Part shown: piece by piece, positions 1-64,000 of the stretch
How positions within the stretch are numbered: position 1 is the stretch's first letter
Layout of the letters: each line of letters opens with the position of its first letter
Origin: Candidatus Kaiserbacteria bacterium
Lineage (GTDB): Bacteria; Patescibacteriota; Minisyncoccia; Phycocordibacterales; UBA918
Direction of reading: 5' to 3'
Assembly: GCA_016699245.1 (NCBI GenBank)
Contig: CP064968.1
Span: 89,686-153,685, forward strand
Length of the DNA: 64,000 nucleotides
The notes under the pieces: generated by a model
Database searches by the model: none
What the model was told of the DNA's origin: nothing
What the model saw: only the letters and a program-made list of their open reading frames with translations
Made by a program: the position numbers and the translations under genes

Positions 1-206
1 TCGATTTTTTCTCCCCCCGGAGGAAAAATCGACGTCGTAAGTCGTTACAATAAGCCCCCCCCTCCAGAGAAAAAACAGGCGATCCAAGGATTAAAGGCGG
101 CTCAGTCGTAATTTTCGTTTCGCCTCGAACTCTACTCAATCTTGCAATTCTAACTTACTCAACACTTTCATTTCTAAATTATCAAAAGTATTTTAATCAC
201 ATCACT

Positions 207-527
207 ATGAACATCTTAAATGAATATCGTGCATACATGAAGGATAACCCAAAAGGTCTTTGGTTTAAACGAAAGTTGTATGGGTGGGGATGGACGCCGG
301 TCACGTGGCAAGGGTGGATGGCAATACTCGGCTTCATCGTCATACTCGTAACTGATTCCATACGTACTGCACAACCGCTCTCTTCCACCGACGTCCCCCC
401 AATCGCATTTCTTCTCCGCATCGTGCTCTACATAGGAGTGCTCATAGCAGTCTGTTACAAGAAAGGCGAAAAACCCAAATGGCAGTGGGGCCTCCCCAAA
501 GACAAAGACATCACCCCCAAGGAATAA
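207..527 (+). CDS. small hypothetical membrane protein (Trp/Gly-rich N-terminus, 2 predicted TM helices)
   Basis: 106-aa ORF with hydrophobic segments ILGFIVILV and IVLYIGVLIAV; no recognisable family. Confidence 0.3.
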   Translation: MNILNEYRAYMKDNPKGLWFKRKLYGWGWTPVTWQGWMAILGFIVILVTDSIRTAQPLSSTDVPPIAFLLRIVLYIGVLIAVCYKKGEKPKWQWGLPKDKDITPKE

Positions 528-627
528 CGTATCCTATTGCCGACATCGTAAGTCGGCAATAAAAATGGCTATCCCAGAGGGAGTGGGTAATTATTTTTTG
601 TGTTGTCGGGTGCTGTATACTTAAGAT

Positions 628-1218
628 ATGTTTCAAAATAAAACACTCTCATGGCTCCTTATGGGCTATGCAGTACTTTTTACCATCCTCGCATTTAACC
701 CCGTGGATCGCTCAATTTGGTTTGATGAGAATCTCACTATATGGATAGTTCTCTCGGCCATACTCATACTCTATGCACGAGGTATTCGTTTTTCTTCGGT
801 TGCATACATACTTATGTTTGTGCTCGTGTATCTGCATACGATTGGCGGTCACTGGACCTTTGCGCTTGTACCGTTTGACTACGTGACCAATTTTTTTGAT
901 TTCGAGCGTAATCACTTTGATCGTATTGCACACTTCTCCGTGGGCTTTTATGCATACCCAGTGGCTGAGTGGCTCTATACAAAGCGCTTGGTAGCCAATA
1001 AGTTTCTTCTCTTTACGTATCCCATCTTTGTGATTGCGACCGTGGCTATGAGTTATGAACTCATAGAGTGGATATATGCAGCAGTTGCTAATCCAGAAGC
1101 AGGCATTGCATACCTCGGAAGCCAAGGCGACATCTGGGATGCTCAAAAGGACATGCTCGCAGACACCCTCGGCGCCCTCCTCGCGACAACCGCATATGTA
1201 TGGCGAAAGCACCTATAG
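628..1218 (+). CDS. polytopic membrane protein, DUF2238/YjdF-like
   Basis: 196 aa with multiple TM helices; pattern (HTIGGHWTF...SYELIEW) resembles the YjdF family. Assignment from memory. Confidence 0.4.
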   Translation: MFQNKTLSWLLMGYAVLFTILAFNPVDRSIWFDENLTIWIVLSAILILYARGIRFSSVAYILMFVLVYLHTIGGHWTFALVPFDYVTNFFDFERNHFDRIAHFSVGFYAYPVAEWLYTKRLVANKFLLFTYPIFVIATVAMSYELIEWIYAAVANPEAGIAYLGSQGDIWDAQKDMLADTLGALLATTAYVWRKHL

Positions 1219-1273
1219 ATATAACAAACAAAATGACGGACATCCGATGTCCGTCATTTTTAATTTATGATTA

Positions 1274-1849
1274 CTAGAAGGGGAGGGAGAAGGTTGTGGA
1301 GCGGTCGGCTTCGGCGGTCCAATTAGAGGTGTTGAGGGGGATTTCGAGTTTTTTTGAGCCTTCTTTGTAGAAGACTTTATGATTTGTGAGAGCGTATTCA
1401 AAAATCTCTTTTGTCACTTTTACATCTTGTTTACAGTATTTTTTAATAGAGGCAATGTCGCCTTCGCGCCACCACTTGATAGCCATGAGGCCGTTGCCTG
1501 CCTTTTTTGTGCCGACAGTTGCCTGTGCTACGGAGTCGAGTTTCAGGCGTCTGCCAAGTGATTCTCGAATCGACGACATGATGTCGATGCTTTTCATCTT
1601 GGTGAGGTCACCGGGATAATATTTATTGAGGAGAGGAATATCAAAATGGTCGCTGTTGTATCCCACGAGTACATCCGCCTTTTCGATAATGGGCCAGAGC
1701 TTCTGAAGCTCATCAATGGCCACGGTGGTGTACTCATTCGTGAGTGAATCGTATGCACACCCTACCGATATCGAAAGGTCCTTAGGGTCATTACTTTCGA
1801 CATCAGCAAAAGTATTTTGAGTTTCTAGGTCAAAGACGACGTATCGCAT
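1274..1849 (-). CDS. RNase-H-like 3'-5' exonuclease (DEDD/YprB-like)
   Basis: N-terminal VVFDLETQ (Exo I DxE motif) and later YNSDHFDIPLL; lies immediately downstream of hisS on the same strand. Confidence 0.5.
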   Translation of the reverse strand: MRYVVFDLETQNTFADVESNDPKDLSISVGCAYDSLTNEYTTVAIDELQKLWPIIEKADVLVGYNSDHFDIPLLNKYYPGDLTKMKSIDIMSSIRESLGRRLKLDSVAQATVGTKKAGNGLMAIKWWREGDIASIKKYCKQDVKVTKEIFEYALTNHKVFYKEGSKKLEIPLNTSNWTAEADRSTTFSLPF

Positions 1850-1860
1850 ACAATTACATT

Positions 1861-3138
1861 TTAGGCATGATTCGCAGTAAGAGAAGTTACCAGGTCCTGA
1901 ATAATGCCCTTGGTCTCCTGCTTTGAGGAGAGCTGTTTAAGTATGAATGACTGTGATGCACATTCATCACTTCCAACGACAAGCACATACTGCGCACCTC
2001 CATCGCTTGCGGCGGAAATCTTTTTAGCAAGTTTTTTATCGCTGATGTCGACTGCAGTGCGGATGTCACTTGCACGGAAAGTCTGTGCTATTTTTTCACT
2101 TTCAAGATTGAATGCGGAGTCTGTAGGAATAACCATGAGTGTTGGAGCGGTGACATGGATGTCTTTGGGAAGAAGTTTGTGGGTGAGGAGGAAATCCTTC
2201 ATAACGACGTCTCCCATGCCAAAGCCAATACCCGAAACAGCATCACCTCCAAAGAGCCCCGTGAGATTGTTGTAGCGGCCACCACCGAGCATTGAACGAC
2301 TATTTTCGGGGGAAGTATCAAAGACTTCAAAAATAGTCCCCGTGTAGTAATCGAAGCCGCGCGCGAGGGATGCATCAAAGACGACATTGGCAATACCAAG
2401 TTCTTTGAGTGCGTCGATTATTTTTGAGAGCGTGGTTTCTTCACGAAGCGCTTCAGGTGTTGTCGCGTCGAGGCCTGCTATGAGTCTGTCGGTGTCAGGC
2501 ACGATTGCACCGAGCATCATTTTAAACTCCGCAGCGCTTACTTTATGTTTGCGGTCGACAATACGGGTGACTGCACGGATAGAGTCTGCGTCGAGATGGA
2601 AGATGTGCGCATACCATGCTTCCATGAGCGCACGATCGTTGAGGCGGATTTTGAATGTGTCAGGAGTAGCACCAAAGGCGGTGAGTGTGTGATAGGCGAG
2701 TGCAATCATTTCAATCTCAGCCGCGATATCATTGACCCCAAACATGTCGCAGTTCAATTGCCAGTGCTCACGAAGTCGGCCACGCTGAGGGCGTTCATAC
2801 CGAAAGAGATTAGGAATAGCATACCAGCGCACGGGGAAGGAAAGGTCCCGCTTCCGTGCGGCTATCATACGCGCTACCGTCGGGGTCATTTCTGGACGAA
2901 GCGTCACTTCTCGCTCGCCACGGTCGATAAAGGTGTATGTTTGTTCATTAACAATCTCTTCACTTGTTTTTGAACGATAGAGTTCTGCGGGTTCAAGTAT
3001 AGACGCATCGTAACGTGCAAAGCCAAATGACTCAGCAGTTTTTGACCAGGTATCAAAAATGTACCTTTGCACGGCCATGTCTTCTGGATAAAAGTCTCGG
3101 GTACCTTTGTAGGCCTCGGTGCTTAATTTATTGGTCAT
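1861..3138 (-). CDS. hisS: histidine--tRNA ligase (class II aaRS)
   Basis: 425 aa; GTRDFYPEDM and RYERPQRGRLREHWQ motifs typical of HisRS; C-terminal anticodon-binding region. Confidence 0.9.
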   Translation of the reverse strand: MTNKLSTEAYKGTRDFYPEDMAVQRYIFDTWSKTAESFGFARYDASILEPAELYRSKTSEEIVNEQTYTFIDRGEREVTLRPEMTPTVARMIAARKRDLSFPVRWYAIPNLFRYERPQRGRLREHWQLNCDMFGVNDIAAEIEMIALAYHTLTAFGATPDTFKIRLNDRALMEAWYAHIFHLDADSIRAVTRIVDRKHKVSAAEFKMMLGAIVPDTDRLIAGLDATTPEALREETTLSKIIDALKELGIANVVFDASLARGFDYYTGTIFEVFDTSPENSRSMLGGGRYNNLTGLFGGDAVSGIGFGMGDVVMKDFLLTHKLLPKDIHVTAPTLMVIPTDSAFNLESEKIAQTFRASDIRTAVDISDKKLAKKISAASDGGAQYVLVVGSDECASQSFILKQLSSKQETKGIIQDLVTSLTANHA

Positions 3139-3186
3139 AATGTAGTTTTATTGTATGTGAAAGTTGTGCTGAACACAAGAAAGAAT

Positions 3187-3738
3187 TTATACCTCGGATT
3201 GAGTCTGAGGGGAGCGATGTGGCATGAGATTATCAGACGAATTAACAATAAGCGCCTTGATATCTGCGGGGCATGGAATGCCCGTTACTTTAAAGAGGTT
3301 CTCCTCACCCGCTGTCTGGATTTCGAGGGTACCGTAGTCGAGGAATGTCGCAAGAATGCCATCGACACGGACGCTGATATCTTGCATACGTTCGAGGCGA
3401 AAACTCGACATAGTGCGCCTGAAGAAACCCTGCTGGTCGGTAGCAATGAGTCGCTTGTTGGTGACCGTCCACACATCGAGGTAGTAGTTGGTCCAAATAC
3501 TAAAGAGCACCATCCAGAGTATGATGAGCCATGCACAATAGAGTGTGACGACAAAGGCATCGTTTATCGGGATGAGTTTTGTGATGGTTGTACTACTTGT
3601 TGCAACACCAAAAAAAGGAAGGGGGAGGATAGCAAGTACAACTATACTAATCACATGCATACAAAGTACAAACCAGTGTTTCCGTACTTGGAGGAGAATT
3701 TCCTCATCATCATCGAGTTGAATCTTTTCAGTTTTCAT
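3187..3738 (-). CDS. membrane protein with bacterial PH (bPH_2/YdbS-like) domain
   Basis: Two N-terminal TM helices followed by a ~100-aa soluble domain; architecture typical of DUF304/bPH proteins. Confidence 0.4.
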   Translation of the reverse strand: MKTEKIQLDDDEEILLQVRKHWFVLCMHVISIVVLAILPLPFFGVATSSTTITKLIPINDAFVVTLYCAWLIILWMVLFSIWTNYYLDVWTVTNKRLIATDQQGFFRRTMSSFRLERMQDISVRVDGILATFLDYGTLEIQTAGEENLFKVTGIPCPADIKALIVNSSDNLMPHRSPQTQSEV

Positions 3739-3947
3739 AGCGTGTTGATGCCGAGAGAAAGCGTTAAGAAGAGGACTGCGCCTCCGGTGAGGTATGTCGC
3801 GAGTGCTATAAGAGATATCTGTTTACTCGTTCCGTAGGTGAACCAATGGTAACTAAGAATGATGCCGTGGATTGTAAAAAAAAGAATGAGAACAAAAAAA
3901 AGCATTTCACTTGTAAAATGCATATATTGCCAGAATGGTGACGTCAT
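3735..3947 (-). CDS. small hypothetical membrane protein
   Basis: 70 aa with two hydrophobic helices; 4-bp overlap with the downstream gene suggests co-transcription. Confidence 0.3.
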   Translation of the reverse strand: MTSPFWQYMHFTSEMLFFVLILFFTIHGIILSYHWFTYGTSKQISLIALATYLTGGAVLFLTLSLGINTL

Positions 3948-3970
3948 AGACAGTATTGTGACACAAATAT

Positions 3971-4735
3971 TTACGTATCGCGAGTAAATCGTGTGTACCG
4001 AAGAACTCCATATTGGTCGGGATGCGTGGTAGGAGTCAGGCCTGCCATACGAGCGAATGCATGAATGGCGGTCACTTGTTCGGGTTCGTGTTCGAGATAA
4101 AGTACACCAGTAGGGGAGAGATGCTCGGGCGCACTCACTATAATTGTTTCAATGAATATCATGCCATCCTTGCCACCATAGAGAGCGAGAGCGGGTTCAT
4201 GGGTTTCGACCTCGGGCGCTACGCGCCCGAGGTTTTTATCAATATACGGAGGGTTACTCAAAATATAATCATACGTGCCAGTGATTTCATCAAAGAGCGA
4301 ACCACCAAAGATACAGGAGCGAGATGGGTCAAGCGTATTTTCGGTGAGATTTTTGAAAATCGTAGGATGGTGGTGTTCGGCTATTTCTCCAAAATCAACG
4401 TGCGACTCGGGAAGAGCATGTAATACTGCAACGCCCACACAGCCTGAGCCAGCACAGAGGTCGAGTACGTGGAGCGACTTTTCTTTTTGCATTGACATTT
4501 CTGCTATCGCTTTTTCCACCCAAAACTCAGTTTCGGTGCGGGGAATGAGAGGGCGAGCGCCTGTGAGTCTCGTTGTAGGAATGTCGAGAAAAATGGTGGT
4601 TCCTAAAAAGGCAACTGAGCCAATTACATATGCAAGCGGCTCACCATTTTTCAGACGCATACAGTCGGTGGAAAAACCTTCGGATTTCTCACCGTGGTAT
4701 TTTTCCTTGAGTAGCCACTCTTCATCTTGATTCAT
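3971..4735 (-). CDS. prmC: release-factor glutamine N5-methyltransferase PrmC/HemK
   Basis: LSNPPYI (NPPY) catalytic motif and LDLCAGSG SAM-binding motif. Confidence 0.8.
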   Translation of the reverse strand: MNQDEEWLLKEKYHGEKSEGFSTDCMRLKNGEPLAYVIGSVAFLGTTIFLDIPTTRLTGARPLIPRTETEFWVEKAIAEMSMQKEKSLHVLDLCAGSGCVGVAVLHALPESHVDFGEIAEHHHPTIFKNLTENTLDPSRSCIFGGSLFDEITGTYDYILSNPPYIDKNLGRVAPEVETHEPALALYGGKDGMIFIETIIVSAPEHLSPTGVLYLEHEPEQVTAIHAFARMAGLTPTTHPDQYGVLRYTRFTRDT

Positions 4736-4826
4736 ATTGAGACTATACGTGTTTCGAATCTATTACTCAAGATTGATATACACAAGAGTACGGGACTGTT
4801 TGCTGGCACGTGGTACAATTTTTGAT

Positions 4827-5846
4827 ATGAGAAATAATACTGATTTATATAATACGGTTGCGCAATTGATGCAGCCAGGGAAAGGTCTGCTTGCTGCTGA
4901 CGAAAGTGATGCAACTGCAGGAAAGCGTCTTGAGATTGCAAAGTTACCCAACCAGCCAGGCAACCGCCAAGATTTTCGCGAAATGCTCTTTACAGCGCCA
5001 GCTATTGAGGAGTACCTGTCGGGCGTTATTCTCTATGACTCAACCATTAAAGAAAGTACCGACCAAGGTGTACCCTTTGTTGATATTCTTGTAGCACGAG
5101 GGATTGTTCCGGGTATTAAGGTGGATATGGGTGTAAAGCCATTTCCGGAATCAGCAGGAGAGGTGATAACGCGTGGACTTGATGGTCTTGAAGATAGACT
5201 TAAGGAATACTATGACATCGGCGCACGCTTCACCAAGTGGCGGGGAGTAATTACCATTGGTGACAATGTCCCCACTGATGAATGTATTGAACTCAATGCA
5301 GTTCAAATGGCTATGTATGCACTCAGTGTGCAAGCACAGGGCATGGTGCCTATCGTGGAACCTGAGGTGATGTTCCAAGGTGACCATTCTCTTGAAGAGG
5401 CAGAAGAGGTGACTACCCGTACACTCACGACACTTTTTGCGGTGCTGAAGAAATACCATGTTGACCTGAAAGGACTCATCCTCAAATCAAGTATGGTGCT
5501 TGCGGGCGACGCATACAAAGAGCAGTCCACGCCTGAAGAAGTAGCTGCATCAACACTTCGCACCTTTAAACTTTCTGTCCCACGAGAGGTGGGAGGAATC
5601 GTATTTCTCTCTGGAGGGCAAACCTCAAAGCGTGCTACGGAGAATCTCCAAGCTATTGCGGCCTTTGGTCCACAACCGTGGCCTATTACATTCTCGTACT
5701 CACGCGCGATTCAGGAACCGGTACTTGTAGCATGGCAGGGTAAATCAGAAAATATTCCACAAGCACAAAAGATGCTTCTCTTCCGCTCAAAGATGAACAG
5801 TCTTGCACAACAGGGCAAGTACAATCCCGCAGATGAGGGTAAATAA
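4827..5846 (+). CDS. fba: fructose-bisphosphate aldolase, class I
   Basis: KGLLAADES signature of class-I aldolases near the N-terminus; likely start at M (4827) inside the longer ORF 4737..5846. Confidence 0.85.
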   Translation: MRNNTDLYNTVAQLMQPGKGLLAADESDATAGKRLEIAKLPNQPGNRQDFREMLFTAPAIEEYLSGVILYDSTIKESTDQGVPFVDILVARGIVPGIKVDMGVKPFPESAGEVITRGLDGLEDRLKEYYDIGARFTKWRGVITIGDNVPTDECIELNAVQMAMYALSVQAQGMVPIVEPEVMFQGDHSLEEAEEVTTRTLTTLFAVLKKYHVDLKGLILKSSMVLAGDAYKEQSTPEEVAASTLRTFKLSVPREVGGIVFLSGGQTSKRATENLQAIAAFGPQPWPITFSYSRAIQEPVLVAWQGKSENIPQAQKMLLFRSKMNSLAQQGKYNPADEGK

Positions 5847-5850
5847 ATAA

Positions 5851-5880
5851 AAAGACGAGGTACTGACCCCGTCTTTTACT
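5851..5880. terminator. bidirectional hairpin terminator between convergent fba and rpmG
   Basis: aagacgagg-tactga-ccccgtctt stem (8/9 bp) flanked by A- and T-runs. Confidence 0.4.
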
Positions 5881-6054
5881 TTATTTTTTCTCTTTGTAAA
5901 CAGTGTGTTTTTGTGCGATTGGGTTGAATTTCTTGAACTCAAATTTCTTGTCAGCGAGCTTCTTTTTATTCTTTCTTGTGTAATACGTATGACCTTTTCC
6001 GACACCTTTTGAGTCGCCCTGAGAGACAAGTTTAATTAGTTTATCCTGTGACAT
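5881..6054 (-). CDS. rpmG: 50S ribosomal protein L33 (Cys-less form)
   Basis: 57-aa ORF missing from the supplied ORF track. MSQDKLIKLVSQGDSKGVGKGHTYYTRKNKKKLADKKFEFKKFNPIAQKHTVYKEKK aligns closely with E. coli L33 (IKLVS..GTGHFYTTTKNKR...KLELRKFDP..RQHVIYKE). Confidence 0.8.
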   Translation of the reverse strand: MSQDKLIKLVSQGDSKGVGKGHTYYTRKNKKKLADKKFEFKKFNPIAQKHTVYKEKK

Positions 6055-6117
6055 AGTGGGACGATAGTACCAAAAATAAGGATATTAGTCAACGAAGCGT
6101 GGTTGGGTGCTCCCGCC

Positions 6118-6933
6118 CTAAAACCGCTTGGTCCAAAGACCGGTCTTTGGACCAAAGGAGAAGTAGCGGCCGATTTTGGTGCGGTGGATAGAATATGCGA
6201 GTCCGCCTGTACCCAATTGTGCTCCCACATACCCCGCTAACGAGCGCATATACGTACCCGAAGAGGCGACAATGGTGACGGTGATGAGGGGGAGTACTGA
6301 AGGTGCTTCAGTTGCAAACTGGTTCCATGACGCGCGCACGTCGTCGCGTCTAAAGTCTGCTCCGAGTGCCTTGCTTTTCTCAGTGACTTTGGGAATAGTT
6401 TCGATTTTTGTACGGACGTTCTCAAGTACCTCCTCGCGTGTTACCATGCGCACACTTTGGAGTGTGACATGGTGAATAATGGAGTGCTTCATAGGGATTT
6501 CAATCTCATGAAGGCGTTTTTCAAGTGCCCAGGTATGGAGTGGTTTGCCACGTACTGTTTTAGATGAGAAGTGCGGATAGGGAAGTGAAATAGGTCCACG
6601 AAGCCGTGAGAGTGTTCCAGAGATGTCCATTCGTGTAAGGGGCGGGAGGAAACATGGCTCGATGAGTCCGAGCACATCACCTGTGTCTGATCGTGCACCA
6701 AGGAGTATTTCCACGCAGTATTCTTTATCAAATGAGTGATATTCTTTTTGCTTTTTGCACTCATCACCAATGAGAATAAGTAGTTTTCCTGACGCCATAG
6801 GGTCGAGTCGACCGGCGTAGGCAAAGGGAACGCTTGCGGGAATCCTGAGGGATTCCCGCAAGCGTTCCGCTGCCACAAGTGGCGTCTCGCCGACAGCTTT
6901 TTCTACAGTAGCCCATATAGGGTAGGGATTCAT
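6118..6933 (-). CDS. truB: tRNA pseudouridine(55) synthase TruB
   Basis: AYAGRLDPMASGKLLILIGDECK matches the TruB catalytic motif (GxLDPxAxGxL) and downstream KEY...GARSDTGD resembles E. coli TruB. The 3' end overlaps a perfect 28-bp palindrome (6127-6154), so the exact C-terminus is uncertain. Confidence 0.65.
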   Translation of the reverse strand: MNPYPIWATVEKAVGETPLVAAERLRESLRIPASVPFAYAGRLDPMASGKLLILIGDECKKQKEYHSFDKEYCVEILLGARSDTGDVLGLIEPCFLPPLTRMDISGTLSRLRGPISLPYPHFSSKTVRGKPLHTWALEKRLHEIEIPMKHSIIHHVTLQSVRMVTREEVLENVRTKIETIPKVTEKSKALGADFRRDDVRASWNQFATEAPSVLPLITVTIVASSGTYMRSLAGYVGAQLGTGGLAYSIHRTKIGRYFSFGPKTGLWTKRF

Positions 6934-7010
6934 ACATACAAATATAGCACTTTTAAGAAGTATGAAAAAAGGCGATTCCGAAGAATCGCCTCATGTGGCA
7001 CAGAGAGCGC

Positions 7011-7310
7011 CTAGGTCGTATAGACCGGGAGTTGGAAGTAGAGCACCAAACGTTGGGCCGCTCTCTCGATTTCCTTTACGACGAGATTGAACTTCTTCAA
7101 GAGAGTATCAAAAAAGTTTTGGATTTCGTCGAGATGCACCGAATTGAGCATCGGGGTTCGCGAGTTTGGCTTTGCGATACCGATTGCCAACTTGAAATGT
7201 TCACCTTCTTGCCTGAACTGGTAATCAAGTTCTTGGGCATGCTTCAGCCAATTTGCGACGGCCCTCTTGATGCTCCGTACATGGTCACAGTTGCGTTTCT
7301 TTCTAGCCAT
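7011..7310 (-). CDS. hypothetical protein
   Basis: 99-aa ORF; the opposite strand carries an equally long overlapping ORF (6993..7361). Which strand is coding, if either, is unresolved. Confidence 0.2.
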   Translation of the reverse strand: MARKKRNCDHVRSIKRAVANWLKHAQELDYQFRQEGEHFKLAIGIAKPNSRTPMLNSVHLDEIQNFFDTLLKKFNLVVKEIERAAQRLVLYFQLPVYTT

Positions 7311-7485
7311 TGCTTGCTCCCATTTGTTGAAAAAACACGTTTCGAACCATTCAAAACGTAAGGAAGACTATAACACTACACAACAATAAACACAAGATGC
7401 ACAGGGTATATACCTGTGTAAGGTATACTTACTAGATTCGTCACTAGAAGTACACATTACTATTTTATTATTTCCTTGAAAATTC

Positions 7486-8676
7486 ATGATATCTCGATTC
7501 CTTGTTATTTCTTGTCTTATGACGCTCATTGGAGCGCCAGCCTTAAGTAGCGCCGCTACTTCTTCAAACGATTTAGAAGTATCGGGTTGGATGCCCTATT
7601 GGCGTGATTCAGAGGCCATTAAAGATGCAAAAAAGCATCTGGGAAGTATTGATGCGGTGTACCCGTTTGCCTTTACGGTGACTACCAAAGGCGAACTTCG
7701 TGACCAGGCCGGGCTCACTGACAAAGAATGGAAAGATTTCATCAAACTTGCACAGAAAAAGAAAGTGGAAGTAATTCCCACTGTTATGTGGAGTGATGGG
7801 GCGAGCATTCATACGGTCTTGAGTGCAACCACCACTCGTACTGCACATATCAAAGAAATTACTACGATGGTGAAGAAAGGAAAGTTTGATGGCGTGGATA
7901 TCGACTATGAGGGTAAGAAGTCAGAGACGATTAACTATTTTTCACTCTTTCTCAAGGAACTAAACGATGCACTTGGTGAGAAATCTCTCCTCTGCACTAT
8001 AGAAGCACGTACACCCCCTTCGTCTCTGTACAAAGAAGTACCTGCTGTCATAAATTACGCTAATGACTACAAAGCAATCGCGAAATACTGCGATCAGGTA
8101 GAAATCATGGCATATGATCAACAACGCGCCGATATTAAACTCAATGAAGAACGCTCCGGTAAGCCATACATGCCTGTCGCTGATGCAGAATGGGTAGAAA
8201 AAGTAATACAGCAAACACTTAAAGATATTCCAAAAGAAAAAATTGTTGTTGGTATTTCTTCATATGGGCATCACTATGCGGTGATGGTGGCTCCCAATTG
8301 GTATCGTGACTATTGGAAACTTGGTGCAATGAATGTACCAAGCCTTCTTGATATAGCAAAGGAAAACAAAGTGACTCCAACACGCAATGACGCAGGCGAA
8401 ATGAGTTTTACCTATTTACCAGAGTCTTCTAAAGTGAAATTCCCAAGTTCACTCAAAATTCCTAAAAACACACCAAAAGGGCAATTAGTTGCCGCGAAAG
8501 CACTAGCATATGCCAATAAGACAGGGAAGGAAGTGTATTTTCAAATGGGATGGTATTCAGATGTGGGCGCAATGGAGGATAAAATCAACCTCGCAAAAAA
8601 GTATGGTCTCAAGGGTGTTGCATTCTTTAAGATTGATGGAGAAGAGGATCAGAAGGTGTGGAAGATTTTGAAGTAG
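7486..8676 (+). CDS. secreted glycoside hydrolase family 18 (chitinase/YaaH-like)
   Basis: N-terminal signal peptide; DGVDIDYEG matches the GH18 catalytic DxxDxDxE motif. Confidence 0.75.
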   Translation: MISRFLVISCLMTLIGAPALSSAATSSNDLEVSGWMPYWRDSEAIKDAKKHLGSIDAVYPFAFTVTTKGELRDQAGLTDKEWKDFIKLAQKKKVEVIPTVMWSDGASIHTVLSATTTRTAHIKEITTMVKKGKFDGVDIDYEGKKSETINYFSLFLKELNDALGEKSLLCTIEARTPPSSLYKEVPAVINYANDYKAIAKYCDQVEIMAYDQQRADIKLNEERSGKPYMPVADAEWVEKVIQQTLKDIPKEKIVVGISSYGHHYAVMVAPNWYRDYWKLGAMNVPSLLDIAKENKVTPTRNDAGEMSFTYLPESSKVKFPSSLKIPKNTPKGQLVAAKALAYANKTGKEVYFQMGWYSDVGAMEDKINLAKKYGLKGVAFFKIDGEEDQKVWKILK

Positions 8677-9193
8677 TACGGAAGAGCGCACGGTACTCAT
8701 CATGAATGAGGTAGAGAATCACAAGGTCAACGATAATGACTCCTGCGAGTACGAGTGAATGCGTAATGGTAAAGCGTACTATGCCATAGAAAATAAAAAG
8801 TGCGATGAGACCCATAGCAATAGGAAATGCCTTTTTTATATGTTTGAGGAGACAAAGGGAAAGTATGATGTCAACAGTCCCCCAAAAGATAAAATAAAAT
8901 GCTATGAAATAGGTGACGGTGATGTCGTGTGTATTTAAAAGTACGTATGCCTTTCCGAGGAGAATATCAGTTGTCTTTCCTGTGAGTTCATGAGACATGA
9001 GTGAATACATATACTCAGAAAGAGGTTGTCCTGTAATTTTAAGCAAAGAGGTTCCCAAAATAAGACGCAAAAACCCGTAGAAAATGCGCCACCACATACT
9101 CAGCTTAAAAAGAAAGGAAAGATGGAGTTGGATTTCTTCTTCAATAGATTCTACGATATGAGACATGTGAGAAATAGTATAGCAGACAAGCAC
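8627..9193 (-). CDS. hypothetical polytopic membrane protein
   Basis: 188 aa with 4-5 hydrophobic helices; no recognised family. Confidence 0.35.
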   Translation of the reverse strand: MLVCYTISHMSHIVESIEEEIQLHLSFLFKLSMWWRIFYGFLRLILGTSLLKITGQPLSEYMYSLMSHELTGKTTDILLGKAYVLLNTHDITVTYFIAFYFIFWGTVDIILSLCLLKHIKKAFPIAMGLIALFIFYGIVRFTITHSLVLAGVIIVDLVILYLIHDEYRALFRTTSKSSTPSDPLLHQS

Positions 9194-9228
9194 AAAAAAA
9201 GACCTAGCGTAGGTCTTTTTTGTGGCTA

Positions 9229-10704
9229 TTATCCCTGTACAAAGGTCAGCGCCATTCCTTTTTCAGAACCACGGCCGGTGCGGCCGATACGGTGGACATA
9301 ATCCTCGTAACTGGACGGAAGGTCGTAATTGATGACATGTGTCACATTATCGACGTGAATACCGCGCGCAGCCACATCGGTGGCTACAAGCACGCGTGCG
9401 TGACCATCTTTGAATCGCTTCAAAGAACGTTGACGTTGTGGGTGTGACTTGTTGCCGTGGATAGACTCAGCACTGACACCGTGAGCAATGAGTTGTTCAC
9501 TCAATTTCTCGACACTGTGCTTCATTGCACCAAAGATGAGTACACGCTTGAGGCTTTGATCACCAAGTAATTTGGTAAGTGTCTCAAACTTGTCGCTGTG
9601 ACCGTAGTGGACTACATCCTGATGGACGCTATTCGTAATGTCTTGCTTCTTTACCGACACCGTAACAGGGTCACGGAGAAAGTCGTGTACGAGGCGTTTG
9701 ATATCGTCAGACATTGTTGCCGAGAAGAAGAGTGTCTCACGGTCGGCCTTGATACCTGAGAGAATGAGACGCATGTCGTTGATGAATCCCATGTCGAGCA
9801 TACGGTCGGCTTCATCGAGCACCACCGTGCTTACACCGCTGTTTCTAAACGCACCACGCTCAATGAGGTCAATCACCCGTCCAGGTGTACCAATCACAAA
9901 GTGATTCTTGCGCTTGAGTCCCTGAATTTGTGGACGAATGTTCGTACCGCCCACACAGGTGGTGGAATACAGTTTAAAGCCCGCTGAAAGTTTGCGGAGT
10001 TCAGTTTCAATCTGAATCGCGAGTTCACGGGTAGGCGTAAGGATAAGTGTCTGGCGTGAGTATTCGCGAAGGGTCTTGTCGATAAGGGGAATCAGAAAGG
10101 CCGCAGTTTTCCCAGTGCCGGTGTTTGCAAGGCCAATTACGTCACGTCCTTCCATGATGTGTGGAATGATTTCATCCTGAATCGGGGTAGGGGTGGTAAG
10201 ACCTGATGAGGTTACCGTGAATGCAAGTTTTTTGTCCAAACCAAATTCAGTAAATTTGTGCTTTGGAGTAAAGACTTCGGTTTCAGTATCGACAACGGGA
10301 TTTTTGTTAATGAACTTTGATACGTCAAAGGTCTTGAGTACACGACCGCGACTGGTGCGCTGACCTCCACTATTGTTGTTGTGCGTAAAGGGACGACTTC
10401 CGCTACCACTTCGTCCGCGACTGCCGCCACTAAAGCTGCCACGTGCGTGGCCACTATCACGACCACCTTCACGACGTGGTTCATAAGAACGTTCAGAAGT
10501 GCGTGCATGTGAAGTGCGTGGGCGTTCACCTCCTGCATCACGGCCGCCTTCGCGACGATGTGATGGGGTGTGTGATGCGCTCCGCGGTGCACGTGAATCG
10601 CTCTGACGAGCGCCCTGTGTTGTTGTACGAGTAAAAGGAGTTCGTCCTCCGGCAGTACGCACAGAAGACGGACCCCGACGCGATGGTCGGTTTGATGTGT
10701 TCAT
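9229..10704 (-). CDS. DEAD-box ATP-dependent RNA helicase with N-terminal Arg/Gly/Ser-rich extension
   Basis: TPIQ (motif Ia), GTGKTAAF (Walker A), VLDEADRML (DEAD), SAT and HRIGRTGR motifs; the first ~135 residues are low-complexity R/G/S-rich. Confidence 0.85.
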   Translation of the reverse strand: MNTSNRPSRRGPSSVRTAGGRTPFTRTTTQGARQSDSRAPRSASHTPSHRREGGRDAGGERPRTSHARTSERSYEPRREGGRDSGHARGSFSGGSRGRSGSGSRPFTHNNNSGGQRTSRGRVLKTFDVSKFINKNPVVDTETEVFTPKHKFTEFGLDKKLAFTVTSSGLTTPTPIQDEIIPHIMEGRDVIGLANTGTGKTAAFLIPLIDKTLREYSRQTLILTPTRELAIQIETELRKLSAGFKLYSTTCVGGTNIRPQIQGLKRKNHFVIGTPGRVIDLIERGAFRNSGVSTVVLDEADRMLDMGFINDMRLILSGIKADRETLFFSATMSDDIKRLVHDFLRDPVTVSVKKQDITNSVHQDVVHYGHSDKFETLTKLLGDQSLKRVLIFGAMKHSVEKLSEQLIAHGVSAESIHGNKSHPQRQRSLKRFKDGHARVLVATDVAARGIHVDNVTHVINYDLPSSYEDYVHRIGRTGRGSEKGMALTFVQG

Positions 10705-10885
10705 AATTTTTTCTATTTGAGAGGGCTGTGCAGGTTATAAACCGAAATGGTATTCGAACCTAGAGAGCCCTACACGAGAATCTTAAGGTATCGTAAGAGT
10801 AATATACAAAACATAAACTGTCAATACTTTGATACTCATAGAGAGACACTTTATGCAGTATCATGCACTATGAAAAGTAACAATC

Positions 10886-11341
10886 GTGCCGTATAGTTTT
10901 TGTATGAATAGTTTTTTGTTGTTTACTGATCCAAATGTGGTGTTTGTATTTAATCTCGGTCTTTCGTTGCTTGTTGGGCTTGCAATCGGTATTGAGCGTG
11001 AATCACGCGGAAAAGACGCAGGCATTAGCACCCATTCATTGGTGATTTTGGGTTCTATGCTTTTTACCTATCTTTCAATGCAGGTTGATCCCGAGTCCAC
11101 TTCACGTATTGCTGCACAGGTGGTGACCGGTATTGGCTTCCTTGGTGCAGGACTCATTTTAAAAGAAGGAACCTCTGTGCGTAACCTCACGACAGCTGCG
11201 AGTCTTTGGTTTGCAGCCGCAATTGGTATGGCTATTGGATTCCAGTTTTATGTTGCCGCTATTCTCTCGACATTTGTTGCACTCCTTGCGCTTCGTATTC
11301 CGCATATCATCGAGCCAGAAAAGGATGTGATTCTTAAATAA
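10886..11341 (+). CDS. MgtC/SapB family membrane protein
   Basis: 151 aa; LLVGLAIGIERE...GIGFLGAGLI...AASLWFAAAIGMAIG is the conserved MgtC core. Confidence 0.7.
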   Translation: MPYSFCMNSFLLFTDPNVVFVFNLGLSLLVGLAIGIERESRGKDAGISTHSLVILGSMLFTYLSMQVDPESTSRIAAQVVTGIGFLGAGLILKEGTSVRNLTTAASLWFAAAIGMAIGFQFYVAAILSTFVALLALRIPHIIEPEKDVILK

Positions 11342-11526
11342 AATATCTGCTCTCCATGGTCTTACCTCCTCTATGGAGGGGTGCTGAGGATATTTTGCTA
11401 CAAAAATAATACTTATGCACTATTCAAGAATCATTGAGTACACAAAATAAAGTAAAGGCGTGATATTATGAATACGACTGTAGAAGTCTTCCTGTCTATT
11501 GACTTGCACAGTTATTTTAATACGTC

Positions 11527-12744
11527 ATGAGGGTTTTGACATTCGGGTGGGATTATCCACCCATGAAAAACGGCGGTCTTGGCGTTGCGTGCCACGGCCT
11601 TACGGAAGAACTTATCGAACTCGGACTCGATATTGTTTTTGTGTTACCTCGTGAGCAGCCCACAATCGGGGGGCAGCGATTTATTTTTGCAAACAGAACA
11701 CCAGGAACGATTCATGTGTTTCCCTCAGGACTTTTGCCGTACCAGCATGCGCAGTCATTTATAGAATATTTCACTCCTGAAGGGCGACGTTTACAGTTTT
11801 CGCGCCGTATCATTGACGAGGTGTATCGCTATGCAGATGCAGCGTATTGCATTGCAATGCGTGAACAATTTGATCTCATTCACGCTCATGATTGGACTTC
11901 GTACCTTGCGGGAGTGGCAGCGAAACTTGCAACAGGAAAACCGTTAGTGCTTCATGTACATGCTACGGCATTTGATCAAGCGGGAGGCAATAATGTTGAT
12001 CCTGATATTTATGCTATCGAGCGCCATGCATTTCAGACTGCCGATTCAGTGGTGGCCATCAGCAATTACACGAAAGGTATTGTCGTTAATAATTATGGTG
12101 TTGACCCAGAAAAGGTTTCGGTGGTGCATAATGGTATTAAGCCCCTTGTGCCACCAATTTTATCCCCCGTGCTCAGTGAACTCAAAGCCCAGGGAAAGAA
12201 AATAGTATTTTATAACGGACGCATTACCATCCAGAAAGGTGTAGACCATTTCATCCGGGCGGCACGCAAGGTGGTTGACTATGACCCGTCAGTTGTGTTT
12301 GTGATTTCAGGATGGGGAGATATGGAGCATCAAATCATGCATCTCGTCGGCTCACTTGGACTTTCTAAGAATGTCATTTTCGCAGGAGCACTCTGGGATG
12401 ATGATCGTGATCGCATGTATCAAGCAGCAGATTTACTCGTGATGCCTTCCGTTTCTGAACCCTTTGGCCTCGTACCCCTTGAAGCAATACAGCATGGTAC
12501 GCCGGTCCTTATTTCGAAACAGTCAGGCGTGGCAGAGGTACTCACGCATGCACTTAAGGTGGATTTTTGGGATATTGATGAGATGGCCAATAAGATTATT
12601 GCCGCCCTTCATTATAGGGTACTCAATAAACAGTTGGTAGAAGAAGGACGAAAGGAACTCCTCCGCCTTACCTGGCTAAGGGCGGCAGACAAAGTACACG
12701 CATTATACAAAAAGTTACTGGATTGGGCTCACACGAAAAGGTAG
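11527..12744 (+). CDS. glycogen(starch)-synthase-like retaining glycosyltransferase (GT5/GT4, archaeal-type)
   Basis: KNGGLG (KxGGL donor-binding motif), HAHDWTSYLAG (cf. Pyrococcus glycogen synthase HFHDWHTVFAG) and C-terminal E-x7-E GT-B motif (EPFGLVPLEA). Confidence 0.7.
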   Translation: MRVLTFGWDYPPMKNGGLGVACHGLTEELIELGLDIVFVLPREQPTIGGQRFIFANRTPGTIHVFPSGLLPYQHAQSFIEYFTPEGRRLQFSRRIIDEVYRYADAAYCIAMREQFDLIHAHDWTSYLAGVAAKLATGKPLVLHVHATAFDQAGGNNVDPDIYAIERHAFQTADSVVAISNYTKGIVVNNYGVDPEKVSVVHNGIKPLVPPILSPVLSELKAQGKKIVFYNGRITIQKGVDHFIRAARKVVDYDPSVVFVISGWGDMEHQIMHLVGSLGLSKNVIFAGALWDDDRDRMYQAADLLVMPSVSEPFGLVPLEAIQHGTPVLISKQSGVAEVLTHALKVDFWDIDEMANKIIAALHYRVLNKQLVEEGRKELLRLTWLRAADKVHALYKKLLDWAHTKR

Positions 12745-12752
12745 AATATCGT

Positions 12753-14093
12753 ATGCTTACTGTTTGCCCCTATTTTCATGTTCATCAGCCGTATCGTATC
12801 AAGAAATACAGTGTCTTTGATATCGGTAAAGATAATGAATACTTTAATGCAAACGATCAAACCGATTTAAATAACGAACGCATTTTACGTAAGGTGGCAG
12901 CGAAGTCATATATTCCAACGACTCGACTTCTTGGTGACTTGCTTGCACGCTATCCCGAGTTTCGTTTCTCACTTTCATTCTCCGGTACCGTACTCGATCA
13001 GTTTGAAGAGTACTTACCCGAGGTTCTTAAAGCATTTCAAGATTTGGTAGCAACGGGGAGAGTAGAGATTCTTGCTGATACATATTACCACTCACTCGCA
13101 TTTTTCTATTCACGTTCAGAATTTGAAGCACAGGTGGCTAAGCATAAAGCAAAAGTACAAAAACTCTTTGGGTATACACCACGCGTTTTTCGCAACACCG
13201 AACTTTCATACACCAACTCACTTGCGAAATGGTGTGAGGATAATGGCTATATCGGTATCATGGCTGAGGGATGGGACCCGATTCTCGGATGGCGCAGCCC
13301 CAACTATCTCTACACACCAAAAGATTGCTCATCGATTAAAGTACTTCTTAAAAATTATAAACTCTCTGACGACATTGCATTTCGTTTTGGTAATCAAGGG
13401 TGGGAAAGTTATCCACTTTCCTCAGAAACGTATGCTGAGTGGGTGCACGCTCATCATGGAGATGGTGAAACCATTAACCTCTTTATGGACTTTGAAACCT
13501 TTGGTGAGCACCAATGGGAAAATACGGGAATCTTTAATTTCTTGAATGCACTTCCAGAAAAAATACTTTCCCGTAGCGATACGAGTTTCAAAACTGCAAG
13601 TGAAACCGTTGAATCCTATGGCTCCGTAGGAGAAATTGATGTACCACACATCCTCACCTGGGCTGACACGGATCGCGACCTCACTGCATGGGTAGGGAAT
13701 GACATTCAGCGTGATGCCATTTCTACAATCTACCGTATGGAGGAAGATGTACTCAAGGCTGATGATGAAGATATCACCGAGAAGTGGCGACGCCTCCAAA
13801 CCTCCGATCATTTCTATTATATGTGTACAAAATATTTTCAAGATGGTGATGTGCACGCATACTTCAGCCCCTACCAATCCCCATATGACGCGTATATCGC
13901 TTTCATGAATGCCTTAAGTAATTTACAATTAAGGGTAACGCACGCATTGCGTCCGGAGGTAGTACCAGAAGTGGTACGAGCGCCGAAGAAAGGTTTCTGG
14001 TCTCGAGTATGGGAATTCATCCGTACTGGATTCAGACGCATAAGAGATGCAGTGCACCGTATTCGTCGAAAAGTTCATCCACGCACATTTTAA
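12753..14093 (+). CDS. glycoside hydrolase family 57 alpha-glucan-active enzyme (amylase/branching-enzyme-like)
   Basis: N-terminal YFHVHQPYR (GH57 region I HQP motif); ~450 aa. Start taken at the second Met to avoid overlap with the upstream gene. Confidence 0.6.
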   Translation: MLTVCPYFHVHQPYRIKKYSVFDIGKDNEYFNANDQTDLNNERILRKVAAKSYIPTTRLLGDLLARYPEFRFSLSFSGTVLDQFEEYLPEVLKAFQDLVATGRVEILADTYYHSLAFFYSRSEFEAQVAKHKAKVQKLFGYTPRVFRNTELSYTNSLAKWCEDNGYIGIMAEGWDPILGWRSPNYLYTPKDCSSIKVLLKNYKLSDDIAFRFGNQGWESYPLSSETYAEWVHAHHGDGETINLFMDFETFGEHQWENTGIFNFLNALPEKILSRSDTSFKTASETVESYGSVGEIDVPHILTWADTDRDLTAWVGNDIQRDAISTIYRMEEDVLKADDEDITEKWRRLQTSDHFYYMCTKYFQDGDVHAYFSPYQSPYDAYIAFMNALSNLQLRVTHALRPEVVPEVVRAPKKGFWSRVWEFIRTGFRRIRDAVHRIRRKVHPRTF

Positions 14094-14120
14094 TAAAAAG
14101 AGTTTAGTTCATTAGTTCTT

Positions 14121-14486
14121 ATGCCCACAAAAAAAGTAGCCACAAAGGCCGCACCAAAAGTTACCAAAACACCCGCAAAGAAAGTTACAAAGAAAGCATC
14201 CTCAAAAGTAAAGGCAAAGCCAGAGCTTGCCTATGCTCCAAGCGAGCAATGTTTCTGGACAACTGATGGTCGCGTTCTTTCAAGTCTTGTCGATTTAAAA
14301 GAAGCACTTGCTTCAATGTCCGATGACGTTTTTGCGTACCACGTTTCAAAAGGACGCAATGACTTTGCTGAGTGGATTCAACATGTCCTCGGTGACGCCG
14401 AGCTTGCTGAAACATTTCGCAAATCAAAAAAACTCAACACCGCACATGACGTAGTCGTGACTCGACTCCGCATCTACAGCATCTAG
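14121..14486 (+). CDS. hypothetical protein with Lys/Ala/Pro-rich histone-H1-like N-terminal tail
   Basis: The first ~45 residues, PTKKVATKAAPKVTKTPAKKVTKKASSKVKAKP, are followed by a ~75-aa globular part; embedded in the glucan cluster. Confidence 0.4.
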   Translation: MPTKKVATKAAPKVTKTPAKKVTKKASSKVKAKPELAYAPSEQCFWTTDGRVLSSLVDLKEALASMSDDVFAYHVSKGRNDFAEWIQHVLGDAELAETFRKSKKLNTAHDVVVTRLRIYSI

Positions 14487-14489
14487 TAT

Positions 14490-16454
14490 ATGTCACGCTC
14501 TATCACTATTGGAAACGGGAATCTTCTCGTCGGCCTCGATAGTCGTGGTTTGGTGCGTGACTTTTATTTCCCGTATGTGGGACATGCCAATCATGTGAGC
14601 GGCGCAAGTGGTTCCTATGTGCATCGTATTGGTGTGTGGGTGGATGGTGCTATCGCATGGCTTTCTGATCCATCATGGTCGGTTGAGGTTCGATATTCGG
14701 CGTATTCAGGCACGAGCGATATTCTTGCAAAAAATTCTTCACGGGGAGTGTCACTTCATATTACTGATGGTGTACACAATGAAAAAAATCTTTTCATTCG
14801 CAAGATTGTTATTACGAATGAACGAGATGCACACCGTACAATAAAACTCTTTTTCGGGCAGGAATTTCGTATTACTGAGTCAAGACGTGGCGATACCGCT
14901 TTTTACGACCCGCGTGTGCGCTCCGTTATGCACTACAAAGGACATAATGCATTCTTGGTACACGCCACACTTGCAGGTGAGAGTTTTCAGGATTACACAG
15001 TAGGACTTTTTGATATTGAGGGGAAGCGTGGCTCCTTTACTGATGCAGAGGACGGTATCCTTTCGCGTAACCCAATTGAACATGGCTCGGTTGACTCAGT
15101 GATTGGACTCACGTTCGACGCACCAGCACATGCGTCAGAGACTGCATGGTATTGGGTAACGGTGGGGCACTCGGTTCAGGAAGCTCATGCGCTCCATCAT
15201 CATATACTCGAGGAAACCCCTCTGTCTCTCCTCGAGTCTACCGAGCGCTACTGGCAAGCGTGGACCGAAAAAGATTCACGCGTCTTCGATACCCTCGATG
15301 CGCGCATTGTGTCGGAGTACAAGCGCTCCCTTGCGGTGATTCGCACACACACCGACAACCGTGGCGGTATTATTGCATCATCTGATTCCGATATGCTCAA
15401 TCAGGGGCGTGATACGTATGCGTACGTCTGGCCTCGCGATGCGGCTGTTATAGCGAGCGCTCTCGATGGAGCAGGACATATTGATGTCACGCAACGCTTT
15501 TATAAATTTATGGCAGAGTGCATGGAGCCAGACGGATACCTCATGCATAAATACCGTGTTGATGGAGTGTTGGGGAGTTCATGGCATCCATGGGTGCAAA
15601 ATGGTGTTTTCAAATTACCGATTCAAGAAGATGAAACCGCAACGGTACTTCGCATGCTCGCCGACCATTATCGGTATGCAAAAGATTTAGAATTCATCGA
15701 GTCTTTGTATAATTCTTTTATTGAGCCCTGTGCAAACTTTATGGATGGCTATCTCGAGGAGGAGACCGGCTTACCCATAGACTCATACGACCTCTGGGAA
15801 GAGAAGTATGGTTCATCAACCTATACTGCTGCATCGGTGTATGCGGGGCTTACGGGAGCCGCAGAACTTTCAGCACTTCTCGGAAAGCGTGACAATGCAA
15901 CTCGCTATCGTAATACTGCAGAGGGTATCAAGCGAGCAATGCTTACCTATCTCTATGATGTTTCGTCCGGAACATTTATAAAGTCTGTACGGCATGAGCA
16001 GGGGAAAATTTCCTACGATAAAACACTCGATATGAGTAGCCTCTTTGGCATTATCTTTTTTGGGGTACTTGAGGTGACGGATAGACGTGTACAATCAGCA
16101 TTTGCCCGTTCGATAGAGCGGCTTAAAGTACCCGGAAAATTTGGCGGCTTCATGCGTTATGAGGGAGACAGGTACTACAAAACAAGCGAGAGCGCACCAC
16201 CGAATGCGTGGTGTATTACGACACTCTGGGTAGCACGCTACTACATTCGTATCGCAAAGAGTAAAGCGGATTTGGAACGAGCGGTAGAAATACTTCATTG
16301 GACGTGTGATAGAGCAACGCTTAGTGGTATTTTGCCTGAGCAGATACACCCCTACACCGGTGAACACCTCTCCACCGCACCCCTCGTCTGGAGCCATGCC
16401 GAGTACGTCATCACCGTCGACGAATACTTAAAAAAAGTCGCAACATTTAAATGA
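14490..16454 (+). CDS. glycoside hydrolase family 15 (glucoamylase/glucodextranase/trehalase-like)
   Basis: 654 aa; N-terminal beta-sandwich plus C-terminal (alpha/alpha)6 region with GH15-like segments (WPRDAA, LWEE...G). Confidence 0.65.
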   Translation: MSRSITIGNGNLLVGLDSRGLVRDFYFPYVGHANHVSGASGSYVHRIGVWVDGAIAWLSDPSWSVEVRYSAYSGTSDILAKNSSRGVSLHITDGVHNEKNLFIRKIVITNERDAHRTIKLFFGQEFRITESRRGDTAFYDPRVRSVMHYKGHNAFLVHATLAGESFQDYTVGLFDIEGKRGSFTDAEDGILSRNPIEHGSVDSVIGLTFDAPAHASETAWYWVTVGHSVQEAHALHHHILEETPLSLLESTERYWQAWTEKDSRVFDTLDARIVSEYKRSLAVIRTHTDNRGGIIASSDSDMLNQGRDTYAYVWPRDAAVIASALDGAGHIDVTQRFYKFMAECMEPDGYLMHKYRVDGVLGSSWHPWVQNGVFKLPIQEDETATVLRMLADHYRYAKDLEFIESLYNSFIEPCANFMDGYLEEETGLPIDSYDLWEEKYGSSTYTAASVYAGLTGAAELSALLGKRDNATRYRNTAEGIKRAMLTYLYDVSSGTFIKSVRHEQGKISYDKTLDMSSLFGIIFFGVLEVTDRRVQSAFARSIERLKVPGKFGGFMRYEGDRYYKTSESAPPNAWCITTLWVARYYIRIAKSKADLERAVEILHWTCDRATLSGILPEQIHPYTGEHLSTAPLVWSHAEYVITVDEYLKKVATFK

Positions 16455-16465
16455 GTGTAGTGTAT

Positions 16466-16540
16466 TAAAAAACAGCATCTATTGTTTTTAAACCCAGTCC
16501 TACCCCCGCCTTTTAAAAACAATAGATGCTGTTTTTTACG
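16466..16540. terminator. long hairpin between convergent GH15 and antiporter genes
   Basis: Perfect 18-bp inverted repeat acagcatctattgttttt / aaaaacaatagatgctgt separated by ~27 nt, followed by a T-run. Confidence 0.4.
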
Positions 16541-16548
16541 TGGAGTAC

Positions 16549-17496
16549 TTATATATTTACAATGCACTCTATGAGTATAAAGGTAAGCCAGAAAACAATG
16601 AGCACGAACGCTTCTTTGCTTGTTACCATTCTGCCTGAACGCATGAAACTGAAGAGGATGAATGCTGCAGAAACCATAAAGACTCCTGCAACATAAATGA
16701 TGGTGGTAGGGAAGGTGAATGGACTTAGAAGCGCCAGAAGGCCTACGACGATTGTGGCGTCGGCGAGTACGGTACCGAGTATGTCACCAAGGGCGAGTGA
16801 GTCGTGTGCATGCTTGACGGCATGAATAGAAAATGAAAGTTCAGGAATGGTGGTACCTAAGCCAACGATAAGCATACCAATAAGCACCGGGCTCACACCC
16901 CACATGCCTGCAAGTGAAGACGCAGCAGACACCGTGAAGTGTGCACCAATGAGGAGGAGTGCAATACCAAGGATGAGGAGGAGTATGTCGCGTACTCTCC
17001 GCGCACGTGGCTCACTTTTTGCCTCCGTACCACTTGTGTGTTTCAAGGTAAGTATATAAAAGACAAGTCCTGCAATAATAAGTGCGCCCCCATCTACACG
17101 GGAGAGATGTCCGTCGAGCCCGAGCACAATAGGGATAAGGAGCAGGAATGGGTAGAGTGCATGACTTACGAGAATCTTACTCTCCACACGAAGTGGACGC
17201 CTCGCATAGAGTGTCACAAGTGCCACAATAAGCGTGAGGTCGGCCACATTGGAGCCGATGAGCATGCCAAAGCCAAACTCGGGAATGCCCTCAAGCGCAG
17301 CATTGAACGCAATAAAGGTTTCCGGAAGGATAGAAATAATTGCAACAACAATGAAGCCCACTGTGTACTGTGAAAGATGAAAACTCCGCGCGAGGAGTGC
17401 TGCGTATTTTGTGGAGAGCATCGCTCCCCGCATCACAATAAGTATCGCAACCGTGAATATAAATATCTGAGTGAGCATGGCAATATTGTACACCAT
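16549..17496 (-). CDS. Ca2+/Na+ antiporter family (CaCA, YrbG-like) membrane protein
   Basis: Two alpha-repeat regions (ILPETFIAFNAALEG...GSNVADL and GLGTTIPELSFS...GDILG) in a ~10-TM protein. Confidence 0.65.
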   Translation of the reverse strand: MVYNIAMLTQIFIFTVAILIVMRGAMLSTKYAALLARSFHLSQYTVGFIVVAIISILPETFIAFNAALEGIPEFGFGMLIGSNVADLTLIVALVTLYARRPLRVESKILVSHALYPFLLLIPIVLGLDGHLSRVDGGALIIAGLVFYILTLKHTSGTEAKSEPRARRVRDILLLILGIALLLIGAHFTVSAASSLAGMWGVSPVLIGMLIVGLGTTIPELSFSIHAVKHAHDSLALGDILGTVLADATIVVGLLALLSPFTFPTTIIYVAGVFMVSAAFILFSFMRSGRMVTSKEAFVLIVFWLTFILIECIVNI

Positions 17497-17538
17497 ACAC
17501 TTCTTCGCTGAATTACCATATATACTTCTGATATACTT

Positions 17539-17706
17539 ATGCCTATGACTGGTTCCAATACATGGACATTTATGGCACTCGGATCTGTAGTTGGTGGATA
17601 CATTCCTGCACTGTGGGGAGCTGGCTTTTTCTCTTTTTCATCATTGATTTTTAGTACACTCGGTGCACTCGTCGGTATTTGGTTGGCCTACCGCATGAAC
17701 TCGTAA
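17539..17706 (+). CDS. small hypothetical membrane protein (55 aa)
   Basis: ATG-initiated ORF below the ORF-track cutoff, encoding two hydrophobic helices; sits between convergent genes. Confidence 0.25.
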   Translation: MPMTGSNTWTFMALGSVVGGYIPALWGAGFFSFSSLIFSTLGALVGIWLAYRMNS

Positions 17707-17827
17707 TATATACGTATCAAGGCGTCACCTTGCTACGTATATATAATTGTTTATAAGAAAACCCTCGGTATGCACTATATGCCGAGGGATTTCTTGAGTT
17801 CTTGCTACTATTTATTAATGGATTGGT

Positions 17828-18295
17828 TTACCGAGTAACTTCAATGATTGGTGTAACGTTATCAATTTTTTCAGCATCGGGTGCAGATACAACGACTCTA
17901 TTATTTGTATCTGCTAAAACTTCATAACCAACAGCACCGGGGGCAACATCGTTGCAGTCTTTTATTGGAGCACCCTTTTTAGTTGATTTTGGATCAGTGG
18001 GTAAAGCAGAAAGGTATTTTGGTATCAAATTATCACACAGTGCATCAGTAATCTCCTCTGCACCGGCGTCGACATTACTTGGTAGAGTCCCTTTATTATC
18101 TAACGTGTACTGTCCAACTGCATTTAAGATAGCATTTATATTACTTGCCCTTTGTGTATTGTTTGCTTGTGCAAATTGGCGTGAAGGATTAATCGCCACG
18201 AGCACGGTTGCAGCCAAGACTGCAATGATACCAATAACGATAAGGACCTCAATAAGTGTGAAGCCCCCATGTCTACTTTTTGTACGTTTGTTCAT
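17828..18295 (-). CDS. type IV (major) pilin
   Basis: Class III signal peptide, ...SRHGG|FTLIEVLIVIGIIAVLAA, with Glu+5; 155 aa. Confidence 0.8.
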   Translation of the reverse strand: MNKRTKSRHGGFTLIEVLIVIGIIAVLAATVLVAINPSRQFAQANNTQRASNINAILNAVGQYTLDNKGTLPSNVDAGAEEITDALCDNLIPKYLSALPTDPKSTKKGAPIKDCNDVAPGAVGYEVLADTNNRVVVSAPDAEKIDNVTPIIEVTR

Positions 18296-18415
18296 TGTAC
18301 ATTCAATTAATTTTTATAATCAATCAAAAAGGTGTACAAAAATGGTACTCCTGCTGCACTATCTCAGCAAGATACTTTTTGCGTATAAGTGGAAACAATT
18401 TTTCGCTCTCAGAAA

Positions 18416-18856
18416 TTACAGTTCAGTCCATGAGACGAAATCACCATTAGCATTATGTATCACGACACGGTACGTGGTTTGTGCGCTACCGCGATTGGCA
18501 GTTGCATCAACAATGCTTTCATTATTCTGGGGAGTGATGCTGAGAATGGTGCAGGATTCTTCACCCACAGGTATTATTCGATTTGAAATATCAGCCAAGG
18601 GATTATTGTACGTAGCGATGCGTGCTATATGAACACACGCCTCAGCAAGATGTTCGCTTGCACTTTTATTTTCCAGTTCGAGCATGAAGAAACGACTCGC
18701 AATACCAAATTGTGCAAGCGAAAGTGTTGTTACAAAAAACATTATCGACAAAATAGTGATAGACATGAGTGCAATGAAACCCTTTTGTGATGTGTAGTTT
18801 TTCATATTAGAAATGAAGGTAATAACGAATAGGTCCAACAGGAATATCACCCACAC
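18416..18856 (-). CDS. pilin-like (minor pilin/pseudopilin) protein
   Basis: N-terminal hydrophobic helix with KG|FIALMSITIL prepilin-like motif (lacks Glu+5). Confidence 0.4.
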   Translation of the reverse strand: MWVIFLLDLFVITFISNMKNYTSQKGFIALMSITILSIMFFVTTLSLAQFGIASRFFMLELENKSASEHLAEACVHIARIATYNNPLADISNRIIPVGEESCTILSITPQNNESIVDATANRGSAQTTYRVVIHNANGDFVSWTEL

Positions 18857-19331
18857 GAAAAGATACTTCGAGGGAACGTGGCGCGTCGCCCACAGGCGCG
18901 TGATGGGTGAAGGTTATGTTGTCTATAGTGACACGAGAAGCATTCAGTGGAAGAGGGTCCTTCCCATGGTCCATGAGCGTTACTTGACTACAAATGAGTG
19001 GTGGCGTACAGAAGGCATTTCCCGTATCGAGAGTGAATATGTACGCGACATGCCTGTCTTGCTCAAGTACAAGGGTGTCGCTTGTTTCTCCTTCGCCAGG
19101 CGTGGTGATGACACCCTGAGGGGTAGTGATGGTGTTGATCAGTGCATATCGGATTTTTGCAAGAATAAAGGAAGACTCATCTTCGTTTGTAATATTGCGG
19201 GAAAGCCGCTCGGCGCCGGTGAAGAATGGGTAAATACTGACGAAAATACCTGAGCATATAATTCCAAAAAGCCCCACATAGATTATGGTTTCAATGAGTG
19301 TGAAGCCGTTTTTATTATGGAGTACACACAT
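18807..19331 (-). CDS. minor pilin with prepilin N-terminal methylation motif
   Basis: NKNG|FTLIETIIYVGL motif; start chosen at the Met giving a 9-aa leader (ORF extends to 19412). Confidence 0.55.
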   Translation of the reverse strand: MCVLHNKNGFTLIETIIYVGLFGIICSGIFVSIYPFFTGAERLSRNITNEDESSFILAKIRYALINTITTPQGVITTPGEGETSDTLVLEQDRHVAYIFTLDTGNAFCTPPLICSQVTLMDHGKDPLPLNASRVTIDNITFTHHAPVGDAPRSLEVSFRVGDIPVGPIRYYLHF

Positions 19332-20913
19332 GTGGTTGGTCGCGTATAATGTCGAGCTTTGCATCTTTTTCATTTGCAACAAGAATATAACTTTGATAGT
19401 AGGCAAGCGCAACAGATTTTGAGTGACTCAAAGTATTGTCACAGGTGCTTATAGGGGAAATGATGGTGTCATTATCATTTTTTACATCCCATACATGAAA
19501 TGTTTGACTCGGGTCGGAGGTTATCAAAAACGCAACATCACTCTGCACGATAATATCAAGCACCTTAGTATTTGTTCCCAGACCAAGTTTTTTCCATTTT
19601 GTAGGTATGGGTATGTTTGAGTCACTGACATCAATTTTATATAAATCAGAATCACTGTTCGTGGTACGAGCACGCCCAAGATACACATATGAGCCAAGCG
19701 CATACACGCTTATACCATCAGCATTACCACTTGGATCGAATTTCATACCCGAGTCATCAGGAAGAACCATTGTCGCAGGTAAACGTATGTCAACTATCTG
19801 TAATTCTCCTGTGTTGTCTGAGGTGGCGAGATATGCGTGTGTCCCGCTCACCATAATATCGTTAATGTTGTGGTTGATGTTAAGGCTTTTAATATGTATA
19901 GGAGAAGTGCGAGCAGTTACGTCGTATACATGGAACTCATTATTCTGTGTCACAGCGCAACTTGAAGGACACGCAAGGTACTGCGTTCCCACATAGAGAC
20001 TATCGTCATAATAAAAAAGGCTTCGACCAACTGCAGTGTTTGTGTGGGGAATAGTGACGGCACCCACAAATGTTGGATATTCAGGATTTGATACATCGAG
20101 TATGTGAATCTGATTTGTTGTATCATTTTGAAGTGCATACGCCGTCTGATCAACCACAATAATTTTATTATACCCATATGGGGTAAAATCGACCTCAGCG
20201 ACAACTGTAGGATATTCTAAATTGGTGATGTCAATAACCATGAGGTCAGGCTCATTTGTGGTATCAGATTTCCCACTTATAAACACGTACGAAGTACCAT
20301 TAAGTATCGCAACATCCATATCGGTAGTGGTACCAGTAAAAGAACTTGGTGTAACGCTCCACCCAGTAACTTCTGGATTATCCCAATCGCCAGGAGGAAA
20401 TGGATCACAGGCGCCGCGGCCGTAGGACGCGGCAATATTGACATTACTGAGCGCAGTCCCGAATGAAATTTGGTGTTGACGCTCACGAAGTGACGTCCAG
20501 GTTGTTTTTCCCAGCACTTCCTTTACGCAGGGAGAAATATCGGTAACCTCGGGTGAAGCGTATGTGTAGATATCCACGGAGTCCGATGTATCAGTAGTGG
20601 GGATGAGTGCGCTCCAGTTTTCGGTGATGCTTCCCATGAGCGCGCCAAATTTATTGGAACTACTTGCAAGACCCTGACTGTCGAGGAGTGCATCAAGCGC
20701 TGCAGCTTGGCCACTTTCAAGTGATATTTGGCGGGCGAGTGTGGGGTCACTAAAGACAACCATTATTGCTGCAGAGAGAAAAATTATGCCGACACTAAAT
20801 GCAATAAGTATTTCGATAGTGGAAAATCCGGAAGTGAAGGTGTGTGGGGACGAGGTACGGCCTCGTCCCCACACACCTTTCTCAAATAACTTTGCGATGT
20901 GGAAAAATATCAT
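19315..20913 (-). CDS. large pilin-like protein: prepilin N-terminus fused to LVIVD-repeat beta-propeller
   Basis: N-terminal TSG|FSTIEILIAFSVGIIF, followed by repeated x-[LIV]-x-[IV]-x-D-[IV]-[ST]-N/D-P motifs (LMVIDITNLEYP, IHILDVSNPEYP, FHVYDVTARTSP, LQIVDIRLP, LYKIDVSDSNIP, FHVWDVKND) typical of LVIVD repeats. Confidence 0.6.
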   Translation of the reverse strand: MIFFHIAKLFEKGVWGRGRTSSPHTFTSGFSTIEILIAFSVGIIFLSAAIMVVFSDPTLARQISLESGQAAALDALLDSQGLASSSNKFGALMGSITENWSALIPTTDTSDSVDIYTYASPEVTDISPCVKEVLGKTTWTSLRERQHQISFGTALSNVNIAASYGRGACDPFPPGDWDNPEVTGWSVTPSSFTGTTTDMDVAILNGTSYVFISGKSDTTNEPDLMVIDITNLEYPTVVAEVDFTPYGYNKIIVVDQTAYALQNDTTNQIHILDVSNPEYPTFVGAVTIPHTNTAVGRSLFYYDDSLYVGTQYLACPSSCAVTQNNEFHVYDVTARTSPIHIKSLNINHNINDIMVSGTHAYLATSDNTGELQIVDIRLPATMVLPDDSGMKFDPSGNADGISVYALGSYVYLGRARTTNSDSDLYKIDVSDSNIPIPTKWKKLGLGTNTKVLDIIVQSDVAFLITSDPSQTFHVWDVKNDNDTIISPISTCDNTLSHSKSVALAYYQSYILVANEKDAKLDIIRDQPHVCTP

Positions 20914-20919
20914 AGTGTC

Positions 20920-21381
20920 TTACCAATCAATTTGACCCACATCGTTAATGGTGATTTGTTGCTCCTTACCATTGCCTGAAATGGTAAGTATTCCTGCGCC
21001 TTCAGATACACTTCCGGAAAGCCGTTCAAAGATAATATTTTCATGAGCAGCGCTGTGTGTGATGGTGATGTGTTCGCTCGTGAAAGGAGTAATACGATTA
21101 CTCGCTGTCCCTTCGATAAAGATCTCTCCTTCAAAAAGTACATACCGATGATTTGTGGTATCGACATGAACGCCGTAAGATACATTACCTGCATTTGCGA
21201 GAGCCTTCGCCCGCGCGCCAGAGAGAAGAAGAGATACAAAAAGATCGCGTTCCTGGAGAACACTCGCGCGTGCAATAGAGTCCATGTTCATGACTATGCC
21301 AAAGGAAAGGATGATACCGGTGAGCCCTACAACCATGAGGAGTTCGATGTATGTAAATCCTCTTTGCAGAATTTCTCTCAT
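20920..21381 (-). CDS. pseudopilin (GspH/FimT-like minor pilin)
   Basis: QRG|FTYIELLMVVGLTGIILSF prepilin motif; start at Met-23 of ORF 20920..21447. Confidence 0.6.
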   Translation of the reverse strand: MREILQRGFTYIELLMVVGLTGIILSFGIVMNMDSIARASVLQERDLFVSLLLSGARAKALANAGNVSYGVHVDTTNHRYVLFEGEIFIEGTASNRITPFTSEHITITHSAAHENIIFERLSGSVSEGAGILTISGNGKEQQITINDVGQIDW

Positions 21382-21391
21382 ACTATTCGTG

Positions 21392-22552
21392 TTAATTACT
21401 GAGGTGCTTTGTGACTTCGTAGATAGGAGTAATGACTGACACCGCAATGAGCCCTACCAAAATACCCATAGTCATAAGAAGTATAGGCTCAATTGAATTA
21501 GAAAGACTTTTTGTACTTTCATCTACTTCAGTCTCATAGAGACTCGACAGATAACTAAGCGTAACAGAAAGACTCCCTGTCGTTTCGCCAATAAGAAGCA
21601 TGTGGGGAAGCATATCAGGGAAGATGGAGAGATAGTGCATCATCCTGGTAGAAATTTTTTCACCTTTTTCAATATGCTCTGCAATATCGAGATATGCATT
21701 TTTGTATATGGTGTTTTTGGTAACACGGGCAGTGATGCGCATTGCTTCCACGACACCCACACCAGCAGAAATGTTGAGCCCTACTGTACGGCAGAAATTG
21801 GCGCAGTTGTACGCGCGAGCTATGTTGCCGATGATGGGAAGTCGTAAAAGAATCCAGTCAGAGATAGTGCGAAGCCGGGGGAACACGTTCCGTGAAATAA
21901 TGAAGACGAGTACGGCACCAATCAAGCCAAAAAAAGTTACTAGCCCCCATGTTTCTAGATATACGCTTATCGCAAGGAGGATACGTGTGGTAAGAGGGAG
22001 GGCGATATTGAGAGATATAAAGATAGGCATAATCTTCGGGAAAATGAACATCACCAACAGACTCGTTACGCCGAGTGTTGCAATGGTGATGAAAACTGGG
22101 TAAACGAGTGCGCTCTGCACCTTACGCTTTAATGCTTGTTTTTTAGCGAGTTCATCAGCGAGGTATATAAGGTTTTCTGAGAGAATGCCATTGTTTTCGC
22201 CAATGCGAATTATGTTAATGGTGAATTCACCAAATAGATGTTCATACCTTGCAAGACTTGTGGAAAGAAATTGTCCCGCAGAAACGTCCTGAATGATTGT
22301 ATAAAAAATAATTCGCTTTCGTTTTGATTTGGTTTGCGCATGAATCATGGTCATACTTTCGAGTATGGAGACACCTGCTTTCACCAAGAATGAAAGTCGC
22401 TTTGCAAAGAGGACTTGTTCTTGAATTGAAAAATGAAGAAAAAGAGTTGAAGCAGTAGGGAAGGAGGTTGTGTGTGAAGTGATTGTATTATTCACTTGGT
22501 CACGAGATGGTCCACGAAATCGTGCAACAAGATTTTGCAGTTTTGAGTGCAT
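21392..22552 (-). CDS. pilC: type IV pilus assembly platform protein PilC (GspF family)
   Basis: 386 aa with two GspF repeats and 3 TM segments. Confidence 0.8.
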   Translation of the reverse strand: MHSKLQNLVARFRGPSRDQVNNTITSHTTSFPTASTLFLHFSIQEQVLFAKRLSFLVKAGVSILESMTMIHAQTKSKRKRIIFYTIIQDVSAGQFLSTSLARYEHLFGEFTINIIRIGENNGILSENLIYLADELAKKQALKRKVQSALVYPVFITIATLGVTSLLVMFIFPKIMPIFISLNIALPLTTRILLAISVYLETWGLVTFFGLIGAVLVFIISRNVFPRLRTISDWILLRLPIIGNIARAYNCANFCRTVGLNISAGVGVVEAMRITARVTKNTIYKNAYLDIAEHIEKGEKISTRMMHYLSIFPDMLPHMLLIGETTGSLSVTLSYLSSLYETEVDESTKSLSNSIEPILLMTMGILVGLIAVSVITPIYEVTKHLSN

Positions 22553-22648
22553 AGTGTGATGTAAATGATGTGCCTGTCATGGGGTCAGTGTCAAGAGACA
22601 GAGGTGTCTTAAAAAAAGTAACAAGGCGACGTCTTGATACTTTGATAC

Positions 22649-22692
22649 GAAAATCCCCACGGCGTGCGGAGCACGCCGTGGGGATTTTCTTG
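22649..22692. terminator. hairpin terminator downstream of the SGNH hydrolase gene
   Basis: aaatccccacggcgtgc-ggag-cacgccgtggggatttt (17-bp stem) with flanking T-run on the minus strand. Confidence 0.45.
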
Positions 22693-22702
22693 ATTTCCAA
22701 TA

Positions 22703-24487
22703 TTATCTGTTCAAGAGGGCTCGCAGGTATGGCTCTACGCGGTCGGCGATGAGGTCGTGGCCGTTGTCGCGGGGGTGGACGAGGTCGGTTGTTCGGAATG
22801 GATTTCCGAGGATAGCTTCCATCACATTGGGGGTGTACGCTGCACCATTGTCCCAAGCGAGATTTCGGTACTGTGAGTCATAGTTAATCAAGAAGTAGTT
22901 TTTGTATCCGAGAATAAGCACTGCGGAGCCATCATCCGTGATACGCTCCACAATCGTGTCGAGATTTGAAAAGATTGTTGCGGTATTCACTTTTTGCAAG
23001 AAGTCGTTTCCTCCGAGGAATACAATAACGAGTGAAGGATTCTTTGAAAGCACATCAGCATCGAGACGGGCGAGTGCTTCAGTGGTGGTATCTCCATTTA
23101 CTCCCGCATTAATGATAGGCACGCTCAGTCTTTCACTGAGGAGAGAAACATAGTCATTGCCAATCGTCGCATCGCGTCCAAAGGTGATACTGTCACCGAG
23201 TGCAATGACTGGTCCATTTCGAAGTGGATAGTTTTCAATTCGTTCGAGGTTTACATACACCACACTAATCTCCGCACTTTTTACAATTACTGGATATCCC
23301 GTAGTAGAGATTCTGTACCCAAAGTAGTATGTGCCTGCCTTTGGTATTCTTATTGTTTTAGTTCCTGAGGGTGAGGAGCCTACCGTCACAGAGGAAACCT
23401 GTCTATCGGTCTCAGCATCATAGAGAATAATGTCGTCACCAGATTGGTGAGCATACGCCGGTGCAGCGTAGGTTATCGTAATCGGCTGGTCAATTTCTGC
23501 TGTAGTTATATTTGTCGAGAGGGTATAGAGAGATGCATCGGGAAGTTGTACGATGACTGGTCCTGCTGTTTTTACCACGGGCCTCCCTGTGATATTTATG
23601 CGGTATCCTATAGTGTAGTTACCGGGTGTGCGGAGGATGAATGTCTTCGTCCCAGTGTTCGTTTTGCCTATTGATTGAGAAGAAACCACACGGTTTGTAA
23701 CGGTATCAAACACGATGATACTGTCAGAAGACTGATAGGTAGTTGCTGGACTCCTGTAGGTTACGATAAGTGGCTCACCCATGCGTAGGGTTGTTGCATT
23801 GGTGGTAAGTGTATATTGTGATGCATCGGGGAGGCTCACGGTCACTGGCCCCACGGTTTTGATGATGGGTCTGCCGGTAATTCCCAGACGGTATCCTACG
23901 GTGTATATGCCGGGATTACGTACTACAAGGGTCTTTGTGCCAGAAGAGATTTTTCCGAGTGACCCAGAAGTCACCACTCTGTTTGTTGCCGTATCAATAA
24001 GCACAATACTGTCCGAAGATTGGTGCGCGCCCGTAGGTGCTGCGTAGGTTATTACGAGGGATTCACCACTCTGGAGCGATGTCTTATTGACCGAGAGTGT
24101 GTAGAGGGATGCACTCGGGACGTTGACCGTAACGCTTTCTGAAGTAGCAAGTATGGGGTATTTTGAAATACTTGCACGATACTTAAAAACATAGGTACCC
24201 GGCTTAAAGGTGGAAAATGTTTTGGTTCCACTTTGCGCATCACCGACACGCTGTGTTGCCACGATGTAGTTAGTATCCGCGTTCACCATGAGAATACTGT
24301 CGCTCGATCTATATGAGGTTGGAGCAACACTGTATGAGACAGTAATAGACTGACCAATAGACACCGAGGTAGGGGAGGCGGTAAGGGTTACATCTGCTGC
24401 ATGTGCGGACAGGCTAAACCCAAATAAAATGACTAAAAATATAGCGATACTAAAAGCGCATTTTGGGAGCGCATAAAGAAAATTCAT
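22703..24487 (-). CDS. secreted SGNH/GDSL hydrolase with four N-terminal ~100-aa tandem Ig-like repeats
   Basis: Signal peptide; four tandem repeats (each ...Y/A-x-PT/ATxYxSSDSIxLxDTxTNRVVxSxSxGKxxxGTKT...); C-terminal VIALGDSITFG (GDS block I), GVNGDTT (block II), FLGGNDF (block III) and DLVHPRDNGH (block V DxxH). Confidence 0.7.
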   Translation of the reverse strand: MNFLYALPKCAFSIAIFLVILFGFSLSAHAADVTLTASPTSVSIGQSITVSYSVAPTSYRSSDSILMVNADTNYIVATQRVGDAQSGTKTFSTFKPGTYVFKYRASISKYPILATSESVTVNVPSASLYTLSVNKTSLQSGESLVITYAAPTGAHQSSDSIVLIDTATNRVVTSGSLGKISSGTKTLVVRNPGIYTVGYRLGITGRPIIKTVGPVTVSLPDASQYTLTTNATTLRMGEPLIVTYRSPATTYQSSDSIIVFDTVTNRVVSSQSIGKTNTGTKTFILRTPGNYTIGYRINITGRPVVKTAGPVIVQLPDASLYTLSTNITTAEIDQPITITYAAPAYAHQSGDDIILYDAETDRQVSSVTVGSSPSGTKTIRIPKAGTYYFGYRISTTGYPVIVKSAEISVVYVNLERIENYPLRNGPVIALGDSITFGRDATIGNDYVSLLSERLSVPIINAGVNGDTTTEALARLDADVLSKNPSLVIVFLGGNDFLQKVNTATIFSNLDTIVERITDDGSAVLILGYKNYFLINYDSQYRNLAWDNGAAYTPNVMEAILGNPFRTTDLVHPRDNGHDLIADRVEPYLRALLNR

Positions 24488-24544
24488 ATGAGTATATTGT
24501 ACATCTTTTTTGACAAAATGTCAATAATATGAAGTTTTCATAAG

Positions 24545-25900
24545 TTACTCACTTATGGTACGAAGAATTTCCGCGAGGGTGGTTTTGCCTGCGACTGCTT
24601 TACGTAATCCATCTTCAAACATGGTAGTCATGCCTTCCTCAATCGCAATATTTTTAAGCACGACAGAAGATTTGCGTTCAAGAATTGCTTCGCGCACACG
24701 AGGGGAAGTAACAAGTACTTCGTATATTCCGATACGCCCCGAAAATCCAGTACGATCACACGCTTCACAGCCTTTACCTTTATAAAAAGTATTCGGAATG
24801 TTTTTAAGATTTTGTTTGAGGCGGTCGGGGAGTATGCGAAGGAGATTATGGCGCTCTGCCTCAGTGAGTGCGTGTGCTTCGGTACAATGTGGACATATTT
24901 TGCGAACAAGACGCTGACCGATGGCGATATTGATTGTTGATGCCACAAGGTATGCGTCGATTCCCATATCAAGAAGACGGGGAAGTGTGGTGGCTGCGTC
25001 ATTCGTATGAAGTGTGGAGAGAAGAAGGTGACCGGTGAGTGCAGTGTTGATTGCAATGCCTGCCGTCTCTGTATCACGTATTTCACCCACCATAATGATG
25101 TTGGGGTCCTGGCGCAAAATTGAGCGAAGTCCTTGTGCAAACGTGAGATTGGTACGAGTATTAATTTGAATTTGTGTGATACCCGGAATTGCGTACTCGA
25201 TGGGGTCTTCAATAGTGATAATCGATACCTCTTTTTTATTGAGCATTTTAATAAGCGTATAGAGGGATGTAGTTTTTCCGGAGCCTGTGGGGCCTGTGGC
25301 GAGAATCATTCCGTGGGGTTGCGCTATGGCGCGTTCAATTTTTTCTTGATCTTGAGGACTAAAGCCAAGCATCTCAAGTGTAAAATTGGATGAGTGATCG
25401 GCAAGGAGACGCAAGACGGCATTTTCCCCATAGTAGGTGGGAGTGATAGAAACACGAATATCGATAGGCTTGGTGTCGTTGGTGCCGGTTTGCATACGAA
25501 AGCGCCCGTCTTGCGCTGCCTGGTGCTCATCAGTGCGGAGCCCAGAAAGCACTTTGATGCGTGAAATGACTTCAGAGAGAATATTTTTTGGGAACGTACA
25601 CTTATCTTGTAATACACCATCAATGCGTAAACGCACGACCGCATCTTGTTCGGTGGGGTCAATGTGTATATCGGATGCACGAAGTGCGTATGCTTCTTCA
25701 ATACACGTTTGTACAAACTCAATAATAGGAATTGGTCCTGGGCGTGAAAGTATTTCCCGCACACTACCAGTTGTCGTTGGTGTTTGGCCCTGGTCTTTTA
25801 TGTCGATACTTTTCTCACCTTGAGACTGGTTCATGGTTTTGTGATTATGTGCTTCAGTGTGGGCCTTGTCTAGAGAGTCGGCTGGACAAGTGTTGGACAC
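24545..25900 (-). CDS. pilB: type IV pilus assembly ATPase PilB (GspE family)
   Basis: GPTGSGKTT Walker A, GEIRD Walker B/Asp box, His box, and tetracysteine motif CPHC...CEAC. Confidence 0.85.
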   Translation of the reverse strand: MSNTCPADSLDKAHTEAHNHKTMNQSQGEKSIDIKDQGQTPTTTGSVREILSRPGPIPIIEFVQTCIEEAYALRASDIHIDPTEQDAVVRLRIDGVLQDKCTFPKNILSEVISRIKVLSGLRTDEHQAAQDGRFRMQTGTNDTKPIDIRVSITPTYYGENAVLRLLADHSSNFTLEMLGFSPQDQEKIERAIAQPHGMILATGPTGSGKTTSLYTLIKMLNKKEVSIITIEDPIEYAIPGITQIQINTRTNLTFAQGLRSILRQDPNIIMVGEIRDTETAGIAINTALTGHLLLSTLHTNDAATTLPRLLDMGIDAYLVASTINIAIGQRLVRKICPHCTEAHALTEAERHNLLRILPDRLKQNLKNIPNTFYKGKGCEACDRTGFSGRIGIYEVLVTSPRVREAILERKSSVVLKNIAIEEGMTTMFEDGLRKAVAGKTTLAEILRTISE

Positions 25901-25967
25901 ATATAATATCCGTGGCAGAATATGGTGCAGTTTTTTGAGTATATTTCATATTCCTGAGGAGGAAAAG

Positions 25968-26345
25968 ATGGGAGATTCTGAGAGAAGTACTGTGTCATCC
26001 AGTCAAGAAGTTCTGGTAGCGCTGGCGCAGAAGGCTTGTGCGCTTGTTGATGCAGACATTAAGAAGCCTGAAGACGTCAAGATATGCTTTGGTGCAAGTT
26101 TTGAATTCGGGGTTATTACTTGCATCTGGAGCAAATTGTATCGCGATGGTAGTCAAACTGATGTGTTCTCGTATTTCTACCACCCGGAGTGCTGCTCAGG
26201 CCTCAAAAACGAAGGGGGTATACCTAGGTTGTGTGTGCAGACAGTGATGAGTTCATCTCCTCCGTATGTCACTACACCAAACGAATGGTACGAGATTCAA
26301 GGAATCTCTACCGAAAACCCAGTAGCAAAACGCATCGAAGTATGA
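25968..26345 (+). CDS. hypothetical protein
   Basis: GAGGAGG RBS 7 nt upstream of ATG at 25968; 125 aa, Cys-containing; no family recognised. Confidence 0.3.
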   Translation: MGDSERSTVSSSQEVLVALAQKACALVDADIKKPEDVKICFGASFEFGVITCIWSKLYRDGSQTDVFSYFYHPECCSGLKNEGGIPRLCVQTVMSSSPPYVTTPNEWYEIQGISTENPVAKRIEV

Positions 26346-26350
26346 TGTGC

Positions 26351-26392
26351 AAAGCCGCCAGAAAGCCCCTAGGGTTTTCGGCGGCTTTTTTA
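26351..26392 (+). terminator. rho-independent terminator
   Basis: aagccgcc...ggcggctt stem followed by TTTTTT. Confidence 0.5.
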
Positions 26393-26561
26393 ATTGAACT
26401 GGTTTTATTTAATAAAAATTATTTCAAATTATTTTTATAGTATCATTCTCTGAAAACTAATAAGATATCCATATTTTTATTGCTTTTTTCATAAATACCT
26501 GTATAACAGGCGTAGTAATTCCCCTCGTTCTTCAACAATTTAACACACCAGGAGGTGTATC

Positions 26562-28136
26562 GTGGCTGAAAGAAGAAATGGCACTCGCTTAAAGACTGCT
26601 ACCGGTCGTAAATCAATAAGACAAGAACCACCTCGTGAACTTCCCATCGTGCGCGCAATTCGCAAATTTGCCAATCGTGCGTGCGACGTATCAAGTATTG
26701 GTGAAGGCATGAGAAAGATTTTTGTGCTCGATACCAATGTGCTCATGCATGACCCCACGTGTATCTTCCGCTTTGAAGAACACGACGTCTTCATTCCGTT
26801 GATGACGCTTGATGAACTCGATAACCACAAGAAGGGAAAAGAGGAAATAAACCGAAATGTGCGTCAAGTTTTACGCGCAATCAAGGAACTTGCGGATGTA
26901 AAGGGATGCAAAATTACTGAAGGCATCGATCTTACTGGTCCATCAGAAGGACTTGCGACGGGCCGTCTCTTTTTGCAGAGCAAAAATATGGAAGGCGCAC
27001 TTCCTACATCCCTTCCAATGACCAAGGTTGATCATCAAATTCTCTCGGTGATCACCCACATGCAAGACAGTGAAGTGTATAAGGGTTGCATGATTATCTT
27101 GGTCACCAAAGATATCAATATGTATATCAAGGCGAAAGCGCTTGGCTACATGGTTGAAGACTATCTGAATGACAAGGTAATTGAAGATTCAGATTTGCTC
27201 TACTCGGGCGCTCTGGAACTTCCTGATGATTTTTGGTCAAATCATTCAGACGGTATGGTGGCCAAGAAAGATAGGCAGAGTGGGATATCAACATATCGTG
27301 TTACCGGTCCACTCTGTTCTACTTTTTACGTCAATCAGTTGCTTTGGTCGGAGTCACTCGATCTCGAATGTATCGTTCGTGAAGTGTCAGGGGATCATGC
27401 AGTGCTCCAGACGCTCGTGAATTACCGGAATCAAAAACACTCTGTCTTCGGTATTCACCCGAGAAATCGTGAGCAGAACTTCGCGTGTAATTTGCTCCTT
27501 GATCCGGACATTGATTTTGTATCTTTGCTTGGGCAGGCAGGTACCGGTAAAACCCTTCTCGCTATCGCCGCCGGTCTTCACCAGACGATTGATGGAAATA
27601 GGTTTGGTGACATCATCATGACCCGAGTCACCGTTTCAGTTGGCGAGGACATCGGCTTTCTTCCGGGTACCGAGGAAGAAAAGATGGGGGCATGGATGGG
27701 TGCACTCGAAGATAATCTTGAAGTGCTCGTATCAGTGGATGGGAATCATTCCAAGGATGACGGTGCATACGGTATCAATCATATTCCTTCGGACATAGCA
27801 CGAAAGGAGACACATCAACTGATAAGGAATCGTATCAAAGTGAAGTCACTCAACTTCATGCGTGGCCGTACATTTTTCAGGAGATACCTTATCATCGACG
27901 AGGCTCAAAATCTTACACCGAAGCAGATGAAAACTCTCATCACGCGAGCCGGTCCCGGCACCAAGGTGATTTGTCTTGGCAACATAGGGCAGATTGATTC
28001 ACCCTACCTTACGGAAGGGTCGTCGGGTCTTACCTATGTCGTTGATCGGTTCAAAGGTCAAAAACATGTGGGACACATCATCTTGCAGCGTGGTGAGCGT
28101 TCACGCCTTGCCGATTTGGCCAATGAATCACTCTGA
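26562..28136 (+). CDS. PhoH2-type protein (N-terminal PIN domain + PhoH ATPase, YlaK-like)
   Basis: GTG start 7 nt after AGGAGG; FVLDTNVLMHDP PIN motif; GQAGTGKT Walker A; IIDEAQN Walker B. Confidence 0.75.
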   Translation: MAERRNGTRLKTATGRKSIRQEPPRELPIVRAIRKFANRACDVSSIGEGMRKIFVLDTNVLMHDPTCIFRFEEHDVFIPLMTLDELDNHKKGKEEINRNVRQVLRAIKELADVKGCKITEGIDLTGPSEGLATGRLFLQSKNMEGALPTSLPMTKVDHQILSVITHMQDSEVYKGCMIILVTKDINMYIKAKALGYMVEDYLNDKVIEDSDLLYSGALELPDDFWSNHSDGMVAKKDRQSGISTYRVTGPLCSTFYVNQLLWSESLDLECIVREVSGDHAVLQTLVNYRNQKHSVFGIHPRNREQNFACNLLLDPDIDFVSLLGQAGTGKTLLAIAAGLHQTIDGNRFGDIIMTRVTVSVGEDIGFLPGTEEEKMGAWMGALEDNLEVLVSVDGNHSKDDGAYGINHIPSDIARKETHQLIRNRIKVKSLNFMRGRTFFRRYLIIDEAQNLTPKQMKTLITRAGPGTKVICLGNIGQIDSPYLTEGSSGLTYVVDRFKGQKHVGHIILQRGERSRLADLANESL

Positions 28137-28155
28137 AACCTGTTCTTAACCCCGT

Positions 28156-28186
28156 AACCCCGCGCGAAGCGCGGGGTTCTTTTTAT
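28156..28186 (+). terminator. rho-independent terminator after PhoH2
   Basis: ccccgcgc-gaa-gcgcgggg stem followed by ttctttttat. Confidence 0.5.
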
Positions 28187-28305
28187 CTCACTTTTGTGTA
28201 CATGTGTTCACAATGTGCGTCATGCTGTGAAGACAAGGAAATAGTCATCATATAAAGATCCCCGACAGCACAATTGCGCTGTCGGGGATTCATGGTGCGG
28301 AGACT

Positions 28306-28776
28306 TTATATCGTCACGGGTTGTCGCAGGGTATCAAACTGTTTCACAGGGTCAATAATAATCTTGCACATATACCTGAATTGAGTAGTAAATGTCCTCT
28401 GCATGAAGTTTTCATAAGCAATTAAGATGTCCTTAAACAGCTCAGTATACATTTCTGCTTCTGCATTCTGTCGATCAAAGTCTGTGCGACTGATATGACT
28501 ACTTCGATATGCGTCGATTAAGTTTTCTTGAATAGACTCATAGGTTTTCATCATGAAGTGTAGCTCTTTCGTTACGGCATCTAGTTCGTCTCCAGACCAT
28601 TGATTTTCGACCTGTTCAAGTACCTTGAGTAATTCAAGCGCTATTTTTCTTGAGGAGTGAAAAAGTTCGTGAAACAAGGGGTCTTTTGTATCAAGACGGG
28701 AAAGTGTGGTAAGTTGCAATATAAGCAGATTGCAAAAATGCTCAACCACTGTTGTGAAATAGATTATGGGGTGCAT
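28306..28776 (-). CDS. hypothetical protein
   Basis: 156-aa ORF, predicted helical; followed by a 10-bp perfect hairpin (28262-28293). Confidence 0.3.
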   Translation of the reverse strand: MHPIIYFTTVVEHFCNLLILQLTTLSRLDTKDPLFHELFHSSRKIALELLKVLEQVENQWSGDELDAVTKELHFMMKTYESIQENLIDAYRSSHISRTDFDRQNAEAEMYTELFKDILIAYENFMQRTFTTQFRYMCKIIIDPVKQFDTLRQPVTI

Positions 28777-28905
28777 GGCGCCTTCTCCTTAAAAATGAAC
28801 AAAGTTTGAAAATTCAATAACCCTTATATCACAACTTAGGAAAGTGAGCGAGCCGTGTACGAAAAACCCCCCGAAAATGCAGGGGGATTTTTGCACCGTT
28901 GGTGC

Positions 28906-29211
28906 CTATGCAATGGAGGCGTGACCTTTTGCAATGAGATCGTCCAAAGTCGATTTTTCGACACCGGCGTCGGTGTTATCAATGAGAAGTACTGTAAGTT
29001 CTTCTCCCCTGGATCGAAGTTTCGTCCACGTCGCTGGATAGTATCCCGCTTGGTATTCTTTCTTCGAACGTTTATTGGAGCTAAATACAGTTAATTCGAT
29101 TAGCTTATCGATTGGTTTAATAAGCTCGAGCCAGACTCTTTCCCCTAATTTAGGGGTAATAATTGGGGGGTTATTATGCGTAGACGACATTTGCTTCTCC
29201 TTCAAGTACAA
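28906..29211 (-). CDS. hypothetical protein
   Basis: 101-aa ORF; no family recognised. Confidence 0.25.
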   Translation of the reverse strand: MYLKEKQMSSTHNNPPIITPKLGERVWLELIKPIDKLIELTVFSSNKRSKKEYQAGYYPATWTKLRSRGEELTVLLIDNTDAGVEKSTLDDLIAKGHASIA

Positions 29212-29432
29212 GTGGTAGTAGGTGCTTCCTCGTGATTCCTCAGGGAGTATATTAGAAACACTCTGCTTTTGTCAACGTCTTGTATTTTGTGTGCCGAGAG
29301 GTTGCGAAGTAATGTGATGATACTCATTCATCCAGAATGCTACGGTGAAATATACAGTATCTTGTCGAGTATGAATTCAATTCGTGTATAGAATCATTTT
29401 TTATTCATTTGATTTGATACAATAGGATTGTA

Positions 29433-30866
29433 ATGAGGGATATAAAATACAGAGATCACGCGGTTGCACCTATGTTATGGTCACGATACGCTACCTATTT
29501 TTTTGTGATGCTCGCTATTCTTCTTATCCCAGTCTTATTAGCATTCAAAGTAGAAGCAGACGTTGCTATTTTTCATTCAGACACGTATCTCGAGCAGGGC
29601 GTTGAGATGACGCATGAGTCAGGAACTGAAAAATATATACAGTATGAACACTTTTGGAGTGATTTTGAAGGAGTTGTTCCCGAAGATGCTCTTGTAAACA
29701 ATATTACACTCCATCTTACGTGGTCACCGGTGACGCGCGTGGTCTCTGATGGGGCAGTGGAAGATTCTCCAAAAGAGGTGACTCCAGAAAGTACTCATGA
29801 AGAGGTGATGAATGAACTACCTACGCCTGAAGAGCAATTAGGGGAATCATTGCATGAGGAACTCCCTGTAGAGCCAGACGTTGCTATTCCTGAAGAAACA
29901 GAACCTTCTTCAGAGGCGGTTATTCCTGTAGACAGTATTGATGAGCCTGAAGAAGTAATTATAGAAGAATCCACCTCTGATTCGCCTCCCGAAGCGAGTG
30001 ATAATTCATCGGAGACTGTGGGATTTGAGGAGGTTTCATGGAATCATTTGTATTCATTAGTTAATGCGCAGATTGAAGAGGAAGTTGCAACAAATACAAT
30101 AGTAATAACTGAAGGAAGTGAACCTGAAGTGATAATTACTGAGTCTATTTCGACCACTTCAGGATTTGTCTCGGAAGATATTTTGATTGAAAATCAGGCT
30201 GAGAAGTTCTTTGAAGTGCGGTATACGATTGATGGGGTGACATGGCAAGAGCTTGGGAATGTTGGATTTGATGATGCACAGGATACAGTATTTGATCTTT
30301 CACCTATAGGTATTGATGCAATACCAAACCTACGCGTTGCTATTCGATACACCGTTCGTGATGGAGAAACGACGAAGATTATTTTTGATTCAATGCGACT
30401 CGAAGTCGGATATGGAGCACCGGTCATAGAGGAAGTCGCTCCGCCCACCCTACAAAATGATAGCGAACCAAATTTTGACGTTGGTGCAATTAAGGCTGAT
30501 GTCCAATCGGAAAATATTCGAGCGGTTGTACTCGAAAGAGGAGGAGTCTTTGAGTTTTGGTACTCCGTCACTGACCCGCAATCAGGTGCAGTTTTTTGGA
30601 ATAAAATTCTTGGAGGAGGGGCTGTTGATGAGAATGCACCGATCGGTATTAAAAAACGGACGATATTTTGGCTTGATCGCAATCAACAAACACTCTTTGG
30701 GTTTGCTGTTGATGAAGAATCAATATTTGCAACTCCATTTCAAGATGACCAGGAAAGTAAAGTCTTTCTCCTTCCATTTACAGATGAAAATGGCAAGCCG
30801 TGGGAAGCACTATTTAATTCCTCAGAGAACGTACTTGAGTTCAGTAAAGTAAAAAGTGAATCATGA
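29433..30866 (+). CDS. membrane-anchored surface protein with E/P/S-rich acidic linker
   Basis: N-terminal TM (FFVMLAILLIPVLLAF), ~120-aa acidic low-complexity region, then a ~250-aa globular region; stop overlaps the start of the giant gene (ATGA). Confidence 0.5.
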   Translation: MRDIKYRDHAVAPMLWSRYATYFFVMLAILLIPVLLAFKVEADVAIFHSDTYLEQGVEMTHESGTEKYIQYEHFWSDFEGVVPEDALVNNITLHLTWSPVTRVVSDGAVEDSPKEVTPESTHEEVMNELPTPEEQLGESLHEELPVEPDVAIPEETEPSSEAVIPVDSIDEPEEVIIEESTSDSPPEASDNSSETVGFEEVSWNHLYSLVNAQIEEEVATNTIVITEGSEPEVIITESISTTSGFVSEDILIENQAEKFFEVRYTIDGVTWQELGNVGFDDAQDTVFDLSPIGIDAIPNLRVAIRYTVRDGETTKIIFDSMRLEVGYGAPVIEEVAPPTLQNDSEPNFDVGAIKADVQSENIRAVVLERGGVFEFWYSVTDPQSGAVFWNKILGGGAVDENAPIGIKKRTIFWLDRNQQTLFGFAVDEESIFATPFQDDQESKVFLLPFTDENGKPWEALFNSSENVLEFSKVKSES

Positions 30867-33800
30867 TGCGAGAGCGGCTCTTTCCATACATACGAGCGTT
30901 GTCGAAAAGACACATACTCATGGTGGGTGTTAGTTTTTTTATTATGGGCGTGTGTATTCTTGGCACACGACACCTTCTCGTTGGTGAAAAAGTTGGGCAG
31001 TTTATAAGGACGAATCGGGCGCTTGCACACTACCAATTCACCCCCACGCATGGCACCATCGTCACCGGCGCATCCACCACCATCACCTCAGCTACCGGAA
31101 ATACTACTGAAGGAGTCAATGTGGGTTCATGGAAGGGAACACTCTCCGACGATAACTATCACTGGGTCGTCGCTGGGGCAGGAGCAAGCGGACTTGATGT
31201 CAACCTCACCATGGGTGGGGTACAGTTAAACGGCGCCAACAAACTCATTGTCCAAACAGAATTTGACCTCGATGCGACCATTCTTGCAACTGAGGTACAG
31301 ATTTGTGACTGGACGTCATCAACTGATGTGGACGATGCCGCAGACAGTGAATGTACGGGTGGCGGGTGGCGTACCCTCAACACAAAAAATGAACTGCAAG
31401 GCCCGCAACGCCTCGTACACAGCACCGGTATCCCATTTCAGTGGCACCTTTATAACGGGTATTGGTCTACCGGCACGACCGGGGGAGCAGCGGTTGATAC
31501 GCCACTCACGAACTTCCTCAACGGTGCCGATCAGATGAAATTCCGATACTTCTCTGCCTCATCGAGCGTGTCCGAAATCGCCATTGACTACCTTCGTGTG
31601 TACGCGGTCGTCGACCCGGTCTATCACGCGGGAGGATTTGTACAGGAATCAGGCGGCACGCCGAGTGGCCACTATGGCAACACCTTTAGCGTCGGCCATT
31701 CCGTGACCGCACAATTCGCGGTGACTACCGGTGATAATATCTACCTCGGTGTCCCCGGTACGGTTGCGACTACATCAAACTTCTACCTCACCTTCAAGAA
31801 CGTGAAGACATACACCGGCATGAATACCATTCTCGTGAACGCCGAGACACTCTGTTCTCTCGCAACGGCTGGTCTCCAGTACCGATTCAAGATTCGCAAT
31901 TTTAATACCAGTATCTGGGAAGATATTTCACAACCACTCGACTGTTCTACCAACGGGTTTTTCAACAACTTTGCCTTAAACAACATCGTCATTGATGACT
32001 ACATCAATGCGTCAAACGAAATATGGGTGGGTGTCTCTGCGCTCTCAAACTCGACGACACAAATTCGCATCGACTCCATCTACCTCATGCTCGGCACTAC
32101 CAACACCGACACGAACAGTTGTGAAATATCATTTGGATCAAACACTGCAGGACGCATTGCCTCAAACCCCTCTGCGCCAGGAGCGGATCGTATCCAAGCA
32201 CTCACCTCAGATGGTACGTATATGTACGCTTCGGGATACGACAGTGCGGGAATCGATAATGAGTGGCGCATAGAGAAGCGCAATCTTTCCGACGGAGACC
32301 TCGTCTCGGCATTTGGTGTTGGTGGCGCAACCTCAACCGATCCCTCAGTTGGTGCCGACCAAATTTTCGCCATCGCCACAACCTCGGGTGCGATATTTGT
32401 TGCGGGGTATGACACAGCAGCGGGCACGGGGCAGTGGCGTATCGAGAAGCGCGATAGTACCGATGGTACGCTCGAAACCGCGTTTGATACGGATGGCATT
32501 ATCACCACAAATCCTTCAGCAAGCCTCGATCACATCAATGCGATTGCCACTGATGCGAGTTACCTCTACGTGGCAGGAGTTGAAAATACTACGAGTGGTA
32601 CGTGGCGCATTCATAAGTATGACATCACCACCGGTGCACTCGTTACCGCATTTGATGGAGATGGTATCGCGACGAGCACGCTTGCTGCCTCGGGCGACGA
32701 ACGACCGCAGGCGCTCAAGGTGGATGGCGACTATCTGTACATCGGGGGATACGACAACCTCTCCGGGAACATCGAGTGGCGTCTCGAGAAGCGCAACAAG
32801 ACCACCGGTGCACTTTGTGCGGGTGGAGGGGAGTGTGCCGCAGGTGCATTTGATACCGATGGTGTGGTGCAGACAAACCCCTCTTCGGGTATTGATGCAA
32901 TACGTGCACTCGCCATTACCGACGCACACGTGTTCCTTGCAGGATACGACTCATCAACCACAAACAACCAGTGGCGCATCGAAAAGCGCGATATCGCGAC
33001 CGGCGCACTCGATACTGCATTCGATACCGATGGTATTATGCAATATAACCCAAGTACCGGTGCTGACTGGATAACCGCACTCGCACTCGATGACACCACA
33101 CTCTACGCGATTGGAAATGTGAGCAACGGTGCGTGGCGTGTTGATGCTCGCGATATCACGACCGGTGCCTCGACGACGTTCTCCGGTAACGGTACGACAC
33201 TCTCTGAAGATGGTGGTGATGACCAGCCACTTGCCGTCGTACAGGAGGGTGGGTATCTCTATGTTGCAGGATACGGCACTGCTCCAGGAGACAACCAATG
33301 GCTCATCGAAAAACTTGCGACGAACACAGGGCTGCGGAGCACCGACAGCTTTGGTGCAAATGATTGCACCGGAACACGAAACATTGATATCACCGGCGGG
33401 AACAGAGATGCATGGACAATCCAGACACAAGATGAATCAACGAATCACAGTACTCCATACTATGCACTCGATACCGACGGTGATGCAGCAATTGAGGAAG
33501 CGGGATCAGCAACCATCGGGTTTTCGGTTGCGGTACCGGGAAACAGTGCTGTCACCGGTATCTACTGGGCAGGACGCGCAATGAACGGTGCAGGAGCGGG
33601 TACGGTGCGCCTTGCCGTGAAGGACTACTCAGGATTCACCGGCCTTACAGGAGGCAGAAGTCTCGTCGGTTCCTCACCAGGAATTGCTATGACATACACT
33701 GATCCCTTGATAGTTGGTGGTATTACCTCAGGAGGTATGGCAGGGTACCTCACAAACCCTGAGGATTATATTGATACCTTAAATAATGAGATGTCACTCA

Positions 33801-34270
33801 GTCTCGTGACCAACTCGGATGGTGCGAGTACCACGAATGCCGTGAACGTATGGGACTTTGCGATGGTGAGTTTTAGTTGGGTGGAGGATCCTGATCATGA
33901 AAGCGCCACGTATCAATTCACCCCCACGCATGGCACCATCGTCACCGGCGCATCCACCACCATCACCTCAGCTACCGGAAATACTACTGAAGGAGTCAAT
34001 GTGGGTTCATGGAAGGGAACACTCTCCGACGATAACTATCACTGGGTCGTCGCTGGGGCAGGAGCAAGCGGACTTGATGTCAACCTCACCATGGGTGGGG
34101 TACAGTTAAACGGCGCCAACAAACTCATTGTCCAAACAGAATTTGACCTCGATGCGACCATTCTTGCAACTGAGGTACAGATTTGTGACTGGACGTCATC
34201 AACTGATGTGGACGATGCCGCAGACAGTGAATGTACGGGTGGCGGGTGGCGTACCCTCAACACAAAATGA
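30863..34270 (+). CDS. giant surface beta-propeller protein, part 1 (N-terminal TM + repeat unit 1 + start of unit 2; truncated by TGA created by an A4 tract)
   Basis: N-terminal TM; ~60-aa repeats of form AGYD...WRIEKRDxxDGTLxTAFDTDGI resembling delta-60-type beta-propeller repeats; terminates at 34268 where copy 2 has A4 instead of A6. Confidence 0.6.
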   Translation: MMRERLFPYIRALSKRHILMVGVSFFIMGVCILGTRHLLVGEKVGQFIRTNRALAHYQFTPTHGTIVTGASTTITSATGNTTEGVNVGSWKGTLSDDNYHWVVAGAGASGLDVNLTMGGVQLNGANKLIVQTEFDLDATILATEVQICDWTSSTDVDDAADSECTGGGWRTLNTKNELQGPQRLVHSTGIPFQWHLYNGYWSTGTTGGAAVDTPLTNFLNGADQMKFRYFSASSSVSEIAIDYLRVYAVVDPVYHAGGFVQESGGTPSGHYGNTFSVGHSVTAQFAVTTGDNIYLGVPGTVATTSNFYLTFKNVKTYTGMNTILVNAETLCSLATAGLQYRFKIRNFNTSIWEDISQPLDCSTNGFFNNFALNNIVIDDYINASNEIWVGVSALSNSTTQIRIDSIYLMLGTTNTDTNSCEISFGSNTAGRIASNPSAPGADRIQALTSDGTYMYASGYDSAGIDNEWRIEKRNLSDGDLVSAFGVGGATSTDPSVGADQIFAIATTSGAIFVAGYDTAAGTGQWRIEKRDSTDGTLETAFDTDGIITTNPSASLDHINAIATDASYLYVAGVENTTSGTWRIHKYDITTGALVTAFDGDGIATSTLAASGDERPQALKVDGDYLYIGGYDNLSGNIEWRLEKRNKTTGALCAGGGECAAGAFDTDGVVQTNPSSGIDAIRALAITDAHVFLAGYDSSTTNNQWRIEKRDIATGALDTAFDTDGIMQYNPSTGADWITALALDDTTLYAIGNVSNGAWRVDARDITTGASTTFSGNGTTLSEDGGDDQPLAVVQEGGYLYVAGYGTAPGDNQWLIEKLATNTGLRSTDSFGANDCTGTRNIDITGGNRDAWTIQTQDESTNHSTPYYALDTDGDAAIEEAGSATIGFSVAVPGNSAVTGIYWAGRAMNGAGAGTVRLAVKDYSGFTGLTGGRSLVGSSPGIAMTYTDPLIVGGITSGGMAGYLTNPEDYIDTLNNEMSLSLVTNSDGASTTNAVNVWDFAMVSFSWVEDPDHESATYQFTPTHGTIVTGASTTITSATGNTTEGVNVGSWKGTLSDDNYHWVVAGAGASGLDVNLTMGGVQLNGANKLIVQTEFDLDATILATEVQICDWTSSTDVDDAADSECTGGGWRTLNTK

Positions 34271-36770
34271 ACTGCAAGGCCCGCAACGCCTCGTACACAG
34301 CACCGGTATCCCATTTCAGTGGCACCTTTATAACGGGTATTGGTCTACCGGCACGACCGGGGGAGCAGCGGTTGATACGCCACTCACGAACTTCCTCAAC
34401 GGTGCCGATCAGATGAAATTCCGATACTTCTCTGCCTCATCGAGCGTGTCCGAAATCGCCATTGACTACCTTCGTGTGTACGCGGTCGTCGACCCGGTCT
34501 ATCACGCGGGAGGATTTGTACAGGAATCAGGCGGCACGCCGAGTGGCCACTATGGCAACACCTTTAGCGTCGGCCATTCCGTGACCGCACAATTCGCGGT
34601 GACTACCGGTGATAATATCTACCTCGGTGTCCCCGGTACGGTTGCGACTACATCAAACTTCTACCTCACCTTCAAGAACGTGAAGACATACACCGGCATG
34701 AATACCATTCTCGTGAACGCCGAGACACTCTGTTCTCTCGCAACGGCTGGTCTCCAGTACCGATTCAAGATTCGCAATTTTAATACCAGTATCTGGGAAG
34801 ATATTTCACAACCACTCGACTGTTCTACCAACGGGTTTTTCAACAACTTTGCCTTAAACAACATCGTCATTGATGACTACATCAATGCGTCAAACGAAAT
34901 ATGGGTGGGTGTCTCTGCGCTCTCAAACTCGACGACACAAATTCGCATCGACTCCATCTACCTCATGCTCGGCACTACCAACACCGACACGAACAGTTGT
35001 GAAATATCATTTGGATCAAACACTGCAGGACGCATTGCCTCAAACCCCTCTGCGCCAGGAGCGGATCGTATCCAAGCACTCACCTCAGATGGTACGTATA
35101 TGTACGCTTCGGGATACGACAGTGCGGGAATCGATAATGAGTGGCGCATAGAGAAGCGCAATCTTTCCGACGGAGACCTCGTCTCGGCATTTGGTGTTGG
35201 TGGCGCAACCTCAACCGATCCCTCAGTTGGTGCCGACCAAATTTTCGCCATCGCCACAACCTCGGGTGCGATATTTGTTGCGGGGTATGACACAGCAGCG
35301 GGCACGGGGCAGTGGCGTATCGAGAAGCGCGATAGTACCGATGGTACGCTCGAAACCGCGTTTGATACGGATGGCATTATCACCACAAATCCTTCAGCAA
35401 GCCTCGATCACATCAATGCGATTGCCACTGATGCGAGTTACCTCTACGTGGCAGGAGTTGAAAATACTACGAGTGGTACGTGGCGCATTCATAAGTATGA
35501 CATCACCACCGGTGCACTCGTTACCGCATTTGATGGAGATGGTATCGCGACGAGCACGCTTGCTGCCTCGGGCGACGAACGACCGCAGGCGCTCAAGGTG
35601 GATGGCGACTATCTGTACATCGGGGGATACGACAACCTCTCCGGGAACATCGAGTGGCGTCTCGAGAAGCGCAACAAGACCACCGGTGCACTTTGTGCGG
35701 GTGGAGGGGAGTGTGCCGCAGGTGCATTTGATACCGATGGAGTGGTGCAGACAAACCCCTCTGCTGGTGTCGATACAATACGCGCACTCGCCATTACCGA
35801 CACACATGTTTTCGTTGCAGGATACGACTCCTCAACCACGAACAACCAGTGGCGCATCGAAAAGCGCGATATCGCGACCGGCGCACTTGAAACTGCATTC
35901 GATACCGATGGTATTATGCAATATAACCCAAGTACCGGTGCTGACTGGATAACCGCACTCGCACTCGATGACACCACACTCTACGCGATTGGAAATGTGA
36001 GCAACGGTGCGTGGCGTGTTGATGCCCGTGACATAACAACAGGTGCCTCGACGACGTTCTCCGGTAACGGTACGACACTCTCTGAAGATGGTGGTGATGA
36101 CCAGCCACTTGCCGTCGTACAGGAGGGTGGGTATCTCTATGTTGCAGGATACGGCACTGCTCCAGGAGACAACCAATGGCTCATCGAAAAACTTGCGACG
36201 AACACAGGGCTGCGGAGCACCGACAGCTTTGGTGCAAATGATTGCACCGGAACACGAAACATTGATATCACCGGCGGGAACAGAGATGCATGGACAATCC
36301 AGACACAAGATGAATCAACGAATCACAGTACTCCATACTATGCACTCGATACCGACGGTGATGCAGCAATTGAGGAAGCGGGATCAGCAACCATCGGGTT
36401 TTCGGTTGCGGTACCGGGAAACAGTGCTGTCACCGGTATCTACTGGGCAGGACGCGCAATGAACGGTGCAGGAGCGGGTACGGTGCGCCTTGCCGTGAAG
36501 GACTACTCAGGATTCACCGGCCTTACAGGAGGCAGAAGTCTCGTCGGTTCCTCACCAGGAATTGCTATGACATACACTGATCCCTTGATAGTTGGTGGTA
36601 TTACCTCAGGAGGTATGGCAGGGTACCTCACAAACCCTGAGGATTATATTGATACCTTAAATAATGAGATGTCACTCAGTCTCGTAACGAACTCGGATGG
36701 TGCAAGTACCACGAATGCCGTGAACGTATGGGACTTTGCGATGGTGAGTTTTAGTTGGGTGGAGCCGGAA
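31023..36770 (+). repeat. 2 x 2,874-bp near-identical tandem duplication inside the giant surface gene
   Basis: Copy 1 31023-33896 and copy 2 33897-36770; the 5' ~1.85 kb is identical apart from the A-tract, with clustered substitutions in the 3' third. Confidence 0.9.
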
Positions 36771-37172
36771 CCCGTGCCAGTCTATTCGATATCAATTACC
36801 AGTGATGGAACAATACAGTATGGGTTTGTAGACCTGAGTGTAGCGAGTTCGACCGTTGGTGGGGATACACAGGCAGCAGAAAATACGGGAAGCCTTAATG
36901 AAAAAATAAATATTCGTTCAAGTAACGCTCTTGGCGGGACGAGCTGGCTTCTTGCATCAGTAATTGGAAGTAATCAGTATACTCATGAATTTTCGACAAC
37001 GACGGGAGTAACGTGGAAAACAATGCCCGATAGCAGTACATACGTGGTTGCAGATCCGTCTGTGACACCAAGTGGTACGGTAGATTTTGATTTTAGACTC
37101 ACGATGCCAAGCGGCACCACTGATTTTGTTGAAAAATCAATTACTATTACAGTCCAGGCCGTCGCCCCATAG
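34266..37172 (+). CDS. giant surface beta-propeller protein, part 2 (remainder of repeat unit 2 + unique C-terminal ~130-aa domain)
   Basis: Frame continuing copy 2 after the A-tract shift (ORF-track 34128..37172; the first ~45 residues of that ORF are out-of-frame read-through). Confidence 0.6.
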   Translation, partial: NELQGPQRLVHSTGIPFQWHLYNGYWSTGTTGGAAVDTPLTNFLNGADQMKFRYFSASSSVSEIAIDYLRVYAVVDPVYHAGGFVQESGGTPSGHYGNTFSVGHSVTAQFAVTTGDNIYLGVPGTVATTSNFYLTFKNVKTYTGMNTILVNAETLCSLATAGLQYRFKIRNFNTSIWEDISQPLDCSTNGFFNNFALNNIVIDDYINASNEIWVGVSALSNSTTQIRIDSIYLMLGTTNTDTNSCEISFGSNTAGRIASNPSAPGADRIQALTSDGTYMYASGYDSAGIDNEWRIEKRNLSDGDLVSAFGVGGATSTDPSVGADQIFAIATTSGAIFVAGYDTAAGTGQWRIEKRDSTDGTLETAFDTDGIITTNPSASLDHINAIATDASYLYVAGVENTTSGTWRIHKYDITTGALVTAFDGDGIATSTLAASGDERPQALKVDGDYLYIGGYDNLSGNIEWRLEKRNKTTGALCAGGGECAAGAFDTDGVVQTNPSAGVDTIRALAITDTHVFVAGYDSSTTNNQWRIEKRDIATGALETAFDTDGIMQYNPSTGADWITALALDDTTLYAIGNVSNGAWRVDARDITTGASTTFSGNGTTLSEDGGDDQPLAVVQEGGYLYVAGYGTAPGDNQWLIEKLATNTGLRSTDSFGANDCTGTRNIDITGGNRDAWTIQTQDESTNHSTPYYALDTDGDAAIEEAGSATIGFSVAVPGNSAVTGIYWAGRAMNGAGAGTVRLAVKDYSGFTGLTGGRSLVGSSPGIAMTYTDPLIVGGITSGGMAGYLTNPEDYIDTLNNEMSLSLVTNSDGASTTNAVNVWDFAMVSFSWVEPEPVPVYSISITSDGTIQYGFVDLSVASSTVGGDTQAAENTGSLNEKINIRSSNALGGTSWLLASVIGSNQYTHEFSTTTGVTWKTMPDSSTYVVADPSVTPSGTVDFDFRLTMPSGTTDFVEKSITITVQAVAP

Positions 37173-37255
37173 TTTTAGAAAGTATAAAAAATGTTGATAA
37201 GCGTGAAGTAATCATGATGTTACTTGATACAATATAATAGAATTAATTAAATACT

Positions 37256-37807
37256 ATGTACCATCTTAATCACCACCAACTTTTTGGAGTAATAGAAAAA
37301 GCACGACACCAACTTTTTTTCATTGTAGTAAGTATGCTTTCGATCGCGATTGTTTTTGGTGGTATGAATGCTTTTGCACAGAGTACTGATACGGTGACTG
37401 CTACCGTGACCGCAACGAATCTTGCAGTCTCTGTTTCTGATGGTACTATCGCCTTTGGCTCAGTGGCGCTCAATACCGCAACAACGACCGTTGGCACCGC
37501 GCAAACACAAACCGTTTCTAATGATGGTTCGGCTGCAGTGCTTAATGTTAAATCGAGCAATGCAACAAATGGTACATTGTGGACTCTCGGCACAAGTCCT
37601 GGTTCGGATATTTTTAAACTCGAAGTATCAACAACGACGGGATCAACATACGGGACGCTTCAGGCTACTGACGTATATCTCACCGCATCATCAACGTTTG
37701 CCTCACTCACAAATCAAAACGTTGATTTCCGCTTCACGACACCAACTGTCTCCACAGACTTCGTCCAAAAGTCACTCACTATTACCGTGCAGGTGACGAC
37801 ACCATAA
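37256..37807 (+). CDS. small secreted protein paralogous to the C-terminal domain of the giant protein
   Basis: TM/signal, then a domain aligning with 36771..37172 (LWTLGTS vs SWLLASV; EVSTTTGSTYG vs EFSTTTGVTWK; DFRFTTP vs DFDFRLTMP; KSLTITVQV vs KSITITVQA). Confidence 0.5.
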   Translation: MYHLNHHQLFGVIEKARHQLFFIVVSMLSIAIVFGGMNAFAQSTDTVTATVTATNLAVSVSDGTIAFGSVALNTATTTVGTAQTQTVSNDGSAAVLNVKSSNATNGTLWTLGTSPGSDIFKLEVSTTTGSTYGTLQATDVYLTASSTFASLTNQNVDFRFTTPTVSTDFVQKSLTITVQVTTP

Positions 37808-37819
37808 TTACCTATTTAG

Positions 37820-38479
37820 ATGAAATATGGTATACCTATCTACATGCGATTAGCCACATACTCAGTTTTAGTAAAAATTCTGTTTGTCTTTGGGATTGTT
37901 TCTGTACTATTTTTACTCTCCTCAGAGGAGATGTTTGCGAAAGTTGGTGTGGGGATGGGTGCAGGTGAGATTCGAGTAACAGAATCCATAAAGCCAGGGG
38001 GGATTTACTCACTTCCCAGCCTTCGTGTGTTTAATACCGGAGATGAAACGACTACGTATGGAATGAATATTGCGTATCATCAGGACAATCCACAACTACG
38101 ACCAGGAAAATCATGGTTTTCTTTTACTCCTGCAACGTTCACGATAGAACCAGGTGAAAGTCAGGAAGTTCAGATATCGATGTCAGTCCCGGTGAAAACT
38201 GATCCGGGAGAATATTTTGCTTTTCTCGAAAGCGGACCAGTTGCGGAGGGTGGCCCAGGAACATCGGTAGGTGTTGCTGTTGCTACAAAACTCTATTTTG
38301 ATGTTGTACATGCAAATCTTTGGAGCGCACTGACGTACAGAGTTTCTACATTTCTCACGATATATGCACCGTGGTCATGGATTGGCTTAGGGCTTCTCGT
38401 GTGTGGTGCCGTTGCTTTTATCTTTGCGCGATTCTTTTCCCTGGACGTTTCCTTACGAAAAAAGAAAACACAAGAGTAA
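37820..38479 (+). CDS. membrane-anchored beta-sandwich surface protein (DUF916/DUF3324-like architecture)
   Basis: N-terminal signal/TM, Ig-like segment (FTIEPGESQEVQISMSVPVKTDPGEYFAFLE), C-terminal TM + basic tail RKKKTQE. Confidence 0.4.
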   Translation: MKYGIPIYMRLATYSVLVKILFVFGIVSVLFLLSSEEMFAKVGVGMGAGEIRVTESIKPGGIYSLPSLRVFNTGDETTTYGMNIAYHQDNPQLRPGKSWFSFTPATFTIEPGESQEVQISMSVPVKTDPGEYFAFLESGPVAEGGPGTSVGVAVATKLYFDVVHANLWSALTYRVSTFLTIYAPWSWIGLGLLVCGAVAFIFARFFSLDVSLRKKKTQE

Positions 38480-38484
38480 TTTTA

Positions 38485-39462
38485 ATGGTCTCAAAATCTT
38501 ACGTTTTTGTTTTTTCTATACTCATCCTGTGCGCTACTGCTTTTCTCAGTTATTTTGTGGTGAGTTATGCAGCAGATATTAATGCAACCATAACAACGGG
38601 CTTATTTACTCCACTCAGCCCTCTCAATCTCGCAGTCTCTATTTCTGACAGAAGTGTCGATCTTTCATGGTCGCCACCAGCATCGAATGGGGGATCGGTA
38701 CTTATTGATTATGTGATTGAATATAAGCTCACAACTGGGGGCGTTTGGGCTGTTTTTGTTGACTCCGTTTCAACAAGTACATCAGTAACAGTAACGGGTC
38801 TTACCAATGATACCTCCTATGATTTTAGGGTTTCTGGAGTGAATGCGATTGGTCAAGGCCCCGCTTCTACACCGGTGAGCGCAACACCGGGTGCTCCCGC
38901 TCAGGTACTCGTCACTGGTATGAGCGATGTAACCATTCCAACTATCAGTACATCGGTGAGAATTACCAACGAAGGTGCGGTTGCATACGAGTACCAGTAC
39001 ACGTGGTGTGTGACGAATTCTGACGTTAATCTGTGTGGAGGAGGGGATGATATTTTTAATTCCACCGCAGCAAAACTTATTCTTCCGGGAGAGAGTTGGG
39101 ATACGAGCCTTAGTTCTACGGTACCAATAATCGGCAACTACTGGTTTCATGTGCAAGTCCTGTTTGGCTCTGATTCTTCGTATGCAAGCCAATCATTTAC
39201 GACACTGAGTGAACCCAGTGGTGGTGGGGGAGGAGGGGGAAGCAGTGGGTCAAAAAGTAAGTCTCGGTCTTGCTCGGGCGGTGACTTTAACCGAGATAAG
39301 ATTGTGAACTTGGTCGACTTTTCAATTTTCCTCATGTCGTATAACAAACCTGCACCATTCCCCAATCCTTGTGTGGATATCAATAGTGACACAAAAGTAA
39401 ACGTGGTTGATTTTTCTATTCTTCTGACACAATGGGGTAAAAAGCCGATTCTCTATAAATAA
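38485..39462 (+). CDS. secreted FN3-domain protein with Gly-rich linker and C-terminal type-I dockerin
   Basis: Signal peptide; FN3 (LSWSPPASNGGSVLIDYVIEY...TSYDFRVSGVNAIG); GGGGGGSSGS linker; two Ca-binding dockerin loops exactly matching D1-x-N3-x-D5-x-x-V8-N9-x-x-D12 (DFNRDKIVNLVD, DINSDTKVNVVD) each followed by FSI(F/L)L helix. Confidence 0.65.
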   Translation: MVSKSYVFVFSILILCATAFLSYFVVSYAADINATITTGLFTPLSPLNLAVSISDRSVDLSWSPPASNGGSVLIDYVIEYKLTTGGVWAVFVDSVSTSTSVTVTGLTNDTSYDFRVSGVNAIGQGPASTPVSATPGAPAQVLVTGMSDVTIPTISTSVRITNEGAVAYEYQYTWCVTNSDVNLCGGGDDIFNSTAAKLILPGESWDTSLSSTVPIIGNYWFHVQVLFGSDSSYASQSFTTLSEPSGGGGGGGSSGSKSKSRSCSGGDFNRDKIVNLVDFSIFLMSYNKPAPFPNPCVDINSDTKVNVVDFSILLTQWGKKPILYK

Positions 39463-39467
39463 ATTGT

Positions 39468-40340
39468 ATGACACTCACGCATCTTTCTCATTTTTATAAA
39501 ATCAGTGTGGTTATCATATTGTTTTTTTGTGCGCAAATCACCTTTGCAGCGCACGTGACATTTGAAGTGGTTCCGGCACTTGTGCCCGATGATACGGCAA
39601 CAATTATTGAAGTGCGGATGAATCCGGATGGGGTACCCATTAATGCGGTTGAGGGTACGATAGGGCTCTTTGGTGCAGGACTATCAGCCGTCTCCTCAAT
39701 TATTGTTGAAACCGGTGGTTCCGCACTGACACTCTGGCCAAGTATCCCTGAGTACTCACCTTTAGAAAAGGTGATTCGATTCACCGGCGGCACTCCCGAA
39801 ACATTTTCCGGAGACGTATTACTATTTCGCATGAGAATCTTTTCAAAAAAACCAGGAGAAATTACCACGTCGTGGCTCGGAGGCTCAGCATATCAGAGTG
39901 ATGGAATCGGTACTAAAGAAGGTGTTTCCTCACGTTCACTCACCGTATCACTTGCTCAGAATGAACCAAATCAAATAAACGCAGCATCGATCGATTCAAC
40001 ACCGCCTCGCTTTGAAGATATTCTAATCTCACAAGATATAGATGCGTATGATGGAAAGCATTTTTTGAGTTGGAATGCAATTGATGATATCTCTGGAATC
40101 GCGAGGTATGAAGTTGTGGAAGGCACCACGACCACAGAAGTGAATAATGGTGTGTATGTATTACATGATCAAGAACGAAAGACGAAGATAATTGTTATTG
40201 CATATGACCATGCAGGAAATAGTACGTCAATCAAAGTTTCGACACGATACAATACACTCGGTATCATCGTCGTCGGTGTCGTAATTGCGCTCACGCTCCT
40301 TGGGGTTTTCATTGTTCGAAGAAGATACCTCAAGCAATAA
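39468..40340 (+). CDS. membrane-anchored cohesin-like domain protein (putative dockerin receptor)
   Basis: Signal peptide; ~140-aa N-terminal beta-sandwich with cohesin-like segments (VTFEVVPALVPDDTATIIEVRMNPDGVPINAVEGTIGL...LEKVIRFTGG); C-terminal TM LGIIVVGVVIALTLLGVFIV + RRRYLKQ. Confidence 0.4.
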   Translation: MTLTHLSHFYKISVVIILFFCAQITFAAHVTFEVVPALVPDDTATIIEVRMNPDGVPINAVEGTIGLFGAGLSAVSSIIVETGGSALTLWPSIPEYSPLEKVIRFTGGTPETFSGDVLLFRMRIFSKKPGEITTSWLGGSAYQSDGIGTKEGVSSRSLTVSLAQNEPNQINAASIDSTPPRFEDILISQDIDAYDGKHFLSWNAIDDISGIARYEVVEGTTTTEVNNGVYVLHDQERKTKIIVIAYDHAGNSTSIKVSTRYNTLGIIVVGVVIALTLLGVFIVRRRYLKQ

Positions 40341-40416
40341 ACGAAAACACACGATATGCGTCGAAGCCGAAAATATCGAGACTTGGTGTTGGAGGATTAA
40401 TTGGGGATGGTATGAG

Positions 40417-43400
40417 TTATACCACGCGTCTTTTTTCTTCGATTTTCTTTTCGTTTCTGTAGAAGAGAGCAGGCACGAGAACGAGGGTGAGAATCATTGC
40501 AAAGGAAAGTCCAAACATAATGGCGAATGCGAGCGGGCTCCAGAAATCAGAGATGGTTGAAAGTGGAATCATACCAACTACGGTGGTGATGGTGGTAAGG
40601 AATATTGGTCGAAGGCGAGATACGGACGCGTCAGCAACCACCTCAATGAGTGAATCCCCAGGCTTCATTGCATTGTGGTAGTGGATCATTGAGTCGAGCA
40701 GGATAATGGCGTGATTGATGATAACGCCCGCAAGTGCGATGACTCCAAGGAGTGATGTGAAGGACAGTGCTTGGCCAGTGATAGTAAGCCCCACAAAGAC
40801 GCCAATGAGTGAGAGCGGTACAGCAAGCAATAGGTAGATAGAGTAACGGATAGAGTTGAAGGAAAGTACCAAAATTGCAAGCATGAGGACAAGTCCTGCT
40901 ACGAAGGCAAGCCCCATTTCGGTAAATGACTTGTTGATGTCTTCTGTTTCTCCACCGTAGGAGATGCGTACCGAGGAGGGAAGTGTGAGTTCCGCCTCTT
41001 TCGCCTTAAATGTTGCAACAATCTCTGCGGCGGTCACACCATCTTTGGTATACGCGGAGACTGTTTCAATACGCTCTTCGTCTTCATGTGCAATATTTGA
41101 GTTTGCGGGTGCAAGTCGGTCGCGTACTACAGAACCGACGAGCACCGGCTTGCCCGTCACACTTATGACGGTGAGGTTCCTTAGGGTATCGAGGGTGACT
41201 TTTGGTGATGCGGCAAAATCAGTTTCATTCGCATCAGTTTCAATTTTTACTATGACATCGGTATCGTCACCGTCTTCGGTGATAGTCGTCGCAGTGACGC
41301 CGAATACTGCAGAACGAAGCACTTCGCCTATCATTCCTGGTGAGACACCTGCAGCACTTGCTTTGCTTCTATCAACTTCGAGGATGAGCTCGGTAGCGCT
41401 ATTGTTGGTGCTCAGTGTTACATCGCGTGTCCCATTAATGGATTCAAGAAGTCTCCCTGCGTTTTCCACCGCGAGCGCAAGTTCGTTTAAGTCTGACCCA
41501 ATAAATTTAAGCGTCACTGGTGCACCCGTTGGCGGGCCGTTTTGTTGTTCGGCAACCTTTACATCAATATTTGGTATTACGTCGAGTGTGTCACGAAGGT
41601 CTGTCGCAATTTCTTCACTTGACTCAGTACGTTCTGGTTTCAGCGTAAGTGTGATGTTAGCAAATTTTTGCCCACTTTTTCCCTCACCCGTGAAGGAAGA
41701 CCCCGCACCTGCAGTCGAGGTAAATGACTCAATGTATCCTTTGTCATAGAGTAATTCTTCAGCAGTACGAAGTGAAAGGTCGGTCTCCGCGAGTGTGGTT
41801 CCCTGACGCGTCTCTAATTCCACAAAAACAAAGTCCACGTTTTCAGGCGGGAAGAAGATAACCTTAAGGAGTCCGCTTATGGGAAGGATAAAGACGAGAA
41901 GGAAGCCAACACCCAAGGAAATGAAGAAGTATCGTTGTGCGCGTGCATTCTTAAGAAACGTGATGAGATGACTGCGATACCATGCCTGTGCGCGCCTTGT
42001 ATATTCTTCTTGCTTTGCTTCGAAACGGTTGGCATGCGAGTGCTTGGTGAGGTACACCGCAATGAGTGGTACCATGCCGAGCGCGACAATAATGGAGGCA
42101 AGAAGTACAAAGATAATGGTGAAGGGAATTGACTTAATGAATTCACCTACAATTCCCGAGAGAAAAAAGAGTGGTGCAAAAACTGCAATGGTGGTCATGG
42201 TGCCTCCGATAAGTGGCCATGCGTATTCCTTGATTGCAGCTTTTGCCGCTTCATCCGCATTGCCGTACTTTTGCATGCGTGTATGAATCGCTTCGGTAAT
42301 CACAATACCTGAGTCCACCAAGATACCCACTGCAAGGATAAGTGAAAAAAGAGAAATGAAGTTAATAGTGTTACCCGACGCGTAGAGTCCGATAAATGCA
42401 ATGACAAAAGAAAGTGGAATAGAAAGCGCTGCTACAAGGGATTCGCGCCATCCAATCGTGAGGAGGAGGCAGATGATGACGAGCGCGACAGTCTCAAAAC
42501 CCGTAGTAACTAGTTCAGAAAGGTCGGTGCGCACGGTTTCTCCCTGGTCATAGACTACAAGAACTTGTGAAGAGGCGAGGAGACCACCTTCTTTTTGCAT
42601 GGATTCCATTCTTTCAAGTGCAGCAGCCGACATTTCGGTTACGTCCACACCCGCACGCTTAAAGATTGAGAGTGTGAATGCAGACTCTGCCGGAGCACCC
42701 GCTACGGAAACGCGAGAAATACTCGTCTCACGCTCAACTCCGTTTTTCACTGTTGCAACGTCACGTACGTACACTGGTACGCCGCTACCCATACTCACGG
42801 GAATGTTTTCAATTTCACTCACTTCTTTGAGTTTGCCTTCGTAGCGTACTGCATACTCAATGTCATCAGTCACCACGGTACCTATGGGTAACGTGAGGTT
42901 GGCGAGTCCGAGTGAACGTGAGACATCACTGAGGGTGAGTCCGTATGCATTCAGTGCCGATTCACGTACTGATACTTGTACTTGATGTGCACGAACACCT
43001 TCAATGGTGACTTCTGAAACACCACGGACATTTTTAAATTCATCAGCCACGGTCTCAGCGAGTGCAGTAAATTCAAGCGCCGGCAAATCAGATGATACGG
43101 AGAGTTGAAGTATCGGTTGGTTGGCAAAATCTACTTTGTTTACCTGTGGATCGGTGGCATCAGTAGGAAGGTCTTGTTTACCTCTATCTACTGCATCTTT
43201 TAAATCTTGAATAGATTTGTCGATATCTGCACTCGCATCAAAGTTGACTACAATAATAGACGCACCATCGCGCGATGTTGAGGTAAGTGAGTCGAGGTTA
43301 TCGACATTGCTTATCTCTCGCTCGAGTTTGTTGGTGATGAGTTCTTCAATATCAAGTGCAGATGCACCAGGATATATCGTGCTCACAATACCAATCGGTA

Positions 43401-43527
43401 CAATGATTTCTGGCGCTGATTCCTTAGGAATCGCAAAGAGGGAATAGAGTCCAATACCAACGAGCGCTGCAATGAGAAGCAGACTAAATTCGCGTTTTCG
43501 AAGAAAGAAAAACCAAAGTGCATGCAT
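40417..43527 (-). CDS. RND superfamily efflux transporter (AcrB/HAE-like)
   Basis: 1036 aa, 12-TM topology with two large periplasmic loops and AcrB-like N-terminus. Confidence 0.8.
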   Translation of the reverse strand: MHALWFFFLRKREFSLLLIAALVGIGLYSLFAIPKESAPEIIVPIGIVSTIYPGASALDIEELITNKLEREISNVDNLDSLTSTSRDGASIIVVNFDASADIDKSIQDLKDAVDRGKQDLPTDATDPQVNKVDFANQPILQLSVSSDLPALEFTALAETVADEFKNVRGVSEVTIEGVRAHQVQVSVRESALNAYGLTLSDVSRSLGLANLTLPIGTVVTDDIEYAVRYEGKLKEVSEIENIPVSMGSGVPVYVRDVATVKNGVERETSISRVSVAGAPAESAFTLSIFKRAGVDVTEMSAAALERMESMQKEGGLLASSQVLVVYDQGETVRTDLSELVTTGFETVALVIICLLLTIGWRESLVAALSIPLSFVIAFIGLYASGNTINFISLFSLILAVGILVDSGIVITEAIHTRMQKYGNADEAAKAAIKEYAWPLIGGTMTTIAVFAPLFFLSGIVGEFIKSIPFTIIFVLLASIIVALGMVPLIAVYLTKHSHANRFEAKQEEYTRRAQAWYRSHLITFLKNARAQRYFFISLGVGFLLVFILPISGLLKVIFFPPENVDFVFVELETRQGTTLAETDLSLRTAEELLYDKGYIESFTSTAGAGSSFTGEGKSGQKFANITLTLKPERTESSEEIATDLRDTLDVIPNIDVKVAEQQNGPPTGAPVTLKFIGSDLNELALAVENAGRLLESINGTRDVTLSTNNSATELILEVDRSKASAAGVSPGMIGEVLRSAVFGVTATTITEDGDDTDVIVKIETDANETDFAASPKVTLDTLRNLTVISVTGKPVLVGSVVRDRLAPANSNIAHEDEERIETVSAYTKDGVTAAEIVATFKAKEAELTLPSSVRISYGGETEDINKSFTEMGLAFVAGLVLMLAILVLSFNSIRYSIYLLLAVPLSLIGVFVGLTITGQALSFTSLLGVIALAGVIINHAIILLDSMIHYHNAMKPGDSLIEVVADASVSRLRPIFLTTITTVVGMIPLSTISDFWSPLAFAIMFGLSFAMILTLVLVPALFYRNEKKIEEKRRVV

Positions 43528-43531
43528 ATTA

Positions 43532-45004
43532 TTATTTGGTTACTGATACAAGGTCACCTTCTTTGCGTCCACGGGCGTCAGTAATGATGCGACTTTCGCG
43601 AGTAATACCCTCTGTTACCTCGACTGAATCTCCGAGTATTGCACCAAGTATCACAGGATACGCTTCAAGGGTATTCGTGTCACTTACACCAAAGACCACT
43701 GAGCCTGAGGCGAGCATTTTAATTGCCTTTAAGGGTACTACTATTACTGTTGATTCCTTCTTTGTACTTTCAGAAAATACGACTGATACCGTACTACCAT
43801 TCTTGAGTGAAAGAGATTCATCGACACTAATTTTCACCTCACTCTTTCCCGTTGTGGGGTCAATAGCAGGAGCGATTTGACCGTTGTTTGCAACAATTGC
43901 GGTCTGTGCACCAATACTGATGTATTCACCTTGTGTGATGTTAAGCGCGTTCACGATGCCCGATATAGGTGTTCGCACCAATGTTTTCTCGTAGTTTACC
44001 TGTGCACTTCTGAGTCCGCCGAGTGCTTGCTTCACCTGTGCATTTGCGAGTGATGCTGTGGGATTCTCGGTGCCGCCAATTTGCGCACGACGCACATTCT
44101 CGCGAGCATTGGTGAGAGCTGTTTTTGCATTTGCAAGTGCACTGAGGGTACCGTTAAGGGAGGTCCGTGCACTATTGAGTCCGGGCATATATTCGCTGAC
44201 AAGCTTGTCTTTGAGAGAATCATTATTTTCTGCCTTGCCTACAGCATAGACGAGTGCATCTAAAATACTAATAAGATCTTTTGTACGTTCCTCTGCATCA
44301 CGAAGTGCATCATCAAGGTCACTTGACGTCGTGAGTGACGTACTTTCTTTTTGCCAAAGTATAAGCGTCTTTCCGAATGCATAGCGTGACGTATTGAGGT
44401 AGTCGCTTTTACCCTCAGAACTAATACGAACACCAGGAGTGGGTGACTCAGGATTCCCAAAGAATACATCAACCGTGTCGAGCGTGATGTCGTGTACAGA
44501 GATATACGCATTGCGGTAGGTAGTGACGGCACTGTTTTCAGCAGAGAGGAGTGCGCTCTCTGCGTCCCCCACAGAAATTTCACTTACCGCTGCACTCGCG
44601 AGTGCAGATTCATATCCAGCTTCTGCTTGAAGGAGTTGTGCACGCTCACTGCCATTCTCAATCGAGCCGAGAATGCTGCCTGCCGTGACGCGGTCACCAA
44701 TTTTTGTATTGACGGTGGTGATACGCCCACCAGCCTCTGCTTGGAGTCTTGCTTCGGAGATAGCACGCACGGTACCCACTACAGAAAAGGTGCTTTCACT
44801 ACCAAAATTCCCTACGGTCGCAAGAGTGACGGAAGGAAGGGAGGGCTCTGCTACATCAGTAGTTGTGTCATCACCAGTAACGAGGATAACGAGTATCACA
44901 AGCACCAACATGAGTCCTCCAATACGAAAGACCTTAGCACGAGTGCTTTGAGGCATAAAGAAAGCGACTGTTTTCCGAAGAAAACCAGTTATTGATTGAA
45001 TCAT
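43532..45004 (-). CDS. efflux periplasmic adaptor (membrane fusion protein, HlyD/AcrA family)
   Basis: N-terminal TM, long coiled-coil, beta-barrel/lipoyl-like segments; immediately upstream of the RND gene with 5-bp spacing. Confidence 0.6.
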   Translation of the reverse strand: MIQSITGFLRKTVAFFMPQSTRAKVFRIGGLMLVLVILVILVTGDDTTTDVAEPSLPSVTLATVGNFGSESTFSVVGTVRAISEARLQAEAGGRITTVNTKIGDRVTAGSILGSIENGSERAQLLQAEAGYESALASAAVSEISVGDAESALLSAENSAVTTYRNAYISVHDITLDTVDVFFGNPESPTPGVRISSEGKSDYLNTSRYAFGKTLILWQKESTSLTTSSDLDDALRDAEERTKDLISILDALVYAVGKAENNDSLKDKLVSEYMPGLNSARTSLNGTLSALANAKTALTNARENVRRAQIGGTENPTASLANAQVKQALGGLRSAQVNYEKTLVRTPISGIVNALNITQGEYISIGAQTAIVANNGQIAPAIDPTTGKSEVKISVDESLSLKNGSTVSVVFSESTKKESTVIVVPLKAIKMLASGSVVFGVSDTNTLEAYPVILGAILGDSVEVTEGITRESRIITDARGRKEGDLVSVTK

Positions 45005-45225
45005 ACGGTAAAAAATATAAAGAAACTAAGACCAAAACTCTACATGATTATTTCAAGAAAGTCAATGCTTGCGCTGTGGTTCTGTGATGGAATAGAAATA
45101 AATAATGGGCCTGTATTCTCCCAATTTAATACAAAAAAGAGCCACCGTGCTAAGATGCAGTGGAAAAGGCACAAAAATATTTGAGTTTATAAAGAAGTAT
45201 TCCCCTACAATAATCAATCTATCTT

Positions 45226-45756
45226 ATGAAAAACGTGTATCACATCGTCACACATCCAAATCTCGATAAGTCTCGCGTGAATAAAGAAGTATTAAAGGCA
45301 TTTGAGGGAAAAGAAGGTGTGGAAACTCGAAAGCTCTATGAAACGTACCCTGATTGGGAGATTGATGTTGCGAGAGAAAAAGAAAGTCTTTTGAAAGCAG
45401 ATATTATCGTAGTGCAGACTCCATTTTATTGGTATTCAACTCCAGGTCTTTTTAAGGAGTGGGAAGACCGTGCTCTCGAATACGGATTTGCCTATGGTGA
45501 AGGGGGCGATAAATTAAAAGACAAAAAGTTGCAGATTGTACTTTCAGCATTTGGTCCCGAGGAAGCGTATCAGCATGGAGGATACAACAGATTTACTATT
45601 GAGGAACTACTCCGCCCTCTTGAACAGACTGCTTTCTTGTGCAAAATGAGTTTTCTGAAACCTCTCGCACTCCTTGGAGTTGCACACAAGACTGATGTGG
45701 AATTGGTCGCCTTCAAGGACCTTGTTGAAAAAACAATCGAGAATCTCCGAATATAA
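45226..45756 (+). CDS. flavodoxin-like NAD(P)H dehydrogenase (quinone), Flavodoxin_2/KefG/MdaB family
   Basis: 176 aa; HPNLDKSRVNKEVL...ADIIVVQTPFYWYSTPGLFKEWEDR matches the family. Confidence 0.6.
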   Translation: MKNVYHIVTHPNLDKSRVNKEVLKAFEGKEGVETRKLYETYPDWEIDVAREKESLLKADIIVVQTPFYWYSTPGLFKEWEDRALEYGFAYGEGGDKLKDKKLQIVLSAFGPEEAYQHGGYNRFTIEELLRPLEQTAFLCKMSFLKPLALLGVAHKTDVELVAFKDLVEKTIENLRI

Positions 45757-45810
45757 ATTCACGGACAAAAGAAAAGCCACCCGAGGGAAAGCTTTTCCCT
45801 GGGGTGGCTA

Positions 45811-46323
45811 CTATGCAAGACTGATGATGACGCGTCGATCTACTTTCTGCTCAATCGGTACTTGAAGCAGGTCGTCGGTGGTAACTTTAGTCCAGCCCCG
45901 TTCTGGATCAGCTGTCTCATAGTCAGTGATTGCGAAAACGAATGAATGATTTCCCACCGTTACCGTCACGCGGTCATTCACTTCGCCTGTATCTGCGCCC
46001 GGCTTGAAAGCATTGTACAGCTTAGTCGCCAGTGTGAACATGTCAATACTTTCATCTTTGATGACTTCAGCCGCTTGCGCTGTCACACCTACATACCCGC
46101 CATCGAAAGCACAGTGACAAAAGTCTTCCGGGCCAGGTTCGCGCTTGTCGATCCTGATGTCTTGCATGAGGAAGTATGCGTCATTGAACGTCATTTGAAA
46201 ACATTCAGAAAACAAGCAAGCTGGAACTTTTACTACAAGGAACAAATGATTTTCTCGTGCTATCTCCTCTTTTTTCACTTTGTATCTCCTTTGATAAAAT
46301 GTGCCGGAACTGCAACTATGCAA
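45811..46323 (-). CDS. hypothetical protein
   Basis: 170-aa ORF; an internal Met at 46194 would give a 128-aa product. Confidence 0.25.
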   Translation of the reverse strand: MHSCSSGTFYQRRYKVKKEEIARENHLFLVVKVPACLFSECFQMTFNDAYFLMQDIRIDKREPGPEDFCHCAFDGGYVGVTAQAAEVIKDESIDMFTLATKLYNAFKPGADTGEVNDRVTVTVGNHSFVFAITDYETADPERGWTKVTTDDLLQVPIEQKVDRRVIISLA

Positions 46324-46368
46324 TAACTCTCAGTAAATTGCAAATTTATAACTGATACATGAAACATT

Positions 46369-46437
46369 AATTTAAACAGGAAAGACCTGTTTAGTTAGGA
46401 AGGACCTTAGTTTAAACAGGAAGGACCTGTTTAGTTA
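46369..46437. repeat. two tandem copies of a 28-bp palindromic motif gtttaaacaggaaRgacctgtttagttag
   Basis: Inverted core AAACAGG-N6-CCTGTTT; a third copy lies at 47146-47175 on the other side of hicAB. Confidence 0.7.
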
Positions 46438-46455
46438 GATGCCTGTCGACAAAAA

Positions 46456-46504
46456 TTAAAACCCCAACAACCCGGAATGTGAATTCTGTTTGTTGGGGTT
46501 TTGT
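46456..46504. terminator. bidirectional rho-independent terminator
   Basis: aaccccaacaa...ttgttggggtt 11-bp stem flanked by an A-run and a T-run; downstream of hicA. Confidence 0.55.
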
Positions 46505-46540
46505 AGAGAGGTAATGGGGTCAGCTACCATTTCTCCATAT

Positions 46541-46765
46541 CTACTTAAAAGATTCTCTTGCAATTCCACTCATGCGAATAATGGAAAGTAATGTTCCCTT
46601 CGGTAAGTCCTTTGAATGATATGGCAGAGTCACACGCTTTTTTGAAATTGAGTGATACATAATGTGATGACTTCCTGTTGTATGATCTATCTCAAAACCA
46701 TTCTCTTGCAGAATTGTGAGAACGTTTTTAGACGTCAATGCAGGCAACTTAGGCATGTCACACAT
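46541..46765 (-). CDS. hicA: HicA toxin (mRNA interferase, YcfA-like)
   Basis: 74 aa; LTSKNVLTILQENGFEIDHTTGSHHIMYH resembles HicA; 8-bp overlap with upstream hicB. Confidence 0.7.
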   Translation of the reverse strand: MCDMPKLPALTSKNVLTILQENGFEIDHTTGSHHIMYHSISKKRVTLPYHSKDLPKGTLLSIIRMSGIARESFK

Positions 46766-47018
46766 TCATTACCCTCGGGAGAGAAATGAGGCTTACGTAG
46801 TTTTCTTTATCTGAAGGTATTGGTTCGTTGTGTTTTGCAAGCGAGGCAACATATCCTTCTATGGCATCGAGTATCATTTTTTTTGCCTCAGCAATGTCTT
46901 TACCATAACTAACACAACCCGGTAGCGACGGGACTTGAGCCGTAAACCCCCCTTCCGGTTCGTGGGTAAATATGACGTTATATTGTAGGGTTTCTTCTTT
47001 CATATATATAGGATACAT
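46758..47018 (-). CDS. hicB: HicB antitoxin (UPF0150/RNase-H-like fold)
   Basis: 86 aa; YNVIFTHEPEGGFTAQVPSLPGCVSYGKDIAEAKKMILDAIEGYV matches HicB. Confidence 0.65.
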   Translation of the reverse strand: MYPIYMKEETLQYNVIFTHEPEGGFTAQVPSLPGCVSYGKDIAEAKKMILDAIEGYVASLAKHNEPIPSDKENYVSLISLPRVMNV

Positions 47019-47145
47019 GAAAACAATAATTTCATCAACAAAAATTATTGTTTCGGTGAGTACTTTTTGCCAATCAGTACAATCTATCCATCACTTCGTA
47101 TCAAAATGACACGATGCTAACTGCTAAATGATACGATACAACTTT

Positions 47146-47175
47146 TTTGTTTAAACAGGAAGGATCTGTTTAGAT
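47146..47175. repeat. third copy of the AAACAGG/CCTGTTT palindromic motif upstream of hicB
   Basis: tgtttaaacaggaaggatctgtttagatgtttag. Confidence 0.6.
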
Positions 47176-47182
47176 GTTTAGA

Positions 47183-48024
47183 TTACGAAACGAAAAATTC
47201 TATGTATCGCTTTTTCCAGGATGATTTGAATTGAGCAACAGGAATAGAACCATTGCCTCTTGGCTCCGCGGGGTCATTATAGAAAAGCGTATCATCCTTG
47301 ATACCATTTACAATTACTAAATGCGGAATGGGGTTGGTGGGAGTGAAGGTGTAATGCACCGATGCCATCACTGGTCCTACGATGAGTGCTTTTTCAAATG
47401 CAGCAAATGCGACATCCATGCTCGAACCTCCAAAATCGTGCGTGGTGCCGTCGAGACCATATTTGTGTGAGACTTCTATAAGTCCTGCGTAGGTCCATCC
47501 TGCACTCGAGTATGCATCTATAGCAATACCTTCCTTGAGAAGTGTGTCGACTGAGGTGAATGAATCGGGATTATAAAACTTAATGAGCATTGCAAGACTT
47601 GCAATACCACAACCTATTTTCTTCCACGCAGGCGCTGTGATGTCGGTGAGTTGAGAATAGAAGGGAACGGAGAAGACATCTGTCTTTTGTGTAACATCAG
47701 CCTTCGGTTGTTGCACTTTTCTTTCACTTCTATAACCACTTCTGGGGTGGGCTCTGGCTCAGGAAGTATTTCTGGTAGCGACTGTTCTTCAGTCATTACT
47801 TCTTCTTCTGTATCTATTTCTGCAATAGTCTGAGACGAGGAAGTAGCAACCTCGGTAATAGGTGCACTAATGGTGGTAGCAGGGATAGGAGCGCTGTACG
47901 TAATGGTAGTGCTTGGTATAAGCCCAAGTGCGATAAAAATCGCACTTGCGCACACAACACCAACAATGAACTTTGTATTCAGCAAAACGTTATCAGTGTA
48001 CCGTGTGAGTACCCTTGCCAACAA
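47183..48024 (-). CDS. membrane-anchored C39-like (papain-fold) cysteine peptidase, apparently frameshifted
   Basis: ORF 47614..48024 gives a TM segment plus Thr/Pro/Glu-rich linker; ORF 47183..47716 gives GCGIASLAMLIKFY (C39_2-type catalytic Cys) and a later His; the two frames overlap by ~100 nt. Confidence 0.5.
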
Positions 48025-48039
48025 TACACATTACGTGGT

Positions 48040-48957
48040 CTAGTCCCGCACGGTTACTTTCATGCCCAACTCAGCCCATGCGTAAAGTTTTCCTGCATCA
48101 CTCGGAAGTAGATTTACACAACCATGCGAGTAGGGTATACCAAAACTATCATGCCAGTATGCACCGTGTATCACTGCGCCTTCATTAGTAAAGTAGAGAT
48201 TCCAAGGTACTCCGGGCAAATCATACACATCGGTATACCCAGGAAGTGGACCTTGCATATATCGTGTCGGGGTCATTTTAAATACGGTAAATGTACCGCG
48301 CGGAGTAGGGGATAGTTCAAGTCCCGTAGAAATACTTATTTCCATAAAAGGTGTCTCGCCCTCGTACGCATAGAGCTTTTGCTCACTCCTGTCGACAATG
48401 ACACGCTTTGTGGTGGTAGCACTCTCGTTTTCCCAGATTGTTTTATTACCTTCATCAGTAAAAATATCAACAAAGTCTCCCGCCACATACCATTTGCTTG
48501 CAACACGCTCAGGATAGGCGAGTGATTCATCAAAGACAATCTGATACCACGTATGACCGTCAGCCTCAACAGTAGTCGTGCTCACCATAAGGAGAATATT
48601 ATTGCGCAGTTTCGTGACTACGGGGAAGGAGACACCGGGGCCCCCGCGCACACGCACACACTCGCCCAAAAAATGAACATCACAACTATCTTTGATAGTG
48701 ATAAATGTAAAAAGTTTCTTGGGAGGTGGAACCTCTGTTCCTTCGTCTATTTTCGCTTTTGGAGTCGATGGAGTAATCACTGCCTCAATGCTTCCGGGAA
48801 CAGTACCTTGATTACTATTTCGAGAACCTTGATAAAAAATCCATAGTGCATATAAACATGCAAGAATACATAAGAAAGAGAACATACGTAAAAGTATGCG
48901 TTTTACCTGCTTTTCAGTGCTTCGGTCCATATACTCAAGTATATGCTTATTTTGCAC
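48040..48957 (-). CDS. L,D-transpeptidase (YkuD/ErfK family) with N-terminal TM
   Basis: Catalytic HGAYWHDSFGIPYSHGCVNL motif. Confidence 0.75.
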   Translation of the reverse strand: MQNKHILEYMDRSTEKQVKRILLRMFSFLCILACLYALWIFYQGSRNSNQGTVPGSIEAVITPSTPKAKIDEGTEVPPPKKLFTFITIKDSCDVHFLGECVRVRGGPGVSFPVVTKLRNNILLMVSTTTVEADGHTWYQIVFDESLAYPERVASKWYVAGDFVDIFTDEGNKTIWENESATTTKRVIVDRSEQKLYAYEGETPFMEISISTGLELSPTPRGTFTVFKMTPTRYMQGPLPGYTDVYDLPGVPWNLYFTNEGAVIHGAYWHDSFGIPYSHGCVNLLPSDAGKLYAWAELGMKVTVRD

Positions 48958-49050
48958 ACTGTGTAACAGGTGTACGTGCGGAGATGATTACATAGTATAC
49001 AAAAAACAACTATCGAATATGCTTCGATAGTTGTTTTTGATGTATGCGTA

Positions 49051-49482
49051 TTATACTTCTCCTCCTATGTTTGCTGAATCGTCAACACCTCTTTCAGTAC
49101 GACATTCCTTACGGTCTGTTTTGAATTCTGCCCACGCGCCCTTCTTTGCATTTTTCCAGGCTGTGCGCGCATCCTTTATATCTTTCTTGAAGGCTCCCCA
49201 CACTTCTTTGACTGAGGATTTAATATTTTTGCTATTTTCTTGCGAATACGCATCTTCGAGCCCCTCTCCGCGCTCTGTGTACGCTTTAAGGATTGAAGTG
49301 TTGTAAGTTGTTACTGCTGTCTTGAGTGTTGCTTCTCGAGTCTTTACCGTAGCCTTAAGACAAGAAACACTATTATTTGTGGTTGTACCAGGTACTCCAT
49401 CAACTTCCACTTGTGCTTGAGCCATAGGGGTAGCAACGAGCATAAATGCAACGATGCTGAAAGTAGTAATTAATTTTTGCAT
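49051..49482 (-). CDS. secreted Lys-rich hypothetical protein
   Basis: Signal peptide ending AQAQ; charged helical remainder; unknown family. Confidence 0.35.
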   Translation of the reverse strand: MQKLITTFSIVAFMLVATPMAQAQVEVDGVPGTTTNNSVSCLKATVKTREATLKTAVTTYNTSILKAYTERGEGLEDAYSQENSKNIKSSVKEVWGAFKKDIKDARTAWKNAKKGAWAEFKTDRKECRTERGVDDSANIGGEV

Positions 49483-49609
49483 AGATCTAAAATAGATGTG
49501 TTTGAAACTATTATTGATTAAAAGAGTATTGCACTGGTTAATTATATATTATATACATATAAAAATAATACTTTAATCCTCATTATGTGGATTATTGATA
49601 GTAACAATT

Positions 49610-50209
49610 CTAGTTATTATATAGCTTCCGTAGGCCGATAGCGTCTGCTTCGGGTAGGCGATGTTTCATACTGACGCGGAATTGGTAGAGGCCAAAACCA
49701 AGGAAGACAAATACAATAGCTTGCTTATATAGCACCCATTCATCGGCCGAGAGAAACATACGTACTAATTCATTCGAAACAGCAGAGAATACAAAAAAAA
49801 TAAACCACCGCCCTTCGAGTATGCGCCAGCCCTCCTCAGTAATAGCAAAGATATGACCAAAAAAAGTCTTGAAAAGAGACTTCTTCTGCCATAGGCTGAC
49901 GCCTAAAAACAGAGCAAAAAGTCCATAGTACACAGAATCTTTTATGATAAGTATCCAGGGGGCAGTGAATATGTACGTGAGCAGGGCAGTGAGGATAGTG
50001 ATAGAGCCAGAAAAAATCGCAAACCACGGTACTCGCTTGTTCACAAACTGTGAAAGCACAAGCGCTACGAGCGTTGCCGCACCGAGGGCTAGGGCTGCCT
50101 TAAGAAAATCAAAGAGATAATACGCAACAAAGAATACACCCACTGGGCCAAACTCAATCACAAACATATCAAATATGAGTATCTTCCAAATATGGCTATG
50201 TTTTTTCAT
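49610..50209 (-). CDS. inner-membrane protein, YciB/septation-protein-A-like
   Basis: 199 aa, 5 TM helices; N-terminal EFGPVGVFFVAYY resembles YciB (LDFLPLVVFFAFY). Assignment tentative. Confidence 0.4.
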   Translation of the reverse strand: MKKHSHIWKILIFDMFVIEFGPVGVFFVAYYLFDFLKAALALGAATLVALVLSQFVNKRVPWFAIFSGSITILTALLTYIFTAPWILIIKDSVYYGLFALFLGVSLWQKKSLFKTFFGHIFAITEEGWRILEGRWFIFFVFSAVSNELVRMFLSADEWVLYKQAIVFVFLGFGLYQFRVSMKHRLPEADAIGLRKLYNN

Positions 50210-50453
50210 TTTACATAGTATACAGGATTTGAATGAGAATCTTTGTACGAGGGTACATAAAATTTGATGGGGGAGTCTAAAAGATTTTGCTATTTATGAA
50301 TGACAAATAAATCATGCAAGAAAGAAATTATGGAAACGCACAGTGGTATACTACGACGATACAGAGCAGACGATTACATGCACAGGGTCGCGCATTGTCC
50401 GTATTAGAAAAAATATTTTCTTATTTTCATCTTAATCTATTTATACTCAATTT

Positions 50454-50744
50454 ATGATAACTCTCTATGTAAAAACAGGATGCCCATATTGCGCTCGAGT
50501 GCTTGGGGTACTTGATTCACAAAGTGTTCCGTATGAAATGAAGAATATTGCAGATGATGCTGTTATGAATGAACTCATTACCCTTGGAGGGAAACGACAA
50601 GTCCCGTTTCTCATTGATGAAGATGTGTCCCTATATGAATCACAGAATATTATCGACCATATTAATGCGAAGTATCAGGTAGTACAAGGCGAGGACTCTT
50701 CTCCAGATTCAGAAAAGAGCAGTGGTGTGTGTCCCATAGAGTAA
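50454..50744 (+). CDS. glutaredoxin
   Basis: CPYC active site at residues 10-13; thioredoxin-fold length with C-terminal extension. Confidence 0.7.
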   Translation: MITLYVKTGCPYCARVLGVLDSQSVPYEMKNIADDAVMNELITLGGKRQVPFLIDEDVSLYESQNIIDHINAKYQVVQGEDSSPDSEKSSGVCPIE

Positions 50745-50995
50745 TTATCTCGTGTAATTCCTAAAAGAATTCTAAAGATTATATTTGCGCAATGAGTAAC
50801 TGCGACACTTTATTTATTGTCCATACTAGTAATGATCTCAGACAATGGAGTTGCTCATGTCTTAATCAAATACGTTTGATTTTATATCTATTTTCGGATA
50901 AGGTATCTTTGGAGTCGATTCAGTTCGTAAAGCCAACAGCACGGCTTAATGTGCTCTTTTGAACATTGAAACAACCAAAACTGGAGGATTTTCTC

Positions 50996-51910
50996 ATGAT
51001 TACTCTCACAAATGGACATGCTTTCGAACACATGGTCGCAAGCGGATCTCTTGCCTTCGATGGCAGGGGCTGGCCTTGGGAACGACCATTCGTGTGGCTC
51101 GGTCTCATCAAACCCCAACTCTTCACTACCGTCATCAAGTCTCTGACGCGCAACCCGCGTCCTGGGAATTTGCGATGGTGGAAGCCATGGACGTGTGTCC
51201 GCCTGATTCCAGGCGGAGCGGTCAACAAGGTTGGGCTCACCAACCCTGGTGTCGAGTGGTGGTGCCGTGAAGTCGGTCCCACAATCGATTTCCAAAAGTT
51301 CCCGACTGCCGGATCTATCTTTGGCGAGGAGAAGGAACTGGTGGAAATGGCGGAGATGCTCAATTGCTTTGATCTTGTTGCGCTTAAAGTGAACGTCTCA
51401 TGTCCGAATAGCGGCCACGCAATCGAGCAAGCAGAGATGGTGGTGAATAGTGTGAAGGCGGTCAAACGCGCTTCGCGTCATCCCATCATCGTCAAACTCT
51501 CAGCCGATCAAGACTATCTCGCCATTGCGCGCGGACTTGTTGGTATCGCTGAAGCGATTGCTCTCAACAGCGTACCGTGGAAGACAGTCTTCACTAACGG
51601 TGAGCTGACTCCTTTGGCAAAGCTCGAGAAGCAAGTCGGTGGCGGAGGCGGAGGCGTCTCCGGCAAGCCTGCACAGAAACATAACTGGGTGGCAGTTGAA
51701 GCCCTTGCAAAACAAGGATTAATCCCCGTGATTGGTCCAAGTGTCATGGAATTCGAAGACATGGAAAAACTCCGGAAACTCGGCGCGAAAGCGATTAGTT
51801 TCGGAGCAATTCATCTGCGGACTCCGTGGAAACCAACCTCGTTCGTCAACAAAGAAATGAAGGAGAAAACTCATGAAAGAAACCTCGGTAACAATCCCTC
51901 GGTGGTTTGA
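50996..51910 (+). CDS. pyrD: dihydroorotate dehydrogenase family TIM-barrel protein (PyrD-like)
   Basis: NKVGLTNPG, LKVNVSCPN, PIIVKLS, GGGGGGVSG and IPVIGPSVM motifs parallel DHODH signature regions; GC content clearly above the window average. Confidence 0.55.
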   Translation: MITLTNGHAFEHMVASGSLAFDGRGWPWERPFVWLGLIKPQLFTTVIKSLTRNPRPGNLRWWKPWTCVRLIPGGAVNKVGLTNPGVEWWCREVGPTIDFQKFPTAGSIFGEEKELVEMAEMLNCFDLVALKVNVSCPNSGHAIEQAEMVVNSVKAVKRASRHPIIVKLSADQDYLAIARGLVGIAEAIALNSVPWKTVFTNGELTPLAKLEKQVGGGGGGVSGKPAQKHNWVAVEALAKQGLIPVIGPSVMEFEDMEKLRKLGAKAISFGAIHLRTPWKPTSFVNKEMKEKTHERNLGNNPSVV

Positions 51911-52958
51911 TCGCCACATTCACATCCGCGATAACGACATGATGGAAGCCGTTCTTCCGTCTACGCTCAGGCAGCGTGCGACGGGAGCGGTCATCATGCC
52001 TAACCTAGCAGATCCGATTTCCACGATCGAGAAAGCGAAAGCCTATCGTCACCGGATTAGTGAAGTGCGTGGAAATTACTTCATGAATCGCGTTCCTTTT
52101 ATCGGGAATGCAAAAGATCAATTCGAACCGTGTATGACGCTCTATCTAACGGATCACATCGATCCCGAGGAAGTTGTGCGTGGTTTCGAAGAAGGTGTCT
52201 GGCGTGCGGTAAAACTCTATATGGCCAATCAAAAAGGCCAAGGTGGAACTACCGGGTCTGCACACGGCGTGAAGAATCTTCTCGGCCGCTATAAGGTGTT
52301 CGAGGCAATGGAGAAACACAGGATTCCGCTCCTCGGGCACTTCGAAGCGGTCGAAGATGATGTTGATGAGTTTGATCGCGAAATCGTTTCTGCTGAGCGC
52401 GACCTCGAGCCCATTCTCAAGTCCTTCCCAGGACTGCCGGTGGTTTTCGAACATCTCACGGATGGACGCGCGGCTGACTTCGTAGCACAAGCAAGTCATG
52501 ACATTTATGCGACGGTGACTGCTCATCATCTGATGATTAATCGCAACGATATGTTCTCGGGTGGCATGAACCCAGGCAACTATTGCAAGCCTGTGCCGAA
52601 GCGCGAAGAACATCGCGTAAGGGTCCGGCAGTATGTGACATCGGGCAATCGCCGCTTTGGTGCAGGAACCGATTCAGCTCCGCATGATGAAAGTGTGAAG
52701 TCTCGTTGCTACGGCTGCGCGGCAGGCATCTTCACCGCACCGATAGCAGTCGAGCTCTACACAGGTATCTTCGACGAAGACAACGCCCTCCAACATCTCG
52801 GTCCGTTCATGTCCGAGAACTTTCTCGCGCTGTATGGCATGAAGGTGAGTTCGGAGACAATGACCATCAAACGAATGGCACATGTCGTTCCGCAGAAGAT
52901 CGGAGGCGTTCAGGTCTTCAAAGGAGGCTCCGAGATTCCGTGGAAACTCGTTGGTTGA
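51873..52958 (+). CDS. pyrC: dihydroorotase, class II (E. coli PyrC type)
   Basis: DRHIHIRD (cf. DDWHLHLRDG), AVIMPNL, LYLTD, PLLGH, VVFEHLT, HHLM.NRN, GTDSAPH and CYGCAAG all align with E. coli PyrC; overlaps pyrD-like stop by 38 nt. Confidence 0.85.
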   Translation: MKETSVTIPRWFDRHIHIRDNDMMEAVLPSTLRQRATGAVIMPNLADPISTIEKAKAYRHRISEVRGNYFMNRVPFIGNAKDQFEPCMTLYLTDHIDPEEVVRGFEEGVWRAVKLYMANQKGQGGTTGSAHGVKNLLGRYKVFEAMEKHRIPLLGHFEAVEDDVDEFDREIVSAERDLEPILKSFPGLPVVFEHLTDGRAADFVAQASHDIYATVTAHHLMINRNDMFSGGMNPGNYCKPVPKREEHRVRVRQYVTSGNRRFGAGTDSAPHDESVKSRCYGCAAGIFTAPIAVELYTGIFDEDNALQHLGPFMSENFLALYGMKVSSETMTIKRMAHVVPQKIGGVQVFKGGSEIPWKLVG

Positions 52959-53206
52959 ATCAAAAGCGAGAACGTTAACCCAACCCTGACACTTAATTGT
53001 TGTCAGGGTTGTTTTTTATTAACTGCTACTTCCGAGATACATTATTCCAGAGTAGTTCAAACAGTGATTGCCTAAATTCAATAAGTACGCGTGTTTTGAC
53101 AAACTGTTAAAAAGTAAGTTTATTGTGTTATTCTTGCTAATTATTATCTATTTTATAATAACTATGTATACTATTAATATAGTTTAGGTAGTAATTATAT
53201 TAATTT

Positions 53207-54649
53207 ATGAATAATTTATATAAATCAGAACTCAAGAACTTTTTAGAGTTAAGTTACGCAGAACTTGAAGCGCTCAATCTAAAAGCAAAAGAGGATGCAG
53301 AGAAGCTTTCGCCCGAGGTACTCCAAAAGCAGTACACAGAATACCTCACGAAAGAGAAGCGTATCAAGGCAGTCACTATATGTTTTAGTGACGTTGAAGG
53401 AAGACTCCATATGCTTGACTATGATAAGAACTTTCTTTTGAGTTCACTTTCAAATCTCACCTTCGATGGTTCATCAATCAGAGGATTCACACAACAACAT
53501 GAATCAGACTTGCGTATTGAAGTAGATTGGGCAAGTATTAGATTTTTCCCCGCAGATGTATTCGGACCTGGAAAGGTCATTTTTTTTGCCACCGTACTCA
53601 ATCGTGACCGAACTCCGTATGTAAATGATTTCAGAGGGAGACTCAAAGAGTACACAACGGAGATAAAAAAGAAGCAGGGTCTCACTGCGTATTCTGCAGG
53701 TGAGATTGAGGGATTCCTTGTCGACGGGGTGGAAGCTGAGCAACACTTTACCTCACGAGAGGGATTTAAACTGGTGAGCTCAGGTGGATATTTCCACTCG
53801 CTTCCCATGGACAAACTCCGCATCTTTATTGATCAGTGTGCTGAAGCACAACGAGCGATGGGATTCCAAAATGAGAAGGATCACCCCGAAGTAGCACCGT
53901 CGCAGTTTGAAATGAATTTCTCATATGCGGAAGTGATGCGTGCTGCTGACAATGTGCAACTCTATAAACTCATTTGCAGACAAGTTGCTCGAAACCTCGG
54001 TATGACGGCAACATTTCTGCCCAAGCCCTTTACCGGTATCAATGGCTCCGGCATGCATACGAATTTTTCACTCAAAAAAAATGGGAAGAACATTTTCCAT
54101 GAAGCAAAGGGTCAAGATGGTCTTTCAAAAATTGCATGGGAGTTTATTTCACGATTGCTCAATCACGCACCGGAGATATGTCTTATCTTCAATCCATCAG
54201 TCAATAGTTATAGACGTCTTGACCCGCATTTTGAAGCGCCCAATCAAATTAAAGTGTCGGCACTCGACAGAGGTTCAATGATTCGTATTCCTGTAGGAAA
54301 TGAAAAAACAGCTCGTATTGAAGTGCGCTCAGTAGCACCGGATGCAAATCCATACCTCGTTCTCTTTACGATTCTCAAAATTGGGCTTGAGGGAGAATCA
54401 CTCAAGAAGGATGAAAATAAACGTGACCGACTTCGCTTCTTGCCCGACAATATCAACGATGCGATTGCTCTTTTTAAGTCGAGTAAGTTCATTGGCAAAA
54501 TATTAGGTGAGGAAAGTAAAGAGCGCATCGCGTTATTCAAGCAAATTGCAGCCGATAGATCGCCGAAGGCACTCGGAAGCTACATTAAGGCATCCGAGGT
54601 GCTCTATCACCATGAGGTGACCAACCAGTTCCTTTGGACAAAATTCTAA
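53207..54649 (+). CDS. glnA: glutamine synthetase
   Basis: KPFTGINGSGMHTNFS, NSYRRL and RIP signature regions; 480 aa; preceded by a very AT-rich ~170-bp region. Confidence 0.8.
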   Translation: MNNLYKSELKNFLELSYAELEALNLKAKEDAEKLSPEVLQKQYTEYLTKEKRIKAVTICFSDVEGRLHMLDYDKNFLLSSLSNLTFDGSSIRGFTQQHESDLRIEVDWASIRFFPADVFGPGKVIFFATVLNRDRTPYVNDFRGRLKEYTTEIKKKQGLTAYSAGEIEGFLVDGVEAEQHFTSREGFKLVSSGGYFHSLPMDKLRIFIDQCAEAQRAMGFQNEKDHPEVAPSQFEMNFSYAEVMRAADNVQLYKLICRQVARNLGMTATFLPKPFTGINGSGMHTNFSLKKNGKNIFHEAKGQDGLSKIAWEFISRLLNHAPEICLIFNPSVNSYRRLDPHFEAPNQIKVSALDRGSMIRIPVGNEKTARIEVRSVAPDANPYLVLFTILKIGLEGESLKKDENKRDRLRFLPDNINDAIALFKSSKFIGKILGEESKERIALFKQIAADRSPKALGSYIKASEVLYHHEVTNQFLWTKF

Positions 54650-54752
54650 GCGTCTCGGACTCACCCCTATGGATACATTTTGAGGTGTGCATAAAGAAAT
54701 GTGATATAGGGGTGAGTCTTAGAAAGACCATTTTATTAGTCACAAAAGTAAT

Positions 54753-56090
54753 ATGAACTCATTAAAAAAATATTCACTCTGGCTACTTATTCTCGGGGGC
54801 TTTGTAAGTCTCCTTGCAATGGGGTATGCCGGAAGTTCTGCGGGCGATTTTGATCCTGCAAGTATTAATTCGGGGGATACCGCGTGGATGCTCATGGCTA
54901 CTGCGCTCGTGATGCTTATGACACCTGCTGTCGGTTTCTTTTATGGTGGCATGGTATCTGCAAAGAACGTGGTGAGTGTCCTTAAACAATCGTTTATTAT
55001 TCTTGCACTTGTGAGTATTCAATGGGTGATTGTAGGGTACAGTCTTGTGTTTGGTACAGATATTAAAGGAATTATTGGTGGCATGGATTACTTCGCACTT
55101 CAGGGTGTCGGGTATGCCCCGAATGCTGATTACGCAGCGACAATTCCACACCTTATGTTCATGATGTTCCAAGGAATGTTTGCCATTATTACACCTGCAC
55201 TCATTATTGGTGCGTTTGTAGGGCGTATGAAGTTTAAAGCACTTGTCGCCTTTACTTTACTTTGGACCACACTCGTCTATGACCCGATTGCACACTGGGT
55301 GTGGGGGATTGGAGGATGGCTCAGAGACTCGGGAGCGCTCGACTTTGCAGGAGGTACTGTCGTACACATGAGTGCAGGTTTTTCTGCACTTGCAGCAGCA
55401 CTCCTCATTGGTAAGCGTATTACCTCAGGACATCCATCCTCAAATGCAAACAACGTGCCGTTTGTTATTCTCGGTGCTGTATTGCTGTGGTTTGGGTGGT
55501 TTGGCTTTAATGCGGGTTCTGCACTTGGTGCAGGAGCACTTGCGTCGGGAGTATTTGTTGTAACGAATATTGCAGCAGCGGCGTCAGCCCTTGCGTGGGT
55601 CATTCTCTCATATGCGGAAAATGGAAAGCCTTCTGCGATGGCAGCGGCTATTGGTGCAGTCTGTGGACTCGTTTCGATTACTCCTGCATCAGGCTACGTT
55701 GGTCCTGTATCAGCAATTGCTATTGGACTCATCGGGGGAGTCGTCACCTATCTCGCGGTGTACTGGCGCATGCATAAGTCGAGTATTGATGACAGTCTCG
55801 ATGTGTGGGCAGCACATGGTATGGGAGGACTCGTGGGAGCAATACTCACGGGAGTTTTTGCTGAGAAAGCCGTGAACTCATTTGGGAACGACGGATTACT
55901 CTTTGGAAATGCAGGACTCGTATGGACACAAATTGTTGCTGTACTATGTACCGCACTCTATGCGTTCGTCGCGACCTACATCATTCTCAAAGTGCTCTCG
56001 ATGTTTACACCACTCCGTGTAACCTCAAAGCAAGAGGAAGAGGGACTCGACATAGCGAGCCACGGTGAAATGGGCTACCGTCTCCAATAA
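54753..56090 (+). CDS. amt: ammonium transporter (Amt/MEP family)
   Basis: 445 aa, 11 TM; DFAGGTVVHMSAGF signature and conserved twin-His region. Confidence 0.85.
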   Translation: MNSLKKYSLWLLILGGFVSLLAMGYAGSSAGDFDPASINSGDTAWMLMATALVMLMTPAVGFFYGGMVSAKNVVSVLKQSFIILALVSIQWVIVGYSLVFGTDIKGIIGGMDYFALQGVGYAPNADYAATIPHLMFMMFQGMFAIITPALIIGAFVGRMKFKALVAFTLLWTTLVYDPIAHWVWGIGGWLRDSGALDFAGGTVVHMSAGFSALAAALLIGKRITSGHPSSNANNVPFVILGAVLLWFGWFGFNAGSALGAGALASGVFVVTNIAAAASALAWVILSYAENGKPSAMAAAIGAVCGLVSITPASGYVGPVSAIAIGLIGGVVTYLAVYWRMHKSSIDDSLDVWAAHGMGGLVGAILTGVFAEKAVNSFGNDGLLFGNAGLVWTQIVAVLCTALYAFVATYIILKVLSMFTPLRVTSKQEEEGLDIASHGEMGYRLQ

Positions 56091-56181
56091 TAAAAACAAG
56101 AAATCACCCATACACAAAATCACCCAGTAATGGGTGATTTTGAGTTATCTGCTCAAATTGGAAGTAATCCCTAGGGGAACC

Positions 56182-57489
56182 TTAGGGATTAGAAATTTCG
56201 GACTCGATGGCGAGGAGGCGGTTGTATTTTGCGAGGCGTTCACCGCGTGAGAGGGAGCCTGTTTTAATACACTCTGCACCGGTACCTACGGCGAGGTCGG
56301 CGATGAAGTCGTCAACGGTTTCTCCTGAACGGTGTGACACGACAACACGGATATCATGTGTCTGTGCGAGTCGAATACACTCGAGAGTCTCTGAGAGGGT
56401 GCCGATTTGATTTACCTTAATCAAAATTGCGTTGCATGACTTTCCCTCAATTGCTTGCTGTAGGCGCTTTGGATTGGTGACGAGCAAATCATCCCCAACG
56501 AGCATAAATGCTGTTTCAAGTTTTTCTGGGTGTGACGCAAATACGAAACGCTTCTTTGATTCAAGTGTTTCTTTCATCGTTGCCCATCCAGTCCAATCAT
56601 CTTCTTGAAGTCCGTCCTCAATGGAAACGAGGTGATACTTTTGAATCCAACTTTCGTAGAGTGCAATCATTGCTTCGGTACTGAGGTTTTTATTTTCTGG
56701 CTTGAGGAGATACTGGTTGAGACCCGTGTCATAGAATGAAGTTGATGCGGTATCGAGTGCAATAGATACCTGTTCACCAGGGACGTACCCCGCTGTTTCA
56801 ATCGCTTTAATGAGGTACTCAAATGCCTCATCATGGCTCGTGAGACGTGGTGCAAAACCTCCTTCATCTCCAACACTGGTGACAAAGCCCTTGGCTTCAA
56901 GTAATTTTTTGAGTGCGTGAAATATTTCACTTCCAGCTCGGAGTTGTTCGCTGTATGTTGCTATGCCCGTAGGGACGAGCATAAACTCTTGGAAAGAAAG
57001 TCCCGAGTCACTATGCATACCACCATTGAGGACATTAAACATAGGGACGGGAAGCGCGACTTTTTTATCAGTGTGCAACAGTGTATTGATATGCGCATAG
57101 AGGGGAATTGATTGCTCGAGTGCAGATGCACGAGCGGTTGCAAGTGAAATACCCAAGATTGCATTTGCTCCAAGGCGTCCCTTATTTTCTGTACCATCAA
57201 GTGCAATCATGGCATCATCGAGTGCCTTTTGGTCGCTTGCTTCCATACCGATAACAGCCTCTTTGAGTTCGGTGTTTACATGAGCGACCGCGTTCAAAAC
57301 TCCTTTTCCGTTGTAGCGAGCCTTATCACCATCGCGGAGTTCTATTGCTTCGTGTGCACCGGTGGATGCGCCCGAGGGGACCATTGCTACTCCCTCCGTT
57401 CCACTTTCAAGAGTTACCAAAACTTCGATGGTTGGGTTGCCGCGTGAATCAAGAATTTCTCGTCCTTGTACGTTTACAATTTTAGACAT
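56182..57489 (-). CDS. eno: enolase (phosphopyruvate hydratase)
   Basis: REILDSRGNPTIEV N-terminus; SHRSGETED; 435 aa. Confidence 0.95.
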   Translation of the reverse strand: MSKIVNVQGREILDSRGNPTIEVLVTLESGTEGVAMVPSGASTGAHEAIELRDGDKARYNGKGVLNAVAHVNTELKEAVIGMEASDQKALDDAMIALDGTENKGRLGANAILGISLATARASALEQSIPLYAHINTLLHTDKKVALPVPMFNVLNGGMHSDSGLSFQEFMLVPTGIATYSEQLRAGSEIFHALKKLLEAKGFVTSVGDEGGFAPRLTSHDEAFEYLIKAIETAGYVPGEQVSIALDTASTSFYDTGLNQYLLKPENKNLSTEAMIALYESWIQKYHLVSIEDGLQEDDWTGWATMKETLESKKRFVFASHPEKLETAFMLVGDDLLVTNPKRLQQAIEGKSCNAILIKVNQIGTLSETLECIRLAQTHDIRVVVSHRSGETVDDFIADLAVGTGAECIKTGSLSRGERLAKYNRLLAIESEISNP

Positions 57490-57567
57490 GCTGATTATTT
57501 AATACGTTAATAAATATAAAGTGCAAGTGCACAGTATACAGGGAAGTTATTTTTCGTCACACCCTTG

Positions 57568-59086
57568 TTATGGGTGTACGAGGCATCTGCCGGTCATTAC
57601 TGCCGGCTGTGGAAGATTCATTAAGTGAAGGATAGTGGGCGCCACATCAGCGAGTGTCCCGTTTTCAATTTTTTCTTCATGGGAGGTCACAATAACGGGG
57701 ACGTGGTTGGTGGTGTGTGCGGTATGCATTTCACCCGTCTCATGGTTGATATTTTCTTCTGCATTGCCATGATCTGCGGTAATGAGCACAACCCCATCGT
57801 GTGAAAGTGCCGCCTCCACCACACGCTTCAATTGCGTATCCACTTCTGTAAGTGCAATGTGGAGCGCTTCTGTATTGCCGGTGTGTCCCACCATGTCGGC
57901 ATTAGCGAAATTGATAAAAATGAAGTCAGTTCCTTTCTCTATGGATTCGAGCGCCTTATCAGCAATTTCTTTTGCACGCATTTTTGGCGCGAGGTCATGC
58001 GTGAGTACGTCTTTGCGACTCGGTACGAGAATGTGCTCCTCACCAGGGTAGGGAAGTTCATGGCAGCAATTGAGAAAGAATGTTGCATGCGCATACTTTT
58101 CTGTTTCGGCAATGTGTGCCTGTGAAAGTCCGGCATCAGAAACTTCTTTTGCGAGCGTTGTCGTAATTTCTATTGGAGGGAATGCAACATGCGCAGGAAT
58201 TCCTTTCTCGTACTCGGTAAGTGTCACAAAACACAAATCCTTCTTCTCTGCATGCGTCACAATTTTACTCGAGAGCATGCGCGCTCGATCAGAGCGGAAA
58301 TTAAAAAAAGAAAATTCCATCATGATCCATCACCGTGTACTGGTGCCCCTCTTCATCAAGGAAAACGGTGGGTTTCACATGCTCATCAAAGACACCCTCT
58401 GCATACAACTTCTCCATTATCTCAGATGGTCTGCATGTATGCTCAGTGTTATCACATCGTCCATGGAAAATTGCATCCTCAACACGCTCGAGCCTGTCCC
58501 AGTTGTTGTCTCTATCCATTGCATAGAAACGTCCGGCGGTGGTGGCAATAAATCCGATGCCTAAATCATCGATGACGTCCTCAAGTTCCTTGAGATACTG
58601 TGCTGCACTTCGTGGCCCTGTGTCGCGTCCGTCGGTAAATGCGTGAATGGCTATTTTTGTTACACCCGCCTCTTTTGCCGCCTTCATAAAAGCGTACAGA
58701 TGGCTACTGTGACTATGGATTCCTCCCGGGGAGAGGAGCCCTTTGATATGCAACACCGAATCGTGCTTTTTTACATGGTCAAATAGTTTTATAAAAGCAG
58801 GATTCGTCGCAAACTCATTATTTTTTACCGCCTTTGATATGCGGAGTAAGTCGGTATCAATAATTTTACCTGCACCGATGGTCATGTGTCCCACTTCACT
58901 ATTTCCCATCTGGCCAGAGGGAAGACCGACACTCTCCGAACTTGCTTCAAGAAGCGCATGAGGATAGGTATTCCACAAGGAATCAAAAAATGGTGTCGGC
59001 GCTTCTGCTATGGCATTATCGCGCGTCTCTTCGCGATGCCCCCATCCATCGAGAACAATGAGAACCGTTGGTTTTTTATCGTGCAT
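57568..59086 (-). CDS. gpmI: 2,3-bisphosphoglycerate-independent phosphoglycerate mutase, split by a -1/+1 frameshift at a T7/A7 tract near 58294-58325
   Basis: N-terminal half (58301..59086: VLDGWGH, catalytic Ser region) and C-terminal half (57568..58323: FNFRSDRAR...DHGN) together equal a full ~510-aa iPGM; junction ...IFF|FNFR falls in a homopolymer run. Confidence 0.8.
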
Positions 59087-59150
59087 ATCAATATTTTAAA
59101 TAAGTTCCAAGTATACTACATAATTTGTGTGTATCTATAGATATGTATAT
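58950..59150. repeat. copy A of a ~190-bp diverged direct repeat (gpmI 5' end + upstream region)
   Basis: Roughly 80-85% identical to 60740-60900. Confidence 0.6.
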
Positions 59151-59206
59151 GTTAAAAAAAGATAGAAAGTTGTGTCCTGTTGCTCTTGAGGTCAGACATC
59201 AAAAAC

Positions 59207-60673
59207 CTATAGCGAGAGTCTATATTGTGTATAATTTAAGAAATCATTGATACTTACTAAATTACCTTGACAACTGGAACAAGAGTAAATATGAATATCT
59301 TTTGGGATAGTTCCACCATGTATGTCGAATAGTGGTACCAGGCAGTGAGGACACATATAAGGTTGCTGCGTATTGCTCCGTTGTGTACCAGAGTCTAGAT
59401 ATTTTACAAAATAATCCTTGGTGTCAATACTCGATAGTGAATAGAATGAACCTTTATCAAACCAGATGTTAATACATACACCACATACCCAGGCCTTTCT
59501 CTGTATGTCGTGTGGCCCTAATGCATCAATCTGTGTAAGTGTATGGCCGCACACGCTGCAGGCTAATAATTTTATTGGGCTATACGACTCGGTAACTGTA
59601 GGGTCAAAACTTTTTATTAGTCGTAACCTTTCTTCAATGAGTTGTTCTTCGAAAGATTGATCTTTTTCTGACGTACTTGCTAAAAAGAAAGGTGAGTAGT
59701 AGGCAAATTCCTGATATGTCTCATCTTGTACAATCATTAATACTTTGTTCAATGCAGAATAGAGTGCTTGTGGATGACGAGTAAGTTCAAGTGCTTTAAG
59801 GTCTGCATAAATTGCCTCACCATAATTCATGGTGTAGTAAATGAATCCCGTGATCAGTACGATAATCAAATGAATCGGGTTCATCACTAAAAAGACTAAA
59901 CCAGCCCCAATAGTGTTGTTTAATGATTTATGCTCATCTAAAAATATCCCGACGACAATTGCGACATACATTCCAAGCCATATGAGTGGTAAAAACGGGT
60001 GTATGGTTCCAAGGAGAAGTAAGAATGAGAGTAGCCCAACAACTTTAGTTATAGTAATTAACCATTCAACAGTCCTTCTCGTTGATATCTCATCGGAAAG
60101 ATAGTGGCCAATTTCATGTGCAATGTATGCTTCTGCTTCACTCACACTAAAATATTGAAGTAAACTCGTACTGACATGTAGTTGTGGGGCACCAATAGTC
60201 CTTAGGTGTAAGAAGAGTTTTGGCATATTTCCTGCATACATAATCAGTTGTGGCGTTTCGATGCCTGCCGTTTTTGATAAGTTTTCTAGAATTTTTTGTA
60301 TCGTAACTCTGTCGACGTGTTTTGTGTGATCAGTATGTGTTCCGTTTTGGACAATGAATTCTTGAGCAAAATATGCAACAACAAGAAGTATTATGCTAAA
60401 CCACACGTCATTATAAATATACGTGTCGTGCAGGTACGTCGTATGTACAAAGAGTTGATATGCCAGATACGATATGCCAAGTATCAGGAATATAAGTGCC
60501 AGAATAATATATGCGCGTTTTCTTTTTACACGATCAACAACCGTCCAATAGGTCTCATTCTTTTTATTAGAAAAAATTGTCTGACTGAATAGTTTTCCCA
60601 AATACCTCGCAATTACATCATTTTTGAATGCTAGGGGAAAGACAATTATGATATATATAAAAACAGATGACAT
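59207..60673 (-). CDS. membrane M48-family zinc metallopeptidase (HtpX-like) with C-terminal double Zn-ribbon
   Basis: AHEIGHYL (HExxH) with flanking TM helices; C-terminal CSVCGH...CGVC and CPHC...CSSC pairs. Confidence 0.65.
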   Translation of the reverse strand: MSSVFIYIIIVFPLAFKNDVIARYLGKLFSQTIFSNKKNETYWTVVDRVKRKRAYIILALIFLILGISYLAYQLFVHTTYLHDTYIYNDVWFSIILLVVAYFAQEFIVQNGTHTDHTKHVDRVTIQKILENLSKTAGIETPQLIMYAGNMPKLFLHLRTIGAPQLHVSTSLLQYFSVSEAEAYIAHEIGHYLSDEISTRRTVEWLITITKVVGLLSFLLLLGTIHPFLPLIWLGMYVAIVVGIFLDEHKSLNNTIGAGLVFLVMNPIHLIIVLITGFIYYTMNYGEAIYADLKALELTRHPQALYSALNKVLMIVQDETYQEFAYYSPFFLASTSEKDQSFEEQLIEERLRLIKSFDPTVTESYSPIKLLACSVCGHTLTQIDALGPHDIQRKAWVCGVCINIWFDKGSFYSLSSIDTKDYFVKYLDSGTQRSNTQQPYMCPHCLVPLFDIHGGTIPKDIHIYSCSSCQGNLVSINDFLNYTQYRLSL

Positions 60674-60750
60674 ACACTTTATTATACTTCACTGTATATG
60701 TTAGAAGTGTATATTATCCTTGTTCTCAAGGTCCGACTCCGGGAATCGTA

Positions 60751-60852
60751 TCAAAAAAGTGCAAGAGTTTCCGCAATGGCACTATCGAGAGTTTCCTCGC
60801 GATGCTCCCACTCGTCGAGAACAATAAAAATCGTTGGTTTTTTATCGTGCAT
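60751..60852 (-). pseudogene. duplicated 5' fragment of gpmI (33 codons: MHDKKPTIFIVLDEWEHREETLDSAIAETLALF*)
   Basis: Copy B of the direct repeat; cf. authentic [33 protein letters not shown]. Confidence 0.55.
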
Positions 60853-61017
60853 ATCAATGTGTTACATAAGTCCCAAGTATACTACATAATCAACATGCAT
60901 ATAAAAATGTATGTATGCAAAGAAAGAGTAAGGGACTGTAATTTGCTCACCGTATGAGGTGTGATTTTTATTTATTTCCTGAACGCGGACTGGTGTATAA
61001 TGAAAAACCGTTCGCAA

Positions 61018-61467
61018 TTATCTAACCATAATTGTATTTTCATCTGATGGGGCATTTGAATTAAGGGTTCCTTTGAAGACCTCAATACTACTCACAGACA
61101 AAGAACCTTCCCCTTGGTGTTCCCAGAAAACAATACTTTCATCTGCATTAGCATACCGAGCACCACTAGCAGAGATGGCTTGAGGCAAAGTTATTGTTCC
61201 GGTTTTTGGGTGTGTAAAAGTAACTGTATTATGTGAATTGTTAAAATTGACAGCGAGAGACTCTTGTCCAGAATGATATATGACAGAAACAATAGACGAC
61301 TCATCCTGTTCTTGTGTGTTTATTTCACGTTCATATTTATTCCAGCCATCAGTCGTCATAAAGAAAGGAAGGTAATTATTGAGTGAACCGTTTTTCCATA
61401 CGACAGCAAAAAATACAAATAGGATAATAGCAATAATAATATAAATATTTTTTTGAGTTGTTTGCAT
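61018..61467 (-). CDS. membrane-anchored MliC/PliC-like lysozyme inhibitor
   Basis: N-terminal TM; ISASGARYANADESIVFWEHQGEGSL resembles the MliC SxSGAxY...W.KG.E block. Confidence 0.45.
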   Translation of the reverse strand: MQTTQKNIYIIIAIILFVFFAVVWKNGSLNNYLPFFMTTDGWNKYEREINTQEQDESSIVSVIYHSGQESLAVNFNNSHNTVTFTHPKTGTITLPQAISASGARYANADESIVFWEHQGEGSLSVSSIEVFKGTLNSNAPSDENTIMVR

Positions 61468-61832
61468 ATCTCATACGATACCACAAGTTCGAACTTACTA
61501 CATGAAAAGTGAAAAGGAGAGTGAAAAGAAAAGTAAAAAAGTATCAAGGTTTTGAAAATCTCTGGCAGGGAAGGATTGATAAAAGTTACCGTTTCTACTT
61601 TCACGTAGTTGAACCTTATTACATTATTGTTTCAGCCATTATTCATTCCAAGTGATGTACTCTTATTGGTGTCTATTAAGTGAGACACGGATTAGGAGGG
61701 GTTTTTTCAAGGTTCCCGAGGACCGACCTCGGGAAACTTTTAATAAGCTCCGTCGACAGGAGGATTCTTCCATTACATGGACTGTTTAGGTCGTATGACA
61801 ATTTAAGTTCCCTAGGGCTCCCCTGGGAACAA

Positions 61833-61866
61833 AGAAAATCGCCTGACCAAGGTCAGGCGATTTTGG
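61833..61866. terminator. bidirectional rho-independent terminator
   Basis: aatcgcctgacc-aa-ggtcaggcgatt perfect 12-bp stem with flanking T-runs on both strands. Confidence 0.55.
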
Positions 61867-61886
61867 TGGATTGTGGGTAGGGAAAA

Positions 61887-62177
61887 TCAACTGAGAAGTG
61901 TACCAACGGCGACAAGGAAGTTGCCCACTGTGCCGGTCCCAAAAAGGAAGCCGAGTAGAGTGCAAACAGCAACCGCAGGCCATAAGATATAAAAACCCAA
62001 ACGGTGATCATGCCAGCGATGGCCAAACCCCCAATGTCCCACAGCCTCGGAAACGATAACAATCCCAAGTGCTCCAAAAAGAACAATCATCCATGCGGTT
62101 ACGAGTATGGGAGAAAATATACCCAACCCAAGACCGACGATAAAACCAACAAAATACAGAAACAGTAACTCTAACAT
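61887..62177 (-). CDS. small hypothetical membrane protein (His-rich C-terminal half)
   Basis: 96 aa, 3 TM helices; a truncated paralog lies at 63367..63570. Confidence 0.4.
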   Translation of the reverse strand: MLELLFLYFVGFIVGLGLGIFSPILVTAWMIVLFGALGIVIVSEAVGHWGFGHRWHDHRLGFYILWPAVAVCTLLGFLFGTGTVGNFLVAVGTLLS

Positions 62178-62260
62178 CAGGATTCTCCTTTAAATAACAC
62201 GAAAGCAAAGCAGATTCTATCACTCGTATTGACTACTGTATAGAGACACTCTTTCCTTTG
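62031..62260. repeat. copy A of a ~225-bp direct repeat (~93% identical) flanking the fic gene
   Basis: Matches 63424-63650; covers the 5' half and upstream region of the small membrane-protein gene. Confidence 0.8.
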
Positions 62261-62448
62261 CATACTGTTTCTAAAATATTATCATTTAGAAACTGCCTAT
62301 GGATTTTCTGATGTATGTATATCACTATGCTACTCGTCTCTCATAGTAAATATTAGTGAATAAGTGTCTATTTTAACTACCTATTCACTAAACTTTGACA
62401 ATAAGGTGTGAAAACACTATAATATTAAAGGTTAATTAACTAAACATT

Positions 62449-63342
62449 ATGGCTATCACCAAACCAATCATAACGAGACTCCAAAATCTCAAGATTGCCT
62501 TTGAGACTCTCAAAAAAGGCAAAGAATCACTCTTGGTACTAGTAGATGAGGCTGAAGTGGCTGAGGCAGTCTACAACTCTAATGCTATCGAAAACTCGAC
62601 ACTCACACTCAAAGAGACAGAGAAGATTCTTTTGGAAATGGCTGTGGCTCGAGAGGTATCTGTTCGAGAAGTTTTTGAAGCAAAGAATCTCGCTCGAGTA
62701 GTTGCGTACATTAGGAACAAATCGCAAGAGCTCGAAATAAATAAAGAAGTAATTCTTTTTCTCCATCAGATGCTTATTAGTGGTATCAACGATGAGATTG
62801 CAGGCCGTTTTCGAAAGACAGGTGAATACGTTCGGGTTGGTACACATGTCGCTCCCGCACCAGAACATGTTGAAAGAATGATTGACTCATTACTTTCCGA
62901 ATATACAGGTAATCTCTCAAACTTTTTTTTGGATAAAATTGCAAAATTTCACCTCGAGTTTGAGACGATTCATCCGTTCTGTGATGGTAATGGTCGTATT
63001 GGTCGTGTCCTTATAAACTATCAATTACAAAGACTTGGGTTTCCAGGTATTATTATTCGTGATAAAGAAAAGAAAGAGTATTACAGCACCTTTACTGAAT
63101 ATCGAGACAAAAAGACAGCGAAGAAAATGGAAAAGATACTCGCTCTTGCTCTCACGGAATCACTCCATAAAAGAATCACGTATCTTAAGGGTGATAAAAT
63201 TGTGACTCTTTCTGATTATGCAAAAACTAGTCATGCATCAGCATCTGCAATCTCTAATGCTGCGCGCCGACAAAACATTCCTGCCTTCAGAGAGAAAGGT
63301 GTTTGGAAAATTGCGGAAGGATTTGTTTATAATCCAAGTTAG
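62449..63342 (+). CDS. fic: Fic/Doc family protein (AMPylase-like) with C-terminal wHTH
   Basis: HPFCDGNGRIGR matches the Fic motif HPFx(D/E)GNGRxxR. Confidence 0.8.
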   Translation: MAITKPIITRLQNLKIAFETLKKGKESLLVLVDEAEVAEAVYNSNAIENSTLTLKETEKILLEMAVAREVSVREVFEAKNLARVVAYIRNKSQELEINKEVILFLHQMLISGINDEIAGRFRKTGEYVRVGTHVAPAPEHVERMIDSLLSEYTGNLSNFFLDKIAKFHLEFETIHPFCDGNGRIGRVLINYQLQRLGFPGIIIRDKEKKEYYSTFTEYRDKKTAKKMEKILALALTESLHKRITYLKGDKIVTLSDYAKTSHASASAISNAARRQNIPAFREKGVWKIAEGFVYNPS

Positions 63343-63366
63343 AAAATTCAATATACTCTCATTCGT

Positions 63367-63570
63367 CTATGAGTACTCAGCGGTACACACCAACATTCGT
63401 GAATAGAGATACTTCAATCGAACCCAATGTCCCACAGCCTCGGAAACGATAGCAATCCCAAGTCCCCCAAAAAGAACAATCATCCATGCAGGTACGAGTA
63501 TGGGAGAAAATATACCCAACACAAGACCAACGATAAAACCAACAAGATACAGAAACAGTAATTCTAACAT
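63367..63570 (-). CDS. truncated/diverged duplicate of the small membrane protein gene
   Basis: The first 48 residues are nearly identical to the 61887..62177 product; the C-terminus differs. Confidence 0.35.
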   Translation of the reverse strand: MLELLFLYLVGFIVGLVLGIFSPILVPAWMIVLFGGLGIAIVSEAVGHWVRLKYLYSRMLVCTAEYS

Positions 63571-63650
63571 CAGGATTCTCCTTTAAATAACAAGAAATCA
63601 AAGCAGATTCTATCACTCGTATTGACTACTGTATAGAGAACTCACGGAAA
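63424..63650. repeat. copy B of the ~225-bp direct repeat flanking fic
   Basis: See copy A. Confidence 0.8.
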
Positions 63651-63770
63651 AATTTTTCTCACTCAACAATCCCGAGGAAAGACTGTACATTTTTGGATGT
63701 AAGTACCTATTGAGTATAAAAAGAAACCGCCCAACTAAAGCCAGACGGCTTCGGTAGGGTGGTTGGTTAG

Positions 63771-63995
63771 TCAGTACTGATGAGATTTTGCAGCTTTATG
63801 CTCGTCAATTACCAAACGTCTAGATGCTAGTTTCTTCACACCAAGTTTACTCAGGAGTTCGAGACTTTCGATCCGGATGTCTTGCAGGCGGATGGGAAAG
63901 CATTCGGTTGGCGTCTTGTCGACTATCTCGAGAAAGAGTCGTTTTGCTAACCGCTTCTTTCTCATCTTAAGCGCTAATAAGCCAAATCGATACAA
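63771..63995 (-). CDS. hypothetical protein (possibly truncated at window edge)
   Basis: 74-aa basic ORF; no family recognised. Confidence 0.15.
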   Translation of the reverse strand: MYRFGLLALKMRKKRLAKRLFLEIVDKTPTECFPIRLQDIRIESLELLSKLGVKKLASRRLVIDEHKAAKSHQY

Positions 63996-64000
63996 ACCTT

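What the first reader, a model, noticed from the sequence alone, without database searches (positions are those of the whole stretch)
32860..36700. Patchy divergence between the two repeat copies suggests gene conversion
The 5' two-thirds of the 2.9-kb units are identical, whereas substitutions cluster in the 3' third. About 12 differences lie within ~100 bp at 32880-32960 versus 35760-35830, giving GIDAIRALAITDAHVFLAGYDSS versus GVDTIRALAITDTHVFVAGYDSS. A few more lie near 33000, 33130 and 33760. A recent duplication would diverge uniformly, so the pattern implies ongoing homogenisation of the 5' part or a hot variable patch on the propeller surface.
Basis: seen in the sequence. Interest (0 to 1): 0.5.

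Follow-up and report, generated by a model that had tools for sequence, protein, structure and literature searches.

The report
Two near-identical modules kept alike by recombination
A giant surface-protein gene of an ultra-small (Patescibacteria) bacterium carries its 952-codon core module twice in tandem; the copies are identical except for four short islands of old, selection-filtered differences, which is the mark of gene conversion and a known kind of repeat evolution.

Summary
Unit 1 (31031-33886) and unit 2 (33911-36764) are joined in frame by a 24-nt linker inside one gene (30863-37172). After the first codon there are no substitutions for 1.83 kb. Then 24 substitutions follow, 23 of them in four islands of 4-78 bp (clustering P<1e-5).

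The differences are not fresh mutations: 17 lie at codon position 3, 7 at position 1, none at position 2. dN/dS is 0.10, as for the ortholog. Local dS in the main island (0.40) exceeds dS to a 91%-identical relative (0.31).

The two-unit form with a homologous 8-residue linker (D-x-D/N-H...) occurs in seven lineages, six of them 27-40% diverged from the window. Units cluster by genome, not by position. Inter-unit identity ranges from 71-82% (mosaic) to 99-100%. Close relatives have one unit.

This indicates an old duplication, concerted evolution by intragenic conversion, and recurrent loss of a unit. A "hot patch" under diversifying selection is rejected.

Not excluded: the islands could be strain variants mis-phased by the assembler, which needs read data.

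This is a new member of a known kind; the closest named class is surface proteins with high-identity tandem repeats ("Periscope proteins").

The parts
30863..37172 (+). One surface-protein gene with the layout: N-terminal hydrophobic anchor, unit 1, linker, unit 2, C-terminal domain. It would encode 2103 aa if the 2-bp deletion were restored. As assembled it is split into ORF 30863-34270 (1135 aa) and an open frame 34266-37172.
   Evidence: ORF list and translations. Restoring AA gives a 2103-aa open frame. Intact two-unit orthologs of 2116 aa (L005) and 2147 aa (L025) exist.
30863..31030 (+). N-terminal segment (aa 1-56) with a hydrophobic stretch (ILMVGVSFFIMGVCILG), ending ...RALAH just before the unit. 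It is not part of the repeat.
   Evidence: Translation. Identity between the copies ends here.
31031..33886 (+). Unit 1: 952 codons, YQFTPTHG...SFSWVE. Predicted as two jelly-roll-like beta-sandwiches, a 7-bladed beta-propeller (about 32120-33322) and a C-terminal beta-sandwich.
   Evidence: Alignment. AlphaFold2 model with pLDDT 77.5 and pTM 0.75. Foldseek hits to 7-bladed propellers and to CBM/reelin-like sandwiches.
33887..33910 (+). Linker J: 8 codons (DPDHESAT). It resembles neither the N-flank nor the C-flank.
   Evidence: Sequence. Homologous 8-residue linkers with an invariant His occur in L005, L006/P0003, P0002, P0008, P0027/L022 and L025.
33911..36764 (+). Unit 2: the same 952-codon module, minus 2 bp. 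It is in frame with unit 1 up to 34263.
31384..31389 (+). A6 run in unit 1. This is the intact state, shared with L001 and L004.
34264..34270 (+). A4 run in unit 2 (a 2-bp deletion) followed by the resulting in-frame TGA at 34268-34270.
   Evidence: It is the only frame-breaking indel found in about 12 kb compared with L001.
32885..32962 (+). Island P1 in unit 1 (partner 35763-35840 in unit 2). It has 12 substitutions causing 5 conservative replacements, in blade 5 of the propeller. An isolated synonymous site lies at 32863/35741.
   Evidence: Local dS is 0.40 and omega 0.21. The variant states are shared with distant lineages.
35763..35840 (+). Island P1 in unit 2.
33010..33013 (+). Island P2 (partner 35888-35891): 2 substitutions, one synonymous and one D/E.
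33148..33163 (+). Island P3 (partner 36026-36041): six consecutive synonymous third-position differences (A R D I T T) in blade 6. Unit 1 matches L001 at 5 of 6 sites; unit 2 matches at none.
36026..36041 (+). Island P3 in unit 2.
33808..33826 (+). Island P4 (partner 36686-36704): 3 synonymous differences, 60-78 nt from the 3' end of the unit. Unit 1 carries the L001 state at all three.
31033..31033 (+). Copy-specific synonymous difference in the first codon of the unit (TAC here, TAT at 33913). It is 3 nt from the unique flank, so its assignment to a copy is fixed by that flank.
36765..37172 (+). C-terminal 135-aa domain (PEPVPVYSISIT...QAVAP) outside the repeat. It is 44% identical to the product of the next gene, 37256-37807.

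Best explanation
Proposed history and mechanism, with each step marked as shown or inferred.

1. Architecture (shown). A 952-codon four-domain module (two beta-sandwiches, a 7-bladed propeller, one more beta-sandwich) is present twice in tandem, in frame, inside one membrane-anchored surface-protein gene of a Patescibacteria (Paceibacterota-like) genome.

2. Age (inferred from comparison). The duplication is old. It carries a dedicated 8-residue linker that is shared with lineages whose units are 27-40% diverged.

3. Concerted evolution (pattern shown, process inferred). Homologous recombination between the two direct repeats (gene conversion and unequal crossing-over) repeatedly overwrites one unit with the other, so the units evolve in concert. 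The same process occasionally deletes a unit, producing the single-unit relatives.

4. State in this genome (inferred). The latest homogenisation was very recent: there is no substitution in 1.83 kb. The four short islands are the only places where older, selection-filtered divergence survives. They are either tracts that escaped conversion or heteroduplex repair, or short tracts imported from a diverged allele.

5. Location of the islands (shown). They lie in the family's most variable segment, blades 5-6. That is where mismatches would most impede strand exchange (inferred).

6. Frameshift (inferred). The 2-bp deletion in unit 2 is a very recent lesion or a consensus error, because unit 2 shows no other decay.
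For: Within the window:
- Clustering is far beyond chance.
- Codon positions of the differences are 17 (third), 0 (second) and 7 (first), with 18 synonymous and 6 conservative non-synonymous changes.
- Omega is 0.10, equal to the ortholog value of 0.108. P1 dS (0.40) exceeds the window-L001 dS (0.31).
- Variant states in P1 and P3 recur in distant lineages.

Copy number in relatives:
- The syntenic relative L001/L002 (91% nt) has one unit.
- L005 has an intact 2116-aa two-unit ORF.
- L025 has an intact 2147-aa two-unit ORF. Its units are 82% identical and mosaic, 57-98% in 90-nt windows, with identical runs up to 101 nt.
- In L022 the units are 71% identical in the 5' part and 98.6% identical in a 3' piece.

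Age and concerted evolution:
- The linker is 8 residues with an invariant His in seven lineages.
- Units cluster by genome, and linker-bearing lineages are scattered among single-unit ones.
- Contigs of L006, P0002 and P0008 break inside the end of unit 1, as expected for near-identical units.

Reality of the duplication:
- An independent Logan contig from SRR11674051 is 100% identical to 36735-37938. It starts exactly 30 nt (k-1) inside the repeat end, so a branch exists there in that read set.

Location:
- The islands lie in the least conserved family segment.
Against: - No read-level data were available, so the assignment of islands P1-P3 to copies cannot be verified. A 644-nt identical run separates P3 from P4, which a short-read assembler may not bridge.
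- The 100% identity in L005 may be produced by an assembler traversing a loop twice.
- L022 is broken into three ORFs, and its unit 2 belongs to another clade (86% aa to P0008/P0012). It could therefore be a chimeric contig rather than retained ancient divergence.
- Islands as short as 4-16 bp with perfectly identical flanks are unusual for simple conversion tracts.
- No donor for the unit-2 states was found in the window.
- Shared descent of the linker rests on only 8 residues.
Confidence: 0.7

Rival explanations
1. Assembly phasing artefact. The tandem two-unit gene is real, but the two units are identical (or differ otherwise) in any one genome. The four islands and the A4 allele would be variants of co-occurring strains that the assembler distributed over the two passes through a collapsed repeat.
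For: - The sequence looks like a metagenome-assembled genome, and its relatives are all MAG contigs.
- Short-read assemblies of relatives break at, or collapse, this repeat.
- The variant states look like old population alleles, which fits strain variation as well as it fits paralogous variation.
- P1-P3 are separated from the unit end and from P4 by a 644-nt identical run.
Against: - An assembler that traverses a collapsed repeat twice normally outputs identical copies, as in L005, not alternative bubble branches.
- The TAC/TAT difference in the first codon is 3 nt from a unique flank, and P4 is 60-78 nt from one. Both are therefore anchored within a single read.
- Unit 1 consistently carries the L001-like state at P3 and P4 and the intact A6 run. 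This is coherent phasing, not a random mix.
- The rest of the assembly shows no frame-breaking indels against L001.
Confidence: 0.2
2. Recent duplication followed by local hypermutation or diversifying selection on a ligand-binding patch of the propeller.
For: - All six amino-acid differences lie in blade 5.
- Blades 5-6 are the least conserved part of the family.
- The two units of L025 differ most in the same region.
Against: - Omega is 0.10 overall and 0.21 in P1. There are no second-position changes and only conservative replacements. P3 and P4 are purely synonymous.
- Of the five P1 replacements, only L692V lies inside a predicted blade strand and A679T flanks one; S675A, I677V and A688T fall in the turns between strands.
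- The linker shared with diverged lineages argues against a recent duplication.
Confidence: 0.03
3. Cassette-type variation. The frameshifted unit 2 is a silent donor copy, and short segments are copied from it into the expressed unit 1 (or the reverse) to vary an attachment protein, as in segmental gene-conversion systems. The A-run would act as an on/off switch, or be read through by a +1 shift at AAA-TGA.
For: - Unit 2 is out of frame yet otherwise intact (968 open codons).
- The differences come as short tracts.
- The gene sits next to type IV pilus genes in a lineage thought to live attached to hosts.
Against: - Orthologs L005 and L025 read both units in one intact frame, so a silent second unit is not the conserved state.
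- A run of 4-6 A is short for slippage, and the change is 2 bp.
- There are only two copies, and their differences are mostly synonymous, so they generate almost no protein diversity.
Confidence: 0.05

Closest known systems
Bacterial surface proteins with high-identity tandem repeats and repeat-number variation ('Periscope proteins': Rib/alpha C, SasG/Aap, Sgo_0707 SHIRT; PMC8201768)
   Same: - It is a cell-surface protein gene with tandem repeats that are nearly identical at the DNA level.
- Repeat number differs between close relatives: 1 unit in L001 and 2 in the window.
- High DNA identity is expected to drive intragenic recombination.
   Different: - The unit here is a 952-residue four-domain module that includes a complete 7-bladed propeller. 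Periscope repeats are single small domains of about 80-130 residues that build a rod.
- Only one or two copies have been seen.
- The anchor is an N-terminal hydrophobic segment, not a C-terminal wall-sorting motif.
- The organism is an uncultured Patescibacterium.
- No evidence of a stalk function.
Concerted evolution of duplicated bacterial genes by gene conversion (textbook cases: tufA/tufB, rRNA operons; from my own knowledge)
   Same: - Paralogs are far more alike within a genome than orthologs are between genomes.
- Identity is mosaic.
- Differences persist mainly near repeat edges and in short islands.
   Different: - The repeats here are adjacent modules of one ORF, so unequal crossing-over also changes protein length.
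- Homogenisation is demonstrably incomplete in some lineages (L025, L022).
delta-60 repeat beta-propeller proteins (NCBIfam TIGR02608)
   Same: The propeller has blades of about 57 residues with a W-R-I-E-K-R ... D-G motif, and there is a weak match to the model (19.9 bits).
   Different: The score is far below the curated cut-off of 76.5 bits, and no Pfam family matches. The resemblance is at fold and repeat-length level only.
Segmental gene-conversion antigenic variation (e.g. Mycoplasma genitalium MgPa/MgPar, PMC2169797)
   Same: Short tracts differ between an expressed copy and an out-of-frame copy of an attachment-type protein in a reduced-genome bacterium.
   Different: - There is only one extra copy, and it is adjacent and normally in frame in relatives.
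- The differences are mostly synonymous.
- No repertoire of donor cassettes was found.

Membership tests
Concerted evolution by gene conversion between tandem duplicates | Paralogous copies within a genome are more similar to each other than to orthologs in related genomes. | tested here: met
   Unit 1 and unit 2 of the window are 99.1% identical, against 91% to L001 and 67-75% to other lineages. Units of the window, L005 and L025 each pair by genome in the tree.
Concerted evolution by gene conversion between tandem duplicates | The duplication predates the divergence of the lineages compared, so the events are not independent and recent. | tested here: met
   An 8-residue linker with an invariant His and a D/E-x-D/N/S-H pattern occurs in seven lineages and is unrelated to the N- or C-flank. 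Caveat: only 8 residues carry this inference.
Concerted evolution by gene conversion between tandem duplicates | Mosaic identity: long identical tracts interrupted by segments of deep divergence. | tested here: met
   In the window, four islands lie in an otherwise identical unit and P1 dS is 0.40. In L025, identity ranges 57-98% with identical runs up to 101 nt. In L022, identity is 71% in the 5' part against 98.6% in a 3' piece.
Concerted evolution by gene conversion between tandem duplicates | Both copies, with their differences, are shown to lie on one DNA molecule. | not testable with these tools
   No reads were available. The only indirect support is that a Logan contig breaks exactly k-1 nt inside the repeat end.
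Periscope-type variable-length surface proteins (PMC8201768) | Tandem repeats with very high DNA identity in a surface-protein gene. | tested here: met
   The repeats are 99.0% identical over 2.86 kb. Surface location is inferred from the N-terminal hydrophobic anchor and from fn3- and dockerin-bearing neighbouring genes.
Periscope-type variable-length surface proteins (PMC8201768) | Repeat number varies among close relatives. | tested here: met
   L001/L002 (91% nt, syntenic) have one unit and the window has two.
Periscope-type variable-length surface proteins (PMC8201768) | Repeats are single folded domains arrayed head to tail as a rod-like stalk that projects a distal binding domain. | tested here: not met
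   The unit is a 952-residue module of four domains including a 7-bladed propeller. No stalk-like array is present.
delta-60 repeat domain (TIGR02608) | A score at or above the curated NCBIfam cut-off of 76.5 bits. | tested here: not met
   The scores are 19.9 and 14.9 bits.

The most novel reading that the evidence does not exclude
The two-unit gene could be a built-in variation device for a host-attachment protein of an episymbiotic Patescibacterium. Recombination between the modules would switch the protein between one and two binding modules. It would also shuffle short tracts in blades 5-6, the family's most variable surface. The out-of-frame second module would serve as a silent donor, and the A-run as a switch.
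Probability: 0.05. Interest if true: 0.7.

Novelty: new member of a known kind. Interest (0 to 1): 0.33.

Why it matters
It is a clean example, backed by comparison across lineages, of concerted evolution acting on a very large (2.9 kb, four-domain) intragenic repeat in the little-studied Patescibacteria. The cell-surface proteins of these bacteria are presumed to mediate attachment to host cells.

It also has a practical consequence. Short-read assemblies break at, or collapse, this repeat. Several database 'proteins' of about 1,140 residues are in fact fragments that begin inside unit 1 (P0002, P0003, P0008). Module number and inter-module differences in this family are therefore under-reported.

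It does not open a new mechanism.

Tried and rejected
- **Donor search for the unit-specific island sequences in the window (k-mers of 11-14 nt, both strands).** There was no convincing donor. Only 12-13-mers were shared with other blades. One in-frame 16-mer (GGTATTGATGCAATAC) is shared between the upstream gene (30309) and unit 1 P1 (32888). I treat it as a curiosity, because the flanking homology is nil.
- **Family assignment.** Pfam gave no match for the unit. NCBIfam gave only a sub-threshold delta-60 hit.
- **Exact-protein look-ups of the 1135-aa ORF and the upstream gene.** Nothing is on record. The source assembly could not be identified, and the GTDB representative scan did not return the source genome.
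- **Tandem Repeats Finder and tRNA scan around the locus.** Nothing was found; the TRF period limit is 500.
- **Sequencing error as the cause of the substitutions.** Rejected because of the codon-position bias and the low omega.
- **Whole-duplication artefact (false tandem duplication).** Rejected because the linker is a unique sequence homologous to linkers in other lineages, and because an independent contig breaks at the predicted k-1 position.
- **Independent recent duplications in each lineage.** Rejected because of the shared linker.
- **Using L022 as proof of ancient unit divergence.** Downgraded. Its unit 2 belongs to another clade and the gene is broken, so a chimeric contig or an inter-lineage import is equally possible.
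- **Literature searches for this family or for repeat homogenisation in Patescibacteria.** No direct precedent was found. The Periscope-protein paper is the nearest described class.
Full report
**What is in the sequence**

A self-comparison of 29-39 kb finds one direct repeat, 31028-33886 and 33907-36764, at 99.0% identity. At codon level the structure is:
- unit 1, 31031-33886 (952 codons, YQFTPTHG...SFSWVE);
- a 24-nt linker, 33887-33910 (DPDHESAT);
- unit 2, 33911-36764.

All three lie inside one reading frame. That frame starts at 30863 with a hydrophobic N-terminal anchor and ends at 37172 after a 135-residue C-terminal domain. The 'two copies' are therefore two modules of one gene, not two genes.

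**The difference map**

- One synonymous change lies in the very first codon (TAC/TAT, 31033/33913).
- Unit 2 has a 2-bp deletion: A6 at 31384-31389 becomes A4 at 34264-34267. This creates TGA at 34268-34270.
- No substitution occurs from 31034 to 32862.
- Twenty-four substitutions follow:
  - 32863, a single site;
  - P1, 32885-32962 (12 sites);
  - P2, 33010 and 33013;
  - P3, 33148-33163 (six consecutive third positions);
  - P4, 33808, 33811 and 33826.
- Identical runs of 47, 134, 644 and 60 nt lie between and after the islands.

Clustering is far beyond chance. The probability that all 24 substitutions fall in the last 36% of the unit is 2e-11. No permutation out of 100,000 matched the observed gap structure, even within that third.

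**Nature of the differences**

- Seventeen substitutions are at codon position 3, seven at position 1 and none at position 2.
- Eighteen changes are synonymous. Six are conservative replacements (S/A, I/V, A/T, A/T, L/V, D/E).
- dN/dS between the units in the 3' third is 0.10. The value between unit 1 and its ortholog in L001 is 0.108.
- Within P1, dS is 0.40. That is larger than the dS between the window and L001 (0.31).

These are therefore not sequencing errors and not new mutations in a recent duplicate. They are not the product of diversifying selection either. They are stretches of old divergence that has passed through purifying selection.

Polarising with other lineages agrees:
- At P3 and P4, unit 1 carries the L001/L004 state and unit 2 a different one.
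- At P1, the two haplotypes each share states with different distant lineages. For example, T/G at 32885 and C/G at 32936 split the family the same way.

**What the module is**

Pfam finds nothing. NCBIfam gives only a sub-threshold delta-60-repeat hit of 19.9 bits against a cut-off of 76.5.

An AlphaFold2 model of unit 1 built on 29 homologs has pLDDT 77.5 and pTM 0.75. It is all-beta: two sandwich domains, a 7-bladed propeller (unit residues about 365-765) and a further sandwich. Foldseek matches generic 7-bladed propellers and CBM/reelin-type jelly rolls.

P1 and P2 lie in blade 5, P3 in blade 6, and P4 in the last sandwich. P1 spans two blade-5 strands (E625-630 and E634-641); of its five replaced residues, L692V lies inside the second strand, A679T flanks the first, and S675A, I677V and A688T sit in the turns between strands.

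The genomic context is a conserved surface-protein cluster next to type IV pilus/T2SS ATPase and platform genes. Homologs come from Patescibacteria/Paceibacterota MAGs.

**Comparative evidence**

*Single-unit relatives.* The closest relative is L001/L002. These are two assemblies that may derive from one sample. They are 91% identical in nucleotides, syntenic across more than 15 kb, and have one unit in a 1143-aa protein. L004 and L023 are also single-unit.

*Two-unit relatives with a linker.*
- L005 has an intact 2116-aa ORF with linker DVDHPSSV. Its units are 100% identical, which may be an assembler loop.
- L025 has an intact 2147-aa ORF with linker DANHPTKT. Its units are 82% identical and strongly mosaic, 57-98% in 90-nt windows, with identical runs up to 101 nt.
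- L006/P0003, P0002 and P0008 are contigs that begin inside the end of unit 1 and run through a linker (EEPSHSSVS, DVDHPGTQ, DPDHPSTN) into unit 2. These are assembly breaks of the kind a near-identical repeat produces.
- L022/P0027 has linker DADHQSTQ. Its units are 71% identical over 1.85 kb and 98.6% identical in a 293-nt 3' piece.

*The linker.* It is 8 residues long in all of these lineages, with an invariant His. It resembles neither the N-flank (...ALAH) nor the C-flank (PEPVPV...).

*The tree.* In a tree of 25 units, the two units of a genome pair with each other. Linker-bearing lineages are scattered among single-unit ones.

*Simplest reading.* There was one old duplication. The units have since been homogenised repeatedly, to a degree that varies by lineage. 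One unit has been lost recurrently by unequal crossing-over, which removes exactly one unit plus the linker.

*Caveat on L022.* Its unit 1 is L004-like (91-93% nt). Its unit 2 is closest to P0008/P0012 (86% aa), and the gene is broken. It may be a chimeric contig or an import rather than retained divergence.

**Why the islands are where they are**

Across the family, the least conserved 30-residue windows fall at ORF residues 672-790. These are blades 5-6, with mean pairwise identity 0.52-0.57 against an overall 0.68. P1-P3 (residues 667-767) lie in that stretch. L025's two units also differ most there.

I infer that conversion tracts, or heteroduplex repair, fail most often where the partners were most diverged. 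The first-codon difference and P4 sit at the repeat edges, where homogenisation is expected to be weakest. These mechanistic steps are inference, not observation.

**Is the duplication or its pattern an artefact?**

The duplication itself is not an artefact.
- The linker is unique sequence with homologs elsewhere.
- A Logan contig from SRR11674051 is 100% identical to 36735-37938. It begins exactly 30 nt (k-1 for k=31) inside the repeat end. That is the signature of a branch between 'linker next' and 'C-terminal domain next' in an independent assembly of raw reads.

General assembly quality looks good. Against L001, all coding indels in about 12 kb are multiples of three or are alignment pairs.

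What cannot be settled here is whether P1-P3 and the A4 allele are correctly assigned to unit 2, or are strain variants. Two points argue against a pure strain artefact. The edge differences are read-anchored, and unit 1 coherently carries L001-like states. Only reads can decide. I put this rival at about 0.2.

**The frameshift**

As assembled, translation stops at 34270. The remaining 968 codons of unit 2 and the C-terminal domain are open in another frame, with no start codon of their own.

Orthologs read straight through. Unit 2 shows no other decay. The lesion is therefore either very recent or a consensus error in a repeat. A prfB-like +1 shift at AAA-TGA would restore the frame, but nothing supports that it is programmed.

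**Verdict**

Gene conversion, meaning concerted evolution of an old intragenic duplication, is the best-supported explanation, at about 0.7. The 'hot patch' alternative is rejected as selection-driven diversification.

The phenomenon belongs to a known kind: high-identity tandem repeats with copy-number variation in bacterial surface proteins (PMC8201768), and classical concerted evolution. It is unusual mainly for the size and multi-domain nature of the unit and for its host lineage.

Noticed in passing
window 34264-34270 (compare 31384-31389): A 2-bp deletion in an A-run (A6 to A4) frameshifts unit 2 and truncates the protein at 1135 aa. It is the only frame-breaking indel seen in about 12 kb compared with L001. 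Orthologs L005 and L025 are intact.
   Followed up: partly
window 25915-28122 (gene 26562-28136): A PIN-PhoH ATPase gene is present here but absent at the matching site of the 91%-identical syntenic contig L001 (L001 3969-4120). L022 also has a PIN/PhoH gene upstream, so L001 probably lost it.
   Followed up: no
window 30309-30324 and 32888-32903: An exact in-frame 16-mer (GGTATTGATGCAATAC, encoding G-I-D-A-I) is shared between the upstream gene and unit 1's island P1. It covers three of the variant sites. There is no flanking similarity. It may be chance or a micro-conversion.
   Followed up: partly
window 36765-37169 and 37256-37804: The C-terminal domain of the big protein is 44% identical (E=8e-23) to most of the next gene's 183-aa product. 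This looks like a domain duplication within the operon.
   Followed up: partly
L022 5348-10960 (JGI Ga0558121_04337): This two-unit homolog is split into three ORFs. Unit 1 is L004-like (91-93% nt). The 5' 1.85 kb of unit 2 is closest to the P0008/P0012 clade (86% aa). About 310 and 370 nt are missing from the units. It is either a chimeric contig or a real inter-lineage mosaic pseudogene.
   Followed up: partly
P0002, P0003, P0008 (database proteins of about 1110-1150 aa): These entries look full-length by size, but they are fragments that start inside the end of unit 1, cross the linker and contain unit 2. Two-unit genes are therefore hidden in short-read assemblies.
   Followed up: yes
window 32001-36000: G+C is 53% across the repeated units, against about 45% in the surrounding 60 kb. 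This probably reflects the Gly/Ala/Thr/Asp-rich composition, but it was not analysed.
   Followed up: no
L031 4319-8773 (P0025-type homologs of about 1550 aa, 42% identity): These distant relatives align past the end of unit 1 into the first 375 or so residues of a second unit, and then to the terminal sandwich. This suggests a '1.4-unit' architecture that lacks the second propeller.
   Followed up: no

What the first reader, a model, noticed from the sequence alone, without database searches (positions are those of the whole stretch)
36771..38479. Shared ~130-aa C-terminal domain (giant protein and small paralog) followed by a DUF916-like doubly anchored protein
The unique tail of the giant protein (...SWLLASVIGSNQYTHEFSTTTGVTWK...DFDFRLTMPSGTTDFVEKSITITVQAVAP) is paralogous to most of the 183-aa product of 37256..37807 (...LWTLGTSPGSDIFKLEVSTTTGSTYG...DFRFTTPTVSTDFVQKSLTITVQVTTP). 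Each carries a single W-x-L motif. The next gene encodes a protein with an N-terminal signal, an Ig-like beta-sandwich and a C-terminal TM. A large WxL-type protein, a small WxL-type protein and a DUF916/DUF3324 protein form the hallmark trio of Gram-positive WxL surface loci. Here the trio appears in a diverged form and fused to a beta-propeller.
Basis: inference. Interest (0 to 1): 0.65.

Follow-up and report, generated by a model that had tools for sequence, protein, structure and literature searches.

The report
WxL-like surface-display gene trio in Patescibacteria
A giant surface protein, a small secreted protein that shares its roughly 135-residue tail domain, and a membrane-tethered Ig-like protein form an almost invariant gene trio in ultra-small Patescibacteria; it is built like the WxL/WxLIP surface system of lactic acid bacteria but is not a recognisable member of those families.

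Summary
The giant protein's unique tail and the 183-aa product are paralogous (44% identity over 124 aa, E 9e-23). The next gene encodes a signal peptide, one Ig-like sandwich and a C-terminal TM helix.

The window comes from a Candidatus Kaiserbacteria genome. The shared domain defines a large unannotated family of 927 representative clusters. It ends within 3 residues of the C-terminus in 281 of 281 proteins. It occurs either alone in proteins of about 170 aa or behind varied passenger domains.

The trio is syntenic. In 46 of 47 metagenome loci a domain gene lies directly upstream of the Ig/TM gene, and 36 of 37 have two.

No Pfam WxL, DUF916 or DUF3324 match exists. The DUF3324 domain and the second WxL motif are missing. 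Profile comparison of the tail domain with WxL is only marginal, though consistent in register. The small-protein structure prediction failed, so its fold is untested.

Verdict: a WxL-like non-covalent surface-display system, a new variant of a known kind.

The parts
29433..30866 (+). Upstream 477-aa protein with an N-terminal TM segment and an acidic low-complexity region. It is the first gene of the conserved cassette. Its stop overlaps the start of the giant gene.
   Evidence: ORF. A syntenic 468-aa orthologue in L071 is 32.5% identical. No Pfam family.
30863..37172 (+). Giant surface protein gene of about 2100 aa. In this assembly it reads as two ORFs (30863-34270 and 34128-37172) because of a 2-nt difference in an A-run.
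   Evidence: ORFs. Intact 2104-aa and 2122-aa orthologues exist, 65% identical. Seven WRIEKR repeats per module. Sub-threshold delta-60 repeat hit.
31028..33886 (+). First copy of the internal tandem duplication (2.86 kb).
   Evidence: blastn shows 99.0% identity over 2860 nt to 33907-36764.
33907..36764 (+). Second copy of the tandem duplication. The frameshifting A4 run is at 34260-34263.
   Evidence: The same duplication is seen in the intact L071 orthologue as paired hits 965 aa apart.
36765..37169 (+). C-terminal anchor-type domain of the giant protein (about 135 aa) with the invariant Trp (SWLL).
   Evidence: BLASTP E 9e-23 to the small paralogue. Family HMM positions 9-140 match residues 890-1020 of the ORF.
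37256..37807 (+). Small paralogue (183 aa): a signal peptide with likely cleavage A39-F40-A41|Q42, a short Thr/Val-rich N-terminal segment, and the same domain (about nt 37397-37804).
   Evidence: P0001 is 100% identical (Candidatus Kaiserbacteria, IPH92_00515). The mature part is 67-87% identical in many Patescibacteria.
37844..38479 (+). Type-I membrane protein (211 aa from the homologue-supported start; an alternative ATG lies at 37820). It has a signal peptide, an invariant GVGMGAGE motif, one PapD-like/WxLIP-PGBD-like Ig domain (nt 37955-38305), an amphipathic helix, a TM helix (nt 38375-38473) and a basic tail.
38485..39462 (+). Secreted FN3 + dockerin protein in the same operon, 5-nt gap.
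   Evidence: Pfam fn3 3.7e-16 and Dockerin_1 0.0019. Syntenic in L071/L072 with a full Dockerin_1 hit.
39468..40340 (+). Cohesin-like protein with a C-terminal TM helix. It is the presumed membrane receptor for the dockerin protein.
   Evidence: BLASTP E 1e-7 to the cohesin region (Pfam PF00963, 5.5e-8) of the L073 567-aa protein. Syntenic.

Best explanation
The region encodes the core trio of a conserved Patescibacteria surface-protein cassette. Part one is a large, variable 'passenger' protein. Here it is a protein of about 2100 aa with two propeller-containing modules, and it ends in a C-terminal domain of about 135 aa. Part two is a small secreted protein that consists of that domain alone. 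Part three is a type-I membrane protein with a single Ig domain of the PapD-like/WxLIP-PGBD kind.

Proposed mechanism (inferred): after Sec export, the membrane-tethered Ig protein captures the C-terminal domain of both the large and the small protein. Capture probably works by beta-strand augmentation, as predicted for WxLIP-WxL and as seen in PapD-like chaperones. The variable passenger domains are thereby held non-covalently on the cell surface, and the small protein acts as the partner or platform subunit. The neighbouring dockerin protein and cohesin/TM protein form a second, independent pair of the same logic, a secreted ligand and a membrane receptor.

The system works like the WxL/WxLIP clusters of Bacilli and may be a very distant relative of them.

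Shown: the paralogy, the family-wide C-terminal placement, the synteny, and the Ig fold with WxLIP as the closest solved structure. Inferred: binding between the parts, the strand-donation mode, surface display, and homology to WxL.
For: Paralogy: E 9e-23.

Family: 927 representative clusters. The domain ends within 0-3 aa of the C-terminus in 281 of 281 proteins. It occurs alone in proteins of about 170 aa or behind varied passengers: YjiK/SdiA-regulated propeller + DUF2341, BNR, Gly_rich_2 + Big_7, PhoD-like.

Synteny: 46 of 47 metagenome loci have a domain gene ending within 200 nt upstream of the Ig/TM gene. 36 of 37 have at least 2 domain-bearing ORFs upstream. The same order is found in Kaiserbacteria, Nealsonbacteria and other Patescibacteria contigs.

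Tail domain: a WxL HMM hits family members P0270 and P0265 at 17.1 and 16.2 bits (E 2.5e-5 among 145 sequences). The family's invariant Trp falls on the first-WxL-motif Trp in 45 of 146 members, against 1 (reversed) and 3 (shuffled) of 146. The best reciprocal hit among 531 Bacilli ORFs is a true PF13731 protein.

Against: No Pfam or NCBIfam WxL, DUF916 or DUF3324 hit.

hhalign of the whole tail-domain family against small or large WxL is not significant (P 0.17 and 0.058). A 19-member subfamily reaches P 0.015 and A2 reaches P 0.019. The window's own two copies score only 2.3 and -0.4 bits against the WxL HMM.

The second WxL motif is replaced by (I/V)TVTVQAxxP, and the DUF3324 domain is missing.

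The fold of the tail domain is unknown (AF2 pLDDT 50.6). No interaction was computed or measured.
Confidence: 0.55

Rival explanations
1. Donor-strand fibre (chaperone-usher-like logic in a monoderm). The highly conserved small protein is the major subunit of a polymeric fibre or sheath. The large proteins with the same C-terminal domain are tip or minor adhesin subunits, as in FimH-type two-domain adhesins. The PapD-like membrane protein is the assembly chaperone or the base anchor.
Confidence: 0.2
2. An independent C-terminal wall-binding or sorting domain. The domain of about 135 aa binds peptidoglycan or another envelope polymer, or acts as an export or sorting signal, on its own. The Ig/TM protein is just another surface protein that is co-transcribed with it.
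For: The strict C-terminal position (281 of 281) is typical of anchoring and sorting domains in general. No interaction has been shown. The operon contains other surface proteins (FN3-dockerin, cohesin-like).
Against: The near-invariant adjacency and order of the domain genes and the Ig/TM gene (46/47 and 36/37) holds across lineages in which the passenger domains are swapped. This is hard to explain without functional coupling. L074 doubles both the large genes and the Ig/TM genes.
Confidence: 0.17
3. A bona fide, merely diverged member of the WxL (PF13731) and WxLIP (PF06030/PF11797) families.
Against: Defining features were tested and not met. There are no family HMM hits. There is one WxL motif instead of two. 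There is no DUF3324 domain and no NQIDKxxxYFDLK motif. The domain is about 135 aa instead of 160-190 aa. hhalign is non-significant, while true small and large WxL match each other at P 4e-20.
Confidence: 0.08

Closest known systems
WxL / WxLIP (Csc) cell-surface clusters of Lactobacillales and Bacillales: Pfam PF13731 WxL, PF06030 WxLIP_PGBD (DUF916), PF11797 WxLIP_HBD (DUF3324)
   Different: There is no detectable family-level sequence membership. The tail domain is shorter (about 135 aa) and has a single W-x-L; the C-terminal TWxLxDxP motif is replaced by TVTVQAxxP. The Ig protein has only the DUF916-like domain, with no DUF3324 domain and no NQIDK...YFDLK motif. No LPxTG partner was seen. 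The host is Patescibacteria, whereas more than 91% of known WxL sequences are in Firmicutes. Here the trio is coupled to a cohesin-dockerin pair.
PapD-like periplasmic chaperones of chaperone-usher pili (FaeE, Caf1M, FimC, PapD) and the wider PapD-like/ASH/MSP Ig superfamily
   Different: There is a single Ig domain instead of two. The protein is membrane-anchored by a C-terminal TM helix. There is no usher. The organism is presumed to have no outer membrane.
Cohesin-dockerin surface anchoring
   Same: The logic is the same, a secreted protein held by a membrane- or wall-anchored receptor domain, and it is encoded immediately downstream in the same operon.
   Different: The folds and families are different. 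It is a neighbour of the trio, not part of the finding itself.

Membership tests
WxL domain (PF13731) | Match to the family HMM | tested here: not met
   No PF13731 hit at E<=1 for either window copy. PF13731 is not among the 25 most-matched of the 28 and 44 families hit at E<=10 by the 55 and 65 family members. Positive controls from Bacilli score 1e-57 to 4e-70.
WxL domain (PF13731) | Two conserved Trp-x-Leu motifs on adjacent strands | tested here: not met
   Only one W-x-L is present; the Trp is invariant. It aligns to the first WxL motif in 45 of 146 members, against 1-3 of 146 in controls. The position of the second motif is occupied by (I/V)TVTVQAxxP.
WxL domain (PF13731) | Domain always at the C-terminal end; the small form is signal peptide + domain only; the large form has N-terminal passenger domains | tested here: met
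   The domain ends within 0-3 aa of the C-terminus in 281 of 281 proteins. Small forms of about 170 aa and large forms of 300-2100 aa both occur. Passengers vary.
WxL domain (PF13731) | Profile-profile similarity to real WxL alignments | tested here: inconclusive
   hhalign P 0.17 (family against small WxL), 0.058 (against large WxL) and 0.015 (subfamily). HMMER: WxL HMM against P0270 gives 17.1 bits, E 2.5e-5; the best reversed control gives 9.9 bits.
WxL domain (PF13731) | WxL-type beta-sandwich fold | not testable with these tools
   The AF2 model of the small protein has pLDDT 50.6. Foldseek on it found nothing below E 1.
WxL domain (PF13731) | Non-covalent peptidoglycan binding | not testable with these tools
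   This needs a binding assay.
WxLIP (PF06030 DUF916/PGBD + PF11797 DUF3324/HBD + TM) | Match to the PF06030 and PF11797 HMMs | tested here: not met
   There is no hit at E<=1 for the window protein. Neither family is among the 25 most-matched of 34 families for 40 members at E<=10. The control WxLIP scores 3e-40 and 5e-45.
WxLIP (PF06030 DUF916/PGBD + PF11797 DUF3324/HBD + TM) | Two tandem Ig-like domains (PGBD then HBD) | tested here: not met
   The model shows one sandwich (residues 38-154) followed directly by helices. hhalign matches the DUF916 half (P about 1e-3) but not the DUF3324 half (P 0.2).
WxLIP (PF06030 DUF916/PGBD + PF11797 DUF3324/HBD + TM) | N-terminal signal peptide and C-terminal transmembrane helix | tested here: met
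   AF2 predicts helices at 2-30 and 178-210. A basic tail (RKKKTQE) follows the second one.
WxLIP (PF06030 DUF916/PGBD + PF11797 DUF3324/HBD + TM) | Conserved NQIDKxxxYFDLK motif near the N-terminus | tested here: not met
   The motif is absent from alignment A3, which instead has an invariant GVGMGAGE.
WxLIP (PF06030 DUF916/PGBD + PF11797 DUF3324/HBD + TM) | Structural similarity to solved WxLIP | tested here: met
WxL gene cluster (Hassan & Williamson definition: at least 1 WxLIP and at least 2 WxL genes within four genes) | Clustered trio | tested here: met
   The analogous trio is adjacent in the window and in 36 of 37 metagenome loci with enough upstream sequence. It is met only in the analogous sense, because the component families are not the Pfam ones.
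Chaperone-usher pilus system | Outer-membrane usher and soluble two-domain PapD-like chaperone | tested here: not met
   No usher-like gene is present in the cassette or its syntenic copies. The PapD-like protein has one domain and a TM anchor.

The most novel reading that the evidence does not exclude
Patescibacteria (CPR) possess a phylum-wide, previously undescribed non-covalent surface-display system. A modular C-terminal domain of about 135 aa is captured by a membrane-tethered, single-domain PapD-like/WxLIP-like receptor. The system is an ancient sister of the WxL/WxLIP system, which is thought to be nearly confined to Bacilli. It is the means by which these episymbionts mount their giant, rapidly swapped adhesin-like proteins.
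Probability: 0.4. Interest if true: 0.75.

Novelty: new variant of a known kind. Interest (0 to 1): 0.6.

Why it matters
Patescibacteria live attached to, or dependent on, other microbes. How their large surface proteins are held on the cell is largely unknown.

This finding offers a concrete and testable anchoring module. It consists of a modular C-terminal domain with 927 representative clusters and many different passengers, an abundant small paralogue, and a dedicated membrane receptor.

The finding would also extend the WxL/WxLIP logic well beyond Bacilli. It links that logic structurally to the PapD-like strand-donating Ig proteins, which bears on the origin of both systems.

In practice, the domain is a handle for finding the surface-exposed adhesin repertoire in CPR genomes, where all of these proteins are currently annotated as hypothetical.

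Tried and rejected
1. Structure of the small protein. AF2 with 55 sequences gave pLDDT 50.6. Foldseek on that model found nothing below E 1.6.

2. The afdb50 fold library was unavailable.

3. PDB sequence and profile searches with the small protein, A2 and A4 found nothing significant. The best hits were ThreeFoil at E 0.4, Nup210 at 0.9 and an SCPU pilin at 2. The SCPU, DUF1120 and DUF4402 hints are noise level and I treat them as a lead only.

4. TasA/camelysin (Peptidase_M73). E 0.42 and 0.041 in 2 of 55 members, and confined to the signal-peptide region. Rejected.

5. hhalign of the tail domain against WxLIP, and against the Ig/TM family: P 0.03-0.3. There is no evidence that the tail domain is itself a DUF916-type Ig domain.

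6. Concerted evolution of the small and large copies within a locus. Only L073 shows it (69% against about 40%). The other loci do not. I do not use it as evidence of co-binding.

7. The sigma-70 promoter and terminator scan of the operon found fewer sites than in shuffled sequence. It is uninformative. A lone perfect TATAAT lies 17 nt upstream of the small gene's ATG.

8. The tandem duplication as an assembly artefact. Rejected, because an intact 2122-aa orthologue from another metagenome has the same internal duplication. The frameshift itself is probably a homopolymer error, since the iPGM gene in the window is also split at a T7 run.

9. Literature. No paper in the searchable library combines 'WxL domain' with Patescibacteria, or cohesin and dockerin with Parcubacteria.
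Full report
**Source and observation.** The window comes from a Candidatus Kaiserbacteria (Patescibacteria/CPR) genome. The 183-aa and 211-aa products are 100% identical to NCBI proteins IPH92_00515 and IPH92_00520, which lie on a 1.05-Mb contig.

The last 150 aa of the giant protein and the 183-aa product align at 44% identity over 124 aa, E 9e-23. Each carries one W-x-L tripeptide, and its Trp is invariant across the family.

The third gene encodes an N-terminal hydrophobic helix, one beta-sandwich and a C-terminal TM helix. This comes from an AlphaFold2 model with mean pLDDT 82.5 and strands between residues 38 and 154.

**The giant gene.** It contains a 2.86-kb tandem duplication, 31028-33886 and 33907-36764, at 99% identity. 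The 'unique tail' starts exactly at the end of the second copy.

In this assembly the gene is split into two ORFs. The cause is an A6 run in copy one against an A4 run in copy two. Intact orthologues of 2104 and 2122 aa exist, and the 2122-aa one has the same internal duplication. Single-module versions of 1140 aa sit in the same 90% identity cluster. The duplication is therefore real.

The frameshift is probably a homopolymer error. Another gene in the window, iPGM, is also split next to a T7 run.

Each module has seven 'WRIEKR' repeats about 57 aa apart and a sub-threshold delta-60 repeat hit. Both fit a propeller.

**The tail domain is a large, unannotated, strictly C-terminal family.** An exhaustive profile search found 927 representative clusters at E<=1e-3, of which 520 are at E<=1e-10.

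- Members are of two kinds. Some are proteins of about 170 aa made of a signal peptide plus the domain. The others are proteins of 300-2100 aa.
- The N-terminal parts of the large members differ: YjiK/SdiA-regulated propeller + DUF2341, BNR repeats, Gly_rich_2 + Big_7, and PhoD-like.
- Wherever a source names the organism, it is a Patescibacteria lineage, and every product is called 'hypothetical'.
- No Pfam, NCBIfam or PDB sequence match is significant.

**The trio is syntenic.** In the window the genes are packed on one strand from 29433 to 40340. The order is: 477-aa protein, giant, small, Ig/TM, FN3-dockerin, cohesin-like/TM.

The order large, small, Ig/TM recurs in contigs assigned to other Patescibacteria, including a complete Nealsonbacteria genome. 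It holds even where the passenger part of the large protein is entirely different. One locus has two large genes and two Ig/TM genes.

I fetched 61 metagenome loci using the Ig/TM protein as the query:

- 46 of the 47 loci with more than 600 nt of upstream sequence have a domain-bearing gene ending within 200 nt of the Ig/TM gene.
- 36 of the 37 loci with more than 1.5 kb upstream have at least two domain-bearing ORFs on the same strand.

Some of these loci are near-duplicates from sister samples, so the counts overstate independence. The pattern is nevertheless essentially invariant.

**What the Ig/TM protein is.**

- Foldseek against the PDB puts it in the PapD-like/ASH/MSP superfamily. The HYDIN PapD-like domain scores 3.9e-6 and the FaeE chaperone 5e-6, followed by Caf1M, CupB2, DraB and FimC. 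'WxLIP from E. faecium' (9i1y) scores 1.6e-4.
- To test family membership directly, I fetched 68 genuine WxL loci from Bacilli through the DUF916 motif NQIDKxxxYFDLK. Controls confirmed that they are PF13731, PF06030 and PF11797 proteins and that they match 9i1y.
- hhalign of the Ig/TM family against 57 WxLIP proteins gives P 6.5e-4, against about 0.05 for reversed controls. The match falls on the DUF916 (PGBD) half at P about 1e-3. The DUF3324 half gives P 0.2.
- No member hits the Pfam DUF916 or DUF3324 models. Members hit fn3_5 (40 of 40) and PapD_N (25 of 40, best 2.2e-5) instead.
- The protein has one Ig domain, not two. It lacks the NQIDK motif and has its own invariant GVGMGAGE segment.

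It is therefore a single-domain, TM-anchored relative of the PapD-like/WxLIP-PGBD kind. It is not a member of the WxLIP families.

**Whether the tail domain is a WxL domain.** This could not be settled.

- *Structure.* The AF2 model failed (pLDDT 50.6), and a fold search on it returned only noise.
- *Profile-profile comparison.* Results were non-significant to marginal: P 0.17 against small WxL, 0.058 against large WxL, 0.015 for a 19-sequence subfamily and 0.019 for A2. True small and large WxL match each other at P 4e-20.
- *A weak signal that is consistent in register.* A WxL HMM scores family members P0270, P0265 and P0267 at 17.1, 16.2 and 11.3 bits (E 2.5e-5 to 1.4e-3 among 145 sequences). 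It aligns 'sidyvss.ldFG' with 'SITITSDGIIEYG', and 'VtDnrGtnaGWtL..qF' with 'VKSSDASG-GTGWTL..QF'. The best reversed control scores 9.9 bits and the next 3.4.
- *Position of the Trp.* The family's invariant Trp lands on the first-motif Trp in 45 of 146 members. In reversed and shuffled controls it does so in 1 and 3 of 146.
- *Reciprocal search.* The best reciprocal hit among 531 Bacilli ORFs (E 0.0027) is a true WxL protein.
- *The window's own copies.* They score only 2.3 and -0.4 bits, so the link is transitive.
- *What is missing.* The second WxL motif (TWxLxDxP) is absent. The corresponding last strand reads (I/V)TVTVQAxxP.

**Mechanism (inferred).** The evidence is: a domain that must be C-terminal, a stand-alone paralogue, and an always-adjacent membrane-tethered Ig protein of a strand-donating superfamily whose closest solved structure is WxLIP.

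The best-supported model is non-covalent surface display. The Ig/TM protein captures the tail domain of the large and small proteins, probably by beta-strand augmentation. This mode is predicted for WxLIP-WxL (PMC10599100) and is established for PapD-like chaperones (general knowledge).

The downstream dockerin protein and the cohesin-like/TM protein repeat the same logic with different folds.

The main rival is a donor-strand fibre, with the very conserved small protein as the major subunit. Its mature part is 81% identical between the window and L071, against 63% for Ig/TM and 44-48% for the dockerin and cohesin genes. Small proteins also carry an extra Thr/Val-alternating N-terminal segment. 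No usher-like gene is present.

A third possibility is that the domain anchors or sorts independently of the Ig/TM protein. The near-perfect synteny argues against this.

[quoted passage not shown] The Kaiserbacteria trio reproduces that architecture and the WxLIP-like fold. It fails the sequence-family tests, lacks DUF3324 and lacks the second WxL motif. I found no paper that links WxL to Patescibacteria.

I therefore file it as a new variant of a known kind: it works like a WxL cluster, and membership is not established.

Noticed in passing
window 31028-33886 and 33907-36764; 34260-34263: There is a 2.86-kb in-frame tandem duplication inside the giant gene (99% identity). A 2-nt shorter A-run in the second copy splits the gene into two ORFs. 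Intact 2104-aa and 2122-aa versions and single-module 1140-aa versions exist elsewhere, so module number varies between close relatives.
   Followed up: yes
window 38485-39462 and 39468-40340: An FN3 + dockerin secreted protein is followed by a cohesin-like protein with a C-terminal TM helix. Both are in the same operon and are syntenic in other Patescibacteria. This looks like a second pair of secreted ligand and membrane receptor next to the trio.
   Followed up: partly
window 29433-30866: A 477-aa protein with an N-terminal TM segment and a long acidic low-complexity stretch overlaps the giant gene's start. It is conserved in synteny (32% identity in L071) and has no family assignment.
   Followed up: partly
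window 57568-59086 (- strand): The cofactor-independent phosphoglycerate mutase gene appears split into two overlapping ORFs next to a T7 run. This suggests the assembly carries homopolymer indel errors. The gene was identified by eye from the translation.
   Followed up: partly
window 19315-22552 (- strand): Two or three ORFs have type IV pilin-like N-termini (for example ...GFTYIELLMVVGL... and ...GFSTIEILIAF...). They were seen only in the ORF translations and were not analysed.
   Followed up: no
L074 1099-12334; L075 11954-12913: Two variants of the cassette were seen. L074 has two large proteins and two Ig/TM genes flanking one small gene. In L075 the Ig/TM protein carries a cytoplasmic extension of about 100 aa after the TM helix.
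   Followed up: partly
L073 6511-8513: In the Nealsonbacteria locus the small and large copies of the domain are 69% identical to each other but only about 40% identical to copies in other loci. This suggests a recent duplication or gene conversion. Other loci do not show this.
   Followed up: partly
window 37233-37238: A perfect TATAAT hexamer lies 17 nt upstream of the small gene's ATG, in the 83-nt gap after the giant gene. There is no good -35 element and no obvious Shine-Dalgarno sequence. It may be an internal promoter for the small gene.
   Followed up: no

Follow-up and report, generated by a model that had tools for sequence, protein, structure and literature searches.

Cohesins and dockerins are the signature modules of the cellulosome, and the systems of C. 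thermocellum are among the closest known to the locus described here, namely OlpA and OlpC with type-I dockerins (PDB 3ul4, 4dh2) and the CipA cohesin with the Xyn10B dockerin (1ohz). A case with only two components has been reported in Cellulosilyticum lentocellum, where the adjacent genes Clole_2599 and Clole_2598 encode a single cohesin and a dockerin protein (ClcC/ClcD) that form a heterodimer in vitro, a 'minimal cellulosome-like system' which enhances cellulase activity on cellulose substrates (PMC13487519). In this line, a cellulosome survey of Firmicutes predicted single-cohesin scaffoldins with a C-terminal transmembrane (TM) helix in H. luporum, C. cibarium and Lachnoclostridium sp. 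MSJ-17, which were proposed as non-SLH anchors (PMC11557425). Other known modules are non-cellulosomal, such as the cohesin of Archaeoglobus fulgidus (2xdh), the GH33/GH84 cohesins of Clostridium perfringens (2vo8, 2o4e) and those of ANME archaea and of giant ORFs in Omnitrophota; in the literature on these systems we found no report of a conserved operonic dockerin-to-cohesin order or of a family of cohesin-Ig-TM anchors.

The locus considered here lies in a 64-kb stretch of DNA, the whole of which is called the window, from an uncultured, ultra-small bacterium of the Patescibacteria (CPR). It comprises two adjoining genes, A and B, which encode the single dockerin and the single cohesin of the window. 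The reduced two-component logic is that of ClcC/ClcD, but the A-B pair, known from sequence, carries no enzyme, has its cohesin anchored in the membrane and is kept across a whole phylum. In comparison with C. thermocellum, anchoring relies on a C-terminal TM helix with an Ig stalk instead of SLH repeats, the cargo is FN3/Ig-like instead of an enzyme, and the cohesin is too divergent for the Pfam Cohesin model. Protein B shares with the Firmicutes scaffoldins the combination of one cohesin and a C-terminal membrane helix, but most of those have no known partner, whereas here a candidate partner is encoded directly upstream in nearly every genome. A literature search found no description of the A-B pair in Patescibacteria, nor of such a membrane-anchored, phylum-wide and non-enzymatic form of the cohesin-dockerin principle, which as such is already known. 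The essential 927-aa dockerin protein SEML1_0315 of Southlakia epibionticum was considered as a member of the same module and rejected, as its gene adjoins hydrolase and tRNA genes and no cohesin gene.

We give a probability of about 0.68 to the reading that A and B are the two halves of a Ca-dependent, non-cellulosomal tether of cohesin and dockerin on the cell surface of Patescibacteria, in which the two proteins would bind each other.

A secreted protein ending in a dockerin

Gene A has 183 homologues, which belong to Patescibacteria in every case that carries a name. Its features are the following:

38485..39462, + strand: gene A, secreted FN3/beta-sandwich/dockerin protein of 325 aa (ORF and translation)
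38485..38571, + strand: signal peptide, residues 1 to ~29, a hydrophobic stretch in the translation with predicted cleavage between VVSYA and AD
38617..38883, + strand: FN3 domain, residues 45-133 (Pfam fn3, E=3.7e-16; titin FN3 matches in PDB)
38887..39207, + strand: second beta-sandwich, residues 135-241, generic Ig/FnIII-like fold of seven strands (AF2, pLDDT 91-98)
39208..39270, + strand: flexible Gly/Ser linker SEPSGGGGGGGSSGSKSKSRS, residues 242-262 (translation; AF2 pLDDT <50 at model residues 113-126)
39271..39438, + strand: dockerin module C263-G318, with two F-hand repeats and a Cys263/Cys296 pair (Pfam Dockerin_1, PDB profile matches, AF2)
39283..39318, + strand: Ca-binding loop 1 of the dockerin, DFNRDKIVNLVD, D267-D278 (translation)
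39376..39411, + strand: Ca-binding loop 2 of the dockerin, DINSDTKVNVVD, D298-D309 (translation)

A preliminary description of this DNA had already placed an FN3 domain and a GGGGGGSSGS linker ahead of the dockerin. Both are found, but the glycine run has seven residues and not six, and a beta-sandwich of ~105 aa (135-241) between FN3 and linker had been overlooked. This second sandwich, whose Foldseek matches include GH3 C-terminal domains, RbmA and BslA, co-occurs with the dockerin in 30 loci.

The translated C-terminus of protein A has the order SGGGGGGGSSGSKSKSRSCSGG-DFNRDKIVNLVD-FSIFLMSYNKPAPFPNPCV-DINSDTKVNVVD-FSILLTQWGKKPILYK. The two 12-residue loops had been described as exact matches to the dockerin consensus, which holds for D1, N3, D5, N9 and D12 in both loops but not for position 6, where K and T stand in place of the usual G. 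Across 38 dockerin sequences, D1 and D12 of loop 1 are invariant and N3, D5 and V8 nearly so, and in loop 2 D1, N3, D5 and D12 are all invariant. The F-S-I-(F/L)-L helix reported after each loop is indeed present in the translation, and AF2 models a helix behind each of them. A dockerin is defined by two such units of loop and helix in tandem, each ~22 residues long. Taken in isolation, the dockerin of gene A matches Pfam Dockerin_1 (PF00404) with 23.1 bits (E=8.5e-5), above the gathering cutoff of 22.9 bits, and the full-length protein scores 18.8 bits, below it. The same model is matched by all 38 dockerin relatives at E<=0.01 (best 5.8e-15), and generic EF-hand models also match 17 of these 38 segments. 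Moreover, the profile of the family reaches solved type-I dockerins in PDB at E ~6e-10. The C-terminus of protein A is thus a genuine dockerin, far beyond what chance would give. Support for its fold comes from the sequence profiles and from the secondary structure predicted by AF2 (two helices, pLDDT 85-95, behind a disordered linker), because a Foldseek search with the beta-sandwich and dockerin model of A, in which the larger beta-sandwich dominates, returned no dockerin among the top 50 matches.

In the classical type-I dockerins of C. thermocellum, recognition involves a Ser-Thr pair at positions 10-11 of the helix in each repeat. In protein A these positions are the hydrophobic L-V and V-V, within an invariant DFSI(L/F)L, and in the relatives they are mostly S-V or L-I/V. 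To call this dockerin a textbook type-I module was therefore an overstatement as regards its helix contact positions, which are family-specific, although the closest solved sequences by profile are type-I. The module would be expected to depend on Ca2+ for its folding and for the binding of a cohesin.

A divergent cohesin on a membrane anchor

Gene B starts 5 nt past the stop codon of gene A, with no terminator between the two genes. Its features are as follows:

39468..40340, + strand: gene B, membrane-anchored cohesin protein of 290 aa (ORF)
39468..39548, + strand: signal peptide, residues 1-27, with predicted cleavage between QITFA and A (AF2 helix 2-21; A27 near-invariant at the junction)
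39549..39962, + strand: divergent cohesin domain, residues 28-165, nine strands
39990..40250, + strand: Ig-like stalk, residues 175-261 (weak Pfam DUF7743 match, E=0.0017; AF2 beta-sandwich, pLDDT 85-90)
40257..40337, + strand: C-terminal TM helix L264-V283 and cytoplasmic tail RRRYLKQ (translation; AF2 helix 263-289)

Protein B, with 61 homologues collected here and at least 1,153 clusters in its family (50% identity, E<=1e-30), is labelled 'hypothetical protein' in every source that names a member. The signal peptide, the domain of ~140 aa and the single TM helix of the preliminary description are borne out, but an Ig-like domain of ~90 aa (175-261) between the last two had been missed. The resulting order of signal peptide, cohesin, Ig stalk, 20-residue TM helix and RRRYLKQ tail is that of an anchoring scaffoldin and recurs in relatives of ~285-315 aa. 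A sortase signal or another C-terminal sorting signal was considered and rejected, because the sequence ahead of the TM helix contains no LPXTG-like motif.

The N-terminal domain had been called cohesin-like, with Pfam and HHpred among the proposed checks. The sequence of protein B alone has no significant cohesin match in Pfam, NCBIfam or PDB, but its AF2 model (mean pLDDT 86.9) displays the nine-stranded jelly-roll beta-sandwich of ~140 residues that defines the cohesin fold, and the structural matches are specifically to cohesins, ranked above every other beta-sandwich. At the level of sequence, a profile made from close relatives did not match cohesins, and the wider family alignment alone reached those of PDB, at 6e-4 to 1e-2. 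In this regard, 23 of 43 relatives tied to gene B by jackhmmer at 1e-17 to 1e-48 match Pfam Cohesin (PF00963; best E 1.9e-9), which the domain of the window itself does not, and the downstream cohesin paralogue of one Falkowbacteria locus (L012 10779-12587) clears the Pfam gathering cutoff. Altogether, the N-terminal domain of protein B is a divergent but real cohesin. Conservation on the 8-3-6-5 sheet, the dockerin face in classical cohesins, reaches 2.27 bits against 1.90 bits for the other sheet (p=0.06). The interface with the dockerin may be non-canonical, since the most conserved motifs of the family (GGSxLxLWPxxP, FxGGxPxG and NDGxGT) are all family-specific.

Conservation of the pair across Patescibacteria

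The 49 Patescibacteria genome loci compared here were collected through their matches to gene B, and in 44 of them the cohesin gene is immediately preceded by a gene with a dockerin at its end, which stops within -128 to +36 nt. Of the five exceptions, two are cut contigs and in two more the dockerin gene is found 0.65-0.9 kb off. The loci come from Paceibacterota, Minisyncoccia and Falkow-, Wolfe-, Nomura-, Kaiser-, Kerfeld-, Magasanik- and Gribaldobacteria, and the adjacency persists down to 23% identity of B with the protein of the window. In 37 of the 49 loci, one more cohesin-Ig-TM gene (a second or third) follows directly downstream, and the clade of the window, where the A-B pair is intact, has no second cohesin.

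Distances among dockerins correlate with those of the adjacent cohesin (r=0.50) better than with those of the Ig domain or of the second cohesin (r=0.38), and partial correlations with the adjacent cohesin amount to 0.43 given the second cohesin and to 0.32-0.36 given the Ig domain (permutation p<=0.0005), a mirror-tree signal that is confounded by common phylogeny. The earlier proposal of a cognate two-component pair thus receives strong comparative support from the adjacency, from this parallel divergence and from the binding shown for the adjacent pair of C. lentocellum, but the pair is not isolated, being in the clade of the window the tail of a longer conserved cluster:

30863..37172, + strand: gene of a giant protein with delta-60-like repeats, split into ORFs of 1135 aa and 1014 aa
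37256..38479, + strand: two genes in the same direction, separated by 12 nt, the second of which stops 5 nt ahead of gene A

The latter two encode a secreted beta-rich protein of 183 aa and an Ig-like protein of 219 aa with a C-terminal TM helix, and seven of the compared loci (L001, L003-5 and L007-9) show them in synteny with A and B. The C-terminal domain of the giant repeat protein is homologous to the 183-aa protein. The split of the giant gene may stem from an assembly error, from pseudogene formation or from phase variation involving the A-run at 34263-34266. For the 183-aa and 219-aa proteins, TasA/camelysin-like and WxL/DUF916-like identities were considered and found no significant support in Pfam, NCBIfam or PDB profiles.

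Information on the cargo comes from the genome loci, because a search of a large protein database with the dockerin profile returned just short contig-end fragments that hold none. The domains found on dockerin-bearing proteins are exclusively FN3, Ig-like, Big or MG2, and the nine related dockerin proteins examined carry FN3, Big_6, Big_13 or MG2, against FN3 and a beta-sandwich in the window. In related lineages, the cassette of FN3, beta-sandwich, linker and dockerin ends proteins that reach >3,300 aa with ~27 FN3 repeats, of which the window carries the shortest version. For this reason, the A-B module is best regarded as an anchor for fibres or adhesins of the surface.

A model for surface attachment and its alternatives

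In the proposed mechanism, both proteins would leave the cell by the Sec route. Protein B would remain in the membrane in type-I orientation, with its TM helix and positive tail placing the cohesin about one Ig domain above the membrane. Protein A would be released, its C-terminal dockerin would fold around two Ca2+ ions and, at the end of a flexible Gly/Ser linker of ~20 residues, would plug into the cohesin of gene B. The FN3 domain and the beta-sandwich of A would thereby be kept on the cell surface with no covalent bond.

A different arrangement, in which the dockerin and the cohesin are real but not mutual partners, seems unlikely to us. The dockerin would bind the second, longer cohesin protein that most relatives have, one encoded elsewhere in the genome or one of a host cell, and the cohesin of B would have another ligand. 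The additional cohesin genes downstream, the paralogue that is nearer to classical cohesins and scores above the Pfam cutoff, the correlation of the dockerins with this second cohesin too, and the internal symmetry of the repeats (LVDFSIFL and VVDFSILL), which could serve two partners, would all fit such an arrangement; yet the gene that is always adjacent is that of the first cohesin, whose correlation is the stronger one and survives correction for the second, and the clade of the window keeps the pair intact with no second cohesin at all. Slightly less probable still is that no cohesin-dockerin binding takes place, the dockerin-like module being a Ca-stabilised structural or wall/glycan-binding end-piece and B, alongside the 183-aa and 219-aa proteins, an Ig-like membrane part of a locus for fibre assembly. 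The generic EF-hand matches, the top motifs of B, which are unlike those of classical cohesins, a classical face not significantly enriched in conservation and the longer cluster with its giant repeat protein and two small beta-rich proteins point in that direction. Nevertheless, this upstream cluster occurs in a single clade but the adjacency of dockerin and cohesin throughout the phylum, and the fold match is specific to cohesins. Moreover, cohesins bind dockerins in bacteria and archaea (PMC9012536), and the joint retention of both modules is hard to explain otherwise.

A small cellulosome, that is, a complex of enzymes degrading plant or host polysaccharides on a cell-bound scaffoldin, is suggested by the nature of the two modules and by the cellulosomal origin of the best structural and sequence matches. 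We regard it as highly improbable, since no catalytic or carbohydrate-binding domain is joined to a dockerin in the window or in ~50 related loci, each protein has a single cohesin and no CBM, and the window proteins that were scanned with Pfam include no glycoside hydrolase.

Beyond the tether itself, we would put forward, tentatively and as a rather doubtful extension, that the pair is a previously unrecognised, phylum-wide membrane attachment for long FN3/Ig fibres, perhaps host-contact fibrils. Such a non-covalent, Ca-dependent plug might follow a recognition code of its own (the invariant DFSI(L/F)L helices in the dockerin, GGSxLxLWP and NDGxGT in the cohesin), and protein A could serve in the clade of the window as an adaptor between this anchor and a separately encoded, giant beta-propeller-like adhesin with its small partners of 183 aa and 219 aa.

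Biological significance

Much of the diversity of bacteria belongs to Patescibacteria, and the few of them in culture grow on host bacteria as epibionts (PMC10633639). How their surface structures are built and anchored is largely unexplained, and a conserved two-gene tether of FN3/Ig fibres that reach >3,300 residues would, if true, offer a concrete and testable handle on this surface. It would also assign a role to the gene B family with its at least 1,153 sequence clusters, and enlarge the set of orthogonal protein connectors by a divergent pair whose hydrophobic recognition motif is unusual. Moreover, cohesin-dockerin biology would be extended to a non-enzymatic, membrane-anchored and phylum-wide use.

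The dockerin protein and its cargo

The evidence gathered here supports the presence in the window of a membrane-anchored, non-enzymatic cohesin-dockerin pair that is conserved across the phylum and whose members would bind each other. The pair is encoded by two co-directional genes, the second of which starts just 5 nt past the stop of the first:

38485-39462, co-directional with gene B: gene A, dockerin-bearing protein of 325 aa
39468-40340, co-directional with gene A: gene B, cohesin-like, membrane-anchored protein of 290 aa

Protein A opens with a signal peptide, followed by an FN3 domain (residues 45-133; Pfam E=3.7e-16, with PDB matches to titin FN3), a second beta-sandwich (residues 135-241), the flexible linker SEPSGGGGGGGSSGSKSKSRS and a C-terminal module of 56 residues containing DFNRDKIVNLVD-FSIFL and DINSDTKVNVVD-FSILL. 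A preliminary description had recognised the FN3 domain, the linker and the dockerin, but missed the second sandwich and counted six instead of seven glycines in the linker. Its two canonical Ca-binding loops with FSI(F/L)L helices were confirmed from the translation. The Pfam model Dockerin_1 scores 18.8 bits on full-length A, below the cutoff of 22.9, and 23.1 bits on the isolated domain. It is matched by all 38 diverse relatives of the domain (best E 5.8e-15), and a profile of these 38 sequences retrieves type-I dockerins as its top PDB matches (5nrk_B, 1daq, 2mte, 4fl4, 2y3n and 2vn5_B; E 6e-10 to 2e-8). In both repeats the Ca-ligand positions and the DFSI motif that follows the loop are invariant or near-invariant, and a Cys pair (C263 and C296) is kept in most close relatives. 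The C-terminal module of A is thus a real dockerin, as had been proposed; NCBI already labels such proteins as 'dockerin type I repeat-containing' or 'fibronectin type III domain-containing'. The qualification of textbook type I holds for the loops but not for helix positions 10-11, which are hydrophobic. The dockerins of C. thermocellum carry Ser-Thr at these positions.

An AlphaFold2 model of residues 135-325, built with 79 sequences, comprises a seven-strand sandwich of generic Ig/FnIII-like fold (pLDDT 91-98) and a two-helix dockerin (pLDDT 85-95), joined by a disordered linker (<50). Its pTM of 0.58 is consistent with two independent domains. The region upstream of the dockerin differs between relatives: the window form has one FN3 and the sandwich, and others carry the sandwich alone after MG2-like repeats, or Big_6 or Big_13 domains. 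The dockerin proteins of Falkowbacteria and of one further MAG exceed 3,200-3,300 aa and close with an FN3-sandwich-linker-dockerin cassette exactly as in the 325-aa protein A:

L012 (related Patescibacteria locus, Falkowbacteria), 282-9953: giant dockerin protein, >3,200 aa, Gly-rich N-terminal repeats, ~27 FN3 repeats
L014 (related Patescibacteria locus), 3-9998: giant dockerin protein, >3,200 aa, Gly-rich N-terminal repeats, ~27 FN3 repeats

The dockerin proteins of the window and the related loci examined showed neither enzymes nor carbohydrate-binding modules; the system would therefore serve to display structural, adhesin-like proteins and is not a cellulosome.

A divergent cohesin

Protein B consists of a signal peptide, a beta domain of ~140 aa (28-165), an Ig-like domain of ~90 aa (175-261), a transmembrane helix of 20 residues and the tail RRRYLKQ, a layout anticipated earlier except for the Ig-like domain. 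Its sequence alone gave no match in Pfam, NCBIfam or PDB, and a profile from 46 close relatives gave none either. The AlphaFold2 model (mean pLDDT 86.9; N-domain 90-96) makes the N-domain a cohesin by fold. Moreover, jackhmmer on the ORFs of related loci links this domain to a wider Patescibacteria family, of which 23 of 43 members match Pfam Cohesin (best 1.9e-9) and whose profile matches cohesins in the PDB with E values from 6e-4 to 1e-2; a Falkowbacteria paralogue of B (in L012) lies above the Pfam cutoff. As judged from the predicted fold and this sequence bridging, the N-domain of B is a divergent cohesin, in line with the original suspicion. The strongest motifs of the B family (GGSxLxLWPxxP, FxGGxPxG and NDGxGT) are all its own, so the A-B interface may differ from those of classical cohesin-dockerin complexes. 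The 8-3-6-5 sheet, the classical dockerin-binding surface, does not clearly stand out in conservation (p=0.06).

Conservation of the pair and choice of partner

All named homologues of A and B belong to Patescibacteria/CPR. A profile search over 1.84 billion representatives gave 1,153 B-family clusters at E<=1e-30; among the 150 clusters listed, most are of 285-315 aa with the architecture of B, and where sources give a name it is 'hypothetical protein'. A genome scan yielded 52 loci, 49 of them with a cohesin gene and forming the base of the synteny count. In 44 of these 49, a dockerin-ending gene stops between -128 and +36 nt from the cohesin start, which lends support to the earlier reading of a cognate side-by-side pair; the five exceptions include two cut by contig ends and two with the dockerin gene 0.65-0.9 kb upstream. 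This adjacency is kept down to 23% identity of the B orthologue to the window protein, and ranges over Paceibacterota, Minisyncoccia, and Falkow-, Wolfe-, Nomura-, Kaiser-, Kerfeld-, Magasanik- and Gribaldobacteria.

In 37/49 loci (L006, L008, L010-L014 and most others), the first cohesin gene is directly followed by a longer second one of cohesin-Ig-TM type (~480-800 aa), 34 loci having two cohesin genes and three having three. One example is:

L012, 10779-12587: second cohesin, passing the Pfam Cohesin cutoff

This second cohesin is nearer to classical cohesins than the B orthologue, and in other lineages it may bind the dockerin instead of, or as well as, the first cohesin. It is absent from the window and close relatives, and the 64 kb hold one dockerin and one cohesin only. 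In a mirror-tree comparison, dockerin distances correlate with those of the adjacent cohesin at r=0.50, against 0.46 for the Ig domain of B, 0.38 for the second cohesin and 0.24 for its Ig domain; the partial correlation with the adjacent cohesin given the Ig domain is 0.32-0.36 (permutation p<=0.0005). This result is suggestive of a pairing of the dockerin with the adjacent cohesin. Together with the mutual binding of cohesins and dockerins known in bacteria and archaea (PMC9012536) and the heterodimer shown for an adjoining single cohesin/dockerin pair of C. lentocellum (PMC13487519), it leads us to infer that A binds B.

In the proposed arrangement, A and B would both be secreted, B staying as a type-I membrane protein whose Ig stalk presents the cohesin. 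The dockerin of A, folded with two Ca2+ ions, would plug into this cohesin via the flexible linker and so tether A to the cell; relatives would hold a long FN3 fibre in this way.

Another related locus (L036, 13344-14054, - strand) encodes a protein in which a cohesin (44-169) and a dockerin (172-221) of this family are naturally fused in one chain, which could allow head-to-tail self-association.

Genomic surroundings

The A-B pair ends a tightly packed co-directional gene run encoding, in order, a 477-aa protein, a giant repeat protein, a 183-aa and a 219-aa protein, A and B. None of the first four was assigned to a family by Pfam, NCBIfam or PDB profile searches, and this long upstream arrangement is conserved in the window's clade only. 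Downstream, a transporter gene lies next to B and convergent with it:

30863-34270 and 34128-37172: giant repeat protein, two ORFs of 1135 and 1014 aa
37256-37807: 183-aa protein, secreted, beta-rich
37820-38479: 219-aa protein, N-terminal hydrophobic segment, one Ig-like domain, C-terminal TM helix, KKK tail
within 40417-45004, - strand: AcrB/RND-type transporter, 1036 aa (Pfam E=2e-178), directly downstream of B
within 40417-45004, - strand: HlyD-like membrane-fusion protein, 490 aa

At its C-terminus, the giant protein has ~125 aa (36804-37169) that are homologous to the mature 183-aa protein (45-50% identity), the pattern that would be expected of a large and a small subunit with a common assembly domain. 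In this clade the 219-aa gene, whose Ig-like domain gives weak fn3_5, PapD_N and NEW3 matches (E 0.004-0.08), invariably follows the 183-aa gene and precedes gene A. The two giant ORFs jointly match one 2122-aa gene in the related locus L001. A 2.86-kb tandem duplication (31028-33886 and 33907-36764; 99.0% nucleotide identity) lies in the giant gene and coincides with a G+C of 0.53 at 32001-36000, compared to ~0.42-0.47 elsewhere. All that separates the two ORFs is an A-run at the frame break (34263-34270), with A6 in the first copy and A4 in the second, leading to a TGA stop. A frameshift, phase variation of the homopolymer or an error of the assembly may lie behind it.

Elsewhere, a 594-aa protein (22703-24487, - strand) with a C-terminal GDSL lipase/acylhydrolase domain and weak BclA_C-like and THSD1_N-like stretches is encoded next to a PilB-type T2SSE ATPase gene (24545-25900). 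The whole window (1-64000) gave neither a tRNA gene nor a match to any Rfam family at gathering score.

Relation to known systems

The nearest functional analogues are OlpA and OlpC of C. thermocellum, single-cohesin anchoring proteins. In architecture, the predicted TM-anchored single-cohesin scaffoldins of some Firmicutes are nearest (PMC11557425), and in logic the minimal pair ClcC/ClcD from C. lentocellum. Many lineages are known to have cohesins and dockerins outside cellulosomes (PMC9012536); no description of the A-B operonic pair or of a cohesin-Ig-TM family in Patescibacteria was found in the literature searched. A dockerin protein reported to be essential in a Saccharibacterium in culture is not the same as A, and no cohesin gene adjoins its gene. 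The cohesin-dockerin principle being already well known, the significance of the pair is tempered accordingly, and lies in the breadth of its conservation and in its bearing on the poorly understood surface of episymbiotic ultra-small bacteria.

Follow-up and report, generated by a model that had tools for sequence, protein, structure and literature searches.

Copies of a short palindrome lie on both sides of a hicB-hicA toxin-antitoxin module in Candidatus Kaiserbacteria (contig CP064968.1). This arrangement raises the question whether the repeat belongs to the module, as its operator or as the boundary of a mobile cassette, or whether it is an element in its own right. The stretch of DNA analysed, referred to as the window, comprises 64,000 nucleotides. 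Comparison with related genomes gives the answer that the motif is probably a REP-type element of a REP/RAYT system in Kaiserbacteria-like Patescibacteria.

Three copies of the repeat are present around hicB-hicA, as an earlier sequence-only reading had claimed. The sequence TTTAAACAGGAAGGACCTGTTTAG is matched at 46371–46394 (one mismatch), 46411–46434 (no mismatch) and 47150–47173 (one mismatch), always on the plus strand, whereas none is expected from 100 dinucleotide shuffles of the window. A repeat search of the window grouped the same three copies as one 35-nt family. The core, TAAACAGG-AAGGA-CCTGTTTA, is 21 nt long and consists of an 8-bp stem and a 5-nt loop (AAGGA or AAAGA). The dyad had been described with a spacing of six nucleotides, but this pattern has no match; the true spacing is five, and the pattern TAAACAGG-N5-CCTGTTTA occurs three times in the window versus 0.14 times expected. 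Likewise, the proposed motif length of 28 bp has to be reduced, since conservation across genomes is limited to the 21-nt core. The 8-bp stem folds as single-stranded DNA on either strand, and the tandem pair has a z-score of -5.2.

Copy 1 (46373..46393, plus strand) has the core TAAACAGG-AAAGA-CCTGTTTA and lies in an extended repeat unit, 46364–46398. Copy 2 (46413..46433, plus strand) corresponds exactly to the inter-genome consensus TAAACAGGAAGGACCTGTTTA. Copy 3 (47152..47172, plus strand; TAAACAGGAAGGATCTGTTTA) carries a C-to-T exchange at the loop-closing pair and is found 10 nt past the stop codon of a peptidase gene, the same place that it occupies in relatives without hicBA. Copies 1 and 2 had been called tandem. 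Both are there, but their starts are 40 nt apart and a partial REP-derived piece, AGGAAGGACCT (46397..46407, plus strand), is situated in between. This piece belongs to a 40-nt local duplication that is missing from the relatives L032 and L043. Successive copies are spaced by 40 and 739 nt, and the 19 nt that separate copies 1 and 2 are themselves repeat-derived; the regular spacing and unique spacers of ~30 nt that characterize a CRISPR array are absent, in agreement with the earlier view of the locus. An Rfam search of the locus (E ≤ 1) gave no match, and the motif was not found in the viral contigs searched.

The genes of the module and their orientation are as previously described: both lie on the minus strand, and both are supported by Pfam. 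Thus, one repeat copy lies upstream and two lie downstream of the operon. The toxin gene hicA (46541..46756, minus strand; HicA_toxin, 2.1e-17) is called with 71 aa in the public contig; the upstream ATG at 46765 would extend it to 74 aa. The antitoxin gene hicB (46758..47003, minus strand, alternative start 47018; HicB_lk_antitox, 1.7e-7) encodes 81 aa, and its profile match spans only positions 5–58 of the 123-position HicB model. This leaves no space for a DNA-binding domain of the RHH or HTH type, and the protein corresponds to the HicB/UPF0150 N-terminal fold alone. The HicB homologues found have 78–111 aa, mostly 81–85.

A sigma-70-like hicBA promoter (TTGGCA-18-AATAAT; 47044..47073, minus strand) is predicted by consensus match. 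A perfect 12-bp inverted repeat, AAACAATAATTT-N9-AAATTATTGTTT (47021..47053), spans its predicted -10 element, and the arms of this inverted repeat are retained in the 93.6%-identical hicBA copy of locus L037. It is a better candidate for an operator or a 5'-UTR hairpin than the REP. A terminator hairpin with perfect 13-bp arms and with A and T runs on either side (46458..46502) is located 3' of hicA, between this gene and repeat copies 1 and 2. The hicBA block (46529..47139, minus strand) comprises 611 bp with promoter, inverted repeat, hicB and hicA, and has a GC content of 38% versus 45% for the window. In L036–L039 the 611 bp are found at 93.6% identity behind a ParE toxin gene, with no repeat even at 5–6 mismatches. 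None of L036–L040 carries the repeat beside hicBA. A degenerate REP was also considered for these copies; none was detected at up to six mismatches, and a common 9-mer, AGGTCGGAC, was judged too weak.

The slot that holds hicBA has a conserved left neighbour, a Peptidase_C39_2 gene (47183..47956, minus strand; assigned by Pfam). Its product has 257 aa in L024, a near-identical contig; in the window, an A4/A5 homopolymer difference near 47721 splits the gene. Exact look-up with the longest ORFs, 74 aa for HicA and 177 aa for the split peptidase, returned no record; the shorter gene calls of both have exact records, all from the same strain. In the relatives L030, L031, L032 and L043 the peptidase is 88–89% identical to that of the window. 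There, the repeat follows directly after the peptidase stop codon and again after the common terminator, and a small membrane-protein ORF (ORF71-type) instead of hicBA lies between the repeats. Homology between the window and these relatives stops exactly after CCTGTTTA of copy 3 and restarts at the terminator; the right-hand breakpoint is ~25 nt before the terminator and not at a REP. Since the terminator is common to relatives with other cargo, it is resident and lies outside the hicBA block. To the right of the REPs, ORF155 (45811..46277, minus strand; 155 aa, no Pfam family) forms a second variable unit, which is present in the window, in L032 (82% aa identity) and in L043 and absent from L030 and L031. 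By these alignments, the repeat copies of the window are resident and older than the hicBA insertion, and hicBA has replaced the small membrane-protein gene in the REP-bounded slot in this lineage only. L033, L041 and L042 were considered as empty sites and rejected: their peptidases are 77–79% identical, the motif is absent and the downstream genes are unrelated, so that they show only that the region is variable.

The 21-mer was traced further by an exact-match scan with one genome per species. Two Candidatus Kaiserbacteria MAGs, JANLIJ01 and JAYVPP01, contain five and six matches, respectively, each on four contigs; at up to two mismatches JAYVPP01 has eight positions at about six places. 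The 21-mer is also present in related metagenome contigs and in three MAGs labelled Saccharibacteria. As this label may be a generic placement, transfer across phyla is not concluded. All copies in the relatives are intergenic or at gene ends. In 36 aligned copies the flanks are A/T-rich and not conserved, and no conserved GTAG or CGTC foot is present. Most described REPs carry such a foot at the 5' side. Some copies stand alone, and others are arranged in tandem or in overlapping inverted doublets; the doublets fold into REPIN-like 18-bp hairpins (z about -9). Copies are paired at distances below 2 kb far more often than about eight copies per genome would predict. The repeat number is low, with single digits per MAG by near-exact search; classical REPs reach tens to hundreds of copies per genome.

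Several matches outside this group were discarded. Those in Cyclobacteriaceae, Marinoscillum and Thermodesulfobacteriota have one conserved flank in common and were judged to be coding coincidences; the match in L007, the one inspected in its context, is inside a nucleotidyltransferase ORF that encodes KQILPVYDKP and was read as rfbA. Rfam searches of L007 and L013 gave no match. Chance was assumed for single matches in Spirochaetes, Victivallaceae and some metagenome contigs.

One of the hicAB-free sites leads to a putative enzyme of the repeat, an IS200-like HUH/Y1 protein akin to REP-associated tyrosine transposases. In L016, a 219-aa ORF (P0001) is preceded at 27 nt by an inverted doublet; one repeat copy covers its last codons and stop codon, and another follows 134 nt downstream. 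The ORF matches Pfam Y1_Tnp with 27.4 bits (cutoff 23 bits), and its sole NCBIfam match is REP_Tyr_transpos (E 3e-8). The score of 33.6 bits does not reach the equivalog cutoff of 80 bits of this model (NF047646). REP_Tyr_transpos is the only NCBIfam match in 18 of 18 homologues as well, with a best E of 1.7e-13. By these profile scores, the enzyme is a relative of the curated RAYT model and not an equivalog. The homologues number about 6,700, with lengths of roughly 220 aa, and one of them is named RayT by its source. The residues N77-H78-F79-H80 and Y138-I-H-L-N-P143, corresponding to the HUH motif and the catalytic tyrosine, are invariant in 18 members. Searches of solved structures with the single protein and with the 18-member profile gave nothing significant to RAYT or TnpA; the best match, ISDra2 TnpA, is confined to the HUH motif and not significant (E = 1.3). 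The AlphaFold2 model of the Y1 protein has a pLDDT of 66 with the N-terminus unmodelled, and the Foldseek comparison with the PDB returned noise.

Orthologues of the Y1 gene have 56–58% aa identity and share the same synteny (664-aa protein, Y1 gene, DUF1360, rplJ-rplL), which is seen in L016, L026 and L029; the place next to rplJ-rplL is conserved in four assemblies (L016, L026–L028, L029). The gene occurs once in each locus read. Conserved synteny and a single occurrence per locus mean that it does not look mobile. In L026–L029 two orthologues are bracketed in the same way as in L016, with an inverted doublet ahead of the gene and one copy across the stop codon, by a repeat variant with identical stems and a TCGGA loop instead of AAGGA. 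The loop variant thus tracks the gene orthologue. A tblastn search for a RAYT gene in the 64-kb window found none; the link between the window copies and the enzyme therefore rests on the relatives.

The genome comparison thereby establishes the repeat family, its link to a transposase-like gene, the residency of the copies and the exchange of cargo. How the family spreads can be proposed by analogy with E. coli TnpA(REP) and IS200/IS605. The Y1 enzyme would recognise the hairpin in single-stranded DNA and would cut and rejoin beside it, seeding new copies, so that the enzyme would mobilise the repeat. In the window, the three copies are resident in two spacers between genes, each where a transcription unit ends: copy 3 behind the peptidase gene, and copies 1 and 2 just beyond the terminator 3' of hicA. 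Most likely they neither regulate hicBA nor form part of it, and hicBA is a stand-alone unit of 611 bp that brings its own predicted promoter and 12-bp inverted repeat. The hairpin edge may have served as a recombination breakpoint, and the hairpin may have a side role as a 3'-end RNA stabiliser or weak terminator. The locus is most likely a variable intergenic slot that is marked by a REP/RAYT system of Patescibacteria.

The proposed role as operator of HicB, or of another dimeric DNA-binding regulator of hicBA and its neighbours, is hardly tenable. It is true that the motif has dyad symmetry and that, on the minus strand, every copy precedes some transcription unit, copy 3 by ~130–150 nt ahead of hicB and copies 1 and 2 by ~100–140 nt ahead of ORF155. 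However, the upstream copy begins 79 nt before the predicted -35 element, so that the motif (47152–47172) does not overlap the predicted promoter (47073..47044), and the other two copies are placed beyond the terminator. A separate perfect inverted repeat covers the -10 element, and this HicB has no DNA-binding domain that could read an operator. The distribution of the motif points the same way: it is present at both equivalent positions in the close relatives without hicBA (L030–L032, L043), is missing from the other hicBA copies examined (L036–L040), and recurs as an identical 21-mer in relatives at hicAB-free sites next to unrelated housekeeping genes (aminoacyl-tRNA synthetase, murA, murC) and the transposase-like gene. 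By this distribution the HicB-operator idea is largely refuted. Genome-wide occurrence without association to hicAB or to gene boundaries had been named beforehand as refuting the earlier reading; the lack of association to hicAB is observed, and the copies remain at gene boundaries. This leads to the other role suggested by the flanking placement, in which the hairpin is a cassette-exchange site and the DNA between same-strand copies is excised and inserted as a unit by the Y1 enzyme. Such slots would resemble a miniature integron and would operate like the 'peel and paste' of IS200/IS605 or like palindrome-associated transposable elements. The slot between copy 3 and copies 1–2 indeed holds hicBA in the window and ORF71 in relatives, with one breakpoint at the stem edge, and some strains have ORF155 while others lack it. 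L010 has a parE/phd module with a REP on one side and a degenerate REP of matching orientation on the other; directly beside another REP of L010 lies a brnT/copG-type module. L001 and L017 contain a two-gene unit with a methyltransferase gene that is bracketed by two copies and sits between a putative trpS and a putative aspS, both named from their N-terminal sequence; the frequent close pairing of copies fits as well. If exchange of this kind took place, the REP pairs and the Y1 enzyme would represent a single-strand, HUH-based integron analogue in ultra-small Patescibacteria genomes, in which same-strand pairs define slots for swapping toxin-antitoxin modules and small accessory genes. Nevertheless, it is unlikely. 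The hicBA block at 93.6% identity has no REP at either end elsewhere, so that movement as a unit bounded by REPs does not account for it, the right-hand breakpoint lies away from the REP, and identical REP-bounded cargo was not found at two different loci. The pair in L001 is inverted in contrast to the direct pairs around the toxin-antitoxin modules, so that no consistent geometry emerges. Of the cassette boundaries suggested earlier, what stands is that the copies delimit a slot with differing cargo; as resident sequences that predate hicBA they are not the ends of that module.

Alternatively, the hairpin might act mainly at the RNA level, as a 3'-end stem-loop for termination or mRNA protection, and owe its repetition to selection and not to mobility. 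Copies 3–10 nt past stop codons or beside intrinsic terminators (copy 3, L005, L010, L015) are consistent with this, as is the terminator-like rating of copy 1 on the minus strand. Stabilisation of upstream mRNA by E. coli REPs, mentioned in the background of PMC6006769, also counts in its favour. On the other hand, the A/T-rich 8-bp stem is weak, each hairpin reaching about -4 to -7 kcal/mol with DNA parameters, and a T run is usually missing after it. A much stronger, genuine terminator is often found alongside, which would make the hairpins redundant as terminators. Furthermore, the exact conservation of 21 nt across genomes, the loop sequence, the inverted doublets and the bracketing of the Y1 gene with co-variation of the loop would be left unexplained. 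As a principal function this is quite improbable; as a secondary effect it is compatible with the REP explanation.

As a REP/RAYT system, the case is a clean one with few repeat copies in the reduced genome of a CPR bacterium, combining a 21-nt hairpin, a syntenic Y1 gene with its stop codon inside the hairpin and a loop variant that tracks the orthologue. To our knowledge, REP/RAYT work has dealt almost entirely with Proteobacteria, and a literature search for REP/RAYT in Patescibacteria found no description. The RAYT/REP/REPtron architecture as such has been described, low-copy groups included (PMC5581495, PMC6006769), and some of the described RAYT subclasses are likewise without canonical REPs (PMC6006769). 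The small repeat population makes the system tractable for asking how the host uses a domesticated HUH enzyme. In addition, the comparison of close relatives catches a recent replacement of a small gene by hicBA at a REP hairpin edge with base resolution, which supports REPs as marks of recombination-prone intergenic sites. For annotation, the locus teaches that a palindrome beside a toxin-antitoxin operon is not necessarily its operator.

Among known systems, HicB operators at hicAB promoters share with the repeat a palindrome close to the operon. Known HicB operators (for example in E. coli, Yersinia and Burkholderia) lie across the promoter, where HicB contacts them through its RHH or HTH domain. 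Here the motif is far from the promoter and HicB lacks both domains; the inverted repeat at 47021–47053 fits better. Integron attC sites resemble the repeat as imperfect palindromes that fold in single-stranded DNA and separate small promoter-poor or self-contained accessory genes with variation between strains, and integron cassette arrays often hold toxin-antitoxin cassettes. However, attC sites have 57–141 nt compared with the 21-nt core, their R''/L''-L'/R' boxes are absent here on reading of the sequence, a perfect hairpin of 21 nt (GTTTAAAC and GTTTAG do not fit RYYYAAC/GTTRRRY), and the associated enzyme is an HUH nuclease and not a tyrosine recombinase. A scan of the neighbours at ~40.4–50.2 kb, within about 5 kb of the locus, covered most of this region with ORFs of at least 120 aa and found no integron integrase or recombinase; it identified AcrB, HlyD-like, flavodoxin, peptidase C39, YkuD and IspA, and two ORFs matched no Pfam family. 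Short dyad sites, there of 11-6-11 geometry, also bracket the small pdif (XerC/XerD) modules on Acinetobacter plasmids, and many of these modules are toxin-antitoxin pairs. The present sites differ by their 8-5-8 geometry and chromosomal location, and by their occurrence in overlapping head-to-head doublets and on both sides of a Y1 gene.

IS200/IS605 and palindrome-associated derivatives share the Y1 HUH enzyme family, and their same-strand subterminal hairpins at segment ends resemble the direct REP pair around hicBA. In contrast to them, the Y1 gene here resides in conserved rplJ-rplL synteny, the hicBA cargo occurs elsewhere without hairpins, and neither left-end/right-end asymmetry nor a target tetranucleotide was identified. 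Most likely, the repeat belongs with REP/REPIN elements and their RAYTs (E. coli REP/BIME with YafM; Pseudomonas fluorescens SBW25 REPINs). Differences are the absent GTAG/CGTC foot, the single-digit copies found in a very small genome, the copy lying across the 3' end of the Y1 gene with its last codons and stop, the enzyme, which forms a subfamily of its own with ~220 aa and scores under the NCBIfam equivalog cutoff, and the host in a Patescibacteria (CPR) lineage. In common are the dispersed short extragenic palindrome, the inverted doublets that give long hairpins, and a syntenic HUH/Y1 gene bracketed by its own repeat ('REPtron'), whose variant follows the orthologue.

A scan of the window with the 24-mer TTTAAACAGGAAGGACCTGTTTAG gave three matches with at most one mismatch (46371–46394, 46411–46434 and 47150–47173; copies 1 to 3), all on the + strand, whereas the expected number in 100 dinucleotide-preserving shuffles is 0. 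The same three copies were recovered by an independent repeat search as a 35-nt family (D9). The three copies around hicBA described in the sequence-only reading are thus confirmed with small corrections. Its dyad with an N6 spacing has no match in the window, whereas the pattern TAAACAGG-N5-CCTGTTTA has exactly three, at the same copies, versus 0.14 expected. The stem comprises 8 bp and the 5-nt loop is AAGGA (AAAGA in copy 1), with a C-to-T exchange at the loop-closing pair of copy 3. The starts of the two downstream copies are 40 nt apart and a repeat-derived fragment, AGGAAGGACCT (46397–46407), is located between them. The motif is a dispersed repeat and is neither an attC site nor a HicB operator nor a CRISPR array, the last of which had already been rejected from the sequence.

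A search with one genome for each species located TAAACAGGAARGAYCTGTTTA in two Candidatus Kaiserbacteria MAGs: JANLIJ01 has five exact matches and JAYVPP01 six, in both cases spread over four contigs. Allowing up to two mismatches, JAYVPP01 contains eight positions at ~6 places. The 21-mer was also found in related metagenome contigs and in three MAGs labelled Saccharibacteria, a label that may be generic. None of the viral contigs searched contains it, and Rfam has no match for the locus. The copies in CPR genomes are intergenic or at gene ends, with murA, murC and aminoacyl-tRNA synthetase genes and intrinsic terminators as neighbours. Some are single and others form overlapping head-to-head doublets, TAAACAGGTCCTTCCTGTTTAACAGGAAGGACCTGTTTA, which fold as an 18-bp hairpin (z ~ −9). 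Only the 21-nt core is conserved among 36 aligned copies; their flanks are A/T-rich and a GTAG/CGTC foot is absent. A match in a Cyclobacteriaceae contig (L007, 1600–1620) is not the same element, as it lies inside a nucleotidyltransferase ORF read as rfbA and encodes KQILPVYDKP. The matches in contigs L011–L013, which belong to the same Bacteroidota/Thermodesulfobacteriota set, share the flanking sequence of L007 and are therefore taken as coding coincidences of the same kind.

In relatives, the repeat co-varies with an IS200-like HUH/Y1 gene. A repeat doublet is located 27 nt upstream of a 219-aa ORF in one relative (contig L016), one copy (1286–1306) overlaps the last codons and the stop of this ORF (...PKQEGPV*) and a further, inverted copy is found 134 nt downstream. 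The ORF scores 27.4 bits against Pfam Y1_Tnp, above the 23-bit cutoff. Its sole NCBIfam match is the REP-associated tyrosine transposase (RAYT; E 3e-8), below the 80-bit equivalog cutoff. Judged by its sequence, it is an IS200-like Y1 protein. The protein family has about 6,700 members of ~220 aa, including one that its source calls RayT. Both the tyrosine block Y138-I-H-L-N-P and the HUH motif H78-F-H80 are invariant in 18 of 18 members, all of which match the RAYT model of NCBIfam (best E 1.7e-13). PDB sequence searches with the Y1 protein gave nothing significant; its AlphaFold model is poor (pLDDT 66) and the fold search returned noise.

Orthologues with 56–58% identity are present in contigs L026–L029 and share with L016 the gene order 664-aa protein, Y1 gene, DUF1360 and then rplJ-rplL. 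They are likewise bracketed by the repeat, in a variant with identical stems and a TCGGA loop, and a copy of this variant also covers the stop codon (...NKQVGPV*; L026 3642–3662, L029 10642–10662). Since a REP copy lies over the gene end in all three orthologues, the hairpin encodes the C-terminus of the RAYT-like protein (KQEGPV* or KQVGPV*). The exchange of the AAGGA for the TCGGA loop alters one residue of it.

The Logan contig L024 is 99.97% identical to the window, and more distant relatives were retrieved via the upstream Peptidase_C39_2 gene. In four of these (L030, L031, L032 and L043) the peptidases are 88–89% identical to that of the window, and the repeat is found directly after the peptidase stop and again after the shared terminator hairpin, as in the window. 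A small hydrophobic ORF, ORF71, is located between the repeats in place of hicBA. In a three-way alignment of L024 (the equivalent of the window), L030 and L032, homology to the window stops exactly after CCTGTTTA of copy 3 and restarts ~25 nt before the terminator, which has perfect 13-bp arms (46458–46502) and separates hicA from the two downstream copies. The alignment shows that the cargo was exchanged and that one of the breakpoints coincides with the edge of the hairpin. As the repeats occupy the same two places in the ORF71-carrying relatives, they are residents of the slot and hicBA is a replacement, present in the lineage of the window only. ORF71-type cargo is the more common and probably the older state. 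The downstream copy number varies by strain: L030 has one copy and two degenerate units, L032 and L043 have a single copy, and the window has two and a fragment. A second unit that comes and goes is ORF155, which the window shares with L032 (82% aa identity) and L043 but which L030 and L031 lack. Relatives at 77–79% (L033, L041 and L042) have no motif, and their downstream genes differ.

The hicBA block, with a GC content of 38% versus 45% for the window, exists independently of the repeat. A HicB 98% identical to that of the window is encoded on four short contigs (L036–L039), and it follows a ParE gene, in a context unlike the window, on those three that reach further upstream. Their hicBA is 93.6% identical at the nucleotide level over 611 bp, corresponding to 47139..46529 (promoter region, hicB and hicA), with no trace of the repeat nearby even at 5–6 mismatches. 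A more distant HicB (83% identity) belongs to a small toxin-antitoxin island of hicBA, higB/HTH_3 and a mazE-like pair (L040, 3452–6301), where no REP copy is present.

By analogy with TnpA-REP and IS200/IS605, the Y1 enzyme would recognise the single-stranded hairpin and cut and rejoin beside it, and new repeat copies and doublets would result. Hairpin sites would also be prone to recombination, which would account for a variable slot bounded by REPs. The most interesting alternative is a cassette platform, in which the Y1 enzyme moves REP-bounded cargo. The variable slot contents, a REP-bracketed two-gene unit in L001/L017 and two modules in contig L010 (parE/phd between two same-strand REPs, brnT/copG-type beside a REP) speak for it, but the right breakpoint is away from any REP, the geometry of REP pairs is inconsistent and hicBA moved without REPs. 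We consider it unlikely. The earlier proposal of cassette boundaries holds in part, for a slot that is bounded by repeats and differs in content, but not for the movement of hicBA. A function of the hairpin purely at the RNA level is less probable still; the stems are weak and usually located beside stronger terminators. As 3'-end RNA hairpins, the repeats may still play a secondary role.

The palindrome had also been read as a plausible HicB operator. The genes and their orientation are as the sequence-only reading described: hicB (47003..46758, − strand; 81 aa in the gene calls of public contigs; Pfam HicB_lk_antitox/UPF0150) and hicA (46756..46541, − strand; 71 aa; Pfam HicA_toxin). HicB has only the N-terminal HicB/UPF0150 fold, as have the homologues found (78–111 aa, mostly 81–85). 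Profile positions 5–58 of 123 are matched, so no space remains for an RHH or HTH domain. Furthermore, a distance of 79 nt separates the predicted −35 of the best promoter-like site (47073..47044) from the start of the closest motif copy, which is upstream of it. An operator function of the motif, for HicB or a transcription factor, is highly improbable. A perfect 12-bp inverted repeat, AAACAATAATTT-N9-AAATTATTGTTT (47021–47032 and 47042–47053), overlaps the predicted −10, and both arms are preserved in the 93.6%-identical hicBA copy of L037. It probably serves as an operator or a 5'-UTR hairpin of hicBA. For any autoregulation of hicBA at the DNA level, this inverted repeat and not the REP is the candidate site.

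Duplicated sequence is also found at other loci. In L010, the brnT/copG-type pair and a REP copy lie between direct 39-nt copies of a terminator hairpin (1906–1944 and 2562–2600, ~85% identical); the insertion appears to have duplicated the terminator. The window contains a second toxin-type gene with flanking direct repeats, a Fic/DOC-family gene (62449–63342, + strand; Pfam E 2e-21). These repeats have a 217-nt core of 95% identity (62030–62246 and 63423–63639) within ~225 aligned nt; what they duplicate is the 5' part of a − strand ORF for a small membrane protein, with its upstream region. An insertion or a tandem event seems to have duplicated local sequence at this locus (62030–63639). 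Two giant ORFs of 1135 and 1014 aa, both composed of ~170-nt internal repeats, contain a 2,878-bp tandem duplication (30863–37172; 300-nt blocks 100% identical, e.g. 31031–31330 with 33911–34210); no Pfam family matches the first of them. A 173-nt direct repeat with 77% identity (58987–59159 and 60753–60925) has a spacing of 1,766 nt; its first copy extends over the start of an iPGM-like ORF (58301–59086) and its second is just past the start of ORF 59207–60673 (weak M48 and zinc-ribbon matches). At ~47721 the window has four A where L024 has five, so that the Peptidase_C39_2 gene, 257 aa in length, is broken into two ORFs. Either a homopolymer error of the assembly or a real frameshift may explain the difference.

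The literature search found no earlier REP/RAYT description for Patescibacteria. A REP/RAYT system ('REPtron') is defined by a repeat that tracks a syntenic single-copy Y1 gene, and the descriptions include RAYT subclasses without canonical REPs as well as RAYT groups whose flanking repeats are low in copy number (PMC5581495, PMC6006769). The repeat reported here differs from this system in the absence of the GTAG foot, the enzyme of the relatives remains below the NCBIfam equivalog threshold, and a tblastn search of the window itself gave no RAYT gene. It resembles the system in following a syntenic, apparently single-copy Y1 gene in relatives. On sequence grounds, the element and the Y1 gene most likely form a REP/RAYT pair in Patescibacteria and agree with such systems in most structural respects, the putative cognate gene being that of the relatives.
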